Below are positions 1-64,000 of a DNA stretch of 64,000 nucleotides, piece by piece. The notes under the pieces were generated by a model. That model worked only from the letters and a program-made list of their open reading frames with translations. It did no database searches and was not told the DNA's origin. Positions within the stretch are counted from its first letter, which is position 1, and each line of letters begins with the position of its first letter. The DNA lies in contig CAZHTS010000003.1 of assembly GCA_964535315.1 (NCBI GenBank), positions 1-64,000 on the forward strand, in the 5' to 3' direction. The position numbers and the translations under genes were made by a program. This stretch comes from an uncultured Anaerolineaceae bacterium. Lineage in GTDB: Bacteria > Chloroflexota > Anaerolineae > Anaerolineales > Anaerolineaceae.

Positions 1-54
1 CGCGCTGGTACGGCGAGATCATCGCCAGCAACGGCGCCCGGCTGCACGGGTAAA
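1..54 (+). CDS. 3' end of an unidentified upstream gene (partial; frame ends ...RWYGEIIASNGARLHG*)
   Basis: An open frame runs in from the window edge to a TAA at 52-54; it is too short to assign. Confidence 0.2.
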
Positions 55-60
55 GAACGT

Positions 61-951
61 CTACTCCACCCGCAGCCGGCTGCTGCCCAGTTCGATCACG
101 TCGCCGGGTCGCAGCAGTTGTGCCCCGGCGACACGCCGGCCTTTGACCCACACCCCGCCGGTCGAGCCCAGGTCGCGCACCTGCCAGCCGGCGGTGGTGA
201 GTTCGATCACGGCATGCCGGTGGGATAGCTCCTCATCCACCAGGCACACATCGTTATCGCTGTCGCTGCCGATGGACAGGCTGCCGCGTAAAGGGATGGC
301 GCGCCCATCGTCCAGGTGCAGCGCCCGCGGCGTCTGGACGGTTGAGGCAGGCGGCAAAAATGGTTTAAGCCACCCGCTCACCCCTGCACCGGTTTCCCCA
401 TTGAGAAGCGCCCCGCCGGAGCGCTTCTCGCCCTGCTCTTCGGCGTTCAGCGCGCCGCCGCTTTGAAGACGCAATTTCAGGCGTTGCTCCAGATGCTGGC
501 CCCCGGCGACAAGGATAGCCACCAGTTCCGGGCCGCCCGGTTCCAGGGCGGCATCCGCGGCCGGTGCAAATACCGTTACCGGGATCCATAACGCCCCACG
601 AACAACGTACGGGCCTTGCTGCCGGGTACGCCGGTAGCATAGCCTGACCCACTCGCGGTTCGGGCCCTCAACCCGCAGACTGATCTTCGCCGCCAGAGCA
701 TCCAGCCTGTCCGCAGCTACAAACGGCGGCTGGGCGCTCACGCTGGCGCAGGCAAACACCTCTTTGTCGCCGGGCCGCAGACCGGGATCAGCGGCGTCCG
801 CCCATTTCAAGTGCAGCGCATAAACCCGTCCCCCGGCTTCTCCATGCTTCGCACCCTGGATACGCCAGAAAACCAGCACACCGACCACCACGAGAAGCGC
901 AATCAGCGCCAACACAAGCCCGCCTGCAGCGGATATTCCCTCCCCGTTCAC
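61..951 (-). CDS. FHA domain-containing membrane protein
   Basis: 296-aa ORF with an N-terminal hydrophobic helix (LVLALIALLVVVGVLVFW) and a C-terminal FHA-like region (GSDSDNDVCLVDEELSHRHAVIELTTAGWQVRDLGSTGGVWVKGRRV...GDVIELGSSRLRV). It is transcribed divergently from the HK-caspase cassette. Confidence 0.7.
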   Translation of the reverse strand: MNGEGISAAGGLVLALIALLVVVGVLVFWRIQGAKHGEAGGRVYALHLKWADAADPGLRPGDKEVFACASVSAQPPFVAADRLDALAAKISLRVEGPNREWVRLCYRRTRQQGPYVVRGALWIPVTVFAPAADAALEPGGPELVAILVAGGQHLEQRLKLRLQSGGALNAEEQGEKRSGGALLNGETGAGVSGWLKPFLPPASTVQTPRALHLDDGRAIPLRGSLSIGSDSDNDVCLVDEELSHRHAVIELTTAGWQVRDLGSTGGVWVKGRRVAGAQLLRPGDVIELGSSRLRVE

Positions 952-1283
952 ATGCCCCCCAACACTTCCAACCCAGGTTTATTCCGCTGCGCCCACATCG
1001 CTTCCTCTCAACAAGAACAACTTTTGATTAAGCTTCACTGCACCGATGCGTATGCCGTTCCCCACATATAACAACCAACGAACACGCCTATTATAACCCG
1101 CTTTTGCGCAGATCAGAACCAACCGCCGCCTTCAGGCGGGGTAATGCACACTTTTCCAAAGCGCCGATAGTTTAATATTGTCAAAATTGGAAAAGTGGAG
1201 CACAATCAAGAAACAAACATGAGTCATAGCCAAAACAAAAGGGCAGCACAATCGATTTATCTCCTTATGAAGGGGCGTTTCGG

Positions 1284-3263
1284 ATGCCAGATGAAAAAAA
1301 GATTCGATTGCTGATCGTGGATGACATCGCTGAGACGCGCCACAATGTTCGCACACTGTGCAACTATGCCGCCGGTTATATTGAAGTAATTGGGGAAGCT
1401 CGTACTGGGCGAGAAGCCATAAATAAAGCTTTCGAGACAGAACCCGACGTTATCTTGATGGATATCAACATGCCCGATATGGATGGCCTTACCGCCACCC
1501 AGGTCATCCGTAAACGGCTTAAACATACAGGGGTCGTGGTTTTATCGGTACAATCTGACCCGGATTACATGCGCCGCGCCATGCTGGCCGGGGTCCAGGA
1601 TTTTCTGACAAAACCCCCGATGTACGACGAACTGCTGGATGCCATTCGGCGGGCTAAAGCCATCGTGGAAAGCCAGGCAAGCGCCCTTCAACAGGCCATC
1701 GTCTCAAACAATCAGACCCAAAATGACGAACATCTACATCTAAAAAAACAAGAACTTGAAATCACAATATTTGACCTCACGGCCCGGTTGGAGCTATATC
1801 AACAGAGCCCAATAACCGCCAGCCTGGTCAATGAAATCGAACTGCTCATTTCAGGGTTGGCCCACGATTTGAGAAGCCCCATCAACATTATGCTAGGGAT
1901 TCTTACCACCCTGCCCACAAAAAATGAGAGGAACCAAAAGGACGTGGAGCGCATTTTGCGCCGCTGTTTATATTGCAAATGGATTGCAGATAATTTCTTG
2001 GGGATCAGTATGAGTGAGAAAATGGTGCTTCGCCAGGTCCCCATGCATCAGGCGTTGGATGCAGCCGCCCTCCTTCTGGAAAACCAACTATCCACTTCTA
2101 TCAAAATAGAGAATCAGATCCCCAAAGATGTATCCGTCTACGCAGACGCCAACTTGATTAATATTGTTTTTCTCAATCTACTCACCAATGCTGTCGAAAG
2201 CATGCCTGGCGGCGGGATTATACGCGTAGATACCCTGCAAGAGAAAAACAACATGCTAATTACGATAGAAGATGATGGGGAAATGATCCCGCTGCAACAC
2301 AGAATAAACTTATTCTCGCTTGGTTTTACAACCAAAAAAGCGCACAGTGGAACCGGGTTGTATGTTGCCAGGCGTCTTATGCAACAGCAAGGTGGGGATT
2401 TGATTTACACCCAGTATTCTGAGAAAAAAGTTTTCGGCCTGCTTTTCCCTCTCCAGCCGCCTCCGCCCAAACCAATCGCGGCCCACACCATAGCCGACTT
2501 AGAAGCCTGGAGCATGGCCCTTCGCCAGCGGTTAGAAGAAGCAGCAAAATATGTGCTCACAGAAGAAGAACACCGGGCAATGATCGACGATTTTAAACGT
2601 CTTTCGACCACATTTTCTCAAAATTTGAGCCATGAATTATCTGCTATTGAAGCCCTGACAAAACAAATCACGCTGCGGCTTGCCATTGACGAGAATCAGC
2701 TCACCACGGCCCTCATGAAAGTAAACAAAAATTGTGCTTATTGCCGTCTACTCACCAATAATATTCTGGAAATAGGCGAAGAATCATCTCCCAGGTATTC
2801 AAAAATTTCATTGATCGACGTGGCCGAAACCGTCCTTTCCCTCATTGATCGAAAAATGCCGGAAAATCTATACCGTGTGGAATGGGATGTCGACCCTACA
2901 CTTACGGAAGTCGAAGCTGACGAAGTACAATTGGATCAGGTTTTTATGAATCTGATCCGGAACAGTCTGGATGCCATGCCGCATGGAGGAACCTTAGGTA
3001 TTCAGATCAGCCAGGATCACGAAGAAGCTGTTGTAAAAATATCCGATACGGGAATAGGGATTTCGCCCGATCATCTTCCCCGGCTTTTTCAGCTTGGTTT
3101 TACCACGAAGCCCAAAGGATATGGCATTGGGTTGTATAGTATTCGAAACATCCTGCAAAAACACGGCGGCCAGATACAGGTATTGAGCAAACCAGGGCAA
3201 GGGACAACGTTTGTTTTTCGCCTCCCTATCGTCCAAAAAAAGGTCGAGGTCAAAAATGAATGA
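1284..3263 (+). CDS. Hybrid response-regulator/histidine kinase with an N-terminal receiver (REC) domain and two tandem HisKA-HATPase kinase cores
   Basis: REC signature (LLIVDDIAETR...DVILMDINMPDMDG). Kinase core 1: H-box LAHDLRSPIN, N-box NLLTNAVESMPGGG, G-box GTGLYVARRL. Pro-rich linker (QPPPPKP). Kinase core 2: H-box-like LSHELSAIE, N-box NLIRNSLDAMPHGG, G-boxes DTGIGISPD and GYGIGLYS. RBS AAGGGG lies upstream of the ATG. GC content is visibly lower than in flanking genes. Confidence 0.85.
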   Translation: MPDEKKIRLLIVDDIAETRHNVRTLCNYAAGYIEVIGEARTGREAINKAFETEPDVILMDINMPDMDGLTATQVIRKRLKHTGVVVLSVQSDPDYMRRAMLAGVQDFLTKPPMYDELLDAIRRAKAIVESQASALQQAIVSNNQTQNDEHLHLKKQELEITIFDLTARLELYQQSPITASLVNEIELLISGLAHDLRSPINIMLGILTTLPTKNERNQKDVERILRRCLYCKWIADNFLGISMSEKMVLRQVPMHQALDAAALLLENQLSTSIKIENQIPKDVSVYADANLINIVFLNLLTNAVESMPGGGIIRVDTLQEKNNMLITIEDDGEMIPLQHRINLFSLGFTTKKAHSGTGLYVARRLMQQQGGDLIYTQYSEKKVFGLLFPLQPPPPKPIAAHTIADLEAWSMALRQRLEEAAKYVLTEEEHRAMIDDFKRLSTTFSQNLSHELSAIEALTKQITLRLAIDENQLTTALMKVNKNCAYCRLLTNNILEIGEESSPRYSKISLIDVAETVLSLIDRKMPENLYRVEWDVDPTLTEVEADEVQLDQVFMNLIRNSLDAMPHGGTLGIQISQDHEEAVVKISDTGIGISPDHLPRLFQLGFTTKPKGYGIGLYSIRNILQKHGGQIQVLSKPGQGTTFVFRLPIVQKKVEVKNE

Positions 3264-5499
3264 CGCTATTCGTATCCTGATCGTTGAAGATGACTCGGAT
3301 TGGCTGGACATTTATAGTGAATACTTGAGAGACGAAAAATACGAAATTGATACCGCCCGAACCATTCAACAGGCTTTTGAACGCTTAGACAGAGCAATCT
3401 ACGATGTGGTCATTACCGATTTAAAGATGATCGGGTTTGATTACGACTTTGGCGGCTTCAGCGTGCTTAAAAGAGTTCGCGAAATAAGTTCCTGCACGCA
3501 AGTCATCGTCATTACGGCCTATGGTACACAAGAAATCGCATTTCGGGCTACTCAGCAAGGAGCCTTTGATATCGTGTACAAACCCCCCGACCCTGACCGC
3601 CTGCGGGTAAGTGTAAGAGGCGCGATACAGGCCAGTCAGATGCTTGCGACTCGTCGCGGTGATACAGCGCGCCTGTCTCGCCATGCCAGAGTGCCTGCTC
3701 AAAATGCAGCCGAAAACACCCCAGGACTGGGGCTCTTTGGCATCACCGGTAACAGCCGGCAGATGCAAACCACTTTTGAAAAAATCAGCTACGCCGTTCA
3801 TACCGACGCCCCTGTTTTTTTATACGGAGAAACAGGCACCGGGAAGAACCTGATTGCAAAAGCCATCCACCATAATTCCAAACGACAATCTCGCCCTTTC
3901 TCTTCTGTGGCGTTTGCTGATCTTGTGGAGCATTGGAATGCCATTCAGCGCAACCTGTTGCGGATAAAAGGCGGCACCTTCTTCCTGGATTCTTTACAGA
4001 AACCAGGCCCAGGAGCAAGCGCCATCCTGGAAGACCTTTTTACACTTTTGCCCAACGTAGATGTACGCCTGATTTCCACGGTCACTACAGAAGAAAACAC
4101 GCTGGAAAAAATCCGCATCCAATTCGGTTTCGATGCCAATCTGTTTGAGAGGCTTTCACAAACCCCAATTTACATCCCCCCTTTGCGGCTTCGAAAAGAC
4201 GGCGACGACATACCCGCCTTGATCGGCTTTTTTATCCGCACGATCACGGCTGAGCGCTCATCCGAACCACAAATAACCTTTTCAAAAGAGGCGTTAAAAA
4301 AGCTGGTTGATTATGATTATCGTTTGGGAAATGTCAGGGAACTCTATGACATCATTCACAAAGCCGTGAACCTGCTGGGGGCCGAGGGGGAAATTACGCC
4401 TGACCAGCTACCCGCTACGCTGCACCAACGAGAAATGATTGAAGTAAAAGCTGGCCCGGCTCCGGCATCCATTTATACCTTAACCGTTGGCATCGACCAG
4501 TATTTCTTCTTAAACAGGCTGCGTAAGGCTGCTCAGGACGCACAAGACTTTCACGATTTATTGTTGCAAAGCCGGGTGGACAGGCAAAATGCGCTGATGT
4601 TGTTAGATGATCAGGCGACAAAGACGAACATCCTGAATGCTTTATCACAGCTTGCCAGATCGGTAACAGAAAACGATAAGGTTATCATTTTCTTTTCGGG
4701 ACATGGTGTGCAATTACAGGACCTCACCAAAGAAGAATATCTATGCCCGGTTGACACGAATTTTGCCGATCTGGAGAACACACTTATCTCCAGTAAAGAA
4801 TTGACCCGGGCATTTAATGCCATCCACGCCGGCCAGTTCATATGTATTTTTGACGCCTGCCATGCAGGCGGCGTAGGCGAAATCAAACACGCAGGCCTGG
4901 CCATTAAGGATGGGGTCTCCGAGAATTCTTACACACTGTTATCACAGGGCAAGGGTAGAGTGATCCTCGCCTCCAGTTTACCCGACGAGGTTTCCTGGGA
5001 AATCGACACAATGCGCAATGGGTTGTTTACCAATTTTCTGCTCGAAGGATTGAGAGGGAAGGCCGCCCGACAGAATGGCGAGGTGTGGTTGAGCGCTCTG
5101 TTCGGATATGTATCCGAACAAATCCCCAGGCATAGACCACAGCACCCCTATCTCAAATCCGAGACTCAGGACATCGTCATCCTGACAGGCGCCACGCCAA
5201 AAGATACGCGTCACATCCTACAACCTGATCGCGACAATCTTTCTTACAATCTGGCGGCGGTGCGAAATTTGCTCAACAGGGTCTTCAGCGACGAAGGATT
5301 AATTCACTTCTGCCACGACCATTTCCCAATCGTATACGATGATCTGGGCTCAGGAATGAGTAAAGCGACGAAAATTGAATATTTGTTAGACTATTGCGAA
5401 CGCACAATCGAAATCGAAAAGATGTTAAAACTGGTACAGAAGATGAACCCACAACAATATTCGTTTTTTGAAGATCAGCTCCGCAGCCCCACCCCCTGA
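3256..5499 (+). CDS. Receiver (REC) domain - NtrC-type AAA+ (sigma54-interaction-like, GAFTGA-less) - caspase/C14 peptidase - C-terminal EAD-like helical domain fusion protein
   Basis: The start is taken at the ATG at 3256 (MNDAIRILIVEDD; RBS AAGGTCGAGG upstream; ATGAATGA overlaps the stop of the upstream HK), not the ORF-track 3211. REC: phospho-acceptor D in VVITDLKM. AAA+: Walker A LYGETGTGKNLIAKAIHHNS, Walker B GGTFFLDSL, arginine-finger region PPLRLRKDGDDI, GNVRELYDIIHKA; no GAFTGA motif and no C-terminal HTH. Caspase: YTLTVGIDQY...VIIFFSGHGVQ (His) ... ICIFDACHAGG (Cys). C-terminal LLNRVFSDEGLIHFCHDHF...KIEYLLDYCERTIEIEKMLKLVQKMNP resembles the EAD/death-like helical modules of conflict systems. 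Confidence 0.85.
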   Translation: MNDAIRILIVEDDSDWLDIYSEYLRDEKYEIDTARTIQQAFERLDRAIYDVVITDLKMIGFDYDFGGFSVLKRVREISSCTQVIVITAYGTQEIAFRATQQGAFDIVYKPPDPDRLRVSVRGAIQASQMLATRRGDTARLSRHARVPAQNAAENTPGLGLFGITGNSRQMQTTFEKISYAVHTDAPVFLYGETGTGKNLIAKAIHHNSKRQSRPFSSVAFADLVEHWNAIQRNLLRIKGGTFFLDSLQKPGPGASAILEDLFTLLPNVDVRLISTVTTEENTLEKIRIQFGFDANLFERLSQTPIYIPPLRLRKDGDDIPALIGFFIRTITAERSSEPQITFSKEALKKLVDYDYRLGNVRELYDIIHKAVNLLGAEGEITPDQLPATLHQREMIEVKAGPAPASIYTLTVGIDQYFFLNRLRKAAQDAQDFHDLLLQSRVDRQNALMLLDDQATKTNILNALSQLARSVTENDKVIIFFSGHGVQLQDLTKEEYLCPVDTNFADLENTLISSKELTRAFNAIHAGQFICIFDACHAGGVGEIKHAGLAIKDGVSENSYTLLSQGKGRVILASSLPDEVSWEIDTMRNGLFTNFLLEGLRGKAARQNGEVWLSALFGYVSEQIPRHRPQHPYLKSETQDIVILTGATPKDTRHILQPDRDNLSYNLAAVRNLLNRVFSDEGLIHFCHDHFPIVYDDLGSGMSKATKIEYLLDYCERTIEIEKMLKLVQKMNPQQYSFFEDQLRSPTP

Positions 5500-5705
5500 A
5501 ACCAGTCCCGTTTTCTTTGGTCCCTGCCAGTAACGCGTCTCGCGCGATAGCATACAAGCGCCCCAACCTGCGCTAAATTCTGTCACATCCGTCTACCGGT
5601 GGAACGTCGGCTTTGGTTTCGTCAAATTTCCATCTACGCGCTTTTGTACCCTGGCGTCTTTGCGTTAAGCCTTGAACCAACAGCGCCCATCCTGCCGCCG
5701 GCCCA

Positions 5706-5742
5706 GGCCACACAGGTCTCGGGGCCCTGTGTGGCCTTTTGC
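5706..5742 (+). terminator. Rho-independent terminator downstream of the HK-caspase operon
   Basis: Perfect 11-bp stem GGCCACACAGG / CCTGTGTGGCC with a 9-nt loop, followed by TTTTGC. Confidence 0.5.
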
Positions 5743-5763
5743 AGTTCGGATCTCCAGCGGGGT

Positions 5764-6294
5764 TTACCAGCCGTTCCAGTGAACCTTCTCCGGCTTCCAC
5801 TTATCTTTGGCCGGTTCCGCCCCTGCCGGACGGCCAAGGGGGATGACGCTGAGCGGAACGATCGAGTCGGGCAAATTCAAAATAGCCCGAACAGTTCCCA
5901 CCCGCCCGGCGTCGGGCAGGACGGCCGTCCACACCGCACCCCACCCCAACGCTTCGGCTGCCAGCAAAATGTTTTCGGTGGCGGCCGAGCAATCCATCAC
6001 CCACAACAAGCCATTGCCATCGTCAGGCATCTGGCGGCCGGTGTCGCCGCACACCACAATGGCAGCCGGGGCATGCAGCAGCATCTTGGCGTATGGCAAT
6101 TCGCTTCCCAGGCGCTGTAACACCTCGGGCTGGTTGACAACCACAAAGGCCCAGGGTTGCAGATTGACCGCCGACGGCGCAGCCATCCCGGCGCGTACGA
6201 TGCGTTCCAGGTCGGCGTCGGGGACCGGTTCGGCGGTGTACTTGCGGACGCTCTTACGGTTCATGATCAGTGACAAATCGTTCATGTTTCTCAT
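5764..6294 (-). CDS. Nitroreductase family protein (NAD(P)H-flavin oxidoreductase-like)
   Basis: MNDLSLIMNRKSVRKYT...PSAVNLQPWAFVVV is the typical nitroreductase N-terminus. The start is probably at MRNMND (RBS AAGGATGAG) rather than the ORF-track 6333. Confidence 0.8.
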   Translation of the reverse strand: MRNMNDLSLIMNRKSVRKYTAEPVPDADLERIVRAGMAAPSAVNLQPWAFVVVNQPEVLQRLGSELPYAKMLLHAPAAIVVCGDTGRQMPDDGNGLLWVMDCSAATENILLAAEALGWGAVWTAVLPDAGRVGTVRAILNLPDSIVPLSVIPLGRPAGAEPAKDKWKPEKVHWNGW

Positions 6295-6351
6295 CCTTTG
6301 CTGCAAAATAGATTTTGTTGTTTGTACACACAAGCTTGCAGTTAAAAAAAT

Positions 6352-6786
6352 TCAACCCTCTGCGATGATCTGATTGGCGCGATCGATCTCGGCCGTCAGG
6401 TGATCGGCGAAATCCCGCCCCAACACGGCGACAAAACGTTCGTGCAACGCCGCCCACGCCTGGCGCAAGAGCGGCTGCAATTCCAGGCCCTTTTGCGTCG
6501 GGTACACTTTAGATACCTTCCCCACCAGTTCGCGCCGCAGCAATTGCCGCTCAACCAGCTTGTCGATAAAACGCGTGACGGTTGAAGGCGCCAGATTCAT
6601 ACACGTCGCGATCTCATTCTGATTGATGCCGGGCGTTTCGTTAACAAGCATCTGGACAAAAGCATAAGAAGGAGCCAGCCCGGTGACCATAAAGGCTTCA
6701 TCCGCCATCTTGCTGACCGAACGAGCCAGCGAATTGGCGGTGAAATACAGACAGGCATTAAGGTGAGAATCACATTGGGGTGCCAT
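6352..6786 (-). CDS. MarR family transcriptional regulator
   Basis: Winged-HTH signature (...INQNEIATCMNLAPSTVTRFIDKLVERQLLRRE...). Start chosen at MAPQCD with RBS AAGGAAGG; the ORF-track N-extension lacks an RBS. Confidence 0.75.
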   Translation of the reverse strand: MAPQCDSHLNACLYFTANSLARSVSKMADEAFMVTGLAPSYAFVQMLVNETPGINQNEIATCMNLAPSTVTRFIDKLVERQLLRRELVGKVSKVYPTQKGLELQPLLRQAWAALHERFVAVLGRDFADHLTAEIDRANQIIAEG

Positions 6787-6978
6787 TGCGCCTTCCTTAC
6801 AATTGTTTGCACATACAATTATAAGCCAGACAGGATTGTTGTCAAGAGTTTCTGCCTCCACCACTCTCTTCTTAAGCGTTAGGAAGGGTTTAAAAAAGGT
6901 GTCAATAGAGATTGACAATTCACACGATCCGGGTATAGACTTAGTGCGGTTGTTTTTTATTCACAGAATAGGAGAACC

Positions 6979-8814
6979 ATGAACACCACCATTTTTGTAG
7001 CGGTTATCGTGATCGGCCTGTTGATTCTGACGCTGGTCCTGATACCCGGTTTGCTCGGCCTGGTTATCATCAGCGAACGCCAGGTCGGCGTCGTCGTCAA
7101 GAAATTCTCAACCGGCAAGCCCCTTGCCCCAGGACGCCTGGTGGCGTTGGACGGCGAAGCCGGTTACCAGGCCGATACCCTCACCCCGGGCTGGCACTTT
7201 TTCATGTGGCCGTGGCAGTACGTCGTCCACAAGGTGCCCGTTATCGTCATCCCGCAGGGCGAGATTGGCCTGATCGTGGCCGCCGACGGCGACCCCATCC
7301 CGGCCGAACGCATCCTCGGCCGGGCGGTCGAGTGTGACAACTTCCAGGACGCCCGCAAGTTCTTGCTCCACCACGGCGAAAAAGGCCGCCAGATGAGCAT
7401 CCTCACCGCCGGCACCTATCGTATCAATACCGCATTGTTTAACGTCATCATGACTGCCAATGCCAACGCTCAGGGGATGTCGCCCGAACAGCTCAAAGTC
7501 TATCGCGTCGAGCCCGACCGGGTCGGCATCGTCACCCTCATGGACGGCGCCCCGATCGACACCGGCGAAATCGCCGGCCCGATCATCGAAGGCCACGACA
7601 ATTTCCAGAAAGGCCAGCTCTTCCTGGATCACGGCGGGCGGCGCGGTTTGCAGGAACAAATCCTGCTCTCCGGCTCGTGGAACCTCAACCCCTGGTTCGT
7701 CCAGGTCGAGCAGGTACCCATGACCGAAATCCCCATCGGTTACGTCGGTGTGGTCATCTCCTACGTCGGGAAAGCGCACGAAGACGTCAGCGGCGTGGAT
7801 TTCAAACACGGCGATCTGGTCAAAGAAGGCCATAAGGGTGTGTGGGTCACCCCGCTCTACCCCGGCAAGCACCCGATCAACACCCGCATCATGGAGGTCG
7901 AACTGATCCCGACCACCAACATCGTGCTCAACTGGGCCAACCGCACCGAATCGCACCAGTACGACGCCAAGCTCTCCTCCATCACCGTGCGCTCCAAAGA
8001 CGGTTTTGCCTTCAACCTGGACGTGGCCCAGATCATCCACGTCGGCGCCCTGGACGCCCCCAAGGTCATCTCGCGCGTCGGCTCGATGCAAAACCTGGTC
8101 GACCACGTCCTGCAACCCATCGTCGGCAACTACTTCCGCAACGCCGCCCAGACCAACACCGTGTTGGACTTCCTCAGCGCCCGCAGCGAGCGCCAGGCCG
8201 AAGCCGCCGAACACATCCGCCGGGCGCTCAATGCCTACGACGTACAGGCCATCGACACCCTCATCGGCGACATCAACCCGCCCGAAGACCTGATGCAGAC
8301 CCTCACCGACCGCAAGATCGCCGAGGAACAGCGCAAGACCTTCGAGACCCAGGAAGCCGCCCAAAAGCAGCGCCAGCAGTTGGTGCGTGAAACGGCCAAC
8401 GCCGACATCCAGGGCGAAATGGTGCGCTCTGAACAGGGCGTGCGCATCGCCGAACTTCAGGCCAACGCCCAGATCAAACAGGCCACCGGTGAAGCCGAGT
8501 CCATGCGTCTGCGCGCCTCGGCCGACTCGGACTCGATCCGCCTGCGCGCCACCGGCGAGTCCGAAGCCATCCGCATGACGGGTGAGGCTCGCGCCGGCGC
8601 CTACCAGGCCGGTGTGAAAGCGGTGGGCTCCGAAAACTACACCGCCATCCAGCTCATCCAGGCCATCGGGGAACGCAACGTGCGTATCATCCCCGAGATC
8701 CTCGTCAACGGCGCCGGCGCCAACGCCGGTCTGGCCGACGGATTGATCGCCCTCATCTTGCGCAACCAGATGCTGGACAAGAACCCGCCCACCACGGACA
8801 AACCACAGGCATAA
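6979..8814 (+). CDS. SPFH/band-7 family protein, flotillin-like (YqiK-type) with a long C-terminal coiled coil
   Basis: N-terminal TM helix, SPFH core, then an extended E/A/Q/R-rich coiled coil (EEQRKTFETQEAAQKQRQQLVRETANADIQGEM...) typical of bacterial flotillins. RBS AGGAGA lies upstream of the ATG. Confidence 0.85.
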   Translation: MNTTIFVAVIVIGLLILTLVLIPGLLGLVIISERQVGVVVKKFSTGKPLAPGRLVALDGEAGYQADTLTPGWHFFMWPWQYVVHKVPVIVIPQGEIGLIVAADGDPIPAERILGRAVECDNFQDARKFLLHHGEKGRQMSILTAGTYRINTALFNVIMTANANAQGMSPEQLKVYRVEPDRVGIVTLMDGAPIDTGEIAGPIIEGHDNFQKGQLFLDHGGRRGLQEQILLSGSWNLNPWFVQVEQVPMTEIPIGYVGVVISYVGKAHEDVSGVDFKHGDLVKEGHKGVWVTPLYPGKHPINTRIMEVELIPTTNIVLNWANRTESHQYDAKLSSITVRSKDGFAFNLDVAQIIHVGALDAPKVISRVGSMQNLVDHVLQPIVGNYFRNAAQTNTVLDFLSARSERQAEAAEHIRRALNAYDVQAIDTLIGDINPPEDLMQTLTDRKIAEEQRKTFETQEAAQKQRQQLVRETANADIQGEMVRSEQGVRIAELQANAQIKQATGEAESMRLRASADSDSIRLRATGESEAIRMTGEARAGAYQAGVKAVGSENYTAIQLIQAIGERNVRIIPEILVNGAGANAGLADGLIALILRNQMLDKNPPTTDKPQA

Positions 8815-8839
8815 ACCCTGTCTGATAGACAGAATGAAA

Positions 8840-8878
8840 CCTGGCGCCGCATTTCTGGGCGCCAGGTTTTTTATTTTT
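8840..8878 (+). terminator. Rho-independent terminator after the flotillin gene
   Basis: Stem CCTGGCGCC / GGCGCCAGG with a 9-nt loop, followed by TTTTTTATTTTT. Confidence 0.6.
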
Positions 8879-9122
8879 CCATCCGCCTGAGCCCGAATTC
8901 AAATCACACAAACCGGTATTTAAACGCTCACCCACGCCAGTTCCTGTGGAATAAGAGTTGTGTGGAGGCTGTTTTACCATCCAGGTGATAGAATTGAAGC
9001 ATTCCACCAGTGGCACTCCATGGGCCGCAGTCACAAAAAGCCCACCCCCTAAAACCTTTTGTGCCCTTTACAAATGCCTTTTGCTGGCTCGTCAGAATTG
9101 CAACCCATGATTTAGAGGCGAT

Positions 9123-12100
9123 ATGACTCACAAATGGATATCCGGCCTGTTGATGGCTGCTCTGCAACTTCAGCCCTTCCTGTCGCAACCTTCAACCGCC
9201 AACCCGGCAAACGCGTCCCCAATGCACGCCAGCCTGCCTGCTGCCAGTGCAGATTGGACATTCAATATTAACAATCAGGGCGTAGGACGCAACATTATAA
9301 CCGCCGATATAAATGGCGACGGCTTCTCGGATGCGATTGTAGGCGCGAATGAGTACAGCAACTATCGCGGGGCGGTTTACGGATTCTACGGCTCGGCAAA
9401 CGGGCTGAACGCCACCCCTGACTGGTCGCTAGAGGGCGAAAATTCGTACGACTCCTTTGGGGCAGCCCTGGCCAACGCCGGCGATGTCAACGGCGACGGT
9501 TATGCCGACCTGCTCGTCGGCGCCGGCAACTACCCCGGCGGCACGACCTACACCGGCAAGGTCTATCTGTATTACGGTTCTGCCAGCGGACCGGAGCATT
9601 CCCCCGCCTGGGAAAAAACAGGGGAAGATGAAGGCTCGCGCCTGGGCTCTGCGCTGAGCGGCGTCGGCGACCTTAACGCCGATGGTTTTGGCGATGTGAT
9701 CATCGGCGCACCGGGATACGGTGGCTCATTATGGCATGGCCGCGCCTATACCTACCTCGGTTCCGCAGATGGCCTGCCGGCCAACGCCAGCCAGGTGTTG
9801 ACCGGCACGGCGCAAAACGAAATGGTCGGCAATATCGTCGCCCGCGCCGGAGACGTCAACGCCGACGGATTTGCCGACGTCGTCCTCTCCACCAGCAGCC
9901 AGGCGTATACCCGCAAAACACTCCTGTATCAAGGCGGCCCAGACGGGCTGGACGAAACGCCGGCCTGGACAATCACCAATGAACAGGCCGGCTACATGAC
10001 CCCGTCGGGGGCCGGTGATCTCAACGGGGACGGCTATGCCGACATCGCCGTGGTTGCCGAAACCAGCGCACAGGTCTATTTCGGCGCTGCCGGTGGGCCG
10101 CCAACCTCCCCGGGCTGGACGGTTGCCATCGCCAATAATCATTGTCAGATCCCAGGTGGCAATGGCGACGTCAATGGCGATGGCTACGCCGACCTGGCGA
10201 TCAGCGACCGCTGTTATACCCAGGGTGAAACCTACGAAGGCACGGTCGCACTTTACCTGGGTTCATCCGGCGGACTCGCCAGCACTGCCGCCTGGACGGC
10301 CGAGGGCAATCACACCCACATGCAAATGGGCGCCTCTATCAATATCTCAGGAGATATCAACGGCGACGGTTACTCAGATATTTTGACCGGCGCCTACGAC
10401 TTCAATTTTTCAACCACACCGGTTTTGCAAGAAGGCAAAATTTTTGCTTTTCACGGCGCCCCTGATTTTCTCGCCGCTCAGGCTGACTGGAGCGTAGGAG
10501 GCGGGCAGACCTCTGCTCACCTGGGACAGAGCGTCAGTCAGGCTGGTGATGTCAACGGTGACGGTTTTGACGACGTCCTGATCGCTGCTCCCACTTTTGA
10601 CAACGAGCAAGCAGATGAGGGCCGGGTATACCTGTATGCTGGCTCAGCATCAGGGTTGAATGCTGCCCCGGCCTGGAGTGGCGAAGGCAACCAGCCCGGC
10701 GCACAATACGGCAGTGCCGTCAACGCTGCCGGCGATGTAAACGGCGATGGGTTTGCAGACGTTGCCATCGGCGCCCCTTATTTCGATCATGGCCAGGACG
10801 ATGAGGGGGTAGCGGTGGTATACGCTGGCTCGGCGACGGGTTTACAGTCCAGCCCGCTCTGGAGCGTCGAAGGAGATCAGGCCGCTTCTCATCTGGGTAG
10901 TTCACTGGCCTCCGCAGGCGACGTCAACGGGGATGGCTTCGCCGATTTAGTGGTCGGCGCACCCGGCTACAATAATGTCGGACAGGCGCGCCTGTACCTG
11001 GGCGCTGAAACCGGCCTGAGCGCCGTTCCAACCTGGACGGCCAACGGTGTGCAGACCGGTGAAGCGTTTGGTTCTTCAGTCGGCAGCGCTGGCGACGTCA
11101 ACGGCGACGGTTTTGCCGATGTCCTGATCGGCGCCGCGCAGGCCAGCAACGGCGAAAACACCGAGGGCAAAGCGCTGCTCTATCTGGGCTCGGCCGCGGG
11201 CCTCAGCGCCACGCCGGCCTGGACAGTGGAAGGCAATCTGGCTGGCGCTGGCTGCGGTGCGGCGGTCGGCAGCGCCGGAGACGTCAACGGCGACGGCTTT
11301 GCCGATCTACTCATCGGCTGTCCGGGGTATAGCAACGAGCAGACCAACGAGGGACGCGTCTACATTTACTCCGGCTCCAGCGGGGGCCCCGGCAGCCTCT
11401 CATTCAATACCATCGAAATCAACCAGGAAAATGCCTGTTTCGGCATATCGGTATCCACCGCCGGGGATGTCAACGGAGATGGCCTGAGCGAAATTGTGAT
11501 CGGTGCACACCGCTTTAGCAGCGGTCAGACAAACGAGGGGGCCGCGTTCCTTTACCGGGCCCAGGGCAGCCCTGTCTGGGGACTGGCCAGCGACCAGGAT
11601 AACGCCTTCCAGGGTGTGTCGGTCAGCAGTGCGGGCGACGTCAACGGTGATGGATACAATGACGTCATCATTGGCGCCAGCGGTTACACGGCCGGTCAGA
11701 GCGAGGAAGGGCGCGCAACGGTCTATTACGGCAACGCCAGGCCCGGCCTGCCGCTTGCGCTGCGCATGTACCAGCCCGATCGCACCCCCTTGCCCCTCTA
11801 CGGGGTATCCACCAGCCCCGACTCGCTGCAACTATCCTTCCTGGGGCGCAGCCCATGGGGCCGCAGCAAGGCCAGGCTCGAATGGGAAATCAAGCCGGCC
11901 GGCGTTCCCCTGGATGCCGCCGGCCTGGAAAGCACCCCAACCTTCGTGGACACGGGTCTCAACGAATATCTTTTCGAGCCCCTGCTCTCCGGTCTGAGCA
12001 AGAACACGGCATATCACTGGCGTGTTCGCCTGTGGTACGATCCCATTACCACCCCCGGCCAGCCCCACAGCCGCTGGTTCAGCCCCCCTCAAAACGGATG

Positions 12101-12509
12101 GGCGCAGCCCGATTTCCGTACTGCGGACCTACCAATAGAACTCGAATTCGATCAGGCTGCTTATACCTCCACAGAAAGTAGCGGCGCAGTTACTATCCGG
12201 GTGCAGATCAGCAAACCCCCAGAACAAGACGTGCACATTCAATACCACACTGAAGATGGAAGCGCCCTGGCTGGCAACGATTATGCCGCCGCCAGCGGAA
12301 CATTGACTTTCGTTGCCGGTGCGACGGCCAGTCAGGCTATTTCCATTCAAATCATTCGTGATTTTGAGCATGAGACGGACGAAACGTTCACCCTGGTGTT
12401 GAGTGGTATCACCCCGTCAGGCGCCGCCCGTGTCGCCGGCACCAACCCCGTCCAGATCACCCTCACCGACAGCCCACAGACCATCTACCTGCCATTTAAC
12501 CTGCGTTGA
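9123..12509 (+). CDS. Secreted FG-GAP (integrin-alpha-like) repeat protein with a C-terminal Calx-beta domain
   Basis: Signal-peptide-like N-terminus. At least 14 repeats of the ...GDVNGDGFADV/L..G.P... FG-GAP calcium-binding motif. The C-terminus (IELEFDQAAYTSTESSGAVTIRVQIS...YHTEDGSALAGNDYAAASGTLTFVAGATASQAISIQIIRDFEHETDETFTLVLSG) matches Calx-beta. Confidence 0.85.
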   Translation: MTHKWISGLLMAALQLQPFLSQPSTANPANASPMHASLPAASADWTFNINNQGVGRNIITADINGDGFSDAIVGANEYSNYRGAVYGFYGSANGLNATPDWSLEGENSYDSFGAALANAGDVNGDGYADLLVGAGNYPGGTTYTGKVYLYYGSASGPEHSPAWEKTGEDEGSRLGSALSGVGDLNADGFGDVIIGAPGYGGSLWHGRAYTYLGSADGLPANASQVLTGTAQNEMVGNIVARAGDVNADGFADVVLSTSSQAYTRKTLLYQGGPDGLDETPAWTITNEQAGYMTPSGAGDLNGDGYADIAVVAETSAQVYFGAAGGPPTSPGWTVAIANNHCQIPGGNGDVNGDGYADLAISDRCYTQGETYEGTVALYLGSSGGLASTAAWTAEGNHTHMQMGASINISGDINGDGYSDILTGAYDFNFSTTPVLQEGKIFAFHGAPDFLAAQADWSVGGGQTSAHLGQSVSQAGDVNGDGFDDVLIAAPTFDNEQADEGRVYLYAGSASGLNAAPAWSGEGNQPGAQYGSAVNAAGDVNGDGFADVAIGAPYFDHGQDDEGVAVVYAGSATGLQSSPLWSVEGDQAASHLGSSLASAGDVNGDGFADLVVGAPGYNNVGQARLYLGAETGLSAVPTWTANGVQTGEAFGSSVGSAGDVNGDGFADVLIGAAQASNGENTEGKALLYLGSAAGLSATPAWTVEGNLAGAGCGAAVGSAGDVNGDGFADLLIGCPGYSNEQTNEGRVYIYSGSSGGPGSLSFNTIEINQENACFGISVSTAGDVNGDGLSEIVIGAHRFSSGQTNEGAAFLYRAQGSPVWGLASDQDNAFQGVSVSSAGDVNGDGYNDVIIGASGYTAGQSEEGRATVYYGNARPGLPLALRMYQPDRTPLPLYGVSTSPDSLQLSFLGRSPWGRSKARLEWEIKPAGVPLDAAGLESTPTFVDTGLNEYLFEPLLSGLSKNTAYHWRVRLWYDPITTPGQPHSRWFSPPQNGWAQPDFRTADLPIELEFDQAAYTSTESSGAVTIRVQISKPPEQDVHIQYHTEDGSALAGNDYAAASGTLTFVAGATASQAISIQIIRDFEHETDETFTLVLSGITPSGAARVAGTNPVQITLTDSPQTIYLPFNLR
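9280..11520 (+). repeat. Intragenic tandem DNA repeats (~190-200 bp period) encoding the FG-GAP modules
   Basis: Recurrent near-identical cores such as gacgtcaacggcgacggttttgccgat / gatgtcaacggcgacgg at a regular spacing throughout the gene. Confidence 0.6.
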
Positions 12510-12721
12510 GCGTAACAGCCACCACACAAGCCTAAAAATGGCCGCCGGAAGGTTTCTTTCCCGGCGACCGTCAAACGCCTCCACAACCGGCCGATTTTCC
12601 TTCGTAAACCGGGAACGAACCATCGATCATTTCCGTCTATAAAATAGAACCAGGCTGTTTCTGGTTCCATCCGGCGCCCATTCGGATACAATAAAGATAT
12701 ATGGAGAAGGAGGGTCCAGCC

Positions 12722-15700
12722 ATGAGCAATCAACCTCAACGCACAAACACTCGCTTACCAGTTCTCGCCCTGTTACTGGTATTGTTCATCTGCCTTATTG
12801 TGGCAGGTGGTGCAGCCTATTTCTTGCTACGCAACCGCATGTCGCTGCCATTCTCGCCCACCGGCACGCAGCAGATTCCGGTCAACCTTTTACCTGCCAA
12901 TAATACTGGAGGTGCAGTTGTGACGCAAACCGTCGAAAGTGGCGCTCCGCTTCAGTTGAGCGAAGGCCAGGCCCAGCCTGAAACGGTCCAACGGCTGCCG
13001 GTCGCCACCGGTGAGCCGCTCAGCCAGGCACAGGTCGATCAAATTCTGGCGCGCCTGCCAACCCTGGTCCCGCAGCCCGGCCAGCAGACCGACTTCAAGC
13101 TGGCGCAGCAGCCCATCCCCCCGCCGCGGCCGGGGACAACGGTGCAGGGCGCTTTTCCTCCCCCCACACAGCCCCCACCCCCCGACCCGGCCAGCGCCGG
13201 CCCCTTACAGGTGCTGCGCTTTGCCCCCGAAGGGGAAATCCCCACTGCCCCTTTTATTTCGGTCACCTTCAACCAGCCGATGGTGCCGCTCACGACTCTG
13301 GCAGACCTGTCCGCCCGCGACGTTCCCGTGCGCGTTGAACCGCCCCTGGAAGGCACCTGGCGCTGGATCGGCGTCAAAACGCTGACTTTTGAATACGACT
13401 CGGCGCTGATCGACCGCCTGCCCAAGGCCACCGAATATCACATTTCGGTGCCGGCCGGCACACGCTCGCAGACCGGCGGTGTACTGGCAGAAACGGTCGA
13501 ATGGAAATTTACCACCCCGCCGCCCAGGGTTGTCGCCACCTATCCGCCCGACAGCCCGCAGCCTTTGAAGCCGCTGTTCTTCATTCAATTTGACCAGCGC
13601 ATCGACCCGGCCGCCGTACTGAAAACCATCCAGGTCAACGCCGGCGGGCAGCCCGTCGCCCTTCAACTGGCCGGTGAAGAAGAAACCCAGGTCGACAAGG
13701 GCGTCAGCCGCATGATCAAAAACGCCGCCGCCGGGCGCTGGCTGGCCTTCCGCGCCGTCCAGCCCCTCCCTGCCGATACCGGCATCGCCGTCACCATCGG
13801 GCCCGGCACCCCTTCAGCCGAAGGCCCTCTGCTCACTAAAGAAGCACAGACCTACGGTTTTCGCACCTACGCCCCGCTGCGCATCGAAAGCCACGGCTGC
13901 TCCTGGACGGACGAGAACACCTGCCGGCCACTCTCACCCTTCTATATTCGTTTTAACAACAATATCGATGTCTCCTCTTATGCCGAGAGCATGCTGCACA
14001 TTGCCCCTGAACTGGCCGGCGTCTCGGCCAATATCTACGGCAACACCATCACCATTAAAGGCGCCACCCAGGGGCAGACCACCTACACCGTCGATCTGAG
14101 CGGCAAAATCAAAGACGTTTTTGGGCAGGAATTAGGACAGGATGCCCGCCTGACCTTCCAGGTTGGCAAGGCCGAAGCGGTGCTATTTGGCCCCAAACAG
14201 GGCTTTGTCACCATTGACCCCTTTGCCGGCAAACCGCAGTTCTCGGTCTACACTATTAACTACACGAAGTTAAACGTGCAGATTTACGCCGTACAGCCCA
14301 GCGACTGGCCAGCTTACAAACAATACCTGCGCGATTTCCAGCGCAATGATGTCAAAACGACCCCGCCCGGCCGCCGGGTATTCAATAAAGCCATCAACAT
14401 CGAAGCCGAGAGCGACGCCCTGATCGAAACCGGCATCGATCTGAGCCCCTACATGGACGGCAGTTTCGGGCACTTTGTCGTCATCGTCGAACCGCCTACC
14501 GGCTGGTTCCAGCAAAAAGAGTACTGGCGCACGGTACAATCCTGGGTGCAGATCACGCAGGTTGGCCTGGACGCTTTCGTCGATCACAGCGACATGGTCG
14601 TATGGGCCACCTCCCTTAAAGATGGCGCCCCGTTGAGCGGCATCGACATCGCCGCCGAAACATCCGGCAAACAGGCCGCCACCGGCAGCGACGGTCTCGC
14701 CCGCTTTGCCATCCCCAACAACGCCTCATACCTGGTAGCCAGCAGCGGCGCCGATAAGGCCCTGCTGCCACGCTCCACCGCTTTCTGGAGCGACGAAACC
14801 TGGGCCGCCCGACCGGTGCTCGATACACTGCGCTGGTACGTTTTCGACGACCGCCAGATGTACCGCCCTGGTGAAGAGATCCACATCAAGGGCTGGATGC
14901 GCCGCATCGGCGGCAAACAAAACGGCGACGTTGGCCCATCCACCGGTATTACCGCCGTCAACTATCGCATCACCGAACCGCAGGGCAACGAAATCGGCAC
15001 CGGGCGCGCCGAAGTCAACGCCCTGGGCGGCTTCGACTTTGCCTTCACCCTGCCCGAGGCCGTCAACCTGGGCAACGCCAGCATCTATATCTACGGCGAA
15101 GGCAATCTGGGCAACCTGGAAGGCAACCAGTATTACCACAGCTTCCAGATCCAGGAATTCCGCCGGCCAGAGTTTGAGGTCAAGGCCAGCAACGAGACGC
15201 CCGGCCCGTACTTCGCCGGCGATCATACCAACGCCCTGGTCGAAGCCAGATACTATGCCGGCGGCCCGCTGCCGGGCGCCGAGGTCAGTTGGCAGGTAAC
15301 CACCGCACCGGGCAGCTACACACCGCCCAACTGGTCTGATTTTACCTTTGGCACCTGGCAGCCCTGGTGGTTCTACGGGTGGGGCGATGGCGGATCAAGC
15401 GAAGGCGGCCAGACCGAAACGTTTAACGGACGCACCGACGCTGCCGGTGTGCACCGCCTGCGCCTGGATTTCAACCAGAACCTTGGCCCGCGGCCGCTCA
15501 GCGTGGTGGCGTCGGCCGCCGTCATGGACGTCAACCGCCAGGCCTGGGGCGCCACCACCACCCTGCTGGTCCATCCCGCCAGCCTGTACGTGGGCATGCG
15601 CAGCGAACGCTATTTCGTCGAACGCGGCACACCGCTCGAGATCGACCTGATCGTCACCAACCTGGACGGTAAGCCGGTGATCGACCGCCCGATCAAAGTG

Positions 15701-18700
15701 CGCGCGGCCCGCCTGGACTGGAAATATCACGGCGACCGCTGGGGTGAAGAAGAGGCCGACGTCCAGGAATGCACCGCCGGCTCGAAGAGTGAACCGGTCC
15801 GCTGCACCTTTGAGACCGCCCTCGGCGGCAGTTACCGTATCACCGCCGAGATCAGCGACGAACTGGGGCGCAAGAACCAGAGCCAGTTCATTCGCTGGGT
15901 CAGCGGTGGACAGCGACCGGCGGCGCGCAACGTCGAGCAGGAACAGGTCACGCTCATCCCGGATAAAGAAAGCTATCAGCCCGGTGACGTGGCCAACATC
16001 CTGGTACAGCCGCCCTTCAGCCCGGCCGAGGGTCTGCTGACCGTCAGCCGCAGTGGGCTGCTCTATACCGAGCGCTTCCAGGTTACTGAGGGCGCCGTTA
16101 CCCTCAAGATTCCCATCGCGGCCGGACACATCCCCAACCTGAACATCCAGGTCGATCTGACCGGTTCGGCCAACCGCCTGAACGAGCGCGGCGAAACCGT
16201 TGCCGGGGCACCGCGGCGGCCAGCCTACGCCACGGCCCAACTCACCCTCAACATTCCGCCCACACAGCGCAGGCTCACCCTCAGCGCCAACCTGGCGGCC
16301 GCCGAACTGGAGCCCGGTCAAGAGACCACCCTGGACGTGACCGTTAAGGACGCCGCCGGCCAGCCGGTGAGCGACGCCGAACTGGCCGTAGTGGTGGTGG
16401 ACGAAGCCATCCTGGCGCTGTCCAACTACAACATGGCCGACCCGCTGTTCACCTTCTACACCGCTCGCCCGGCGGAGCTGGAGAGCCTGTATGGGCGTGC
16501 CAGCATCCTCCTGGCCAACCCGCAGGAACTGGCCGAAGAAGCCCGCCAGAAGGCCAACGAGGCCGATGGTATGCTGGCCGGTGCTGCTGCTGTCCCCGCC
16601 CCGGCGATGGAAGCCGCCCCCACCATGGCGGCCATGGCCGACGAAGCCAAAGCCGGCGCTGCCGCTCCTCAGCCAATTCGCATGCGCATGGACTTCAACC
16701 CGCTGGCGACCTTCGCCCCTGCCACCCATACCAACGCCGACGGCACCGCCAGGGTGACGATCAAGCTGCCGGATAACCTGACACGCTATCGGGTCATGGT
16801 GGCGGCGGTTGACGGCGGAAGCGGCCGGCGCTTTGGCATCACCGAAAGCAACCTGGTCGCCCGCCTGCCGTTGATGGTGCGCCCGTCTGCCCCGCGCTTC
16901 CTGAACTTTGGCGACCGCTTCGAACTGCCGGTCGTGCTGCAAAACCAGACCGCCGAACCCCTGACGGTTGACGTGGCCGTGCGCGCCAGCAATCTCACCC
17001 TGACCGGCGCCGCCGGCCAGCGCGTGACCATCCCGGCCCGCGACCGGGTCGAAGTACGCTTCCCGGCCACCACGCAACTGGCCGGCACGGCCCGCTTCCA
17101 GGTCGCCGCCGTTTCTGGCAGCTACGCCGATGCCGCCACGGTCGAACTGCCGGTCTACACCCCGGCCACCACCGAAGCCTTCGCCACCTACGGCGTCATC
17201 GACGAGGGCAACACCGCTCAACCGGTAGCCGCCCTGAATGACATCTTCCCTCAATACGGTGGGCTGGAAATCAGCACCTCTTCCACTGCCCTGCAATCCC
17301 TCACCGACGCGGTGTTGTATCTGGTCGCTTACCCGTTTGAATGCACCGAGCAGTTATCTTCTCGCATCCTGGCCGTGGCCGCCCTGCGCGACGTCCTGAC
17401 CGCCTTCAAGGCCGAAGGGCTGCCTTCGGCCAGCGAGATGGAAGCAGCCGTGCAGCGGGACGTCGAACGACTGCAAGGGCTGCAAAACTCTGACGGCGGC
17501 TTCCCCTATTGGCGCAGAGGACAGGACTCGATCCCCTTCAACACCATCCATGTGGCCCACGCCCTGCAGCGCGCCGAGCTCAAAGGCTTCAAGGTGCCCG
17601 AAGAGATGAAACCCCGCCTGCTGCAATACCTGCGCCAGATCGAAAACTACTATCCCTCCTGGTACAGCCAGCACACCCGCCAGACGCTCAGCGCCTATGC
17701 CCTGTACGTCCGCCACCTGATGGGCGACCGCGATCCCGATAAGGCCATCCAACTGCTCGATGAGGCCGGGTTGGAAAACCTCGATCTGGATGCCGTGGGC
17801 TGGTTGTGGCAGGTGCTGCAAGACGCTCCCAACGCCGGCGCTCGCCTGGAGGCCATCCGTAAACACGTCAACAACCGTGTGGTAGAAACCGCCGGCGCGG
17901 CCAACTTCACCACCTCGTATGATGACCAGTCCTACCTGCTGCTCAACTCCGACCGCCGCACCGACGCCATTCTGCTGGAAGCGTTGATGATCGACGACCC
18001 CAAGAGCGACCTGACGCCCAAGGTGGTCAACGGGCTGCTGGCGCACCGCACCCGCGGCCGCTGGGGCAACACCCAGGAGAACGTCTTCGTTCTGCTGGCG
18101 CTGGATCGTTACTTCAACACCTACGAAGCACGTACCCCCGACTTCGTCGCCCGTATGTGGCTGGGAGACGCCTACGTCGGCGAGCACGCCTTCCGCGGCC
18201 GCACCACCGAACGCTACGAGGTCACCGTCCCCATGTCATACCTGGTCGATCAGACCGCTGCCGGAACGCAGAATCTGATCCTCAGCAAGGATGGCCCCGG
18301 CCGGATGTACTACCGTCTCGGTCTGCGCTATGCTCCCACCGATCTGGAACTGCCCCCGCTGGATATGGGCTTTACCGTCCAACGCGTCTACGAGGCCGTG
18401 GATGACCCCAAAGACGTTTCTCAGGACAGCGACGGTGTCTGGCACATCAAGGCCGGGGCGCGCGTGCGGGTGCGCCTGACGCTGGTCGCCGCCAACCGCC
18501 GCTACCATGTGGCCCTGGTCGACCCGCTGCCCGCCGGGCTGGAGATCGTCAACCCCGCCCTGGCCGTTTCCGGCAGTATTCCCCAGGATCCCAACGCCAG
18601 CGATTATTCCTACGGGTGGTGGTGGTGGCGCAGCTGGTTCGAACACCAGAACCTGCGCGACGAACGCGCCGAAGCCTTCACCTCGTTGCTGTGGGATGGC

Positions 18701-18832
18701 GTGTACAACTACACCTACGTCACCCGCGCCACCACGCCCGGTCGCTATGTGGTTCCGCCGGCTAAGGCCGAAGAGATGTACTCGCCCGAAGTGTTCGGGC
18801 GCAGTGGCAGCAATATCGTCATCGTGGAATAA
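12722..18832 (+). CDS. Alpha-2-macroglobulin family protein (bacterial A2M, thioester-containing) with an N-terminal membrane anchor and Pro-rich linker
   Basis: Thioester motif CTEQ (AYPFECTEQLSSRIL, nt 17342-17353). A2M receptor-binding/MG-domain-like C-terminus (WWWWRSWFEHQNLRDERAEAF...). N-terminal TM helix plus PPPRPG...PPPTQPPPPDP linker. Start at 12722 (RBS GGAGAAGGAGGG) is preferred over 12701. Confidence 0.9.
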   Translation: MSNQPQRTNTRLPVLALLLVLFICLIVAGGAAYFLLRNRMSLPFSPTGTQQIPVNLLPANNTGGAVVTQTVESGAPLQLSEGQAQPETVQRLPVATGEPLSQAQVDQILARLPTLVPQPGQQTDFKLAQQPIPPPRPGTTVQGAFPPPTQPPPPDPASAGPLQVLRFAPEGEIPTAPFISVTFNQPMVPLTTLADLSARDVPVRVEPPLEGTWRWIGVKTLTFEYDSALIDRLPKATEYHISVPAGTRSQTGGVLAETVEWKFTTPPPRVVATYPPDSPQPLKPLFFIQFDQRIDPAAVLKTIQVNAGGQPVALQLAGEEETQVDKGVSRMIKNAAAGRWLAFRAVQPLPADTGIAVTIGPGTPSAEGPLLTKEAQTYGFRTYAPLRIESHGCSWTDENTCRPLSPFYIRFNNNIDVSSYAESMLHIAPELAGVSANIYGNTITIKGATQGQTTYTVDLSGKIKDVFGQELGQDARLTFQVGKAEAVLFGPKQGFVTIDPFAGKPQFSVYTINYTKLNVQIYAVQPSDWPAYKQYLRDFQRNDVKTTPPGRRVFNKAINIEAESDALIETGIDLSPYMDGSFGHFVVIVEPPTGWFQQKEYWRTVQSWVQITQVGLDAFVDHSDMVVWATSLKDGAPLSGIDIAAETSGKQAATGSDGLARFAIPNNASYLVASSGADKALLPRSTAFWSDETWAARPVLDTLRWYVFDDRQMYRPGEEIHIKGWMRRIGGKQNGDVGPSTGITAVNYRITEPQGNEIGTGRAEVNALGGFDFAFTLPEAVNLGNASIYIYGEGNLGNLEGNQYYHSFQIQEFRRPEFEVKASNETPGPYFAGDHTNALVEARYYAGGPLPGAEVSWQVTTAPGSYTPPNWSDFTFGTWQPWWFYGWGDGGSSEGGQTETFNGRTDAAGVHRLRLDFNQNLGPRPLSVVASAAVMDVNRQAWGATTTLLVHPASLYVGMRSERYFVERGTPLEIDLIVTNLDGKPVIDRPIKVRAARLDWKYHGDRWGEEEADVQECTAGSKSEPVRCTFETALGGSYRITAEISDELGRKNQSQFIRWVSGGQRPAARNVEQEQVTLIPDKESYQPGDVANILVQPPFSPAEGLLTVSRSGLLYTERFQVTEGAVTLKIPIAAGHIPNLNIQVDLTGSANRLNERGETVAGAPRRPAYATAQLTLNIPPTQRRLTLSANLAAAELEPGQETTLDVTVKDAAGQPVSDAELAVVVVDEAILALSNYNMADPLFTFYTARPAELESLYGRASILLANPQELAEEARQKANEADGMLAGAAAVPAPAMEAAPTMAAMADEAKAGAAAPQPIRMRMDFNPLATFAPATHTNADGTARVTIKLPDNLTRYRVMVAAVDGGSGRRFGITESNLVARLPLMVRPSAPRFLNFGDRFELPVVLQNQTAEPLTVDVAVRASNLTLTGAAGQRVTIPARDRVEVRFPATTQLAGTARFQVAAVSGSYADAATVELPVYTPATTEAFATYGVIDEGNTAQPVAALNDIFPQYGGLEISTSSTALQSLTDAVLYLVAYPFECTEQLSSRILAVAALRDVLTAFKAEGLPSASEMEAAVQRDVERLQGLQNSDGGFPYWRRGQDSIPFNTIHVAHALQRAELKGFKVPEEMKPRLLQYLRQIENYYPSWYSQHTRQTLSAYALYVRHLMGDRDPDKAIQLLDEAGLENLDLDAVGWLWQVLQDAPNAGARLEAIRKHVNNRVVETAGAANFTTSYDDQSYLLLNSDRRTDAILLEALMIDDPKSDLTPKVVNGLLAHRTRGRWGNTQENVFVLLALDRYFNTYEARTPDFVARMWLGDAYVGEHAFRGRTTERYEVTVPMSYLVDQTAAGTQNLILSKDGPGRMYYRLGLRYAPTDLELPPLDMGFTVQRVYEAVDDPKDVSQDSDGVWHIKAGARVRVRLTLVAANRRYHVALVDPLPAGLEIVNPALAVSGSIPQDPNASDYSYGWWWWRSWFEHQNLRDERAEAFTSLLWDGVYNYTYVTRATTPGRYVVPPAKAEEMYSPEVFGRSGSNIVIVE

Positions 18833-18852
18833 CCATCCCGCCCAAAAACTCA

Positions 18853-18883
18853 CCCCCCGGCGAAAAGCCGGGGGGTGTTTTTA
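18853..18883. terminator. Bidirectional rho-independent terminator between the A2M gene and tRNA-Ser
   Basis: Stem CCCCCCGGC / GCCGGGGGG with loop GAAAA; T-run TGTTTTTA on the + strand and TGAGTTTTTGGG on the - strand. Confidence 0.6.
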
Positions 18884-18885
18884 TC

Positions 18886-18975
18886 TGGCGGAGAGGGTGG
18901 GATTTGAACCCACGGTACCTTGCGGTACACGCGCTCTCCAGGCGCGCGCGTTAGGCCAAACTACGCTACCTCTCC
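18886..18975 (-). tRNA. tRNA-Ser (anticodon GGA)
   Basis: Reverse complement reads GGAGAGG-TA-GCG..CGC-G-CGCGC-CTGGAGA-GCGCG-(long variable arm TGTACCGCAAGGTACCG)-GTGGG-TTCAAAT-CCCAC-CCTCTCC-G-CCA. It forms a cloverleaf with a 7-nt anticodon loop carrying GGA, and the long variable arm is diagnostic of a Ser/Leu class II tRNA. Confidence 0.9.
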
Positions 18976-19044
18976 AGGAAAACCTGAGTGCCATCCGCTC
19001 AGGCGACGGCTATTATACCATAACTCTTCCGCAGGACGGCAAAT

Positions 19045-19464
19045 TCATCCATGCTTTTTGCGTTTCACCATCGTCAGGGTATTGGCGCCGCCCGGCTCAA
19101 ACACAAAATGCACTTCATCCATCGTCTGGCGCATCAAATGCAGCCCCAAGCCGCCGTGCACCTCGCGCCGCCGCAGCAGGGTGCGAATGGATGGCCGGCT
19201 GCGCTGCGGATCAAACGACTTGCCCCAATCGCGCAAAACCACCACCAACGCCTCAGGCGTATCGGTCAAGGTGAACTCGATCTCGCCCCCCTCCATACCC
19301 TCATAAGCATGTTCGATGATATTGGCGCAGGCCTCTTCAACCGCCAGTTGTACGGCGTACAATTCCGAGCGGCTCAGGCCAGAATGCAGCGTCTCGGCCT
19401 GCAAATGGGCATCGATCGCCGCCAACTGCTCCAGACGCGCTGCAAAGCGCATACAGCCCCCCAT
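19045..19464 (-). CDS. Anti-sigma regulatory factor (RsbW/SpoIIAB-like serine kinase, HATPase_c)
   Basis: GHKL ATPase motifs (VEEACANIIEHAY; DWGKSFDP; GGLGLHLM). Sits immediately downstream of a STAS gene. Confidence 0.7.
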   Translation of the reverse strand: MGGCMRFAARLEQLAAIDAHLQAETLHSGLSRSELYAVQLAVEEACANIIEHAYEGMEGGEIEFTLTDTPEALVVVLRDWGKSFDPQRSRPSIRTLLRRREVHGGLGLHLMRQTMDEVHFVFEPGGANTLTMVKRKKHG

Positions 19465-19466
19465 CT

Positions 19467-19802
19467 TTACAGATTGCCAATCGCTTCCAACAGCGTCGAC
19501 TGGCGTCTGAAATACTCGCCGATCCCGATGATCTCCATCGTCTCAACGATCGCAGATTGTGCCCCTACCAGAACAATCTCGCCGCGATTATAACGCTTGC
19601 ACGTCTTCTGGGCATTAATCAACACCCACCAGCCTGCACTGGAAATAAAATCGATGGCGCTCATATCGAACAAAATGCGGTAATGCCCGGCTTCGATGAT
19701 CTCGTTGAACGCCTTTTCCAGTTCAGGGGCGGTGTAATGATCGATGCGCTCTTTGGTAGCCAGGACGACGCAGCGTTTGTATTCTTGGATGGAGTATTGC
19801 AT
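19467..19802 (-). CDS. STAS-domain anti-sigma-factor antagonist (SpoIIAA/RsbV-like)
   Basis: 111 aa; ...ILFDMSAIDFISSAGWWVLINAQKTCKR... is a typical STAS fold sequence with a conserved Ser region. A 2-nt intergenic gap to the kinase gene suggests an operon. Confidence 0.75.
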   Translation of the reverse strand: MQYSIQEYKRCVVLATKERIDHYTAPELEKAFNEIIEAGHYRILFDMSAIDFISSAGWWVLINAQKTCKRYNRGEIVLVGAQSAIVETMEIIGIGEYFRRQSTLLEAIGNL

Positions 19803-19892
19803 GGCTTTCCTCGTTTGCCGCGAAAATATCAGTGCAGCGAATTATAGCACGGATGGACGCCCCCTCCCGTAGAAAAGCTGAACCAGACGCGC

Positions 19893-20282
19893 TTATCCCC
19901 GCCGCGTCGAAGAAATCAACTGGCTGCAGCCTGCCCACAGCGAGGCCAGCAAACACCCCCCCACGGCCAGTCCGGCGATTAGCATACCGTAACCGTCCAT
20001 ATCCAGATAACAGATGCGCATCCATAACCAGGACAGTTCCAGGCGCATATAACTCAGCCACGCCTGCGGCAGCCATTGCGCCGCCAACCAGAGCACCCCA
20101 ACCATCCCCATTGCAAACAAGCCCAGGGCAATGTCCAACCACGGCACCTGAAAACGCGGCCGGTAAGGCGTCGTCTTTACCCGGCGCATCACCTGGGGAA
20201 ACAATTGCAGCGGCGCCGGTTCCAATGGCGCAGTACGCAGCGCATCTTCGATCGCATCCTCCCAGCGTTGTTCACCTTCCAT
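19893..20282 (-). CDS. Putative membrane anti-sigma factor cognate to the upstream ECF sigma factor
   Basis: Starts at MEGEQRWEDAI, overlapping the sigma gene stop (ATGGAAGGTGA). Two predicted TM helices (LGLFAMGMVGVLWLAA; GMLIAGLAVGGCLLASLWA). Position immediately 3' of the ECF sigma gene. Confidence 0.5.
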   Translation of the reverse strand: MEGEQRWEDAIEDALRTAPLEPAPLQLFPQVMRRVKTTPYRPRFQVPWLDIALGLFAMGMVGVLWLAAQWLPQAWLSYMRLELSWLWMRICYLDMDGYGMLIAGLAVGGCLLASLWAGCSQLISSTRRG

Positions 20283-20847
20283 CCAACACCTCCTCTCGAG
20301 TCTGCAAAGCGTTCCGCAATTGCGCATGCGCCCGGAACAACCCCGTCTTCACCGTTCCTAAAGGCACGCCTAACACCTGGGCAATCTCATCATACGACAA
20401 ATCCTGCTGGTAACGCAACATCACCATCAGGCGATAACTGGCCGGTAAACGCTCGATCTGACGATGCAAAAAGGAGCGCTGCTCCTGGCGTTCCAGCCCG
20501 GCCTGCAAATCACTGTGTTCTTCGCCCAGCCAGTCTTGCAGCTCCTCCACCGGCAGGGTGGCCAGTTCACGCCGTAGGCGGGGATACTGGCTGTAACACA
20601 AATTCATCACGATCCGGTACAACCAGGTGCGGAAACGAGCCGTTTCCCGAAAACCGGGCAAAGCAGTCCACGCCCGTAAAAACGCCTCCTGCGCCATATC
20701 CTGCGCCTCCTCCGCATTACCGGTCGCCCGCAAAGCCAGATTATAAACGAAAGTCTGGTGCGTTAATACCAGCGTAGCAAACGATTGCGTATCGCCGTTG
20801 CGCGCCCGTTGAATCAGTTCGGTTTCGTTGAAAGATGAGATTGTCAT
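20272..20847 (-). CDS. RNA polymerase ECF-type sigma-70 family sigma factor
   Basis: Region 2 (FATLVLTHQTFVYNLALRATGNAEEAQDMAQEAFLRAW) and region 4 HTH (LSYDEIAQVLGVPLGTVKTGLFRAHAQLRNAL). Confidence 0.85.
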   Translation of the reverse strand: MTISSFNETELIQRARNGDTQSFATLVLTHQTFVYNLALRATGNAEEAQDMAQEAFLRAWTALPGFRETARFRTWLYRIVMNLCYSQYPRLRRELATLPVEELQDWLGEEHSDLQAGLERQEQRSFLHRQIERLPASYRLMVMLRYQQDLSYDEIAQVLGVPLGTVKTGLFRAHAQLRNALQTREEVLDGR

Positions 20848-20957
20848 ACCGACTCATTGATTAGACCACAGTTCACCGTAAAAAGTTTCAACAGTTTTTG
20901 TTGAAACTTTTTGCTCAGAAACCGGTCTTATTACCAAAAGCAAAAAGGAGCGTATGG

Positions 20958-22256
20958 ATGCAAAAGAAATGGCTCATCGCCGCAATTCTCATCGTCTGCC
21001 TGCTGGGCATCTGTGGCCTGACCGTGCTGATCGTAGCCAGCACCTATCGCTACATCAGCGCCTCTGGTGTTCATCTCAGCCTTCAGATCCAGGATATTTC
21101 TGCCGAAGCCGATGAAAACCGCAGTTTCAACGTAGAAAGCCCGGCCGTGCTCATCGTCGAAAACCCCAACGGGCAAACCACCATCATCGGCGGCGAGTCG
21201 CAAATCGCCGTCCAGGCGCACAAGACCGCCTGGGGCCCCGACAAAGAGACCGCCGAACAGGCGCTGTCCGATTTTCAAGTCGAAATGACACAGGATGGCA
21301 ACACCGTGCGGGTCACCGTTAAAGATTCCATCCAGATTGGTATCGGCGAGTTTCACCCCCCCAGCGCCGACCTCACCATCCGGGTGCCCGCCCAGACTCA
21401 GGTCACTGTCAACTCACAGTCCGGGAGCATCGATGCCCAACAGGTCGAAGAAAAGGTCAATCTCAAAACCAATTTTGGCGACATCCACATTGAGAACGCC
21501 AAAGGTGAAGTGACCGCCCAGACCCAGAATGGCACCCTCTCCGCACACCAGATCCAGGCCGGCGAAAAAACGATCGACTTACGCTCCGATTTTGGCGGGA
21601 TTGTCCTGACCGAATCTGACGGCGGTGCGTTAGAGGCTCATTCGAAAAACGGTCAGATCGAATTGAATTCTGTGCGCCTCAGCGGAAGCGCCAACCTGTC
21701 GACCGACTTTGGCGAAACCACCTGGAGCGGCGGCGGGTGTAAGTCGCTCACCAGCCAATCTCAAAATGGCGGCCTGACCTTCAACGGACTGTCGGTGAGC
21801 GAAACCTTGCAGGCAACCAGCGACTTCGGCAGGGTGTCGGTAGAAGACAGCCGCGCCAGTTCCTATGTACTCCAGACGCGCAACGGAGAGATTTCTATCG
21901 TCAAGGCCAACGGCAAGATTAAAGCCAACAGTGAGTTCGGTGAAATTCGCCTCGAAGAGGTGGACGCCAGCGGACTCGAGATCGATACCCGCAGCGGCGG
22001 CATCGAGTTTTCCGGCTCGCTGGGAGACGGCCCACATACGCTGCACACCGAATTCGGCAACGTGAACATCAGAATCCCCCAAAATACGGCTTTCGATTTT
22101 GACCTGGAAACCAATTTTGGCAAAATCGACGTACAATTCGACGTCAACATACAGGGCCAGCCCAACGAGAACCATTGGAAGGGCAGCGTCAACGGCGGCG
22201 GCGCAAAATTGACCGTCACAACCCGCAATGGCAACATTGCAATCGAAACCAAATAA
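20958..22256 (+). CDS. DUF4097-like beta-strand repeat protein (putative adhesin / LiaG-like), membrane anchored
   Basis: Start at MQKKWLIAAIL (RBS AAAAAGGAG). N-terminal TM helix, then many short repeats of the pattern ...NGxI.l....g.i...tdfG.i (e.g. TNFGDIHIENAKGEV, SDFGGIVLTESDGG, TDFGETTWSGGG, SEFGEIRLEEVDAS, TEFGNVNIRIPQNT). Confidence 0.6.
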   Translation: MQKKWLIAAILIVCLLGICGLTVLIVASTYRYISASGVHLSLQIQDISAEADENRSFNVESPAVLIVENPNGQTTIIGGESQIAVQAHKTAWGPDKETAEQALSDFQVEMTQDGNTVRVTVKDSIQIGIGEFHPPSADLTIRVPAQTQVTVNSQSGSIDAQQVEEKVNLKTNFGDIHIENAKGEVTAQTQNGTLSAHQIQAGEKTIDLRSDFGGIVLTESDGGALEAHSKNGQIELNSVRLSGSANLSTDFGETTWSGGGCKSLTSQSQNGGLTFNGLSVSETLQATSDFGRVSVEDSRASSYVLQTRNGEISIVKANGKIKANSEFGEIRLEEVDASGLEIDTRSGGIEFSGSLGDGPHTLHTEFGNVNIRIPQNTAFDFDLETNFGKIDVQFDVNIQGQPNENHWKGSVNGGGAKLTVTTRNGNIAIETK

Positions 22257-22274
22257 CTGTCAGGAGGAATAGAC

Positions 22275-22703
22275 ATGGATGGGTTTATTTTTTGTGCAGG
22301 CGTTATTGCCTTCTTCGTGGTGCTGTTCGGCTTTATTGTGCTGATGCGCTACATGAACTTTCGCGAAACGTTGGCGCTGGCCGAAAAAGGCCTGGCGCAG
22401 CCAGAACGCCCTCGCCGCAACGGCAAAGACACCCTGCGCTGGGGCATCATCATCGCCGCACTCGGCCTGGCGCTTTGCCTGGGGCTGTGGCCGCTGGGGG
22501 TAAACTCTGATTTTCCGCTCGGGTTTGGGCCCTGGATGCTGGTCGGATTGGCGCCGTTATTCTTCGGGCTGGCGCTCATCCTTATTTATGTGCTGACCCA
22601 CGAAGAGAAAACCGAGAAAACAGCGCCGGCGCCAGTCAACAAGCCGCCTGTGGCTTCCATTCCAGAACCTGAAGAGCCCGAACCCCCCGCTCAAACGGTA
22701 TAA
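22275..22703 (+). CDS. Small integral membrane protein with a Pro/Glu-rich C-terminal tail (hypothetical)
   Basis: RBS GGAGGA lies upstream. Three or four hydrophobic helices, then ...APAPVNKPPVASIPEPEEPEPPAQTV. Co-directional with the DUF4097 gene. Confidence 0.5.
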   Translation: MDGFIFCAGVIAFFVVLFGFIVLMRYMNFRETLALAEKGLAQPERPRRNGKDTLRWGIIIAALGLALCLGLWPLGVNSDFPLGFGPWMLVGLAPLFFGLALILIYVLTHEEKTEKTAPAPVNKPPVASIPEPEEPEPPAQTV

Positions 22704-22713
22704 ACATAAAAAA

Positions 22714-22746
22714 CACCGGTCGCCCCACCAGCGACCGGTGTTTTTA
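22714..22746. terminator. Bidirectional rho-independent terminator
   Basis: Stem CACCGGTCGC / GCGACCGGTG with loop CCCACCA, flanked by an A-run upstream (CATAAAAAA) and a T-run downstream (TTTTTAT). Sits between convergent genes. Confidence 0.55.
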
Positions 22747-22761
22747 TCAGCCCACCGTCGT

Positions 22762-23313
22762 TCAGGACAGCAGAGCCAGAATCTCTTCCGCAGTGATCAC
22801 ACGGGCATACGTGCCATTCAACGCCGCCAGAAAAGCGGCGTGTACATGTTCGGCCGGAACCTGCACTCCGCCATACTCGAGCGCCCTGGTGGCGCAGGCA
22901 TCCTGGGCCACCAGGCATTCAAAGCCGTAGTCCCACGCCGCGCGTACCCCCGCGTCCACACACATGTGTGTCATCATCCCGGCCACAACCAGGCGCTCAA
23001 TCTGTAATCCTCGCAGATGATCCAACAATGGCGTATCCCGGAAGCTGTTGGGAACGTGCTTCTGGAACACCGCTTCGCCCGGCAACGGCTGCACGTTGGC
23101 ATGGATCAATACACCCTCTGTATCCGGCAGGAAGAAGCGCGCCCCCGGCCGCGTCGACACATGTTGGATATGCACCACCGGCAGCGCCTGGCGGCGAAAC
23201 GCGTCCAGCAGCCGGCGCGCCTGCACGCTGGCCTCGAGGCTGCCCACCAGCGGGTTGCGCCCGCCGGAAAAATAATCATTCTGGATATCAATCAGCAACA
23301 AAGCAGTTTTCAT
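22762..23313 (-). CDS. Isochorismatase-family cysteine hydrolase
   Basis: MKTALLLIDIQNDYF... N-terminus, plus a conserved Cys region (MMTHMCVDAGVRAA). Confidence 0.8.
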   Translation of the reverse strand: MKTALLLIDIQNDYFSGGRNPLVGSLEASVQARRLLDAFRRQALPVVHIQHVSTRPGARFFLPDTEGVLIHANVQPLPGEAVFQKHVPNSFRDTPLLDHLRGLQIERLVVAGMMTHMCVDAGVRAAWDYGFECLVAQDACATRALEYGGVQVPAEHVHAAFLAALNGTYARVITAEEILALLS

Positions 23314-23388
23314 GTCGTATCCTCTTGTTCTAACGTTTACAGCCCTCTGCTATAATTAGCCTACTTCATCCACACACAAGGGCACGGT

Positions 23389-24609
23389 ATGGTTCAAGTA
23401 TACATCATCGGCGCCGGTCCGGCAGGCATGTTGGCCGCCTTGCAGGCCAGGCAACAAGGCGCCGAAGTCCATCTGATCGAGCGCAACGCCATTCTGGGGC
23501 GCAAACTACTGGTCACCGGCAGCGGGCGCTGCAACCTGACCAACGCCGCCGTGGCGGCAGAACGCTACGCCTGCGCCGACCCCGATTTCATCCGCCAGAT
23601 GTTGAGCCGCTTTGGACGCCCTGAACTGCTCGCCGCCCTGGAAACGATTGGTGTGCTCAGTTATGCCACCCCCGATGGCTGGTATTACCCGCTGTCCGAG
23701 TCGGCCGCCACGGTCGTAGACGCCTTTGCCGCCGCGCTCAACCAGGCAGGCGTCATCCTGCATCTTGACGCCCCTGTTCTGGACATACGCCGCGCCAGGT
23801 CTGGCTTTCAACTCTCGGGGCCCAACGGCGACTTTTTTGCCCGGCGGCTCATCCTCGCCGCCGGCGGCCGGGCTGCCCCCAATCTCGGTTCGCGCGGCGA
23901 GCTCTTCCCTGCCCTGCAGCGCCTGGGGCACACCGTGCTGCCGCTGCGCCCGGCCCTGGCCCCCTTACAGGTCGATTTGCACTCGTTCCACAAACTACAG
24001 GGCGTTCGCCTGGATGTCCGCAGCCGGATATGGCTGGCAGGCAAAACGCTCCTGGGGGAAACCACCGGCAATTTAATCGTCACCCAGTGGGGCTTCAATG
24101 GGCCGGCAGTAATGGATCTCAGCCACCTGGTCGGCGCCCACCCCGGCCAGGACATGCAGCTCGAACTCAACCTGTTACCGGCCAGCGAAGACGCCCTGCG
24201 CCAGTTGATCGCCCGCAAACGCCGCCAGCAGATTCCATTACGCGTTTTACTCGGCGCGGTCCTGCCGCCAAAAGTTCCGCCTGTCTTTCTGGAGCTGGTC
24301 AAAATCCCACTCGAGGCCCCCATCCATCAGATTGACGAAGAAGCGTTGAATCGCCTGCTGCACCTGTTGACCGGGATACGCTTCACCGTACGCGGCACGC
24401 GCGATTTTGAATTCTGCCAGGTGGCCGCCGGTGGTGTACCGGTCGATGAGGTCGATCCCACCCGCATGGCCTCCCGCCGCGTCCCCGGACTCTATCTGGC
24501 CGGGGAAACGTTAGATGTCGTCGGCCCGTGCGGCGGTTACAACCTGCAATTTGCCTTCAGCAGCGGAGCCATCGCCGGCGCAGCCGCCGGGGAAGATAGC
24601 AGCGCCTAG
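23389..24609 (+). CDS. HI0933/BaiN-like NAD(P)/FAD-dependent oxidoreductase (aminoacetone oxidase family)
   Basis: Rossmann-fold motif VYIIGAGPAGMLAA, followed by GRKLLVTGSGRCNLTN and the C-terminal GAIAGAAAG typical of the HI0933 family. Confidence 0.8.
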   Translation: MVQVYIIGAGPAGMLAALQARQQGAEVHLIERNAILGRKLLVTGSGRCNLTNAAVAAERYACADPDFIRQMLSRFGRPELLAALETIGVLSYATPDGWYYPLSESAATVVDAFAAALNQAGVILHLDAPVLDIRRARSGFQLSGPNGDFFARRLILAAGGRAAPNLGSRGELFPALQRLGHTVLPLRPALAPLQVDLHSFHKLQGVRLDVRSRIWLAGKTLLGETTGNLIVTQWGFNGPAVMDLSHLVGAHPGQDMQLELNLLPASEDALRQLIARKRRQQIPLRVLLGAVLPPKVPPVFLELVKIPLEAPIHQIDEEALNRLLHLLTGIRFTVRGTRDFEFCQVAAGGVPVDEVDPTRMASRRVPGLYLAGETLDVVGPCGGYNLQFAFSSGAIAGAAAGEDSSA

Positions 24610-25532
24610 AACGGCGCTTCCACCAGACGGTCGGTCAATTGAATGAAATCCTGAGTGTGCCAGATGTTGCCGGAGCCAACCGGCCATTCGCCGCGCAGCT
24701 GCGCCTTCCAGACCTCCGGAATGGCCGATAAACCGTAGGCCGCTCCGGCCATCGCCCCCACCACCGCTCCGACCGTATCGGCATCCTGCCCCAGATTGAC
24801 CACCTGCACCACCGCCTCCTCAAAAGAGGTGGTGGTCAACAGCCCCCACACCGCGCTTTCCAATGTGTGGCGCACCCAGCCGCTGTTTTCCAATTCCGAC
24901 CGCTGGCGATGCGGCGCCTGCTCGATCGTCTGGCGCAGGTGGGCCGGCAACGTAGTCGCCTTGAGCGCTGTATCCAGCGCTTCGTGCGGCGTGTCCCCGT
25001 GGATCAATTGATAAATGATACGGTTGATTAACACCGACCCCTGCACACATTCAATGTGCGGGTGGGTTACCTTGCTTTGTAACTCGCTATCCACCACCAG
25101 TTGGATCGGGTCGTTCCACCAGGCAATCGCCACCGGCCAGCTGCGCATCAGCGAACCATTAGGGGCGCTGTTGGCCAGGTATTCCTCGGCGCGTTGCATG
25201 GCGTCCCGCCACGGCATCCCCTCTGCCAGCCAGCCCAGGACCTTACGGGTATGCACGCCGATGTCCGGCGGATTCTTTTCATACCAGGCAACAAGATGCC
25301 TGCTCAAATCCGAGCCGCGCAACGGGCGAGAAGAAATCAAACTCTCGGCCACCGCCAGGGCCATCTCGGTATCATCGGTGAACGAACCGGCTGGCAAACG
25401 TCCGGGTTTCATCGTGCGCACCAGGCGATCCTCTGGGATCGCTGGCCCGAACTCCAGCGCCATCCCCAGCGCATCTCCAACCGCCGCGCCAACTGCCACC
25501 CCATATAAACGATCTTTCATCTGTTCGTCCAT
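24606..25532 (-). CDS. ADP-ribosylglycohydrolase family protein (DraG-like)
   Basis: LYGVAVGAAVGDALGMALEF... and the C-terminal GDTDTVGAVVGAMAGAAYG metal-binding motifs. Confidence 0.8.
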   Translation of the reverse strand: MDEQMKDRLYGVAVGAAVGDALGMALEFGPAIPEDRLVRTMKPGRLPAGSFTDDTEMALAVAESLISSRPLRGSDLSRHLVAWYEKNPPDIGVHTRKVLGWLAEGMPWRDAMQRAEEYLANSAPNGSLMRSWPVAIAWWNDPIQLVVDSELQSKVTHPHIECVQGSVLINRIIYQLIHGDTPHEALDTALKATTLPAHLRQTIEQAPHRQRSELENSGWVRHTLESAVWGLLTTTSFEEAVVQVVNLGQDADTVGAVVGAMAGAAYGLSAIPEVWKAQLRGEWPVGSGNIWHTQDFIQLTDRLVEAPF

Positions 25533-25542
25533 CGTCCCTCCG

Positions 25543-26748
25543 TCAGCCTTGAATCATGCGTTGATAAAATACCTGCATCTGCGCTCGCACCAGGTTGACC
25601 TCTGCACGTGCATGAATCTGCTTTAAATTATACTCCGCCGCAGCGCTTCGCAACTCAGTTTGCTCCAAAGCCAGCAATAATGCCTCGGCCAGCGCCTGCG
25701 CCTTGGTCGGCTCGACCAACAATCCGTTCACCCCCGGTGTGATCCACTCGCGCAGCGACTCGATGTCGCCGGCAATGGGGAAACAGCCACACGCCATTGC
25801 CTCGAGCAGCGAATTGGGCGTGCCGTCGTGCGAACTGAGCGAAACAGAAACGTCCGCCCGCATAAACAAATCCCACAGTTCGGCCTGGGGCAGATGCGGC
25901 AGCAAACGCACCTGTGAGCCAATCTTGAACCGGTTGACCCATCGCAACGCTTCCGCCTGCCCGGCCATTGCCGGGCACACAAAGAACACCTTGGGGCGGC
26001 GTTCCAGCACGAGCGGAATGGCCTGGAAAAAGATATCCGTATGCACGCTCCCCGGGCGAAAACCGCGCGGATTGATCACCAACGGCATACAGGGCCAGCA
26101 CTCCGACTGAGAATCGATGCGCTCGACGCGCGCCCGGTGCATGGCGGTCAGATCGATCCCACCGCCGCCCGGCACGACCAGCGTGGGCCGGTCTACGGCA
26201 AACCCCCACTGTTGACCCAGACGAATGTCGCGATGGGCGTCTGCCATCAAGCCGTTGGCGCGCTGCAACGTACGCCGCGTTAACACGCCCATCTCCTTTG
26301 ACCCGCTGGCATGCAGGGTCAAATCGTTGCCCCAAATCGAAACAACCAGCGGCACCCCGGCCGGAATGGCGGCGGCCAGCATCCCCTCAAATGGAATACG
26401 TAATGCATGTACCACATCCGGCCTGTCCGCTTCCACCAGCCGCCGCAACGCCCGGCCATAACCGCCCAACGAGAGCGGCCCCAATAGATAGCGCGCCGCC
26501 AGAAAGACAGAACGGAAACGGCGCACCACCCCACCGCGCAGCCCGCCAGACGCGGCAGTACCGCTGCCGCCCGCACCGCCAGAAAAGCCAGAAAAAGCAA
26601 CCGGCAAGACATGTTGCGCCTCCACCCCCGGCAAAGGGGCGCAGGGAAAAGTTGAGACGACCGTCACACGATGCTGCAAAGCCAACAGGCCCTGAATCCA
26701 CGAACGGGCCGTCGGGCTGCGGCCGTCAACCACCATCATGATGTGCAT
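25543..26748 (-). CDS. Glycosyltransferase family 4 (GT-B fold)
   Basis: C-terminal GT4 motif (PNSLLEAMACGCFPIAGDIESLREWI). The start probably lies at MHIMMVVD, overlapping the stop of the upstream GT gene. Confidence 0.75.
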   Translation of the reverse strand: MHIMMVVDGRSPTARSWIQGLLALQHRVTVVSTFPCAPLPGVEAQHVLPVAFSGFSGGAGGSGTAASGGLRGGVVRRFRSVFLAARYLLGPLSLGGYGRALRRLVEADRPDVVHALRIPFEGMLAAAIPAGVPLVVSIWGNDLTLHASGSKEMGVLTRRTLQRANGLMADAHRDIRLGQQWGFAVDRPTLVVPGGGGIDLTAMHRARVERIDSQSECWPCMPLVINPRGFRPGSVHTDIFFQAIPLVLERRPKVFFVCPAMAGQAEALRWVNRFKIGSQVRLLPHLPQAELWDLFMRADVSVSLSSHDGTPNSLLEAMACGCFPIAGDIESLREWITPGVNGLLVEPTKAQALAEALLLALEQTELRSAAAEYNLKQIHARAEVNLVRAQMQVFYQRMIQG

Positions 26749-27859
26749 CGTTACTCCTCCCGCGCCCATAGATCGCCTGGGCGGCAACCACAGCCTGCTC
26801 AAAAACTGTCACCATACGCTCGATATTGATCTCTTCGGCCACAATGCGGTACGAAACCTCCCCCATTTGACGCAAACGGGGTGCGTTTTGCAAGGCCTCC
26901 TGCAACGTGGCAATCAAATCATCCAGACTGCCCGGCGCAAGCTGCCAGCCGTTTTCGGGGCGTACCAGGTTGCTCTGGGTGCCGTCGGCTTCAGCCACCA
27001 CTACCGGCAGGCCAAAAGACATGGCCTGCTGCACCGCCAGCCCACCTGTCCCCGGCAAGACGAACAGATCCGCCCGGCGGAAGCAGGTTTCAAGTTCGGC
27101 GCCGTGCCGCGCCCCAGGGAATTCACAGCGCGGGTATATCTGGCGCGCCAGTTCCTCCAGACCGGGTCGGGCCGGGCCGTCTCCTACGACACACAAACGC
27201 GGCTGGCGCTCAACCGGCAAGGCAGCGCACGCTCGCAGTAATAGATCGACCCGTTTCCGTTCCTGTAAACGGCCGACAAACAGCAGCGACGGCCCCTGCG
27301 GATCAAAATCGGCGCCGCGCTCTGGCAGCGGGTGCGCCGGCCGCGGCGTCACCGCATTCGGCGCCACAAAGATACGCTGCGCCTCAAAACCGGCCGCCTG
27401 ATATTCCTGCGCCCCCTGCTGGCTGTAAGTCAACAACACATCAAACTGTCCTAAAAACTTCCGGCGCACACCCGCCAGGACGCCCCCGCGCGCCGGCGCC
27501 CCCAACCCCCAGCCCACCACCGGGCGTCGGCGACCGTGCATCCACCGCACCGCTTGCGGCGTACTGAGATAACGCGGGTTGGCTTCTACAATCAACACGT
27601 CCGGCTGCCAGCGCTCTAGCCACGCCACCAGCCCGGACTGCCAGCACACATACCCTCGCCCAGACAACCAGTGATGATTACCGGCCAACGTCCATTGCGC
27701 CCGGCTCAGGTGAGCCTGTTCGCCCAGGGCCTCTTCTGGCCGCGGCGCCCCGGCAAACACCCCCAGGCCACCCTGGCAGGCCTGCGCCAGGGCGTCAAAA
27801 AAAGCCGCCCGGTAAGCCGGCAAGACGCGTTGTTGCAAACCCAGCCGCGTCGCAATCAT
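26726..27859 (-). CDS. Glycosyltransferase family 4 (GT-B fold)
   Basis: ...VLPGTGGLAVQQAMSFGLPVVVAEADG... EX7E-like region. The ATG overlaps the sbcC stop by 4 nt (ATGA). Confidence 0.75.
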   Translation of the reverse strand: MIATRLGLQQRVLPAYRAAFFDALAQACQGGLGVFAGAPRPEEALGEQAHLSRAQWTLAGNHHWLSGRGYVCWQSGLVAWLERWQPDVLIVEANPRYLSTPQAVRWMHGRRRPVVGWGLGAPARGGVLAGVRRKFLGQFDVLLTYSQQGAQEYQAAGFEAQRIFVAPNAVTPRPAHPLPERGADFDPQGPSLLFVGRLQERKRVDLLLRACAALPVERQPRLCVVGDGPARPGLEELARQIYPRCEFPGARHGAELETCFRRADLFVLPGTGGLAVQQAMSFGLPVVVAEADGTQSNLVRPENGWQLAPGSLDDLIATLQEALQNAPRLRQMGEVSYRIVAEEINIERMVTVFEQAVVAAQAIYGRGRSNDAHHDGG

Positions 27860-30417
27860 GCCACCACCCGCAACCGCGAACCGCGCAACGTCTTTTCCAC
27901 TTCAATCCGCGCCGGGAAAGCCTCTTTCAGTTCCTCCAGGTGGGTGATCACCAGAATTTTGGCAAAATCGCCTTTGACCAGGTTAATCGCCTCCACCAGA
28001 CGCTGGCGTCCTTCGGCGTCCTGGCTGCCAAAGCCTTCGTCGATCACCAATGTTTGCAGCCTGGCTCCCGCCCGCTGCGCCAAAACGCGCGACAACGCCA
28101 GGCGGATGGCAAAATTGACGCGAAACGCTTCGCCGCCCGAAAACAGCTCGTACTCACGCCAGCCGGCCGAGTCGCTGATAAGGATATCCAGCGTCTCTTT
28201 TTTATCCTCACGGTTCTTATCTTTGAAATCACGCTGCGTGGCGAACCGTACCGACATGCTGCCGCCGCTGAGACGATCCAACAAATCGTTGGTCTGCAAC
28301 TCGACCTCGGGCAACGCCTGCTCGATCAACAGGGCCGGCACACCGTCTTTACCAAATGCGCGCTCCAGCATCTTCAGCCGGGCCACCTGCCGGTTCAAGG
28401 CGTCTCGCCGCGCCGTCAAGTCCACGCTGCGCTGGCGCAGCGTTTTGAGCACTTCCACCCCCTGGCGCGCCCCGCCCACCTGCATCCGCACCCGGTTCTC
28501 TTGCTCCTGCACGGCGTACAATTCACGTTCGGCCTGCTGCACGTCCGGCAGACTGGCAGCATCCTGCTGATATTTTTGTTCGGCCTGACGCAGAACCGCT
28601 TCATCTTCTATCCGGCGCGTCTCCTCGCTGGCCTGCTGTTCGCCCAACTGGGCGATCTCGCGCTCGAGCGGCCCCAGCGCCGCCCGCGCCGCTTCAATCT
28701 GGCGCAGCGCCTCCTCGCTGGATCGGCCTTCCATCTCCGCCCGGCGGATGGCGTCGTGTTGGGCGGCGTCATAGCCTAACTCCCGCAGGGCCGCATCGAT
28801 ACGCGCCAGTTCGGCCCGCTCATCGGCTGCATATTGCCCGCCGGCCAGGGTATCAGCCAGTTGGCGCATGCGCCGCTCCCCCTCCGCCTGCCAGCCGGCA
28901 ATCGCGGTTTGCCATTGCCCGCCCTGATGCTCTAACTGATCGACGCGGCGCTGATATTCACGCACCTCATTCTCGAACTGGCGCAAATCAGATAACGCTC
29001 TGGCAAGCTCCTGGCGATCACTCTCGGTTTGCTGGCCAAGCGCCTGGTTCTGGCGATAGCGATCGCCCAATTCTTTCCCCTGAGCCTCCAGGTTGGCAAT
29101 CAAGACTTGACGCTCGTCAGGCGCCAACGGCTGACCGCACAACGGGCACACCACCCCGCTGGCCTCACGCAAGCGATCAATGCGTTCCTTGAGTTCGAGC
29201 ATGTCCTCGCGCAAGTGTTTGTTTTCAGCCGCCGCCTCCGATTGCGCCGCCATCAGGCTGCGCTCGCGCTCTTCCAACGCCGCGCGTTGTTCCAGACGCG
29301 CCTGCGCCTCCAACAGCCGGGCGCGCCCTTCCGCCAACTGCCCGTCCAACTCAGGTAGCCGCTCGCCAATCAAGATCTGTATCTGGCGTTCTTGCTCGCG
29401 CAGCGCGCCCAATTCGCTCTCCAGGCGCGCCCGCCCGGCCTCAATCGCCATTAGCGGCCCGGAGCGTTGGTTCTCGTACTGGCGGAAATTGGCCGACACC
29501 GCCTCCCAGCGTTCCAGTTCCTGACGGGCGCTCTGCCAGGCCTGGTAGGCCATGCGCGTCTGCGCCTCGCCTGCCAGTTGACGGCGGTATGCAGCGCACT
29601 CTTCCTGCCGCGCTGCGATCTGCGCCATACGCTGCTGGTGCCGCTGGCGGGTAGTCTCAACCTGGCTGCGTAATACCTCTACCAGGCGGCGCTGCTCGGC
29701 AAGCGTAGCCGCCAGACGGCGCAGGTTATCCAACGTAGCCTCCTGCGCCTGGCGGGCGGTGCTCAATTGCGCCAGCGCCTCTTCCAACTGTTGCAGACGA
29801 GCGCGCCGTTCTTCTTCCTGGCGCAATTCGCCATAAATCTCTTCCAGCGAGCCATCCAGCGTCGTGACTTCGTTCTCAATACGTTTCCGCCGCTCCGCAG
29901 TCGTATCCCGGTAGGCCTCCCACACCTCCAGCCCCAGGATGCTGGACAGGATGCGTTTGCGGTCGCCGGGGCGTTGTTGGGCAAACTGATCGGCCTTCCC
30001 CTGCAGAAAAAAGGAAGCGTTGATAAACGTTTCGTAGTCCATGCGCAGCGTGCTTTGAATACGGGCGTCCGTCTCGCGCACCGATTTCTCGGTCAGCGCC
30101 CGCCAGCCGTCCGGCGTTTCAACCGAAAACTCGAGCAGCGTGGACTTATCACGCGGCTTGCTGCGCTGGATACGATAGCGATTGCCCTCATAGCCAAATT
30201 CAAACATCACTTCGGCGGCGTTGCTATGACTGTGGATCAGGGCGTCATCTCTGCGCCGTGCCTGACCAAACAATCCCCAGGTAATGGCGTCCAGCAGCGA
30301 AGATTTTCCGGCGCCGTTTGCACCGGAAATACACGCCAGATCAAACAAGGAAAAATCCAGTTCGACCGGATCAAAATAAGAAAGGAAACCGGAAACCCGC
30401 AGAGAATAAGGGATCAT
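27856..30417 (-). CDS. sbcC: SbcC-like DNA double-strand-break repair ATPase (SMC family) with a zinc hook
   Basis: Walker A (CISGANGAGKSSLLDAITWGLFG). Long coiled coils with a central CPLCGQPL zinc hook. Signature/Walker B/D-loop at the C-terminus (LSGGEAFRVNFAIRLAL...LQTLVIDEGFGSQD). Confidence 0.85.
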   Translation of the reverse strand: MIPYSLRVSGFLSYFDPVELDFSLFDLACISGANGAGKSSLLDAITWGLFGQARRRDDALIHSHSNAAEVMFEFGYEGNRYRIQRSKPRDKSTLLEFSVETPDGWRALTEKSVRETDARIQSTLRMDYETFINASFFLQGKADQFAQQRPGDRKRILSSILGLEVWEAYRDTTAERRKRIENEVTTLDGSLEEIYGELRQEEERRARLQQLEEALAQLSTARQAQEATLDNLRRLAATLAEQRRLVEVLRSQVETTRQRHQQRMAQIAARQEECAAYRRQLAGEAQTRMAYQAWQSARQELERWEAVSANFRQYENQRSGPLMAIEAGRARLESELGALREQERQIQILIGERLPELDGQLAEGRARLLEAQARLEQRAALEERERSLMAAQSEAAAENKHLREDMLELKERIDRLREASGVVCPLCGQPLAPDERQVLIANLEAQGKELGDRYRQNQALGQQTESDRQELARALSDLRQFENEVREYQRRVDQLEHQGGQWQTAIAGWQAEGERRMRQLADTLAGGQYAADERAELARIDAALRELGYDAAQHDAIRRAEMEGRSSEEALRQIEAARAALGPLEREIAQLGEQQASEETRRIEDEAVLRQAEQKYQQDAASLPDVQQAERELYAVQEQENRVRMQVGGARQGVEVLKTLRQRSVDLTARRDALNRQVARLKMLERAFGKDGVPALLIEQALPEVELQTNDLLDRLSGGSMSVRFATQRDFKDKNREDKKETLDILISDSAGWREYELFSGGEAFRVNFAIRLALSRVLAQRAGARLQTLVIDEGFGSQDAEGRQRLVEAINLVKGDFAKILVITHLEELKEAFPARIEVEKTLRGSRLRVVA

Positions 30418-31739
30418 ACGCCTTTCACTTCCTGGTCATCCACCGGCGCAACCAGCACTTTATCGACGCGCCGCCCATCCATATCCAACACCTCAAAACG
30501 CAGCCCGGCGCAAAGGAAATGCTGCCCAGGCTGTGGGATCGAACCCAACTGGCTCATCACAAAACCACCCAACGTCTGATAGCCGGCGCGCTCTTCGTCA
30601 GGTAACTGCTTGAGCTCAAACAACACCTTGAATTCATCGATCTGCAACAGACCATCCAGCAGCCAGGAACCGTCTTCGCGGCGGACGATTTGCGCTTTGC
30701 CGTTTTCACCGGGCACGTTGAACGCCCCAACAATCGCCTTGAGGATATCGTACGACGTCACCATCCCCAACACGCCGCCGAACTCATCGATCACCAGCGC
30801 CACGTGCCCGGATACCGACTTGATCTGTTCTAACGCGCGCAGAGCAGGTGTACCCGCCGGAATAAACAACGGCGGGCGTAACAGCGCCGTCACGTTGACC
30901 TGTTCTTCACACCGGTCGCGCACCAGTAAATCGCGCGCCAGCAGAATACCCTGAACGTTATCCAGGCTGCCGCGCCCTACCGGGTAACGGGTGTGGTCGC
31001 TTTCCAGGACGGTTTGCAACAGACGCTGATACGGCTCATCCAGATCCAACCACACCAGTTCAGTATGCGGCGTCATCAAGGCATCCACGCTCCGCTCCCC
31101 CAGGCGAAAAACGCCCTCAACCATGTCTTGCTCAGCCGCCTCAAACACCCCAACTTTTGTCCCCTGCTCGATGAGCACACGCACCTCTTCTTCGGTCACC
31201 GCCGGCTCATCCGTTTCGGCCACCCCCATCAAACGTAGCCCCAGGTTGGTCGACCCGCTCAACAGGCGCACCACAGGCAACATCGCCCGTGATAGCAAGT
31301 ACATAGGCCGGGCGACGCGCACCGCCACCCCTTCCGGATTGTTCAGCCCCAGTCGTTTAGGGATCAACTCGCCGACCACCAGCGAAAGGTAAGTGATCAA
31401 CGTCACCACCAGGACCAGCGCTAACGCCTCGCTATAAGGCGCCAGCCAGGGCAGCCGCCCCAACCATTCCCCCAACGCCTCGGCCAGTGTACCGCCGCCA
31501 ACTGCCCCGGCCAGGATACCCACCAGCGTGATTCCCACCTGAACGGTCGAGAGAAAGTGGGTCGGATCCTCAGCCAGATGCAGGGCCACCCGCGCCCGCT
31601 CGTCCCCTTCCTCGGCGCTTGCCTGCAAGCGCGCCTGCCGCGCCGAAACCACGGCGATCTCAGCCAGTGCAAACAGGCCGTTGACAAAAATCAACGCCAG
31701 CACCAACAGGATCTCGCCTACAGCCGCATCCATGTTCAC
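30414..31739 (-). CDS. CNNM/CorC-family membrane protein (DUF21-CBS pair-CorC_HlyC transporter-associated domain)
   Basis: N-terminal DUF21 TM region (ILLVLALIFVNGLFALAEIAVVSARQARL), CBS pair and a CorC C-terminal domain. 4-nt overlaps with both flanking genes. Confidence 0.85.
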   Translation of the reverse strand: MNMDAAVGEILLVLALIFVNGLFALAEIAVVSARQARLQASAEEGDERARVALHLAEDPTHFLSTVQVGITLVGILAGAVGGGTLAEALGEWLGRLPWLAPYSEALALVLVVTLITYLSLVVGELIPKRLGLNNPEGVAVRVARPMYLLSRAMLPVVRLLSGSTNLGLRLMGVAETDEPAVTEEEVRVLIEQGTKVGVFEAAEQDMVEGVFRLGERSVDALMTPHTELVWLDLDEPYQRLLQTVLESDHTRYPVGRGSLDNVQGILLARDLLVRDRCEEQVNVTALLRPPLFIPAGTPALRALEQIKSVSGHVALVIDEFGGVLGMVTSYDILKAIVGAFNVPGENGKAQIVRREDGSWLLDGLLQIDEFKVLFELKQLPDEERAGYQTLGGFVMSQLGSIPQPGQHFLCAGLRFEVLDMDGRRVDKVLVAPVDDQEVKGV

Positions 31740-32974
31740 TCCTCCGGATTACCTATCTGCACCGCAAGGATTTCGGCCGCCAGCGCTTGCAACGCCGCAA
31801 CCTCATCCCCATCTGTTTTCAACGTCTTCCAGTATAGATCCAACAAATCCATCACCGTCAGGCTGCTGATGGTCTGGTCGCTGGGCAGGCGAATGCGGCC
31901 CTCCATCATCGGCCGGCGTACCAGGTGAAATTCAAAAGCCGGCTCCAGGTAACGACGAAGCGCAGCCTCATCAAACAGGTTCTCCCAGCCACGGGGGTAC
32001 TCCACCACCAGGCGCACGATGGCGTCCTGCAACGCCTCACGCTCCGGTAAAACCGCCAGCATCTGGCCGAGAATATCTTCTGAACGGCTCAGGGTCAGGC
32101 TGCGATCCACAAAACGGCGGCCCTGCAAACGGCGCCATTCCACCGCACACGCGCCGCGCTCCACCCGGGCCACGACGAAGAATTTATCATCCCCGGCTTC
32201 GCCAAAATCGACCCGCTCAATCGAGCCAGGATAAATGACCGGCGGATGGGCGTCCTTGTTCAAATTTTGCGCCTTGTGAATGTGCCCCAAAGCCACATAA
32301 TCCAGGCGCGGGTCACGCACCAACGCCCCCGGCAGCACCAGATCGCCGCCTAACATAACGCTGCGTTCGCCGCCATACACCGCCCCCTGCACCGAACCAT
32401 GCGCAGTCAGGATCACCGGCAGGGTGGGGTCGATCTGCTGTAACCAGCCCTGCACCAGCGCCTCGAGGCGCACCCCCAGTTCCTCGTACACCCGCTCGGG
32501 CTCGGCCCCGCTTAACGATAATGATGCCATCAGGCCAGAACGCGAAACCCACGGCAGCGCCAGCACCTGGGCCGGTAAGCCGTCCAGATCATCCGGTCGC
32601 AGCAACGAAGGCTTGCCCACCACATGCACATAGGGTACCGCCAGGGTGTCAAACTCCTGTAAAGCGTGCGCCCGCCCCGCCGAAGGCGAGAGGTCGTGGT
32701 TACCCACCAGCAACAGGGTGCGAATACCCGCCTGTGACAGGCGCGCAACCCGCCGCCCCCATTCGCGCTGAAAGGTGGGCACCGGCGTGCGGTCTTTGTA
32801 AGCGTCGCCCGCAAAAATCACCAGGTCCACCCGTTCCTGGATGGCCGTATCCACAATCGTATCCAGGGCCTTGAGAAAGTCCAACACCCTGACCGGCAAT
32901 CCGCTGGCGGCATCGTGGCGGCCATGGCTGGCAATATCGATATGAGCATCGGCAAAATGCAGCAAAGTGAGCAT
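31736..32974 (-). CDS. sbcD: SbcD/Mre11-like nuclease (calcineurin-like phosphoesterase)
   Basis: Metallophosphoesterase motifs (MLTLLHFADAHID; DLVIFAGDAYKD; LLLVGNHD; GHIH). Confidence 0.85.
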   Translation of the reverse strand: MLTLLHFADAHIDIASHGRHDAASGLPVRVLDFLKALDTIVDTAIQERVDLVIFAGDAYKDRTPVPTFQREWGRRVARLSQAGIRTLLLVGNHDLSPSAGRAHALQEFDTLAVPYVHVVGKPSLLRPDDLDGLPAQVLALPWVSRSGLMASLSLSGAEPERVYEELGVRLEALVQGWLQQIDPTLPVILTAHGSVQGAVYGGERSVMLGGDLVLPGALVRDPRLDYVALGHIHKAQNLNKDAHPPVIYPGSIERVDFGEAGDDKFFVVARVERGACAVEWRRLQGRRFVDRSLTLSRSEDILGQMLAVLPEREALQDAIVRLVVEYPRGWENLFDEAALRRYLEPAFEFHLVRRPMMEGRIRLPSDQTISSLTVMDLLDLYWKTLKTDGDEVAALQALAAEILAVQIGNPEE

Positions 32975-33053
32975 ATGGATCTGATCTCGAATGGGGTCTA
33001 AAAACTATTCTGGCGGCCCGGATTGCACCGCCAGAATAGACGTACACAAACCA

Positions 33054-34370
33054 TCAGGGCGTCGTCACGCCCAGGTTTTTGAGTTCATCCATCGCTGGCG
33101 AAAAGTTAGGGTGATACTCAATACTCTTCTTGAGATCGGCAACGGCCCCATCCTGGTCCCCAATCATCAACTTGGCCTTTGCCCGCCAGTAATAACTCTC
33201 TTCCAGATAAGGTTTGCCCGAACGCTCCACCGGCGTCAGAGTGGCATCCGCCAGATTGATGACATCCTGATAACGCCCGGCGTAATAATAGGCAAAGTAA
33301 GGCCCGGTCTGATACCAGACCAGACGATACGGGCGTTTTTCCTCAGGCAGTTCGGCGATCAGGCGAAATGCCTCGTCGTACGCCTCAGCCGCTCCGGCGT
33401 AATCCTGCAAGCGCACCAGGCTGGAACCGCGGTTAAACCAGGCAAACACCTGGTCTGGCCCGGTGAGGCTATAAATTTCCTGGGTGGAACGCTGGTATGC
33501 CTTCTGATCTGACGTGACCTCATCGCCATAATCGCCCAACACCGCAAACAGGCGCTTTTGTTGATCGGCCGGGTAGACCACCAAAAAGCCGAAATTAAAG
33601 GCGCGCCATTCCTGTTCGATCAAGGTGTAATCGAAACGTATGTTGGCGCCGGGTGCCAGGTAAGAATCCTGGATGATAAACTGCTGGGCCGCATCGTCAT
33701 AACCTGTGACCAGGTTGTAATGCCCCATCCAGCTATACTTACCGGTCAGCGTATCCCGCAATCCATACGTGCCCTTTTCGATGATCACCGGAAAACCAGC
33801 TGCCAGCAGCTCCTTGAGCAGATCCAGCGTGCCGCCAGAACGCCACACCGCCCCCATCCCGCTCTGTTGTTGGGCAAAAGTTGCCATCTCATACAACATT
33901 ACGTTCTTATCCTGCTCGAAAGGCTTCAAGCCTGTGGCGGCTTCTTCACGTTTTCCCGGCCACTGCCAGTACTGCAAGGCCATCGTCAACGTGGCTGGCG
34001 AGCACATATTCCAGCCGAAATGCTGATCGACGTAAGGAACTCCTTGCAACTCGATCATTGCAGGCAAAGGGGTGGGAGTCTGGGTGGGGATAATCGTAAT
34101 AACCGGCGCAGTGGGGGTTACGGTTATCTCCGGTGTGGGCGTCAGCGTAAGCGCCATCATGGTAGCCTGCACCAATGTTTCTACCTGTTTTTGCGGTACA
34201 AATACCTCGCGTTCAGGTGGAAAAAATGTATAAGCAAGCCGCGTGCGCCAGTCTTCCAATCGCCGGTTGACACGTTCTCTCACCGGCGGCAAAGCATACA
34301 AAACCGCCAGCAAGACCACAATCGGCAAGATGACGATAAGTGGGTTGGTTTTATTTTCGCGCATGCGCAA
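33054..34370 (-). CDS. Membrane-anchored peptidase C39-like (papain-fold) domain protein with C-terminal TPR repeats
   Basis: N-terminal TM helix, Thr/Pro linker (TLTPTPEITVTPTAPVITIIPTQTPTP), Cys region (QHFGWNMCSPATLTMALQYW) and His region (WMGHYNLVTGYD) consistent with a C39_2-like cysteine peptidase; TPR-like helices at the C-terminus. Confidence 0.55.
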   Translation of the reverse strand: MRMRENKTNPLIVILPIVVLLAVLYALPPVRERVNRRLEDWRTRLAYTFFPPEREVFVPQKQVETLVQATMMALTLTPTPEITVTPTAPVITIIPTQTPTPLPAMIELQGVPYVDQHFGWNMCSPATLTMALQYWQWPGKREEAATGLKPFEQDKNVMLYEMATFAQQQSGMGAVWRSGGTLDLLKELLAAGFPVIIEKGTYGLRDTLTGKYSWMGHYNLVTGYDDAAQQFIIQDSYLAPGANIRFDYTLIEQEWRAFNFGFLVVYPADQQKRLFAVLGDYGDEVTSDQKAYQRSTQEIYSLTGPDQVFAWFNRGSSLVRLQDYAGAAEAYDEAFRLIAELPEEKRPYRLVWYQTGPYFAYYYAGRYQDVINLADATLTPVERSGKPYLEESYYWRAKAKLMIGDQDGAVADLKKSIEYHPNFSPAMDELKNLGVTTP

Positions 34371-34376
34371 ATTATA

Positions 34377-35846
34377 TCATTTCTCTTGTTGCGCTTGCAG
34401 AACAGGCAAGATCAGTTCCATCACCACACCGGGCCGGTCACTGCGGTTCATCATGCGATATTTGCCCCCCACACTCCAAACCAACGAAGCAATCAATGGC
34501 AGGCCCAACCCCATGCCCGGCGTCTCGCCGGTAAAATCTTTCCCCCCCTGAAAATAGGGGAACCATACCCTGGAAAGATTTTGCGGCGGCAAATTGACGC
34601 CATCGTCGCGCACCCGCAGCCGGATCCTGTCAGTGTCTATCTGAGAGATAAACATCTCCACCTGTGGATTAAGATCCGGGTGGAATTTCTGCGAATTCTC
34701 CAAAACCTGCCACAACACCAGTTCCATTGCCCGCTGCGAAATGCTCAAACGTATCTGGCTCATCTCATCCGGCAGAAGCAAATTAACTGCTTTCATTCCA
34801 AGCTCGCCGGTAACCTGGGCAACCATGCCGGCCAGCTCAGACAATACCATCGGCGTATTGGCCGGGTTGAGCCGGGACACATTTAAGAAGCGCAAAATCT
34901 CGTCGATCTCACCCCGCAAAAGTTGAGCGTTTTGTAACAGCGCCCGAGACCATTCGGTCACATGCTCCATGCTCAGCTTGTCCGCCTTCGAGGTCAACAA
35001 TTCCATACCCAGAATCATGTTCGAGAGCGGTGTGCGCAGCTTGTGGGCAATGATGGCGTGAAAAGACCAGACCTCGCGCTGCAATTCAAGCTGTTCGCTG
35101 ATGTCGCTGATGCGCACCAACAAACCGGTATCTTTGCTCCAACTCACGTTGAGCAGTTCCACATTCATCCACACATCGTGGCTGGTATCATCCTCAGGGT
35201 GGATCATGTACAACACTTCGTTGCTGCGCAATGTCTCCAACCAGTTATCCCACTTGTCTTCCGGCTCGCAGCGATAGACTTTTTGCGCCCACTGCTGGAA
35301 CGTCCCCGAAACAGGCTGGGTCTCGTCGGTAGGCATGTGTAACATGATACGCGCTTTCGGGTTGGCGTATAATACGTGGCCGTTATCTTTGAGGATCAAA
35401 TAACCATCGTTGGATTGTTCCATCACCCAGGCAAAACGGATACGCTCCAGCAACAGGCGGCGGTAACGATTCAGGCGGGTAATGGAGCCCACCCGCGCCC
35501 GCAGTTCCACCCGGTCAAACGGCTTGGTGATAAAATCATCCGCCCCGGCCTCAATGACCTTTAACCGCATGTCACGGTCTTTAAAACCGGTCACCATCAA
35601 CACCGGCACTTCTGCCAGCAACGGATCAGAGCGCATCTTCTGACATACTTCAATACCATCCATCGGATACATGCCCAAATCCAGCAGGACCACGTCTGGG
35701 GTAACTTCGGCTGCCTTCTGCAGCCCCTCGGGGCCATTCTCGGCAAATACCAGATGATAGTCCTGCAACATCAACGCACTGGCAATCGCCTCGCGATCTC
35801 CCAGATCGTCATCGATAATCAAAATGGTAGGGCTTTCATCCATCAC
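34377..35846 (-). CDS. Hybrid response-regulator/histidine kinase (REC-PAS-HisKA-HATPase)
   Basis: REC domain (ILIIDDDLGDREAIA...DVVLLDLGMYPMDG), H-box (AHKLRTPLSNM), and N/G-boxes at the C-terminus. Start overlaps the stop of the upstream giant kinase gene by 11 nt. Confidence 0.8.
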   Translation of the reverse strand: MMDESPTILIIDDDLGDREAIASALMLQDYHLVFAENGPEGLQKAAEVTPDVVLLDLGMYPMDGIEVCQKMRSDPLLAEVPVLMVTGFKDRDMRLKVIEAGADDFITKPFDRVELRARVGSITRLNRYRRLLLERIRFAWVMEQSNDGYLILKDNGHVLYANPKARIMLHMPTDETQPVSGTFQQWAQKVYRCEPEDKWDNWLETLRSNEVLYMIHPEDDTSHDVWMNVELLNVSWSKDTGLLVRISDISEQLELQREVWSFHAIIAHKLRTPLSNMILGMELLTSKADKLSMEHVTEWSRALLQNAQLLRGEIDEILRFLNVSRLNPANTPMVLSELAGMVAQVTGELGMKAVNLLLPDEMSQIRLSISQRAMELVLWQVLENSQKFHPDLNPQVEMFISQIDTDRIRLRVRDDGVNLPPQNLSRVWFPYFQGGKDFTGETPGMGLGLPLIASLVWSVGGKYRMMNRSDRPGVVMELILPVLQAQQEK

Positions 35847-38800
35847 GCCGTTCCTCCCTGCCGTATTGCAATAACATCCGCTTAATCATATCGGCCAGGA
35901 TATACAAATCAACCGGTTTGCTCACATACTCATCTGCGCCAGCTTCCAGACAACGCTGGCGATCCCCAGGTAATTCTAACGCATTCATCAGAATAATGGG
36001 CAAACGCGCCAGTACCTCGTTCATCCGAATCCGACGCACAGCTTCCAGGCCATCAATCCCGGCAATCCGCATGTCCATCAAAATCAGGTTGGGGCGTTCC
36101 TGCCAGGCGCGCTGGATCGCCTCGCTGCCATTATGCGCCAGGATCACCTGATAACCCGAAGCCATCAAAAACTGCTGGTGAATGGCAATACTGGCCTGAT
36201 TTTCGTCTACCAGCAGGATCATTGAACGTCCCGTCACAGGCTCGCGGCTGGGCACCACCACCAACGCCCGGCGCCACAAACGCGCCGTGCCTTTGGGCGA
36301 AACCCGGCGCAACGCATTCCGCAAATCGGGCAACGGCAGGGGCTTGGTAGCATACACGATCACGCCGCCATCCGCATCGGGATAATGCGCTTCTCCGGTC
36401 GCCAGCACCACCACCGGCACCGCAGCCGTCTGCGGATTGCGGCGCAGCTGGCGCACGATGTCCCAATCGGGTGCACTGCCGCCAGGCACATCGATCAAGA
36501 AAATGTCCGGATGCAATTCGGTTGCCTTTTCCACCGCGCCTTCATCGCGCGGGTATAGCGTTGTCTCCATTCCAATCTCATTCAGGAAACGGGTCAGTTG
36601 AATGGTTGAGTCGGGTGAAGCATCGATCTGCAACCCCGAAGACAACATGCTGGAGTGTCCGCCGGGTGGTGGACTCCAGCGCAAGGTCACCGTGAAACGG
36701 CTGCCCTCGCCGGGCTGGCTCTCCACGGCAATGGCCCCATCGTGCAACTGGATCAGGCGATAGGCCAGCACCAACCCCAAACCCGTACCCGGAAACTGGC
36801 GGGCAATGCGGTTATCCAGCTGAATAAACGGCTGGAAGAGATAACGCATACTTTCCGGCGCAATGCCGATGCCCGTATCCCACACGGTAAAATGCACCCG
36901 CCCGGCCGAAATATCCCCGGTCACCCGCAAGCCGATGCGCCCGCCGGGCGGGGTAAATTTCACCGCATTGCTCAACAAGTTGAGCAATATCTGGTTCAGA
37001 CGCAGCGGGTCGGCCTGAATCCAGACCACCAGTGGATCAACCTCCACCTCAACCTGCTGTCCCTTCTGGCGCGCCGCCTGCTCGATCAATTCCAGACAGG
37101 TCTGGCAGACACTTTGCACGGTCAACGTCCCGATCTCGACCTTAAGCTTGCCGGCCTCAAGACTGGAGAAATCAAGGATATCCTCGACCAGTGAGGAAAG
37201 ATGTTTGCTGCTGTTATGGATCAGGTGCAGTTTCTCCGCCTGCAACGCGCTCAGGGCCCCATAGGCCTGCTCTAACAACGCCTCGGCCAGGCTGCTGATC
37301 GAGGTCAGCGGCGTGCGAAATTCATGGTTGATATTGGCGATGAATTTGCTCTTGAGTTCATTGGCCATCTTGAGATCCGCATTGGCAGCGCTCAATTCCT
37401 CTGTGCGCTCCTGTACCCGGCGCGCCAGCCGCGAACGTTCCTCGCGCAGCGCCCGCTCCGCCTGTTTGCGGCGCTCCAACTCCAGGGCAATCTGCTCATT
37501 AATGCGCAGCAATTCCGCCGTACGTTCTTCCACCCGGCCCTCCAGGTCGGCCTTGGCGCTTTCCAACAACTCTTCTGTACGTTTGCGCTCCTCCAACTCG
37601 CTTTGAAGGCGGTGATACAACAGGGCGTTATCCAGTGCAATCGAGGCCAACTGGGCAAAACGCTCAATGATGCGAACGTGCTCGTCGGTCAAAAGATGCT
37701 CGGGGCTGACTTCGCCCAACCCGACCACCCCCGCCACTCGTTGCCCAACCACCAACGGCACCCCCAGGGTCGAATACAACAAAGTGCGCGGGTATTTATC
37801 CGATCTGCCCGGCCAGGTGGTGTAATCGGAAATCAACATACTCTTGCGTTCCCGCAGAATACGGCCTGCCATCCCTTCCCCTGGCCCAAGAGTCAACCCG
37901 ATGAAATTACGGTACACCCCCAGGCCCACTTCGAGCCGCAATATGTCCTGATGCTCGTCATATAAATACAGATAACCGTTCTCACATCCCGCCAGTTGCC
38001 CGGCGCGCGTCATAATATTTTCGAGCAATTCACCCAACTGCAGGCGGCGCATCAGCCCCAGAGAGGTTTCGTGCAAGCTCTCCAGATAGGCGTACTGCGA
38101 ACGCAGTTCTTCCTCGGCCTGCCGGCGGGCCAGCAACCCCCCCAGACTTCCAGCCAGTGTACACGCCGCGGCCACCTCGGCTTCGCTCCAACTGCGGCCG
38201 GCAACGTGCACATCAAACCCCAGGAACCCCCAAAACGCACCACGGATGTTGATGGGAACGGCCAGAAGCGAGACGACCTTACGGCTCAGCAAGGTCGTAC
38301 GTTCATCTTCTGGGAAATCATCAACCGCCCCCATCAGACACTTACCCGTGGCAAGAATCTGATACCAGCGTTCGGGGATCATCATCCCCGGCGCTTCTCT
38401 CAAATTACGGCGCAGCGTTTCGTTGGCCTCTTGCTCGCCCAGCCAATCGAAGTGTAAACGCACCCGCGGCTGGTTATGCGTCTTGTCCGGAACATACTCA
38501 AACAAATAGGCCCGATCTGCTTGCATAGAACGCCCCAGGTCCGCCAGCGCCCGGGTCACCGCCTGCTCATAATCGGCCGTGATCAGCAAATTACTGGCCG
38601 AAAGGGCCAATCCGCTCAACAATTCCTCCTGGCGCCGTAAAGCCGCTTCGGCCTGCTGGCGTACCAGCAATTCTCGCCGGACAGACGCAGACAACGCCAC
38701 CTTGTCAAGCGCCGGTCCTACCGCCGCCGCCACCGAGCGGGCAATACGAATCTCGTCCTCATGAAAAGAACGGGGCTCAAGCGCATCCAAACCCAACGTA

Positions 38801-40278
38801 CCAATCGACTGTCTTCCAGAAAGCAGCGGCACAATTAACAACGAAACGGTGCCGCGATTCTTCGCAACAGCCTGCATATCCTGGGCGCCCGCGTCCAGTT
38901 GGGCATTTGCCAGCACCAACGGCTCCTGGGTGTCCAACACATACCGTGTAGAGGGGTTGTTCTCTAACGGAATACGAAAACCGATCACCGATGGCCGGCC
39001 GGCCTCGCAGTACTCGGCGCGCACGACCAGCTGCTTTCTATCTTCGTCCAGAAGTGTGGCAGCCGCCTGAGGCAGATGCATAAACAAGGCCAGTTCCTTG
39101 CAAACCGTTGTTAGCACCGCTTCGACATCGTTCGATTGTGCTGCTTTTTCGATGACGCGATTGAGCAGCAACGTCTCATCCAGGCGTCGTTGTAAATGTT
39201 CTTCATCCTGAACATGCCGGCGTCTCGCCTCTTGCAAACGCTCCAGAAGGCCATTAACGTGCTCGGTAAAATGCCGCAACTCACCATGAGACGGCAGGGG
39301 TATCCGCTCATTTAAGCCCCCCGACTCATCAATCTGATCCAGCCTGGCGCTCAAACGTAACATGGGCCGGATCACCAATAGCTCCAGCGCGCCAATGATG
39401 ACGGCCACAGACACCAACCCGATAATTAGCAACAACGCCACCCATTGGGCGTGAAGCGAAGGCCAACGGTTGTAAACCGTTCGCGGCATCTCGATTTGCA
39501 CCAGCACGTTCGGCCGCCCCTGGATGTCATCAGCCAGAATCGAACCGACCACGATCTGATCGCCTTTTACCTCCACCAACGGCTCGTCCCGATCAGCCAA
39601 TGTATTCAAGATCGCAGCCATTTCGCTCGTCTGCTGCAACTTGTCCAGGCGCTGGACGGATAAACGATACCCCAATTGCTCGGACAACTGCTCCACATCG
39701 GCCGCCCGCAGATACTTCCCTACCACCAACACGCCCCGGTTCTCCCCGGCCTTATCACTTGGGAGAATTTGCGCCAGGCCCAACACCAGCGGGCCGTTCT
39801 CCTCAAACAAAACCGTGCCCGAAGCCGACTTGCGCTCACCCAGCAAGTGCAAGGGCTGGTAATAGCGCATTTGCTCGATCAGGCGTTCCGGCGGCGCCAC
39901 CACCTGATTGCTTTGATAATCGTACAATCGCCCGGCAAAATATTTTCCCGAGCGGTCATAAAACAACATAAAATTGACCTGCAAGTTTTTCAGCGTCTCA
40001 TCATCCAGGCGGATCAGCAAACGACCCGCAGCCGGCGTGCTTTCAACCATCAATGCATACGTTTCATCCCAAAAAGCATACGAGCGGGCGGTTTGCTCTA
40101 CACCCTTATTAAATCCTTCCAATAAATCCTGGGTACGTTTCAGGGCTTCCCCCACCCGTTCCTGTTCCAACGCAGCATATTCCTGCGCAAAAATTGCAGA
40201 AGACGATAGATATAACACCGGGACCAGGGCGACCAGAATCCCAAACATTGCCCAAAAAGTTCGTTTGCGCAAAGTCAT
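35836..40278 (-). CDS. Giant hybrid sensor histidine kinase (extracytoplasmic CHASE4-like sensor - HAMP - GAF x3 - HisKA - HATPase - REC x2)
   Basis: Signal/TM region, then a periplasmic CHASE-like domain and a second TM (VALLLIIGLVSVAVIIGALELLVI). Multiple GAF-like segments. H-box (NHEFRTPLTSI), HATPase (NLLSNAVKFTPPGGRI...GTGLGLV). Two C-terminal receivers (DIFLIDVPGG...; NLILMDMRIAGIDG). Confidence 0.85.
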   Translation of the reverse strand: MTLRKRTFWAMFGILVALVPVLYLSSSAIFAQEYAALEQERVGEALKRTQDLLEGFNKGVEQTARSYAFWDETYALMVESTPAAGRLLIRLDDETLKNLQVNFMLFYDRSGKYFAGRLYDYQSNQVVAPPERLIEQMRYYQPLHLLGERKSASGTVLFEENGPLVLGLAQILPSDKAGENRGVLVVGKYLRAADVEQLSEQLGYRLSVQRLDKLQQTSEMAAILNTLADRDEPLVEVKGDQIVVGSILADDIQGRPNVLVQIEMPRTVYNRWPSLHAQWVALLLIIGLVSVAVIIGALELLVIRPMLRLSARLDQIDESGGLNERIPLPSHGELRHFTEHVNGLLERLQEARRRHVQDEEHLQRRLDETLLLNRVIEKAAQSNDVEAVLTTVCKELALFMHLPQAAATLLDEDRKQLVVRAEYCEAGRPSVIGFRIPLENNPSTRYVLDTQEPLVLANAQLDAGAQDMQAVAKNRGTVSLLIVPLLSGRQSIGTLGLDALEPRSFHEDEIRIARSVAAAVGPALDKVALSASVRRELLVRQQAEAALRRQEELLSGLALSASNLLITADYEQAVTRALADLGRSMQADRAYLFEYVPDKTHNQPRVRLHFDWLGEQEANETLRRNLREAPGMMIPERWYQILATGKCLMGAVDDFPEDERTTLLSRKVVSLLAVPINIRGAFWGFLGFDVHVAGRSWSEAEVAAACTLAGSLGGLLARRQAEEELRSQYAYLESLHETSLGLMRRLQLGELLENIMTRAGQLAGCENGYLYLYDEHQDILRLEVGLGVYRNFIGLTLGPGEGMAGRILRERKSMLISDYTTWPGRSDKYPRTLLYSTLGVPLVVGQRVAGVVGLGEVSPEHLLTDEHVRIIERFAQLASIALDNALLYHRLQSELEERKRTEELLESAKADLEGRVEERTAELLRINEQIALELERRKQAERALREERSRLARRVQERTEELSAANADLKMANELKSKFIANINHEFRTPLTSISSLAEALLEQAYGALSALQAEKLHLIHNSSKHLSSLVEDILDFSSLEAGKLKVEIGTLTVQSVCQTCLELIEQAARQKGQQVEVEVDPLVVWIQADPLRLNQILLNLLSNAVKFTPPGGRIGLRVTGDISAGRVHFTVWDTGIGIAPESMRYLFQPFIQLDNRIARQFPGTGLGLVLAYRLIQLHDGAIAVESQPGEGSRFTVTLRWSPPPGGHSSMLSSGLQIDASPDSTIQLTRFLNEIGMETTLYPRDEGAVEKATELHPDIFLIDVPGGSAPDWDIVRQLRRNPQTAAVPVVVLATGEAHYPDADGGVIVYATKPLPLPDLRNALRRVSPKGTARLWRRALVVVPSREPVTGRSMILLVDENQASIAIHQQFLMASGYQVILAHNGSEAIQRAWQERPNLILMDMRIAGIDGLEAVRRIRMNEVLARLPIILMNALELPGDRQRCLEAGADEYVSKPVDLYILADMIKRMLLQYGREERRDG

Positions 40279-40462
40279 GCACCCGCTCCCCTGAAATCGA
40301 TTGCCGGTAAGGGAAACAAACCGGTGATTAAACGCGACAATAGACCACAGCCCCGCTTTCTATGCAGCCGCAATACTCCCGATCTACATAAGATTTTAAC
40401 CACCCCGCTGGCTAAAAACAATACCAGCAGCCCACAAAATTGATAACTCACCTCAGAAAAGT

Positions 40463-40493
40463 CTTTTGCCGGGCGCAAAAGGCCCGGCAAAAG
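40463..40493 (-). terminator. Rho-independent terminator downstream of dnaK
   Basis: Stem CTTTTGCCGGGC / GCCCGGCAAAAG with a 7-nt loop; on the coding (-) strand it is followed by ACTTTTCT. Confidence 0.5.
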
Positions 40494-40519
40494 ACAGAAT
40501 GCATCGTAAAAACTCAGGC

Positions 40520-42412
40520 CTAGGCCTGGCGAAATTCGCCTTCGATCACCTCGCCCTCGCCCGATGGCTCAGGTGAATGGCCATTTCCCCCATACCCATT
40601 GCCATTCCCGTTTTCAGCCCGGGAGGCGGTGGGTGACAGCCGCCCGGCAGCCTGCTGGACCCCTTCCATTTTTTGACGAATGGCGCTCTCGTCATGATCG
40701 TTCAATACCCGGCGTAATTCGGCCACTGCTGCCTCTACTTCAGAGCGCACTTCAGCCGGCGCCTGCGTCTGTTCTTTCAGCATGAGTTCCGCCTGATAGG
40801 CCAGGTTATCCGCCTGATTGCGTAATTCTGCCAGTGCATGCCGGCGCTCATCGTCAGCCTGGTTGCGTTGGGCTTCCTGCACCAGGCGTTCGATCTCACC
40901 TTTGTTCAAATTGGTCGAGGCGGTGATCGTCACCCGCTGTTCCTTACCAGAAGCCTTGTCCCGAGCCGAAACATTGAGAATCCCGTTGGCGTCGATGTCA
41001 AAGGTTACCTCAATTTGCGGCTGGCCGCGCCGCGCCGGTGGAATACCATCCAGGCGGAAACGTCCCAGGCTCATATTATCGGCAGCCATCGGGCGCTCAC
41101 CCTGTAAAACGTGCACGTCTACCCCCGGCTGGTTGTCTTCGGCGGTCGAGAATACCTCAGTCTTGCGCACCGGTACGGTCGTGTTGCGTGCGATGAGAGT
41201 GGTCATCACTCCCCCCAGCGTCTCTACGCCCAATGACAGCGGGGTCACATCCAGCAAGAGCACATCCTTTACCTCGCCCGCCAAGACACCGCCCTGAATC
41301 GCCGCCCCTACCGCCACCACCTCATCAGGGTTGACCCCTTTGTTGGGTTCTTTACCGCTCAACGCCCGCACCAAATCCTGTACCATAGGCATGCGCGTCG
41401 AGCCTCCCACCAGAACCACTTCGTCCACCTGCCGGGTATCCAGGCCGGCGTCACGCAGCGCCGCTTCAAACGGCCCGCGCAGCCGCTCGACCAGATGCCG
41501 GGTCAGTTGTTCAAAACGCGCCCGGTTCAGGCGCAACTGCAAGTGCTTCGGCCCATTGACATCGGCGGTGATATACGGCAAATTGATCTCCGTCTCCATC
41601 ATGCTGGACAGCTCAATCTTGGCCTTCTCGGACGCTTCGCGCAGCCGCTGCAATGCCTGCCGGTCACCGCGCAGATCGATACCCTGTTCAGTGCGGAACG
41701 AATCGGCCGCCCAGTTGACGATCACCTCGTCCCAATCGTCGCCGCCCAGGTGGGTATCGCCGCTGGTGGCTTTGACCTCAAAAACGCCATCGCCGACCTC
41801 CAGCACACTGACGTCAAACGTTCCACCGCCCAGGTCGAACACCAGAATCTTTTCATTCTTCTTCTTATCCAGCCCGTAGGCCAGCGCCGAGGCGGTCGGC
41901 TCATTGATGATGCGCAGAACGTCCAGACCGGCAATCTTACCCGCATCGCGGGTGGCCTGGCGTTGACTGTCATTGAAGTAGGCCGGGACCGTAATCACCG
42001 CCTGCGTCACCGGCTCACCCAGGTATGCTTCGGCGTCGGCTTTCAACTTGGCAAGAATCATGGCTGAAATTTCCTGCGGGGTATAATCTCGTCCGGTCAG
42101 CGCCGATTTAACGCGGGCGTCGCCCGCCGGCCCGCTGACCACCGCATAGGGCACCATCTTGCGTTCGCGTTCGACCTCATCGTAACGCCGCCCCATAAAA
42201 CGCTTGATCGAGAAAATGGTATTCTCCGCATTGATTACCGCCTGGCGCTTGGCCGTTTGACCTACCAGACGCTCGTTATTTCTGGTAAAAGAAACCACCG
42301 ACGGACACAGACGCGATCCTTCTGCTGTAACAATGACCGCCGGATCGCCGCCTTCCATCACTGCAACCACGCTGTTGGTGGTGCCGAGGTCAATACCGAT
42401 AATTTTTCCCAT
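40520..42412 (-). CDS. dnaK: Molecular chaperone DnaK (Hsp70)
   Basis: [18 protein letters not shown]..., [26 protein letters not shown], and a C-terminal G/N-rich tail ending EGEFRQA. Confidence 0.97.
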
Positions 42413-42617
42413 GTCAGCACTCCTTTCCTGGCTGAAAAATCTTTCACGCCTTTAGCATATCCGGCGACTACAAGAATGGCGTTAACAGAATATAGGAAGT
42501 CTATCAACACAGGTCTCGTTCGCAGAGAGGACAGTCCTTTTTGACTTCTCAACAGACTGGCTTATAATCAAAGAGGATCTTCCAATCGCTAATTGCTCTA
42601 TGCTGCAGGAGGCTGTC

Positions 42618-43934
42618 ATGCGCAAACGCTCAATGTCCTTTCTCATGATCGTGATATGGCTGTTATTCGGTATCGTCCAGCCGGTTGCGGCGCAAGGCGC
42701 CACGGCAAAGGCGGTCGTACTCAAAGCCGAAGGCCCGTTGACCCCGGTCATGGTTACATACATCGAGCGTGGCCTGCGCATTGCCGCCGAAGATAATGCC
42801 ACCGTTGTAGTGCTGAAACTCAACACCCCCGGCGGTAGCATCGACCTGATGAACCGTATCGTCCAGAATATTCGCACCAGCAGCGTGCCGGTAGTGGTAT
42901 ATGTCAGCCCCAACGGCGCCATGGCCGCCAGCGCCGGCACGTTGATCACCCTCGCCGGCCATCTGGCCGCCATGTCTCCCGAAACGGCCATCGGTGCCGC
43001 CAGCCCGGTGGGCGGGCAGGGCGAAGATATCGGCGAGACGATGGAAACCAAAGTCAAGGAAATCCTCAAAGCCACCACCCGTTCTCTCACCGAGCGGCGC
43101 GGCCCCCGCGCTACCGAACTGGCCGAACAAAGCATCGACAAGGCTCGCGCCGTTTCTGCCAAAGAAGCCTTAGAAGCAGGCCTGATCGATTACATCGCAA
43201 GCGATCTCAACGATTTATTGAAACAAATCGATGGACAATCGGTGCTGGTAAACGGCCAGACAAAAACCCTGCACACTGCCGGTCTGGAACAATACCCGGT
43301 TGCCAACACGCTGATCGAAGAAATCCTTAATATGCTCACCAACCCCAACATCGTCTTCCTGCTGATGTCGGTCGGGGTGCAGGCCATCTTGATCGAATTA
43401 TCCAGCCCGGGCGGTTGGGTGGCCGGCTTTATCGGCGCCGTCTGTCTGGCGTTGGCCGGCTACGGCCTGGGCATTCTGCCGGTTAACTGGTTTGGCATCG
43501 TTTTTCTGCTCATCGCCTTTGCCCTGTTTGTGCTGGACATCAAAGCGCCCACACATGGCGCCCTGACCACAGCCGGGGCGGCCTGCTTCATCGTCGGCGC
43601 CCTGGTGCTGTTTAACTCGACCCGCACCCCAGGCTTCCCCACCGTTTCGGTGCCGCTGGTCATCGGTGTAGGCATCTTTATCGCCCTGTCGTTCTTTGCC
43701 ATCATGACCATCGCCTTGCGGGCGCAGCGCACCCCCATCCGCACCGGCAAAGAAAGCCTGGCCGGCAGAACCGGCATCGCCCGCGACGACATCAACCCGG
43801 ACGGCAACGTCCAGGTTGCCGCCGAGTTATGGAGCGCCGAACTGGCGCCTGGCTCGCCCCCCATCCACCGCGGCGAGCGGGTGGAAGTGGTCGCAGTGGA
43901 AGGCCTGCGCCTGATTGTACGCAAACAAAACTGA
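42618..43934 (+). CDS. NfeD-like membrane-bound ClpP-class serine protease (long-form NfeD with C-terminal OB-fold)
   Basis: Start at MRKRSMSF (RBS CAGGAGG). Signal peptide and ClpP-like domain (VVLKLNTPGGSIDLMNRIVQ...YVSPNGAMAASAGTLITLAG), then several TM helices and a C-terminal OB-fold (NVQVAAELWSAELAPG...GERVEVVAVEGLRLIV). Confidence 0.8.
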   Translation: MRKRSMSFLMIVIWLLFGIVQPVAAQGATAKAVVLKAEGPLTPVMVTYIERGLRIAAEDNATVVVLKLNTPGGSIDLMNRIVQNIRTSSVPVVVYVSPNGAMAASAGTLITLAGHLAAMSPETAIGAASPVGGQGEDIGETMETKVKEILKATTRSLTERRGPRATELAEQSIDKARAVSAKEALEAGLIDYIASDLNDLLKQIDGQSVLVNGQTKTLHTAGLEQYPVANTLIEEILNMLTNPNIVFLLMSVGVQAILIELSSPGGWVAGFIGAVCLALAGYGLGILPVNWFGIVFLLIAFALFVLDIKAPTHGALTTAGAACFIVGALVLFNSTRTPGFPTVSVPLVIGVGIFIALSFFAIMTIALRAQRTPIRTGKESLAGRTGIARDDINPDGNVQVAAELWSAELAPGSPPIHRGERVEVVAVEGLRLIVRKQN

Positions 43935-43942
43935 GCGCGGGC

Positions 43943-44890
43943 TTATTGCCACAAAGTCTTAAAATGCTCGTCAAAGGCATCCAGCGCCTGGTCGCCGAGC
44001 AAACCACTTTGCATAATCTCGTCCAGCGAGAATAGGTGCTCGTTCTGGCCTGCTTCTCCGGCCTGGCCAGTTTCGCCGGCAGACAGGGGAACGCTCTGCT
44101 CAATAATGGCGGTAAGCTGCGGCAAAATCTGGCGTGTGGCGTACAACACCATCCCTGAACGGACATCCTGCCCAAAGACCACCAACAGGAACAAATCAGA
44201 GGCCAGGTTGGCCGAATAGACGCTGTAGCGACTGCCTTCATGATAATTCAGGCGGAAAGCCTCGCCCTCGCCAATCAGCGAGGCGATCCCAGCGGTGGCG
44301 GCAAAATCTCCGGCCATCAACGCCGCCAGTGCGGCCACGTTGATGTCCTCAATCACCCCCTTGGCATCCACCACATAGCCGCTGCCCTCCACCAGTAAAA
44401 CGCAGCGGGCGGCCGCCTCGGCGCGCAATTCGGCCAGGATACGATCGATCTCGTCCAGCTGCGCCGGCGAGAGCTGGCGCGAGAACACGGCCGGGGCACT
44501 CTCGACCACGGTCGCCGGTTTGTGCCGGCCGCTCTCGCGCGCCACAATCGTCAGCAGTTCTTCGGGCTGGTAGGGCTTAGGCATAAAATCGCTCACGCCA
44601 TGACGCAGCGCCTGGATGACCACATCCGCATCGGCGTGTCCGGTGATCATCACCACCGGCAGTTGTGGCGCCAACCGCTTGATTTCGGCCAACAACTGCA
44701 AACCGTTCATTCCAGGCATTTGCAAATCGGTCAACACCAGATCAAACGACCGGCCGGCCAACTGCTCCAACGCATCCTCGGCAGTTTGCACAGCCTCGAC
44801 TTCATAGCCGGCCCGCGTCAGAATGCGTTGCAAACTGCGGCGCACGCTTTCATCATCATCTACGACCAGGATCGTTGCATTTACACTCAT
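43943..44890 (-). CDS. Response regulator (REC) fused to a roadblock/LC7-like C-terminal domain
   Basis: REC domain (ILVVDDDESVRRSL...DLVLTDLQMPGMNG). The C-terminal ~150 aa (ARCVLLVEGSGYVVDAKGVIEDINVAALAALMAGDFAATAGIA...) resembles MglB/roadblock folds. Confidence 0.6.
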   Translation of the reverse strand: MSVNATILVVDDDESVRRSLQRILTRAGYEVEAVQTAEDALEQLAGRSFDLVLTDLQMPGMNGLQLLAEIKRLAPQLPVVMITGHADADVVIQALRHGVSDFMPKPYQPEELLTIVARESGRHKPATVVESAPAVFSRQLSPAQLDEIDRILAELRAEAAARCVLLVEGSGYVVDAKGVIEDINVAALAALMAGDFAATAGIASLIGEGEAFRLNYHEGSRYSVYSANLASDLFLLVVFGQDVRSGMVLYATRQILPQLTAIIEQSVPLSAGETGQAGEAGQNEHLFSLDEIMQSGLLGDQALDAFDEHFKTLWQ

Positions 44891-44914
44891 GGCGCACCCT
44901 CACATGCAAACAAT

Positions 44915-45673
44915 TTACGCTTTCGGCAATTGATAGACGTCTTCCATCAAATCCAGCCCACACGACAAGCCCTCCGCCCAGGCAATAAAGCGCTGAACGT
45001 GCTCTTTTTTCTTAAACATGGCGCCGTGCTGGGGTGCAATGACGTCGATATCTAGCTGACGCACCATTTTGGCCCACAAACGTAACGCTTTGCCAGAGGC
45101 CATATACCGTTGGTGGAAACCGGTCATATACTGCAAATGATCGTCGAAGTTTTCGACCACCGTATAGGTCTGGCCCAGTGAGGCGCCAAGGTCGCCCGTA
45201 TACAGGATTCTGGATACCGGATCGTACAGCTGGAAATTTCCCGGAGAATGCAGGAAATGGGCCGGCAGCAGCGATAGCCCGCAGCCCGCCAGATCGAGCA
45301 CCATGCCTTCATCGGGCACGGCCTGAATGCGATCCATCACCATTTCGTCCACCCCAAAGTGTGCGATAAAACGCATCCACAGGCGCGAGAGCAGCCCTTC
45401 GGCCTCGGTAATCATCAACCAGCCGTTGGCGGCGGCGATGATATCTGGATCTTGATGAGAAAACAGAATGTACTTCAGGGCGCTGGTAGGCAAGATGGCC
45501 GATAATTCGGCCAGCGCACCCGAATAGACCTTGTGTCCGCCCGGATCGAGCAAGATGGCCTGATCCTTATGAACAATGACATGCTGGTTGGCCTGCACCA
45601 TCTGCCCTGAGGTGAAGTCTTCCAACAAAATATTCTTATGCTCGCCATTATCAAATAAGACCTGCGTCGGCAT
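44915..45673 (-). CDS. Metallo-beta-lactamase (MBL)-fold hydrolase
   Basis: HxHxDH-like variant (ILFSHQDPDIIAAANGW), plus downstream H and D metal ligands (LLPAHFLHSPGNFQLYD). Confidence 0.65.
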   Translation of the reverse strand: MPTQVLFDNGEHKNILLEDFTSGQMVQANQHVIVHKDQAILLDPGGHKVYSGALAELSAILPTSALKYILFSHQDPDIIAAANGWLMITEAEGLLSRLWMRFIAHFGVDEMVMDRIQAVPDEGMVLDLAGCGLSLLPAHFLHSPGNFQLYDPVSRILYTGDLGASLGQTYTVVENFDDHLQYMTGFHQRYMASGKALRLWAKMVRQLDIDVIAPQHGAMFKKKEHVQRFIAWAEGLSCGLDLMEDVYQLPKA

Positions 45674-45692
45674 CGTTTATCTCCTCGTCCAC

Positions 45693-46073
45693 TTAGTTCA
45701 AGATCCCGGCCACTTTTTGCGCCCCTTCGTGCGCCTCAAGAAACGCCATCCCTAAATTGACGTTTTTGCTCGTCAACGCCACAAAAGCAGCGTTCTTCCC
45801 CGCATAAGTAATAATGATGTTGCCTTCCTTACCCTGAATCAGCGTCTGTTGAAATTCACCACCGGCCAGCTGACCAATCGAACGGCTTGACAGATTCAAG
45901 ATACCCGCCGCTACGGCGCCGACCCGCGCCTGATCCAATTTTTGCGGCAGTTCGGCAGCGATCACCAGACCGTCCATACTGATCACAGCCACACCATAAA
46001 TATCGGTAGAATTATCCACCAGGCCGCGCAACGCTTCGGCCAGTTGTTCGCTTCGTTTCTGTGCTCCTGCCAT
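45693..46073 (-). CDS. Roadblock/LC7 (MglB-like) domain protein
   Basis: 126 aa; LVDNSTDIYGVAVISMDGLVIAAELPQKLDQARVGAVAAGILNL... is the canonical roadblock pattern. Confidence 0.75.
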   Translation of the reverse strand: MAGAQKRSEQLAEALRGLVDNSTDIYGVAVISMDGLVIAAELPQKLDQARVGAVAAGILNLSSRSIGQLAGGEFQQTLIQGKEGNIIITYAGKNAAFVALTSKNVNLGMAFLEAHEGAQKVAGILN

Positions 46074-46102
46074 TTCTTACTCCTTTCACCAACGCACCAT
46101 TC

Positions 46103-46834
46103 CTATCCTTTTGCTTCAGATAGCACCTGTTCCAGGATTTCCACACCCTGCCGGGCCTCGAAAAATGTCATCCCCAGGTTAACCGCCGGGTCGGCCAACG
46201 CCACCAGAATGGCGTCGACGCCCACCGGGGTGAGAACCACGCTGCCAATCGCCCCCTGTACCAGGGTCTGTTGTAAAGCGCCGCAATCCAACTGCCCGAC
46301 TGAGCGCGCCGACAGGTTGAGGATACCCGCCGCCACCGCCCCCACCCGCGCTCGATCCAGCGTCGCGGGCAGTTCGGCCGCCAGCAACGCCCCATCCCGG
46401 CGCAACAATACCAGCCCCACAAAACTGGAACGCTCGCTCAGGCGGTGCAGCGCTGCACCCAACGGGTCTTCTACCACCGGCGGCGGAGCATCGACCAGCA
46501 TGCCGCCCTCGTCCACCCGGCGCAACCCTTCCATCACCAGCGCCGACCAGGGCAAATGAATGCTGCGCTGCGGCGCCGCCGCCCCTTGCTCCACGGCGAA
46601 AGAACCATCCGGCCAGCGCAGCAGGTGATAAACCGCCTCTTCACCCACAATCTCCCCCAACTGGGCATGCACCACTTCGCCTTCGGCAAAGTAGACCACC
46701 AGTTCCTCACCCTGGCGCCAGGCGTACAAGCGGGCCCGCACCCCCGACTGGCAGTGCAGTTGGATCAAATCCGCAATACTGATGTCGGTCAGATCACCTT
46801 TTAGCGCCATATCTTCTCCATTTTCAAGCGGCAC
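46103..46834 (-). CDS. DUF4388-like N-terminal domain fused to a roadblock/LC7 domain
   Basis: N-terminal LKGDLTDISIADLIQLHCQSGVRARLYAWRQGEELVVYFAEGEVVHAQ resembles DUF4388. C-terminal LVLLRRDGALLAAELPATLDRARVGAVAAGILNL matches roadblock. Confidence 0.7.
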   Translation of the reverse strand: MPLENGEDMALKGDLTDISIADLIQLHCQSGVRARLYAWRQGEELVVYFAEGEVVHAQLGEIVGEEAVYHLLRWPDGSFAVEQGAAAPQRSIHLPWSALVMEGLRRVDEGGMLVDAPPPVVEDPLGAALHRLSERSSFVGLVLLRRDGALLAAELPATLDRARVGAVAAGILNLSARSVGQLDCGALQQTLVQGAIGSVVLTPVGVDAILVALADPAVNLGMTFFEARQGVEILEQVLSEAKG

Positions 46835-47198
46835 GATCCCGCTGCGCCCAAACGCGTTGGATCTGGCGGATGGCCTGGTTGGTCGCCCGGCGATATGCCG
46901 TCTGCGCCGCCAGTTTCACCACCAAAATCAACGTGCGTTCGCCGGCGGCAAAGGCGCGGCACACCAACCGCTGGCCGTGTTCGTCAAACATCACGATCTC
47001 GTCCATCTCACCCAGGCCGACGTGGGCGCTGGCCTGTTGGGCAACCCGTTGTACCCGCGCCGCAATCGCCGCCGGCGCTTCGGCCTGTTCTCCGCCGGTA
47101 GACGCCGCCAGCGGGAAGCCCGAGGCATCGGTCAACACGACTGCCAGAAAACCATGTTCGACTCCGACCTGTTGTACGATCTCCTGAAGCTGTTTCAT
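46824..47198 (-). CDS. Roadblock/LC7 (MglB-like) domain protein
   Basis: 124 aa; GFLAVVLTDASGFPLAASTGGEQAEAPAAIAARVQRV.... 11-nt overlap with the downstream gene and 4-nt overlap with the upstream GTPase gene. Confidence 0.7.
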   Translation of the reverse strand: MKQLQEIVQQVGVEHGFLAVVLTDASGFPLAASTGGEQAEAPAAIAARVQRVAQQASAHVGLGEMDEIVMFDEHGQRLVCRAFAAGERTLILVVKLAAQTAYRRATNQAIRQIQRVWAQRDRAA

Positions 47199-47821
47199 TC
47201 TCGTACTCCTGTTTGCGCATCGCGCGCCGCGCTCAATTTACGTTGGACGCTGGACAACACCAGCCGCATGGCAGCGTGAAGCGTTTCAGGGACACCCTCA
47301 CCGGTGGCCGCGATGGCATGATAAGCCGGGTATTGCGCCAGACCGAGCGCCTGCTGTAATTCCACCACCGGCAGCACACCGGGTAAATCGCGTTTGTTAT
47401 ACTGAATTACCGCCGGGAATTCAGGCAAATGCTGCCCCATCTTCGCCAGATGTTCATTTAAGTCGTTCCAGGATGCGCGGTTATCTTCCAATCGCTCCGC
47501 CTGTGAATCGACCACAAAAACCACACCATCTGCCCGGCGCAATACCGCCTGGCGGGTCGCTTCGTAATACACCTGACCGGGCACAGTATACAGGCCAAAC
47601 TTGGGCTTGAGGCCGCCGATCATGCCGATTTCGAGCTGTAAGAAATCAAAAAAGATGGTGCGGTCTTCGTGAGTATTGAGCGTAAACAACTCACTGCGCG
47701 TTTTGGCCGCCGTCATGGCGTGAATGCGCTCCAGGTTGGTCGTCTTGCCACTCAACGCCGCGCCATAATACACAATGCTGACGTTCAATTCACGGGTTTT
47801 CCAGTTAATAAACATGTACAC
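47195..47821 (-). CDS. MglA-like small Ras-family GTPase
   Basis: P-loop VYYGAALSGKTTNL, switch II TVPGQ, specificity motif YNKRDLP. Its size and placement upstream of roadblock genes are typical of MglA/CvnD-type GTPases. Confidence 0.8.
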   Translation of the reverse strand: MYMFINWKTRELNVSIVYYGAALSGKTTNLERIHAMTAAKTRSELFTLNTHEDRTIFFDFLQLEIGMIGGLKPKFGLYTVPGQVYYEATRQAVLRRADGVVFVVDSQAERLEDNRASWNDLNEHLAKMGQHLPEFPAVIQYNKRDLPGVLPVVELQQALGLAQYPAYHAIAATGEGVPETLHAAMRLVLSSVQRKLSAARDAQTGVRE

Positions 47822-47838
47822 ACACCTCGCCTGGTAGC

Positions 47839-48999
47839 TTATGAATACACAGGAATTTGCAATGTAAAAGCCGTTCCCTCGCCGACCCGGCTTTCTACAC
47901 TTAATTGCCCACCGTGATCCTGAGCAATACTATAGCAAATACTCAAACCCAGCCCGGTACCGCGTTCCCCTTTGGTGGTAAAGAATGGCTCAAAGATGCG
48001 CTCCAGCAAATCGGCAGGGATACCGGCCCCGGTGTCAGCTACCCGGGCTTTGACAAAACAATCGTCAGCCCAGGTGCTCAGGGTAAGGCTGCCCCCACCC
48101 GACATGGCGTCCTGAGCGTTGATGATCAGGTTCATAAAAATTTCGCCCATCTGTTCCGGCGAGGCCATTACGACCGGCAGATCCTCGGCCAGCGAACGGT
48201 GTACGCGAATATGTCGTTTTTGCAGCTCTTTACCGGTCAGAGATAATACCTGCTGGATCACCTGGTTGAGCACGATAGGCCGGCGCTCCTTGCAGGGCGG
48301 TTTGGAAAAATCGCGCAACTGCTGCACCAGTTTGGCAATAGCGTGGATTTGTGTCTCCATGATGTGTAAATCTTCTTGCACCTCGGCCGTCTGTGGCAGG
48401 TCGGACTTGAGCAAATAGACGTAATTCAACAGCCCGCTCAACGGGTTGTTGATCTCATGCGCCAACGAGGCCGCCAGACGCCCTAACGAAGATAGCTTTT
48501 CGGCATGCCGCAGCTTGCTGTGCGCCTGTTCGAGTTGCAGAGTGCGCTCGACCACCTTTTTTTCCAACACCTCGTTTAAACCGGCAAGTTCGTCTGTGAT
48601 CACTTTCAAACGCAGAGCGGCGCGCGTGCGCATTAACAACTCGGCGTTTTCCAACGGCAGCCCTAAGAACTCGTCCGCTCCGGCGTTGAGCGCCGCCGAA
48701 ATATTTTCGGGCCCGGCCTGATCCAGCATCAGGATGGGGATAAAAGGCCACGCCTCGTTGGCCTTCACCTGTCGAGCGGTCTCGTATCCAGAAATGGTCG
48801 GTAAATGGGCCTTGAGCAAAATCAGATCCGGCGGGCGGGCTGCAATCGTCTCCAGTGCGGCTTCCCCACTCGCCGCACTGCGCACCGCATACCCCGCCGA
48901 TTGCAAAACAAGACGCACCTTGCGAACAAAGGCTACGTCAGCATCCACTACCAGAATGTTGGCAAACAAAGGACCCAGTTTCATCGCGACCCGTTTCAA
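47839..48999 (-). CDS. Hybrid histidine kinase with an N-terminal degenerate receiver domain (REC*-HisKA-HATPase)
   Basis: The receiver-like N-terminus has K in place of the phospho-acceptor Asp (PDLILLKAHLPTISGYE). H-box LAASLAHEINNPLSGL; HATPase NLIINAQDAMSGGG...GTGLGLSICY. Confidence 0.8.
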   Translation of the reverse strand: MKRVAMKLGPLFANILVVDADVAFVRKVRLVLQSAGYAVRSAASGEAALETIAARPPDLILLKAHLPTISGYETARQVKANEAWPFIPILMLDQAGPENISAALNAGADEFLGLPLENAELLMRTRAALRLKVITDELAGLNEVLEKKVVERTLQLEQAHSKLRHAEKLSSLGRLAASLAHEINNPLSGLLNYVYLLKSDLPQTAEVQEDLHIMETQIHAIAKLVQQLRDFSKPPCKERRPIVLNQVIQQVLSLTGKELQKRHIRVHRSLAEDLPVVMASPEQMGEIFMNLIINAQDAMSGGGSLTLSTWADDCFVKARVADTGAGIPADLLERIFEPFFTTKGERGTGLGLSICYSIAQDHGGQLSVESRVGEGTAFTLQIPVYS

Positions 49000-49091
49000 C
49001 CGACAAAAAACAACCCATTAAAACATTATTTATTGAAGCACAAGATCAGATGAACGTCAATCATCCTTTGATAATATTTTACATTAAAATT

Positions 49092-49119
49092 TTACGTATT
49101 CGCCATGTGACGGTATAAT
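49092..49119 (+). promoter_or_regulatory. Sigma70-like promoter (-35 TTACGT, 16-bp spacer, -10 TATAAT) for the 49140 gene
   Basis: Sits in an AT-rich intergenic region; -10 TATAAT at 49114-49119; RBS AAGGAGA lies 6 nt upstream of the ATG at 49140. Confidence 0.45.
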
Positions 49120-49139
49120 GAACCCTAAGGAGAAACGAG

Positions 49140-50036
49140 ATGCCCCATCCGTCGTGGAAACACCGCTGCCCGACACGCAACGGTGAGTGGGTTTTTGGCC
49201 CACAACATTGCCCGGATTGCGGTCAAATCAGCGAAATAAAAGTATGGCGACGCAGCATGTTGCAGCGCATTGCTCTGTATCGCCAACTCACCGGCCTGCC
49301 GCCTTATGGCCCGCACTTACGTTTCCTCCCTCCACTCACCCATCCATGCGAACAATGCGACGGCGAGGGTCTGGTCACCACCAGCGACGGCCAGTGGCGA
49401 GATTGCCCGTATTGTAACGGCTACGGGAATCTGATCAGCCGCACCCCAGAGGAAATGGAACGAATCCATCGTTGGGCGCAACGGCGCCAGTCTGAAGCAC
49501 GTACCCGGCCGCCAGACGCCCCCGACCTGCTGCTTGGACGCATCCCCTATACCTTCAACCCGTTGCAAACCAATTCCCCTGAGGGCTTCTTTTACCAGAT
49601 CGCTGCTCTCATTCGTGATCACGAGCAAAACCACGTCCGCAACCAGCGCATCGGCCTGCTCCTGCTGGCCTGTAATGACGAGCACTGGGATGCTTTCATT
49701 TACCTGATCGAGCAATGGGAGAAGGCCGGGTTTGGCCTGGATGTAGACGCGGGCAGCATCCTGTTATTAGGGAAGCAGCCCGGCGCAGGATTGATCGCCA
49801 GTCTGACACCTGCCCTGTCCAGCCTGAACCTGAATTATGTTGGCCTGCAACAAATGGCCTTCCCACGCGCCGTCATTCACCGCCTGCAAACCGCCATCGA
49901 CCAGGCGCTCGGTCTGCCCCACGGTCAATATCAGAGCTACGATATCCTCCTGCTGCGGAGTTTCAATCGCACCCAGGCCCGCGCCCTGCTCAAGGCGCTC
50001 ATCACCGCCGCCAGCACACAACTGGCGCTCAACTAA
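49140..50036 (+). CDS. Hypothetical protein with three zinc-ribbon-like CxxC pairs
   Basis: CPTRNGEWVFGPQHCPDCGQ, CEQCDGEG and CPYCNGYGN; the C-terminal ~180 aa has no recognisable motifs. Good promoter and RBS. Confidence 0.6.
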   Translation: MPHPSWKHRCPTRNGEWVFGPQHCPDCGQISEIKVWRRSMLQRIALYRQLTGLPPYGPHLRFLPPLTHPCEQCDGEGLVTTSDGQWRDCPYCNGYGNLISRTPEEMERIHRWAQRRQSEARTRPPDAPDLLLGRIPYTFNPLQTNSPEGFFYQIAALIRDHEQNHVRNQRIGLLLLACNDEHWDAFIYLIEQWEKAGFGLDVDAGSILLLGKQPGAGLIASLTPALSSLNLNYVGLQQMAFPRAVIHRLQTAIDQALGLPHGQYQSYDILLLRSFNRTQARALLKALITAASTQLALN

Positions 50037-50042
50037 TAGCGC

Positions 50043-50147
50043 ATGAAACGACACCCCATCCTTGCTTTTTACTTGTTGGCCTTTCTATTTAGCTGGACGC
50101 TCTGGGTGTTGGACTTTATCGCCCTCGGCAAAATGCTCATCGTCTGA
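50043..50147 (+). pseudogene. Truncated N-terminal fragment resembling CPBP (CAAX protease / bacteriocin-processing) family membrane proteins
   Basis: The 34-codon ORF MKRHPILAFYLLAFLFSWTLWVLDFIALGKMLIV* mimics the characteristic CPBP N-terminus (..ILAFFLLAF.FSW..W) and then stops; no continuation in frame. Confidence 0.3.
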
Positions 50148-50354
50148 TCGTCGCCGTCACCCTCGCTCTGGGCGGGCTTACCACAAACACAACCGCACTC
50201 AACCCGGCCGTCACAGTGCAGCCGTCGGACGAACAGGCAAAATGATTTTCGCCTGTTCTAAAACGCCACGATGAAAAACCGTTTCGGTAATGTGCAGGCG
50301 TAGCCCCCCCTTCACCTGCACCCGCAGTGCTTTGCTGGCCTTTTCCCAGCGCTC

Positions 50355-50627
50355 TCACCGGCATGGGCACGGGTCGTCTTCCAATGCGTTTGCCGGCGCC
50401 AGACGGGCGGCATACGATTGCATGGCGCAGCCCCAGACCACCAGGCGTTCCCCCAACCCATTCAACAGGCGCTGATACACCCCCGGCTGGCGAGGCCGGG
50501 CCAGTTCGGCCTGACGCACCCAATGATATTGTTCGGCCGCCGCCATTTCTTCTTTTCGGCGTTCAAAAGCAACCTGTTCATGCAAATAACCGCTCATCGT
50601 ATACTCCTTTCTCGAGGTCAAGCGCAC
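50355..50627 (-). CDS. Small hypothetical protein
   Basis: 90-aa ORF directly downstream of, and 9 nt from, the ArsR-family gene; no recognisable motifs. Confidence 0.35.
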   Translation of the reverse strand: MRLTSRKEYTMSGYLHEQVAFERRKEEMAAAEQYHWVRQAELARPRQPGVYQRLLNGLGERLVVWGCAMQSYAARLAPANALEDDPCPCR

Positions 50628-50636
50628 ACATCCGGC

Positions 50637-51737
50637 TCAGTGCGCTAACAAAAAGGCCGCCACCGCCTGCAAAACGTCTTCCACCCGTTCTGGATTAAGC
50701 GCATAATACTTACCACCATCGCCGCGCCGCTCCGACAGATAACCGGTGGCGGTCAACTGCGAGAGATGCCGCGAAGCGGTAGATTGGGTCAGGTCCAGAC
50801 CCTGAATGACATCCTGAGCGCACAGCTCGCCATTCTCTGCCACCAGGCGCAAAATGCGCAAACGGGTATCATCGGCCAGAGCGTTCAATCGCACCACAAT
50901 CTCGGCCCGGCTCAAATCCGAAGCCACACCGCGGGCGCCCTTGGGCGAGCGCGCCCCAAATACCACCACCAGCGCCTTACTCGCATGGTATTTGCCCAGA
51001 TAGGGCCCCACGTGCGCGTTGGGGACAAAAATCAACCGCTCGGCAGCGCTCAGTGCGCGCTCCCATTTCTTCTCGGCAAACGTGTGCCCGGTGATCCAAC
51101 GCGCCGCCTCCAGGCGTTCCATCCCGTTCAGATCGACCTGCTGGAAGGAACGCACCGCTTCCGCCAACAGCGGGCGTGTCCGCTTCCACTCTGCCGCAAG
51201 ATACCGTTCCCACATCCGCCACAGATGATCGACAATCAGCGCCTGCATCGCCGGCGGATCGATCACATACTGGTAGGCGCGCCCTTCCAGATCAATATCC
51301 AATTTATCCGGCGAGAAACGTTCTTGTAGAAAATTCAGATACGCATCCACAGAATGGAGCGCAGCGCTCCATTCCACACCCTGGGCGTTTTCCGTAGCAT
51401 CCCAACCAACCGACGGCGAACAACACGCATAGCGCGCCATCAGGCGATCCCGCAGCGCCACGGCATCCATGCGCTTCAGTGCATCCACGTAAGCCGGGAA
51501 AGACGGCCAGCCATGTTCCGGCTCAATGGCGTAATAAAAACCGGTCAACACCAGGCGGTTGGTCTGGCGTTCCTCGCTCGACATGGCCTGCACTGTGTGA
51601 TAAACCCAATCGTGCAGCCCCGAAATCTGGTCGGCCTGGCTCAACAAGAACAGGCTGTGCAGCAGGTTGTAGGCCGGTTCCAGCGCGACGCTCACCAACG
51701 GCTGGGGGACGGGGAAATCCTGAATGGGTGCGGGCAT
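50637..51737 (-). CDS. ArsR-family transcriptional regulator with a long N-terminal DUF5937-like domain
   Basis: C-terminal ArsR HTH (LADDTRLRILRLVAENGELCAQDVIQGLDLTQSTASRHLSQLTATGYLSERR), preceded by a ~270-aa domain of the kind found N-terminal to ArsR HTHs in Actinobacteria. Confidence 0.7.
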   Translation of the reverse strand: MPAPIQDFPVPQPLVSVALEPAYNLLHSLFLLSQADQISGLHDWVYHTVQAMSSEERQTNRLVLTGFYYAIEPEHGWPSFPAYVDALKRMDAVALRDRLMARYACCSPSVGWDATENAQGVEWSAALHSVDAYLNFLQERFSPDKLDIDLEGRAYQYVIDPPAMQALIVDHLWRMWERYLAAEWKRTRPLLAEAVRSFQQVDLNGMERLEAARWITGHTFAEKKWERALSAAERLIFVPNAHVGPYLGKYHASKALVVVFGARSPKGARGVASDLSRAEIVVRLNALADDTRLRILRLVAENGELCAQDVIQGLDLTQSTASRHLSQLTATGYLSERRGDGGKYYALNPERVEDVLQAVAAFLLAH

Positions 51738-51759
51738 GTCGGTTGCTCCTGTTTCTCGC

Positions 51760-51805
51760 TTCTATGCATTTATGCGGTTTATGCATACTTATGAATAAAT
51801 GCATT
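51760..51805. promoter_or_regulatory. Array of ATGCAT/ATGMRK hexamer repeats (putative operator) in a divergent promoter region
   Basis: tctATGCATttATGCGGtttATGCATacttATGAATaaATGCATtttt has five copies at 7-10 bp spacing, three of them the perfect palindrome ATGCAT. It is located between the ArsR-family gene start (51737) and a TATAAT at 51871. Confidence 0.4.
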
Positions 51806-51931
51806 TTTAGTATACAGAAATTGCCGCAAGCTGTCAAGCCCCTGTTTGGATAAGCGTTGAACGGCTGCGGTATAATAAACGCCAGGAAATTTCTATCCAT
51901 CCCTCAGACTACAGTTTCTCTCTATTTCCCT

Positions 51932-52342
51932 ATGACCACACCTCCTCCCCCCAATTCTCCCGAAGAAGCCTGGCATGACGTCGGGCAACAATTTAAAATC
52001 CTCGGTGATAGCCTGGCCTCTGCCCTCAGCGCCGCCTGGAAAGACGAGCACAATCGCCAGCGCGTGATCGAGATGCAGGCCGGCCTGCAGGCCATGGTTG
52101 AGACCGTCGGCAAGGTCATCGAGGAAAAGGCCGCCTCACCCGAGGCCGCCCACCTGCGGCAAGAAGTCGAAAAGACCGCCAGTGCAGTGCACGAGGCCGG
52201 AACCCAGGCCGTGCAGGAAGCGCGCCCTCACCTGATCGCCGCGCTGCGCCAGGTCAACCACGAATTGCAAAAGATGATCGAACACATGGAACCCCAAACG
52301 CCGTCTGCCCCGGATGGCGAGGACCGACCGACAGGATCCTGA
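51932..52342 (+). CDS. Hypothetical helical protein
   Basis: Start at MTTPPPPNSPEEAWHD. Sequence is A/E/Q-rich and predicted helical; no strong RBS, so the start is uncertain. Confidence 0.45.
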   Translation: MTTPPPPNSPEEAWHDVGQQFKILGDSLASALSAAWKDEHNRQRVIEMQAGLQAMVETVGKVIEEKAASPEAAHLRQEVEKTASAVHEAGTQAVQEARPHLIAALRQVNHELQKMIEHMEPQTPSAPDGEDRPTGS

Positions 52343-52379
52343 CGTGAGCGATTCCAACCAATCCCTTCGTTCCGTCGCC

Positions 52380-53564
52380 ATGCCGTTGGCGACGATTGCC
52401 ATCCTGGCACTGGCGTTCATCATCTGGCTTTTCCTGCCGCCGGTCAAACGCATGTTAACCGCGGTCACCCCCACCCCGCAGCCCAGCCTCACGCCGCGCC
52501 CTACCCGCACGCCGCGCCCCTCCGCCACTCCCACCCTCACCCCTGAGCCAAGCCCGACGGCGCAGGCCAACCCGGCCGACACCTTGCAAAATTTAAAGAG
52601 CATCGATCCCCCGCTGTTGGCCCCCGCCGTCGAAGTGATCGTCCTCAACGAAGACAAAAATGTCCAGGTGGATCCGGATTTCACCAATCTACAATGGATC
52701 TCTTCGACCACCATCGCCACACAACTGGCGCAAGAGATCCCCGAACCTTACTACGCCACCTTTGGCCCTGCTTCCGTTATCTGGCGCACAGATAGACCGG
52801 TTTCCAGCGGCCTGTACCAGATCTATGTCATGGACACCGTGTATAGTTCCGCCGGCCCACTCGATTTCAAGGTCGCCCTGGACGATACAGTCCTCTCTCC
52901 TTCGCTTGGGCAGACCCACATCGATTTTCAAACCAACCGTTTCGACCCGCGCCAGGTGGTCGATAAATGGCGTGACATCGGCACGTATCGGGTAGACCGC
53001 TCCGGCATACTCTCGGTCAGCACCAGCTGGCAGAGCCGGAACGAAGACTCAATCGTCGCCATCGACCGCGTTCTCATCCTCCACCTGCCCGATCCCGGCA
53101 TGACGGTGCTCGATCGCCTGCCCCCCGCGGGCCTGCGTTACATCATCGATGAGATCGCCGCCACCAAAGAAAAGATGGGGCTCTCCCTCACCCGTACCGA
53201 TGTCCTGGCCTGGGGCGGCAGTTATGAAGTCGTCATCAACCCGACCGAAGATTGCCGCGTCACCTGGGAAACATCCGAAACCGTCCCCCCCGGTCAATTC
53301 CAGATTGCCATGTGGGTGCCGGCCAACAAAAACCAGCCCGTGGTAAATTTCCGCGTTCTGGCTGACGATACAGAGCTTGAGCCCGGCCCCTTCAGCGGCG
53401 CCCTGACCAGCGGCAACCCCGAAGGCGGCTGGATCAGTCTGGGAACCTGGAGCACGCCGCGCGTCATGGAAAAGCCCGTGCGTCTCAAGGTGCAGATGTC
53501 CATTCCCGCCGGCACCACCGGAGAAATTCCGGTGGACGCGGTGGCCTTCATGCGCATACCCTGA
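52380..53564 (+). CDS. Hypothetical secreted/membrane-anchored protein with a Pro/Thr-rich linker
   Basis: N-terminal TM helix (MPLATIAILALAFIIWLFLPPV), then PTPQPSLTPRPTRTPRPSATPTLTPEPSPT linker and a ~330-aa globular domain. An alternative start at 52314 would overlap the preceding gene. Confidence 0.55.
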   Translation: MPLATIAILALAFIIWLFLPPVKRMLTAVTPTPQPSLTPRPTRTPRPSATPTLTPEPSPTAQANPADTLQNLKSIDPPLLAPAVEVIVLNEDKNVQVDPDFTNLQWISSTTIATQLAQEIPEPYYATFGPASVIWRTDRPVSSGLYQIYVMDTVYSSAGPLDFKVALDDTVLSPSLGQTHIDFQTNRFDPRQVVDKWRDIGTYRVDRSGILSVSTSWQSRNEDSIVAIDRVLILHLPDPGMTVLDRLPPAGLRYIIDEIAATKEKMGLSLTRTDVLAWGGSYEVVINPTEDCRVTWETSETVPPGQFQIAMWVPANKNQPVVNFRVLADDTELEPGPFSGALTSGNPEGGWISLGTWSTPRVMEKPVRLKVQMSIPAGTTGEIPVDAVAFMRIP

Positions 53565-53601
53565 CCCCGTCTGCCCCGCGGGTCATACCGGTAACACCCC
53601 C

Positions 53602-53644
53602 AGATGTGCTCGCAGCCATGACTGCGAGCACATCTAATTTTATT
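53602..53644 (+). terminator. Rho-independent terminator
   Basis: 14-bp stem AGATGTGCTCGCAG / CTGCGAGCACATCT with loop CCATGA, followed by AATTTTATT. Confidence 0.55.
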
Positions 53645-53709
53645 CGTGCACGACTACACTCTATAACAGATACAAAATGCTCTGTATTACATTGCCAAGG
53701 AGTCTAGCC

Positions 53710-55188
53710 ATGCACATTCTATTGACCTACCCCGAATTCCCTGACACTTTCTGGAGCTTTAAACATGCGCTCCGTTTCGTTCACAAACGCGCCTCTTCGC
53801 CGCCCCTCGGCCTGCTGACCGTGGCCGCCATGCTGCCCAACGAGTGGGAAAAACGCCTGATCGATCTCAATGTCCAACCACTGTGCGACGAGGACATCGC
53901 CTGGGCAGACATGGTCTTTATCAGCGCCATGGTCGTCCAGCGTGAATCCACCCGCCAGGTGATCCAGCGCTGCCATGCGGCCGGAAAGACCATCGTGGCC
54001 GGCGGCCCAATTTTCAGCGGCGAATGGGAACAGTTCCCCGAGGTGGATTACTTCGTACTCGGCGAAGGTGAGCTCACTCTGCCACGCTTCCTGAGCGATC
54101 TGGCCAACAACTGCCCCCAGCACGTCTATACCGCCGAGGGCTACGCCGATCTGGCCAGTTCACCGGTTCCCATGTGGGAACTGGTCGACCTCCGTCGTTA
54201 CGAATCGCTCAGCATCCAGTATTCGCGCGGCTGCCCCTTCAACTGCGACTTTTGCAATATCACCGCCATGCTCGGACACCGGCCACGCACTAAAAGCGCC
54301 GCCCAGATCATCGCCGAATTGGACAAGATGTATGCCCTCGGCTGGCAGCGCGGCGTATTTTTCGTCGATGACAATTTCATCGGCAACAAACGCCAGATCA
54401 AAGAAGAAATCCTGCCGGCGCTGATCGAATGGCGCAAAGATAAAAGCGGTTATAACTTCATCACCGAGGCTTCGATCAACCTCTCGGATGACGAAGAACT
54501 AATGGATCTGATGACCGCCGCCGGCTTTACCTCGGTCTTCGTCGGTATCGAAACCCCCGATGAGAGCAGCCTGGCCGAATGCGGCAAAGGCCAGAATACC
54601 CGTCGCGATCTGGTTGAATGTGTGCGCCGCCTGCAAAACCGCGGCATCCAGGTGATGGGAGGTTTTATCGTTGGTTTCGATAACGATACCACCAGCATCT
54701 TCCAACGTCAGATCGAATTCATCCAGAATAGCGGCATCGTCACTGCCATGGTTGGCATGCTCCAGGCCCCTTACGGCACCCAGCTCTACGCTCGCATGGA
54801 AAAGGAAGGCCGCCTGGTGCACGAAATGTCAGGCGATAACGCCGACGGCTCAACCAATATCATCCCGCGCATGGGCCTGGAAACACTGAGCGCCGGTTAT
54901 CGCCAGGTGGTACACGAGATTTATTCGCCAGAAAAATTTTACCAGCGGGTCAAAACCTTCCTGCGCAACTACAACCCGCCCATTATTCACACCAATTTGC
55001 AAATTGTCGAAATCCTGGCCTTCTTCCAATCCATCTGGCAGTTGGGCATCGTCGGCAAGGAGCGGCGCGAATATTGGCGGTTGTTCTTCTGGGCGTTATT
55101 CAAATACCCGCGCAAATTTGCCATGGCCATCACTCTGGCCATCTACGGCTTCCATTTCCGCAAAGTCAGCGAGCTAAATGGCATCTGA
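53710..55188 (+). CDS. B12-binding domain-containing radical SAM protein (class B rSAM, DUF4070-type C-terminus)
   Basis: Start at MHILLTYPEF (RBS AAGGAG). N-terminal cobalamin-binding Rossmann region (PPLGLLTVAAMLP). rSAM cluster motif YSRGCPFNCDFCNI. Confidence 0.85.
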   Translation: MHILLTYPEFPDTFWSFKHALRFVHKRASSPPLGLLTVAAMLPNEWEKRLIDLNVQPLCDEDIAWADMVFISAMVVQRESTRQVIQRCHAAGKTIVAGGPIFSGEWEQFPEVDYFVLGEGELTLPRFLSDLANNCPQHVYTAEGYADLASSPVPMWELVDLRRYESLSIQYSRGCPFNCDFCNITAMLGHRPRTKSAAQIIAELDKMYALGWQRGVFFVDDNFIGNKRQIKEEILPALIEWRKDKSGYNFITEASINLSDDEELMDLMTAAGFTSVFVGIETPDESSLAECGKGQNTRRDLVECVRRLQNRGIQVMGGFIVGFDNDTTSIFQRQIEFIQNSGIVTAMVGMLQAPYGTQLYARMEKEGRLVHEMSGDNADGSTNIIPRMGLETLSAGYRQVVHEIYSPEKFYQRVKTFLRNYNPPIIHTNLQIVEILAFFQSIWQLGIVGKERREYWRLFFWALFKYPRKFAMAITLAIYGFHFRKVSELNGI

Positions 55189-55240
55189 TGAGCGCCCGTT
55201 TGAACGCGCCAACATGCCCGATTTGGCCTGACAGCGCCCC

Positions 55241-55280
55241 CATAGGGTATAATACCCATAACCCGTAGGGTATAATGCAC
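55241..55280 (+). promoter_or_regulatory. Tandem duplicated -10-like elements (2 x TAGGGTATAAT) upstream of the small gene at 55302
   Basis: cATAGGGTATAATacccataacccgTAGGGTATAATgcac has two identical 11-mers 23 bp apart, each containing a consensus TATAAT. RBS GGAGG lies downstream. Confidence 0.4.
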
Positions 55281-55301
55281 TATTCACACAGGAGGCGCTT
55301 G

Positions 55302-55571
55302 ATGGCTATCCAGAACACACCTGAAGAACGCCAGCTAATGAAGCTGATCGAGAAGATGCCGGTCCCGGTTGAAGACCAACAGACCTGGAATGAAACAATT
55401 CGCAATGAAGGGTTGAACGAAGAACTGGCCGAAGAAATTCGCCGCAAACTGGTGACGGTTGCTGAAGGCGAAACGCTGGCCCCGGCGCGCGCCCGCATGG
55501 CCGCCGACCTGTCTCGCCTGGTACGCTCCTGGCGCCTGGGCAAGGGCAGCCACAACTTCCACCGCCGCTGA
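55302..55571 (+). CDS. Small acidic helical hypothetical protein (89 aa)
   Basis: The ATG at 55302 has RBS GGAGG 6 nt upstream (the ORF-track start at 55275 has none). Sequence MAIQNTPEERQLMKLIEKMPVPVEDQQTWNETIRNEGLNEELAEEIRRKL..., no Cys. Sits between the rSAM gene and the ABC exporter. Confidence 0.5.
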   Translation: MAIQNTPEERQLMKLIEKMPVPVEDQQTWNETIRNEGLNEELAEEIRRKLVTVAEGETLAPARARMAADLSRLVRSWRLGKGSHNFHRR

Positions 55572-55768
55572 TCCGCTGGACGAAAAGTAAAACGAGACCG
55601 CCTCAACAGGCGGTCTCGTTTGCTTTGTATGCCGGCGCCCGGTCACCGTGTGTATAATGTTTCGAGCAGGTTTTGTCACCCCGCCTTCCCACTCATGATA
55701 TACTAACTTCATACAAAGCATATCAAGACATCCTTATCCGGGCAAGGATAGGGATACCTGGAGGGAAC

Positions 55769-56923
55769 ATGGCAGTTTATCTGGCGTTCAAGGAAGTCTG
55801 GCGTAACCGGGGGCGTTTTTTTCTGTTCAGTCTGGTGATTGCCCTGATCACCACCCTGGTGCTCTTCATCGCGGCCCTGGCCGAAGGGTTGGCGCTTGCC
55901 AACCGGCAATTCTTGCAAAAATTAGACGCCGAATTGCTTGTCTTCCAAAAAAACGTGGATACCTCGCTCAGTACCAGCCGCATCGGGCGATCCAAGATCA
56001 ACGATGTGCGCCGTATCGAAGGGGTAAAGGCCGTAGGCTCGTTGGGCTTGAGCAGTGGGACGCTGGTCTACGGCCCGTCGCGCAAGAACCTCAACATCTC
56101 GCTGATCGGCATCGAACCTGGCGAACCGGGCACACCGCTTCTATTTGCCGGCCGCGAACTGAGTACCAGTCGCGGCAACGAGGTCATCATCGACGACAAC
56201 CTTGCCAGCCGGGCCGGCGTGCGCGTCAATGATGTCATCACCATCAAGACCATTCAAGGCACCGACGAGAAATTCTTCGAACTGCTGGTGGTTGGCATGA
56301 CCGACGGCCAGCAATATCTCTTCCAACCATCGGTCTTTTTACCCTACCGCACCTGGGACCGCATCCGCCCTCAAGGCTCCAGCGGCTCCAATCTGGTCGA
56401 GTTGACCTCAAACGTCATCGCCGTCAAGCTCAATAATCCAGGTGAATTAGATACCGTCCGCAGCCGCATTGAGAGTGAGGTAGAAGGGGTCGAAGCGGTT
56501 GATATTCCATCGGCCATCGAGGCCATCCCCGGCTACCGGGTGCAACAGAGCACACTCAATACCCAGAGCGGCTTCACCCTGTTGATCGGCATCCTGGTGA
56601 TCGGCGGCTTCTTCCAGATCCAATTGCTGCAAAAAGTCCCTCAAATCGGCGTGCTCAAAGCCATCGGCACTTCTAACATCGTCGTGGCCGCCGCCGTGGT
56701 CATGCAAATTGTCCTGGTCACCACTTTTGGCGTCACCCTGGGCGGGTTGATTACGCTGGGACTGGCGGCCGGCATGCCCGCCAACGTCCCGATTATTTTC
56801 AATGGCTCTTCCGTTATCCTGGCAATCATTGCCCTGTTGTCCATTGGCCCACTGGGGGGGCTGGTCTCCGTTCGCCTGGCCATTTCAATCGAACCGCTGG
56901 CCGCACTCGGCCTGTCGTCTTGA
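55769..56923 (+). CDS. ABC transporter permease, FtsX/MacB-like (4 TM with large periplasmic domain)
   Basis: Start at MAVYLAFKEVWRNRG (RBS GGAGGG). TM1 followed by a ~220-aa extracytoplasmic domain and three C-terminal TM helices, which is the FtsX topology. Confidence 0.8.
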   Translation: MAVYLAFKEVWRNRGRFFLFSLVIALITTLVLFIAALAEGLALANRQFLQKLDAELLVFQKNVDTSLSTSRIGRSKINDVRRIEGVKAVGSLGLSSGTLVYGPSRKNLNISLIGIEPGEPGTPLLFAGRELSTSRGNEVIIDDNLASRAGVRVNDVITIKTIQGTDEKFFELLVVGMTDGQQYLFQPSVFLPYRTWDRIRPQGSSGSNLVELTSNVIAVKLNNPGELDTVRSRIESEVEGVEAVDIPSAIEAIPGYRVQQSTLNTQSGFTLLIGILVIGGFFQIQLLQKVPQIGVLKAIGTSNIVVAAAVVMQIVLVTTFGVTLGGLITLGLAAGMPANVPIIFNGSSVILAIIALLSIGPLGGLVSVRLAISIEPLAALGLSS

Positions 56924-56933
56924 GGCAGATGAT

Positions 56934-57653
56934 ATGAACACTGTAATCGAAGCCAATGAAGTTAGCAAAGTGTACCGCTCCGGCGCCAACAGCGTGCGCG
57001 CTGTAGATCAGGTCTCGTTCAACGTCAAAGCCGGTGAATTTGTTGGACTGGTCGGACCCAGCGGCTCGGGCAAGACCACCATGCTGGCCATGCTGGCTGC
57101 CCTGCTGCTGCCCAGTGAAGGAGCCGTGACCATCGATGGGCAAAATCTGAGCAAACTGAACGATCAGCAGCGCGTGCGCTTCCGCCGCGAACGGATCGGT
57201 TTCACCTTTCAATCCAACAACCTGGTACCCTATCTCACCGTCCAGGAAAACGTCGAACTCATGCTGCGCCTGAATGGGCGTTACGACCGCAGCGAGCGCC
57301 AGCGGGTGCTCGATTTGCTCGACCGGCTCGGGCTGAGCGAACGGCTCAACAACCTGCCCAGCCAGATTTCAGGTGGCCAACGCCAACGCGTCGCCATTGC
57401 CCGCTCGCTGATCCACAACCCCAGCCTGGTGCTGGCGGACGAACCCACCGCCAGCCTCGATACCGAGCGCGCTTACCAGGTCGTGCGTATCTTTTCCGAT
57501 CTGATCCATGAGCAAAACAAAGCCGGCATCATGGTCACTCACGACCTGCGCATGTGCGTTTACGTCGATAAGGTCTTCCAGATGAACGACGGCAAAATTT
57601 CCTCGGTGCTTTCGACCAAAGCCGAAATCGACGCCCTCATCTCCTGCGGTTAA
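56934..57653 (+). CDS. ABC transporter ATP-binding protein (MacB/LolD-type)
   Basis: Walker [10 protein letters not shown], signature [15 protein letters not shown], Walker [20 protein letters not shown] upstream of the ATG. Confidence 0.9.
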
Positions 57654-58071
57654 CGGCCGCGATGTTTTTCTTTCTTACGCTGCTGGCGCAGGCGATATTT
57701 TTCCGCCTGCGCTTCTTCGCGCTCCTCCTTGCCGGTCTGCCGGCGCTCTTGCTTGCCCCGTTCTCGCTCTGCCTGCAAGGCTGCTTGAGCGCGCGTACAG
57801 CTGCGCCCGCCTTGCTGCGCCATCAGACGCCGCACCTCACGCTGTCTGCGCTTGAAATTTACCTCACCCCGGTTGACGCACGACGCCGGCTCAAGTGGCG
57901 CGCTAAAAACCACCTGGCGGTTGTATTGATGTAAAGCAAAATCAAGCAATTCAGCCTCGCCCGGCTCGGCGCCAAAAACCACCCGCGCCACAGCATACCC
58001 TGCTTCATCGCCGCGTTCAAAAACCGCCACCCAAAAAGGATCTTCAAAGAGAACCGTACATGTATACGCCA
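57650..58071 (-). CDS. DUF2992 (YjdC-like) family protein
   Basis: N-terminus MAYTCTVLFEDPFWVAVFERGDEAGYAVARVVFGAEP matches the DUF2992 signature. C-terminal basic tail (KRRQREVRR...[12 protein letters not shown]). The ORF-track N-extension is discarded. Confidence 0.5.
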
Positions 58072-58202
58072 TTCTGACACCTGTCAATAAAAAAGCCCCT
58101 GCCGCGCAGGGGACTCGTAAATAAAACAACCCCTCAAAAAACGAGGGTCGAGTCACAATCGTCTGGATGTCAGATACCGTTTACTTACCCGCATTATACC
58201 AC

Positions 58203-58242
58203 CAAAAATACGACCTCCCCTGCTGAGGAACAGGGGAGGTCG
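58203..58242 (-). terminator. Rho-independent terminator downstream of the sortase-fusion gene
   Basis: 12-bp stem CGACCTCCCCTG / CAGGGGAGGTCG with loop CTGAGGAA; the - strand has a T-run after the hairpin (TATTTTTGGTGG). Confidence 0.55.
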
Positions 58243-58266
58243 CGTCTGACCGCCGGAATAATATCC

Positions 58267-60495
58267 TTACTGTGTCTCGATTGATATTAACGTTGCCCGT
58301 ACCACCAGGCGGCTGGCATACTGTCCGCTCTGAGCGTCGTAGTCCTGACAGGTGATCAGCGTCAACCAGGATTGCTCCTCGTGGCGCAGCGGGCTCAGGT
58401 CGCCCGGCTTCACCAGCCCCACCTCGCGCACCTCGTACACATAGCGCTGCCCCCACGCCTGCACTTCCACCCGGTCCCCCCAACCCAGCGTCTTCAGGTC
58501 TACAAACGGTCCCGGCTTCCCATCCGGCAGATACACGTGCCCCGTGATCACGCTGTTCCCCGCCCAGGTCGGGAACGCCGTCCCCTCCAGGTAGCCCGCC
58601 TGCTCCCACAGCCAGCTCAGATCCCAACTGTCGCCTACCTGCGGCACCCCCACCACCGCCATCTTCACCCCCAGCTTCGGCACCACCAGCTGCATATCGT
58701 TCTGCTGGCTATACACCTTCTCCAACGGTTGTTCGCCCAACAGCGTTTCCGCTCCCGGTGCAAAGCCCGTCGCCGGCAGTATCACCGCCGGGCCCTTGTA
58801 GCGCTGTCCTGCCACCCCCACTCCGCTCAGTTTGAAGCGCACCGTCCCCGGCCCCGCCTGCGCCGTCACATACGCCGTCGTCTTCGCCCCATCCAGCGCC
58901 GCCACCACCATCGCCTGCCCGGATTGGTTCGTCCGGGCACGCGGCGTGCTCAACTGCACCCCAGACCCGGCGTCCGGTGTGTACACCACCCGCCAGTTCT
59001 CCAGCGCATTGCCGTACGTGTTGTACACCCCCAGGCGCAGCGGGCTGCCCAACAGATCCCCCACCTTCTCCGTGTTCGGCAGCCCCGAATTGGCCACCAG
59101 CACCGGTTTGGCGTCGTACTCGAACGCCCCGATGTCACACTTGCCCACATTCGCCAGCCCGCGCTGATCGCGGTAGTCGCACGTCGCCATGTTCCCACGG
59201 TCGATCGCCGGACTGCCCGCCTTCAGCCCCAGCGTGCCCGTCGGCCCGCCGTTGTCCGCCACACCGTTCTCATGCAGCCCGGTGATCGCCTCCATCCGGT
59301 CCGACTTGTCGTCCGGCTGGAGTTCTAACTGCGGGTCTGTACGGTTCAACGAACTCTTGCCGCTGAACCCGCACGATGTGCCCGTATCGATGTTGTTGCC
59401 CCCGTTCTCGATCCCGCCCGCACCGCCCTTCTTCAGCGTGTTCTTGCAGTTGGTCGTGTCGTACGTCCGGCACACCTGACGCGGACGACCGCTACTATCA
59501 TATTTGTACTCGCAATCCATATCCTTGCTCTGCGCCACGATCGAGTTGCGCAGCACCACCCGCGCCGTCGTCGGCGGGCCATAGAAGGCGTTCGAGAAGT
59601 TCTCCACCGCATTCGGATTGTTCCCGTAGAACGTGCAGCGGTTGCACTCCGCAAAGCTCTGATCCCCCAGGAACGAGAAGTTCATCAGCCCCCCACCCTC
59701 GTCCATCGCCATGTTGTTGTAGATCGTCGACGTGTTGATCGTCGTTTGCGAGGCGTTGTAGATCCCGCCGCCCCGCCTCATCGCCCGGTTGTTCTGGATC
59801 ACGCTCTTCGTGATCACCGTCTCCTGCCCCCACGCATACACCCCGCCCCCGTCCATGTACGCCAGGTTGTCGGCGATGTCGCTGTTCTCGATCACCAGCT
59901 TACTCGCATACGGCGAATACATGTAGATCGCCCCGCCCAGGTGCGCCGTGTTGTGCACCAGCACCATATTCTGCAGCACCAGGCTCCCGTACGTCTTGAT
60001 CGCACCCCCATATTGCAGCTTCCCAGGGTACCCGTTGCGCAGCGTCAGGTTGCGCAGCGTCAACGTGATCTCCGAACCAAAGTCCACCACATGGAAGATG
60101 CGATCCCCGCTCATCTCGTGGCTGAAATCCTTGTAGCCATCGATGATCGTCGTGTCCGGGTCTTCGCCCACGATCGTCAGCGACCCGCCGTAGTCCTTGA
60201 TGTCCAGATCCCCGCCTGCATTCTCGTCGTCGTGCCCACCATACAGGTAATACGTCCCCGCCGGCACATAGATCTCGTCCATCCCGCTGTGCTTCGTGGC
60301 ATAGTTCACCGCACCCCGCAGACTGCAATCCCCAGGCGCGCTGGTACACGCCGACAACGAACCGTCGTCCTCGACCGTGTCCACCACCACCTGCGGCAGC
60401 GCCTGCGCCGGCGCAGCGCCCAGTGTGCCCAGCGCTCCAAGCGCCAGCGCCAGAGCCACCCCCCAGCGTACCAACTGCCATATCCTTTGCGCCAT
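58267..60495 (-). CDS. Secreted right-handed beta-helix (choice-of-anchor-Q-like) domain protein fused to a C-terminal sortase catalytic domain; internal LPATG motif
   Basis: Signal peptide (ALALALGALGTLGAAPAQA). CSLRGAVNYA and many N/G-rich beta-helix rungs. LPATG at nt 58765-58779. The C-terminal 160 aa have sortase hallmarks (VITGHVYLPDGKPGPFVDLKTLGWGDRVEV...SWLTLITCQDYD..RLVVRA) with the His...Cys(TLxTC)...Arg triad. Confidence 0.75.
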   Translation of the reverse strand: MAQRIWQLVRWGVALALALGALGTLGAAPAQALPQVVVDTVEDDGSLSACTSAPGDCSLRGAVNYATKHSGMDEIYVPAGTYYLYGGHDDENAGGDLDIKDYGGSLTIVGEDPDTTIIDGYKDFSHEMSGDRIFHVVDFGSEITLTLRNLTLRNGYPGKLQYGGAIKTYGSLVLQNMVLVHNTAHLGGAIYMYSPYASKLVIENSDIADNLAYMDGGGVYAWGQETVITKSVIQNNRAMRRGGGIYNASQTTINTSTIYNNMAMDEGGGLMNFSFLGDQSFAECNRCTFYGNNPNAVENFSNAFYGPPTTARVVLRNSIVAQSKDMDCEYKYDSSGRPRQVCRTYDTTNCKNTLKKGGAGGIENGGNNIDTGTSCGFSGKSSLNRTDPQLELQPDDKSDRMEAITGLHENGVADNGGPTGTLGLKAGSPAIDRGNMATCDYRDQRGLANVGKCDIGAFEYDAKPVLVANSGLPNTEKVGDLLGSPLRLGVYNTYGNALENWRVVYTPDAGSGVQLSTPRARTNQSGQAMVVAALDGAKTTAYVTAQAGPGTVRFKLSGVGVAGQRYKGPAVILPATGFAPGAETLLGEQPLEKVYSQQNDMQLVVPKLGVKMAVVGVPQVGDSWDLSWLWEQAGYLEGTAFPTWAGNSVITGHVYLPDGKPGPFVDLKTLGWGDRVEVQAWGQRYVYEVREVGLVKPGDLSPLRHEEQSWLTLITCQDYDAQSGQYASRLVVRATLISIETQ

Positions 60496-60563
60496 CTGTG
60501 CCTCCTTCCCGTCTCAGACCGCTCCGTTTCCATCCCGCCAGGGATGACTCAGCGGATACAGTC

Positions 60564-61793
60564 TTATTCCTCGACAAAGTTGGCAGAGGCGGTCATGTTC
60601 CAGCGCAGCCGTTCATCCTGCTGATCCAACGTAATCACCACCTTGTAGGTGATATCGCCCTGTTTGTTCTGTCCCAGCGCCTGGATGCGCTCTACCTTCC
60701 CGCTCAGTTCCAGCCCGGGGATGGCGTCCAGCGTGATCTTCACCGGCCCGCCAACCTTCACCCGCACCACGTCCAGTTCGGTCAGATCGGTCGTCTCCAC
60801 CTGCCAGGTCGCCATGTCCGCCAGCGTCGCCACCGGCGTGTTCGGCGCCACCCGCTCACCCACCTTCAAGTCGTTGGTCACCACCGTGCCCCCAAACGGC
60901 GCTTCCAGCACCATGTCATCCAGTGTCGCTTTGGCCGCATCCAGCTGCGCCTGGGCGTTCTTGATGCGCGCATCCGCCAGCGCCAGATCGTCCGGGTCCG
61001 GCCCGTTTTTCAATTCGTCAAAATCGCGTTTGGCGGTCGACAGTTCGGCTTCCGCCACCTTCAGGGAGTTATCTGCCACCCCGATTTCCAACGGATCCGG
61101 GTTCTCCAACAACCAGTTGAGGCGTTTTTTGGCGTCATCGCGCATGTCGCGCACCTTGGCCAGTTGCGACAACGCCGCCGCCCGGTTGATATCTTCTTCG
61201 TCATAATTGGCAAAATAAGCAAAGCTGTCTTCGGCGTCTTCGACCGCATCCTGCGCCAGGATGTACTCCGCCCGGGCCTGATCCAGTTTGTCCTGGTCGG
61301 CGCGGCGGTAACGCTTACGCGTCGCCTCTTCTTTGGCGTCGTCCAGCGCCTTTTCTGCCTTCGCCACCCGCAGCGCCGCCTGCGCCCGGGTCACATCCAG
61401 GTTATCGTACAGTTTATCCTTGGCCTGGCGGGCATTGAGCAGTTCCATCTCTGCCGCAGCGATAGAGGCCTTGACCTGCTCTGAACCCTGTAATCGGGCA
61501 ATCGGCTGGCCCTTCTCCACCTGGCTGCCCTCGGGCGCCAGAACTTCTTCCACCACGCCCGCCGTGGCAAAACTCAGGGTGGCATCTTGCAACGGCACCA
61601 CCTCAGCTTCGGCAATCACCCCACCCTCAGCCCGCACCGGGGCCGAAATGGCCGTCGCCTCTGCCGGCGAAGGCGTTTCCGACTGAGCACCACACCCTGC
61701 CAGCCCAAATAACGTGGCAGCTACAACCAACAAACCAACAAGGACGGTCAAACGATTTTTCATGGCATTTCTCCTCAGTGAACTTTCTGGCAT
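60564..61793 (-). CDS. HlyD/MacA-type periplasmic adaptor (membrane fusion protein) of a tripartite ABC efflux system
   Basis: N-terminal lipoprotein-like signal (LVVAATLFGLAGC). Long coiled coil (AAAEMELLNARQAKDKL...). Beta-barrel/lipoyl segments (VVRVKVGGPVKITLDAIPG). Confidence 0.8.
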   Translation of the reverse strand: MPESSLRRNAMKNRLTVLVGLLVVAATLFGLAGCGAQSETPSPAEATAISAPVRAEGGVIAEAEVVPLQDATLSFATAGVVEEVLAPEGSQVEKGQPIARLQGSEQVKASIAAAEMELLNARQAKDKLYDNLDVTRAQAALRVAKAEKALDDAKEEATRKRYRRADQDKLDQARAEYILAQDAVEDAEDSFAYFANYDEEDINRAAALSQLAKVRDMRDDAKKRLNWLLENPDPLEIGVADNSLKVAEAELSTAKRDFDELKNGPDPDDLALADARIKNAQAQLDAAKATLDDMVLEAPFGGTVVTNDLKVGERVAPNTPVATLADMATWQVETTDLTELDVVRVKVGGPVKITLDAIPGLELSGKVERIQALGQNKQGDITYKVVITLDQQDERLRWNMTASANFVEE

Positions 61794-61795
61794 TG

Positions 61796-63979
61796 CTATT
61801 CGTACGCCAGAACATCGCGAACGGTCAAACGGACTGCATTTCGCGCCGGCATAAAACTGGCCAACGTCGAAATGATCAATACCACAATCAACCAGATAAT
61901 AAAACCATCAAACGAGAAGGTCATATTGAGCGGCACGGTCAACAGCGAATACCCAACCGCGTCTCCCAACACCTTACTGATCGGGATGGCCAGCAGAGCG
62001 CCCAGCAGCCAGCTCATGACGCCAATCAGCAACCCTTCAAAAATCACCATACCCAAAATAGTCAGATCCGAAGCTCCAATGGAACGCATCACACCGATTT
62101 CGCGAGTACGTTCCATCACGTTCATGCTCATCGTTCCCATTAACCCCAGCCCCCCCACCAGGGCAATCAGGATAGCCATTGCCATGAGCGCATAGATCAA
62201 CACATCGATCTGCTGCGCCTGCTGTACACGAATCTCAGAGCCAGTCGTAATGCCGGTTGCATTAATACCTTTATCTTTTAACATCTTTTCCAACGCCTTG
62301 CCAACGCGTGTTTCTGTCAACGCGTCCTGTGAGGCAGTGATCACCCGAAACTCGCTGGTCAGGTCAATTTCATCGCGCATCTTGGCCAGGTATTCATTGT
62401 TTGCATAAACAAACGGCGGTTCTACGTTACCCGTCAACACATAGGTACCCACGATCTGCCACTTGCTTTCTTTGCCCTTAATCTTGATCGTAACCGCATC
62501 CCCCACCTTGAGATCCGGGCGTTTCTTCAATAAGTGATTGCCGACCACCAACGCATTCTGATCCTCTGGCAGCAACCAACGCCCTGCAGTCATCACGGGC
62601 TTGATCAACGCCGAACCCGCCGGCGGCGCCCACAATAAGACCTGTACCGAGGTCTTGTCGTCTGACGACATGAGCTGGCCGGTGCTGATCCCCCAGCCTT
62701 CAATCGCAGTAACGTCTGGGATGCGCAAAGCAATCTGCTCGATCTCCTTAATTCGGTACTGTTTATCCAGCGAAACGTTGATGTCCGAAAGGAAATACCC
62801 CAACGTTTTATTAATCTCAACCACAATCGAAGTACGGATATTGAAAATCGCGATAAAGATCGCTCCGCCCAATGTCAAAGTGAACAGGGTCAATGCCAGA
62901 CGCGTCTTGCGCCGGAAAGTGTTGCGCAGCGAAATTAACAACGGGCGAGACAGGAAACGAATGCTTTCTACCATCCGGTCGACCAGGCTCTTGCCAAACT
63001 GCCCGGCCGAAAGGCCATAATTACTGATCGCCTCACGCACCGTCAGGCGCGTGCCGCTGATTACCGGCCCAGCCGCAGCCGCCAAAGGTACCAGCAGCGC
63101 CACAATCAATTGCAGCACCACCGCCACAGGAATAAAACGGAACCCCAACAGGTTGAAGTTCAAGAAAGAAGCCAGCGCACTCGCCAACGAATAGGCCAGA
63201 TAACCGCTTAACGGCGCGGCAATCAAAAAAGCAATGGCCCCATAGCTGAGCACCAGGCCAATATACATGCCAATCAACTGATTGGAATCGGCGCCAATGG
63301 CCTTCATCATCCCAATCTGGCGGATGTGTTGGCTGAGCAAAGCATTCATGGTGTTGACCACCAGAAAAGCGCTTAAAAACACCGCCAACACCCCCAGCCC
63401 CCCCAGGAGGGTCAACATGGCCGCCACAAAACTACCGATCGGGTGTTGCCCAGGCTGATAGACAAAGGTGTAATAGACTTCGCGTCCGCCCTTTTCAATC
63501 TTCTCGGCCACATTTTGTGCGACCCGATTGACATGCGCCTCATTCGACTGGTCGCGCGCTACGGTGATGTACAGCTGGTTATAATCGGCCTCACCGCCCA
63601 GCCAGGTCAGGGTTTCTTCATTAACAAACCCGCTCAGTTGTTGCGAGAAAGCATACGAGAAACCGGTCACGTCATGCACAATGCCCGCCACACGCAATTC
63701 GCGCTGGCGGTTTTCACCGATGGTTACGGTGATTGTATCGCCTTCCCTGGCCGGGATGGCGCTGGCGCCCGAACGCTCAATATAGATTTCATGCAGACCC
63801 AGCGGCGGGAACGCCCCTTCGCCCTCATAACGGATCGTATCGATCTGCATCTGATCGACCGCCGGGATACGCTGGATCGAAATGGGGATCTTTTTTGTTG
63901 CGCCTGCCACCGTGGCCGTGATAGAAGCGCGGCCCTCCGCCGCGCCCACCTCCGGCATTCGTTTGACAATTTCAACCAC
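61796..63979 (-). CDS. ABC transporter permease with duplicated FtsX domains (MacB/YknZ-like, 8 TM)
   Basis: Two FtsX-type 4-TM modules, each preceded by a large extracytoplasmic domain. The frame stays open upstream to the window edge (…PESFDDDVVEIV…), so the true 5' end, or a fused ATPase domain, may lie beyond 64000. Confidence 0.75.
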   Translation of the reverse strand: MVEIVKRMPEVGAAEGRASITATVAGATKKIPISIQRIPAVDQMQIDTIRYEGEGAFPPLGLHEIYIERSGASAIPAREGDTITVTIGENRQRELRVAGIVHDVTGFSYAFSQQLSGFVNEETLTWLGGEADYNQLYITVARDQSNEAHVNRVAQNVAEKIEKGGREVYYTFVYQPGQHPIGSFVAAMLTLLGGLGVLAVFLSAFLVVNTMNALLSQHIRQIGMMKAIGADSNQLIGMYIGLVLSYGAIAFLIAAPLSGYLAYSLASALASFLNFNLLGFRFIPVAVVLQLIVALLVPLAAAAGPVISGTRLTVREAISNYGLSAGQFGKSLVDRMVESIRFLSRPLLISLRNTFRRKTRLALTLFTLTLGGAIFIAIFNIRTSIVVEINKTLGYFLSDINVSLDKQYRIKEIEQIALRIPDVTAIEGWGISTGQLMSSDDKTSVQVLLWAPPAGSALIKPVMTAGRWLLPEDQNALVVGNHLLKKRPDLKVGDAVTIKIKGKESKWQIVGTYVLTGNVEPPFVYANNEYLAKMRDEIDLTSEFRVITASQDALTETRVGKALEKMLKDKGINATGITTGSEIRVQQAQQIDVLIYALMAMAILIALVGGLGLMGTMSMNVMERTREIGVMRSIGASDLTILGMVIFEGLLIGVMSWLLGALLAIPISKVLGDAVGYSLLTVPLNMTFSFDGFIIWLIVVLIISTLASFMPARNAVRLTVRDVLAYE

Positions 63980-64000
63980 ATCATCATCAAACGACTCCGG

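What the first reader, a model, noticed from the sequence alone, without database searches (positions are those of the whole stretch)
58267..60495. Secreted beta-helix protein carrying its own C-terminal sortase domain and an LPATG motif immediately upstream of it
Sortases are normally small, separately encoded, membrane-anchored enzymes that act on other proteins' LPXTG/LAXTG signals. Here a 742-aa protein with a signal peptide and a pectate-lyase-like right-handed beta-helix ends in a complete sortase catalytic domain (His in ITGH, Cys in LTLITC, Arg in RLVVRA). An LPATG pentapeptide sits ~30 residues before that domain, not followed by the usual hydrophobic/positively charged sorting tail. 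This could be a cis-acting, self-cleaving sortase-like module, for example a self-processing or transpeptidating passenger release, or a sortase tethered to its substrate domain.
Basis: seen in the sequence. Interest (0 to 1): 0.6.

Follow-up and report, generated by a model that had tools for sequence, protein, structure and literature searches.

The report
Surface protein carrying its own sortase
A secreted adhesin-like protein ends in an LPATG cleavage signal fused directly to its own sortase enzyme, and this turns out to be a very large, apparently undescribed C-terminal module of Anaerolineae bacteria that probably lets surface proteins cleave and anchor themselves without a membrane-bound sortase.

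Summary
ORF 58267..60495 (-) encodes 742 aa: signal peptide, beta-helix, choice-of-anchor Q domain, Ig-like domain, disordered hinge, LPATG (573-577), 25-aa linker, then a complete sortase barrel (H653, C716, R729). No transmembrane segment follows the motif.

It is not an assembly artefact or a one-off. The module ([L/I]PxTG-FAP, linker, sortase) occurs in at least 1,345 protein clusters, mostly within about 25-40 residues of the C-terminus of proteins of 200-4,179 aa. Nearly all genomic matches are in Anaerolineae. Passengers are varied adhesin-type domains.

The motif behaves like a true sorting signal: P, T and G are 97-99% conserved, x is free, and spacing to the Cys is fixed. Its first residue co-varies with a residue in the sortase's beta6/beta7 loop, the loop that reads sorting signals in known sortases. 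Homologous passengers elsewhere carry classical LPXTG+TM+tail or GlyGly-CTERM-like ends instead.

Best reading: a self-contained sorting module. The domain cleaves its own LPxT|G and transfers the passenger to an envelope nucleophile. Cleavage itself is untested, and a lid-like pseudo-substrate role remains possible. I found no description of this in the searched literature. It is a new variant of sortase-mediated sorting.

The parts
58267..60495 (-). Whole CDS, 742 aa plus stop: signal peptide, beta-helix passenger, LPATG, sortase domain
60501..60505 (-). Shine-Dalgarno GGAGG, 5 nt spacer before the ATG
   Evidence: sequence read directly
60400..60495 (-). Sec-type signal peptide, residues 1-32, predicted cleavage after AQA
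   Evidence: only hydrophobic segment of the protein; helix 2-26; sequence features
60298..60387 (-). CSLREA-like N-terminal motif (…GDCSLRGAV…), residues 37-66; below the NCBIfam cutoff
   Evidence: TIGR04214, 16.6 bits against 25
59401..60288 (-). Right-handed beta-helix passenger, residues about 70-365, rhombotarget-A-like
   Evidence: RbtA/9cdu hits; PF13229; AF2, pLDDT mostly above 90
59113..59262 (-). Choice-of-anchor Q domain, residues 412-461
   Evidence: NF041518, 58.4 bits against cutoff 25
58816..59103 (-). Ig-like beta-sandwich (weak Big_1), residues 465-560
58780..58815 (-). Flexible hinge, residues 561-572 (pLDDT below 50 for 561-569)
58765..58779 (-). LPATG pentapeptide, residues 573-577; predicted scissile bond T576|G577
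   Evidence: conservation; covariation
58690..58764 (-). Conserved FAP anchor plus linker, residues 578-602; aligns with the lid region of class C sortases and is modelled docked on the barrel
   Evidence: alignment to GLDPF/LDPW lids; pLDDT about 96
58270..58689 (-). Sortase beta-barrel, residues 603-742
58537..58539 (-). Catalytic His653 codon
   Evidence: invariant
58387..58389 (-). Leu703 codon, in the short helix of the beta6/beta7 loop; co-varies with the first motif residue
58348..58350 (-). Catalytic Cys716 codon
   Evidence: invariant
58309..58311 (-). Catalytic Arg729 codon
   Evidence: invariant, Cys+13
58210..58243 (-). Intrinsic terminator hairpin (15-bp stem, T-run) ending the operon
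60564..61793 (-). Upstream gene: HlyD/YknX-type membrane-fusion adaptor, 68 bp from the sortase-fusion gene; synteny conserved with the orthologues
61796..63979 (-). Upstream gene: MacB-type FtsX permease of the same apparent operon

Best explanation
The last ~170 residues are a self-contained sorting module, in which a sorting signal and its processing enzyme sit on one chain. Proposed steps: (1) the protein is exported by Sec and the N-terminal signal peptide is removed (inferred from sequence); (2) the LPATG-FAP segment, tethered by a 25-residue linker, lies in the substrate groove of its own sortase barrel, where class C sortases hold their lid (supported by alignment, AF2 confidence and covariation); (3) Cys716, with His653 and Arg729, attacks the T576-G577 bond and gives a passenger-LPAT-thioester on the sortase domain (inferred from sortase chemistry, not shown here); (4) an amine in the multilayered Anaerolineae envelope, most likely a peptidoglycan stem peptide or another wall or sheath component, resolves the thioester. 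The beta-helix passenger then becomes covalently attached by its C-terminus, and the ~18 kDa sortase domain, now starting GFAP…, is released (inferred). The module therefore replaces the hydrophobic segment and charged tail of a classical LPXTG signal and removes the need for a membrane-anchored sortase. The module is generic, carried by hundreds of different adhesin-like passengers. This particular passenger belongs to a conserved operon with a MacB-type ABC permease and a membrane-fusion adaptor.
Against: No experiment shows cleavage. Stable docking of the motif and its covariation with the recognition loop would also be expected of an uncleaved pseudo-substrate lid. Covariation cannot separate intramolecular action from action between identical molecules. 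A soluble sortase has no obvious access to lipid II, and the acceptor nucleophile is unknown. The released domain keeps an N-terminal Gly docked by FAP, which could favour re-ligation. The absence of other sortases was checked only within +-10 kb of module genes, not in whole genomes.
Confidence: 0.55

Rival explanations
1. Pseudo-substrate lid. LPxTGFAP is an uncleaved, autoinhibitory mimic of a sorting signal that occupies the active site, as the DP[FWY] lid does in class C sortases. The tethered sortase domain acts on other proteins or other molecules once the lid is displaced.
For: The motif aligns next to the class C lid anchor. The closest sequence and Foldseek matches are lid-bearing class C sortases. 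High-confidence docking and covariation with the recognition loop fit a stably bound lid equally well.
Against: A mimic that must not be cleaved would be expected to lose the scissile T-G, yet T and G are 97-99% conserved and the whole canonical pentapeptide is kept with a free x. No separate substrates with classical signals occur in the sampled loci. It does not explain why hundreds of unrelated passengers each carry a private sortase at their C-terminus, at the position where homologues carry sorting signals.
Confidence: 0.2
2. Intermolecular polymerisation. The module cleaves the LPxTG of its own or a sister molecule and joins the Thr to a Lys of another subunit, as in class C pilus assembly. 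This would build covalent fibres, a matrix or a sheath layer outside the cell instead of anchoring to peptidoglycan.
For: The best sequence and Foldseek relatives are pilus-polymerising class C sortases. Many passengers contain SpaA, Cna-B-like pilin-backbone, SdrD_B and DUF11 domains. Filamentous Chloroflexota have a shared outer layer with a protein coat and DUF11-based appendages (PMC13319060).
Confidence: 0.15
3. Self-release only. The domain hydrolyses the T-G bond, so the module is a removable C-terminal pro-domain, for example a secretion or folding aid, and the passenger is released free.
For: Sortases hydrolyse their acyl-enzyme when no nucleophile is present, and engineered fusions use this for release. 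The protein has no membrane tether near lipid II.
Against: Passengers are adhesin-type domains that normally need anchoring. Homologues use anchoring signals at the same position. Transpeptidation is the conserved role of the superfamily.
Confidence: 0.07
4. Artefact: two genes merged by a missed stop, a frameshift or a chimeric assembly.
For: None found. One related locus (L005, 9884-10543) has only 44 in-frame residues upstream and could be a frameshifted copy.
Against: The ORF is continuous, with an SD and a terminator. An identical protein is on a 74.9 kb contig. Collinear homologues come from independent metagenomes, and 81 of 83 genomic instances are fused.
Confidence: 0.01

Closest known systems
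Class C (pilus-specific) sortases with an N-terminal lid, e.g. E. faecalis Ebp SrtC (24rr), A. oris SrtC1 (2xwg), S. pneumoniae SrtC-1 (2w1j)
   Same: They give the best sequence and Foldseek matches. The beta-barrel and the His/Cys/Arg triad are the same. An N-terminal extension is laid over the substrate groove, and the module's G-F-A-P aligns with the lid's G-L-D-P / L-D-P-W.
   Different: The module has no N-terminal membrane anchor. The lid motif DP[FWY] is replaced by a complete LPxTG signal plus FAP. The enzyme is the C-terminal domain of its presumed substrate. NCBIfam class C scores 46.8 bits against a cutoff of 160.
Classical tripartite LPXTG cell-wall sorting signal processed by a separate membrane-anchored housekeeping sortase (class A/E)
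   Same: An LPxTG pentapeptide with a free x lies C-terminal to adhesin-type passengers behind a Sec signal peptide. Homologous passengers carry the classical signal at the same position.
   Different: The hydrophobic segment and charged tail are absent, and a sortase domain stands in their place. The enzyme is not membrane-bound. An invariant FAP follows the Gly.
Engineered self-cleaving sortase fusions (SrtA-LPETG-target; Mao 2004, cited in PMC4658790)
   Same: Sortase and its recognition pentapeptide sit on one chain, and self-cleavage between T and G has been shown experimentally for those constructs.
   Different: They are artificial and have the opposite order (enzyme, then signal, then cargo). 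The natural module is cargo, signal, enzyme, so the cargo would be the acyl donor that is transferred.
Hedgehog/HINT-type C-terminal autoprocessing domains
   Same: It would work alike in outline: a C-terminal enzymatic domain cleaves itself off through a (thio)ester and thereby attaches a moiety to the new C-terminus of the passenger (abstract of PMC9772569, seen).
   Different: The fold and chemistry are unrelated. There is no homology, and the resemblance is by analogy only.
Rhombotarget A / GlyGly-CTERM-rhombosortase and other 'choice-of-anchor' sorting systems
   Same: The passenger (CSLREA-like start, RbtA-like beta-helix, choice-of-anchor Q domain) is homologous to proteins that end in GlyGly-CTERM-like or LPXTG signals.
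   Different: There is no GlyGly-CTERM. TIGR04212 scores 41 bits against a cutoff of 295. The sorting enzyme is fused to the protein, not encoded separately.

Membership tests
Sortase superfamily (Pfam PF04203, TIGR01076) | Profile HMM score above the curated cutoff | tested here: met
   PF04203 75.1 bits against 26.6, profile positions 1-124 of 125; TIGR01076 44.6 bits against 39.35
Sortase superfamily | Catalytic His, Cys (TLxTC) and Arg (about 13 residues after the Cys) | tested here: met
   H653, C716 and R729; these columns are invariant in 81 and in 310 sequences
Sortase superfamily | Eight-stranded beta-barrel fold | tested here: met
Characterised sortases, classes A-F | Membrane anchoring through an N-terminal TM or signal-anchor next to the catalytic domain | tested here: not met
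   The only hydrophobic segment is the cleavable-type signal peptide 570 residues upstream. Hydropathy flags a segment after the motif in only 3 of 137 family members, and no homologue examined has an N-terminal TM anchor
Class C sortase (NF033745) | HMM cutoff and DP[F/W/Y] lid anchor | tested here: not met
   46.8 bits against 160; the lid position reads TGFAPG, with no Asp or aromatic anchor
Class D, E, F and GN sortases (NF033746, NF033747, NF033748, TIGR03784) | HMM cutoff | tested here: not met
   37.0/165, 35.7/160, 37.9/166 and 29.9/158 bits. NCBI nevertheless labels some fragments 'class F sortase, partial'
LPXTG cell-wall sorting signal | LPXTG pentapeptide near the C-terminal end of a secreted protein | tested here: met
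   LPATG at 573-577; the family consensus is [L/I]PxTG
LPXTG cell-wall sorting signal | Hydrophobic segment and positively charged tail after the pentapeptide | tested here: not met
   A 165-residue soluble sortase module follows instead
Choice-of-anchor Q domain proteins (NF041518) | HMM cutoff | tested here: met
   58.4 bits against 25, residues 412-461
Rhombotarget A (TIGR04212, equivalog) | HMM cutoff and a GlyGly-CTERM tail | tested here: not met
   41.4 bits against 295; no GlyGly-CTERM. Only the beta-helix is related (9cdu, E 1.3e-6)
CSLREA domain proteins (TIGR04214) | N-terminal CSLREA motif HMM | tested here: inconclusive
   16.6 bits against 25; the motif reads CSLRGA. Many passenger homologues are named CSLREA domain proteins
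Self-processing sortase module (proposed here) | C716-dependent cleavage at LPAT|G and transfer of the passenger | not testable with these tools
   Needs biochemistry or proteomics; only conservation, covariation and modelling are available

The most novel reading that the evidence does not exclude
Anaerolineae use substrate-borne, probably single-turnover sortases. Each surface protein would carry its own enzyme, already loaded with its own LPxTG, so that covalent attachment can happen away from the membrane, on outer wall or sheath layers, on neighbouring cells in the filament, or even on foreign amine-bearing surfaces. This would be a membrane-independent, lipid-II-independent sorting pathway, and a natural self-ligating protein tag of about 170 residues. 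It may be the main, or even the only, sortase system of this class.
Probability: 0.35. Interest if true: 0.85.

Novelty: new variant of a known kind. Interest (0 to 1): 0.72.

Why it matters
Sortase biology rests on a membrane-anchored enzyme acting on separately encoded substrates that are held in the membrane by a hydrophobic tail. A very large natural family in which the signal and the enzyme are one polypeptide with no membrane anchor would be a different solution to surface display.

It would bear on how the abundant but poorly understood filamentous Anaerolineae (digesters, sediments, wastewater) build and decorate their multilayered, apparently monoderm envelope.

It offers an evolutionary link between true sorting signals and the pseudo-substrate lid of class C sortases.

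It could also supply ready-made self-cleaving or self-ligating tags for protein engineering, with enzyme-motif pairs that co-vary and so may be naturally orthogonal.

Annotation pipelines currently call these proteins just 'sortase' or 'class F sortase, partial', which hides the architecture.

Tried and rejected
- **Frameshift or chimera:** rejected on conservation.
- **Direct geometric test (Cys716 to Thr576 distance):** not possible, because model coordinates are not exposed. I used DCA covariation instead. Weaker couplings of T576 and A579 with the residues just before His653 (ranks 53 and 49) rest on nearly invariant columns, and I did not rely on them.
- **AFDB search for cultured carriers:** the library was unavailable.
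- **A conserved partner gene:** the MFP/MacB neighbourhood is specific to the beta-helix orthologues and is not a feature of the module.
- **A second sortase or classical LPXTG-TM-tail substrates near module genes:** none found; the four regex hits were spurious. Only about 1.2 Mb around module genes was sampled, so this is weak evidence.
- **Literature:** eight full-text searches found no description of a natural LPXTG-sortase fusion. Subscription-only papers are not covered.
- **The short YLPxIxR tail seen in homologues:** rare in the module loci and unknown to NCBIfam; left as a side note.
Full report
**1. The observation**

It has a GGAGG Shine-Dalgarno 5 nt before the ATG. A 15-bp-stem terminator with a T-run (58243..58210) follows the stop.

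Pfam finds a full-length sortase domain at residues 603-736 (E 5e-21, 75 bits against a cutoff of 26.6). LPATG is at 573-577, ITGH at 650-653, LTLITC at 711-716 and RLVVRA at 729-734. The only hydrophobic stretch is the N-terminal signal peptide. The invariant catalytic Arg is R729, 13 residues after Cys716.

NCBIfam adds three features:
- a choice-of-anchor Q domain at 412-461 (58 bits against 25);
- a rhombotarget-A-like beta-helix at 125-333;
- a weak CSLREA-type N-terminal motif.

The solved RbtA structure 9cdu matches residues 57-329.

A full-length AF2 model (mean pLDDT 83.6) gives this layout:

| Residues | Feature |
|---|---|
| 2-26 | signal helix |
| ~70-365 | beta-solenoid |
| 465-563 | Ig-like sandwich |
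| 561-569 | disordered hinge (pLDDT below 50) |
| 571-580 | block holding LPATGFAP, pLDDT 87 |
| ~601-741 | sortase barrel, pLDDT mostly above 90 |

**2. Not an artefact and not a singleton**

The same protein is on record from a 74.9 kb contig. Three proteins from other metagenomes (P0002-P0004, 40-45% identity, 96-98% coverage) share the whole architecture. P0005 shares only the module, behind a different CSLREA-type passenger. All five keep LPxTGFAP.

Searching with residues 560-742 alone against 1.84 billion cluster representatives gave 5,216 hits with E<=1e-3, of which 1,345 had E<=1e-30. In the listed hits the match lies at or very near the C-terminus of proteins of about 200-4,179 aa. 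Most chains end 22-38 residues after the Cys. P0270 is an exception, with about 106 residues after the module.

The best 80 are almost all Anaerolineales or Anaerolineae MAGs. In those 80 loci plus the window, 88 module hits were found and 83 have a recognisable motif. Of these, 81 have at least 100 in-frame residues upstream (median 676, maximum over 3,300). The many 170-320 aa 'sortase' entries in protein databases are fragments from ~1 kb contigs or mis-started calls. None examined has an N-terminal membrane anchor.

**3. The motif behaves as a sorting signal**

In 310 non-redundant module sequences the column frequencies are L 77% (otherwise I, A, M or V), P 99%, x free (A 32%, then E, D, S, N, G, V…), T 97%, G 99%, then F 98%, A 89%, P 93%. 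His, Cys and Arg are 100%. The motif lies 142-144 residues before the Cys in 127 of 137 representatives, and almost none has a hydrophobic segment after it.

Passengers of other members are DUF11, DUF7507, DUF7927, DUF7933, SdrD_B, SpaA, Cna-B-like pilin backbone, Big_9 and cadherin domains, with FG-GAP also seen. This is the repertoire of LPXTG-anchored adhesins and pilins.

Conversely, homologues of this window's beta-helix passenger end in other signals: classical LPXTG + TM + basic tail (for example P0068, P0084, P0087, P0094, P0037), GlyGly-CTERM-like tails, dockerin-like repeats, or the sortase module. This is the behaviour the 'choice-of-anchor' name describes. The module therefore occupies the slot of a C-terminal sorting signal. 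Its LPxTG stands where the classical pentapeptide stands, and the sortase domain stands where the TM and tail would be.

**4. Evidence that the motif is read by its own sortase domain**

(a) *Lid correspondence.* Sequence-to-sequence and profile-to-sequence alignments place T-G-F-A-P-G on P-G-L-D-P-F of the Ebp class C sortase, and F-A-P-G on L-D-P-W of A. oris SrtC1. That is the DP[F/W/Y] lid anchor. In class C enzymes it sits in the sorting-signal site, contacting the catalytic Arg and Cys (PMC11231552).

(b) *Model confidence.* In the module-only AF2 model (pLDDT 89.6) the LPATGFAP segment has no secondary structure yet scores about 96. In the full-length model the break in confidence falls before the motif. 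The motif therefore belongs structurally to the sortase module.

(c) *Covariation.* Mean-field DCA on 310 sequences (Meff 272) recovers the hairpin registers of the barrel (165-182, 168-181, 169-179, 53-62, 52-65). Its strongest linker-barrel coupling, rank 11 overall, joins the motif's first residue to column 154. Column 154 is L703, 13 residues before the Cys, inside the short helix that AF2 predicts in the beta6/beta7 loop.
- With Leu in the motif, column 154 is Phe in 33 of 240 sequences. With Ile, Ala, Val or Met it is Phe in 40 of 60 (Fisher p 1.7e-15).
- Among 60 nearest-neighbour pairs that differ at the motif residue, 32 change in the predicted direction and 3 in the opposite one (sign test p 4e-7).
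- The non-Leu/Phe combination occurs in 24 separate clusters at 70% identity.
- The beta6/beta7 loop, with its short 3-10 helix, is the sorting-signal recognition element of sortases. That the SrtA pocket formed by this loop holds the Leu side chain is from my own knowledge of the SrtA-LPAT* complex.

This size-compensating pattern says that each sortase domain is tuned to the motif on its own chain, and not to a shared housekeeping enzyme.

(d) *No alternative enzyme or substrate nearby.* In about 1.2 Mb of module-bearing loci and the window there is no second sortase-like ORF. This search would have seen one, because the module profile detects class A-E sortases in the PDB at E 1e-6 to 1e-16. 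There is also no genuine LPXTG-TM-tail ORF, against 72 LPxTGF[AST]P modules. No neighbouring gene is conserved across module genes.

**5. Mechanism proposed**

Shown here:
- the architecture;
- the intact catalytic triad;
- conservation of the motif and its coupling to the recognition loop;
- the absence of a membrane anchor.

Inferred:
- Sec export and signal-peptide removal;
- the tethered LPATG occupies the groove;
- Cys716 cleaves T576|G577 to form a passenger-thioester;
- an envelope amine resolves it, fixing the beta-helix passenger covalently while the GFAP… sortase domain leaves.

Filamentous Chloroflexota are regarded as monoderm, with peptidoglycan plus further inner and shared outer layers and a protein coat (PMC13319060). 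An enzyme that travels with its substrate would allow attachment at layers a membrane-bound sortase cannot reach. That rationale is speculative.

An engineered precedent shows the chemistry is feasible on one chain: SrtA-LPETG-target fusions self-cleave between T and G (PMC4658790).

The rivals are:
- an uncleaved lid-like pseudo-substrate;
- class-C-like intermolecular polymerisation;
- hydrolytic self-release;
- artefact, which is effectively excluded.

The data cannot separate cis from homotypic trans action, and cannot identify the nucleophile.

**6. Comparison with known families**

Its LPATG meets the pentapeptide criterion of a cell-wall sorting signal but not the hydrophobic and charged-tail criteria. 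The passenger is related to RbtA and CSLREA proteins but is not an RbtA equivalog and has no GlyGly-CTERM.

Functionally the nearest analogies are classical sortase sorting, class C lid occupancy, engineered sortase self-cleavage tags and, more loosely, Hedgehog-type C-terminal autoprocessing domains (abstract seen).

**7. Context**

The gene is the last of an apparent operon: MacB-type FtsX permease (61796..63979), HlyD/YknX-type adaptor (60564..61793), beta-helix-sortase, terminator. A second FtsX permease and an ABC ATPase lie convergent downstream.

Part of this arrangement recurs around the orthologues. In both loci a YknX-type adaptor gene lies directly upstream. P0004 (L081) also has MacB-type permease and ABC ATPase genes on both sides, while the 7.6 kb P0002 contig (L082) holds only the adaptor. 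It does not recur around P0005 or in the other 80 module loci. The linkage therefore concerns this passenger's function, not the module.

**8. Novelty and verdict**

Eight full-text searches found no description of natural LPXTG-sortase fusions, of sortases in Anaerolineae, or of intramolecular sortase processing. Database names are generic: 'sortase', 'LPXTG-site transpeptidase family protein', 'class F sortase, partial'.

I rate it a new variant of a known kind: real, widespread and mechanistically suggestive, but biochemically untested.

Noticed in passing
window 12480-12506 (C-terminus of ORF 9123..12509, +); also P0006, P0008-P0010, P0015, P0017, P0023, P0030, P0034, P0036, P0039, P0045, P0060: The FG-GAP/Calx-beta surface protein of this window ends in …TIYLPFNLR. 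Many Chloroflexi CSLREA/beta-helix homologues end in the same kind of short tail, [YF]-[LIF]-P-[LIM]-[IVM]-x-[RK] within 0-4 residues of the end. It looks like another C-terminal tag, possibly undescribed. NCBIfam has no model for it, and it is rare in the module-bearing loci.
   Followed up: partly
window 60564-63979 (-); L081 468-13522; L082 423-1613: The beta-helix-sortase orthologues always sit directly downstream of a HlyD/YknX-type membrane-fusion adaptor gene. The window and L081 also carry MacB-type FtsX permease genes, and L081 has three ABC sets and two adaptors flanking the gene. This suggests the passenger works with a MacB-type exporter in a monoderm envelope. The linkage is absent from other module genes.
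   Followed up: partly
L005 9884-10543 (+): One module copy has only 44 in-frame residues upstream of its LPxTG. It is either a rare stand-alone form or a frameshifted gene in this MAG assembly. A second module gene lies 5 kb away in the same locus.
   Followed up: no
P0270 (525 aa, module at 246-419); P0137, P0193, P0205: A few family members carry 35-106 extra residues after the sortase barrel, so the module is not always strictly terminal. None of these extensions looks like a TM segment.
   Followed up: no
alignment, PDB 8t28_A (A. oris SrtC2) residues about 55-60: The family profile aligns its s-l-P-a-T-G to H-V-P-(gap)-T-G in the N-terminal extension of A. oris SrtC2, a class C sortase. 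This could be chance, or a hint that some class C lids retain signal-like sequence.
   Followed up: no
window 3211-5499 (+): A 762-aa protein combines a response-regulator receiver, a sigma-54-type AAA+ domain, a caspase (Peptidase_C14) domain and an effector-associated domain EAD7. It follows a hybrid histidine kinase at 1284-3263. This is an unusual signalling or conflict-system-like architecture.
   Followed up: no
window 12701-18832 (+): A 2,043-aa bacterial alpha-2-macroglobulin (MG2, bait region, A2M, bMG10) with an N-terminal membrane anchor lies directly after the FG-GAP surface protein gene.
   Followed up: no
L020 (DYJM01000124.1, 3.8 kb): A typical module gene sits on a short contig of a MAG labelled Acidithiobacillus ferrivorans. 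This is most likely a mis-binned Anaerolineae contig and not a true occurrence in a proteobacterium.
   Followed up: no
window 57650-58156 (-) and 53677-55188 (+): Downstream neighbours are a DUF2992 protein with a Lys/Arg/Glu-rich C-terminus and a B12-binding radical SAM enzyme with DUF4070. No link to the finding is evident.
   Followed up: no
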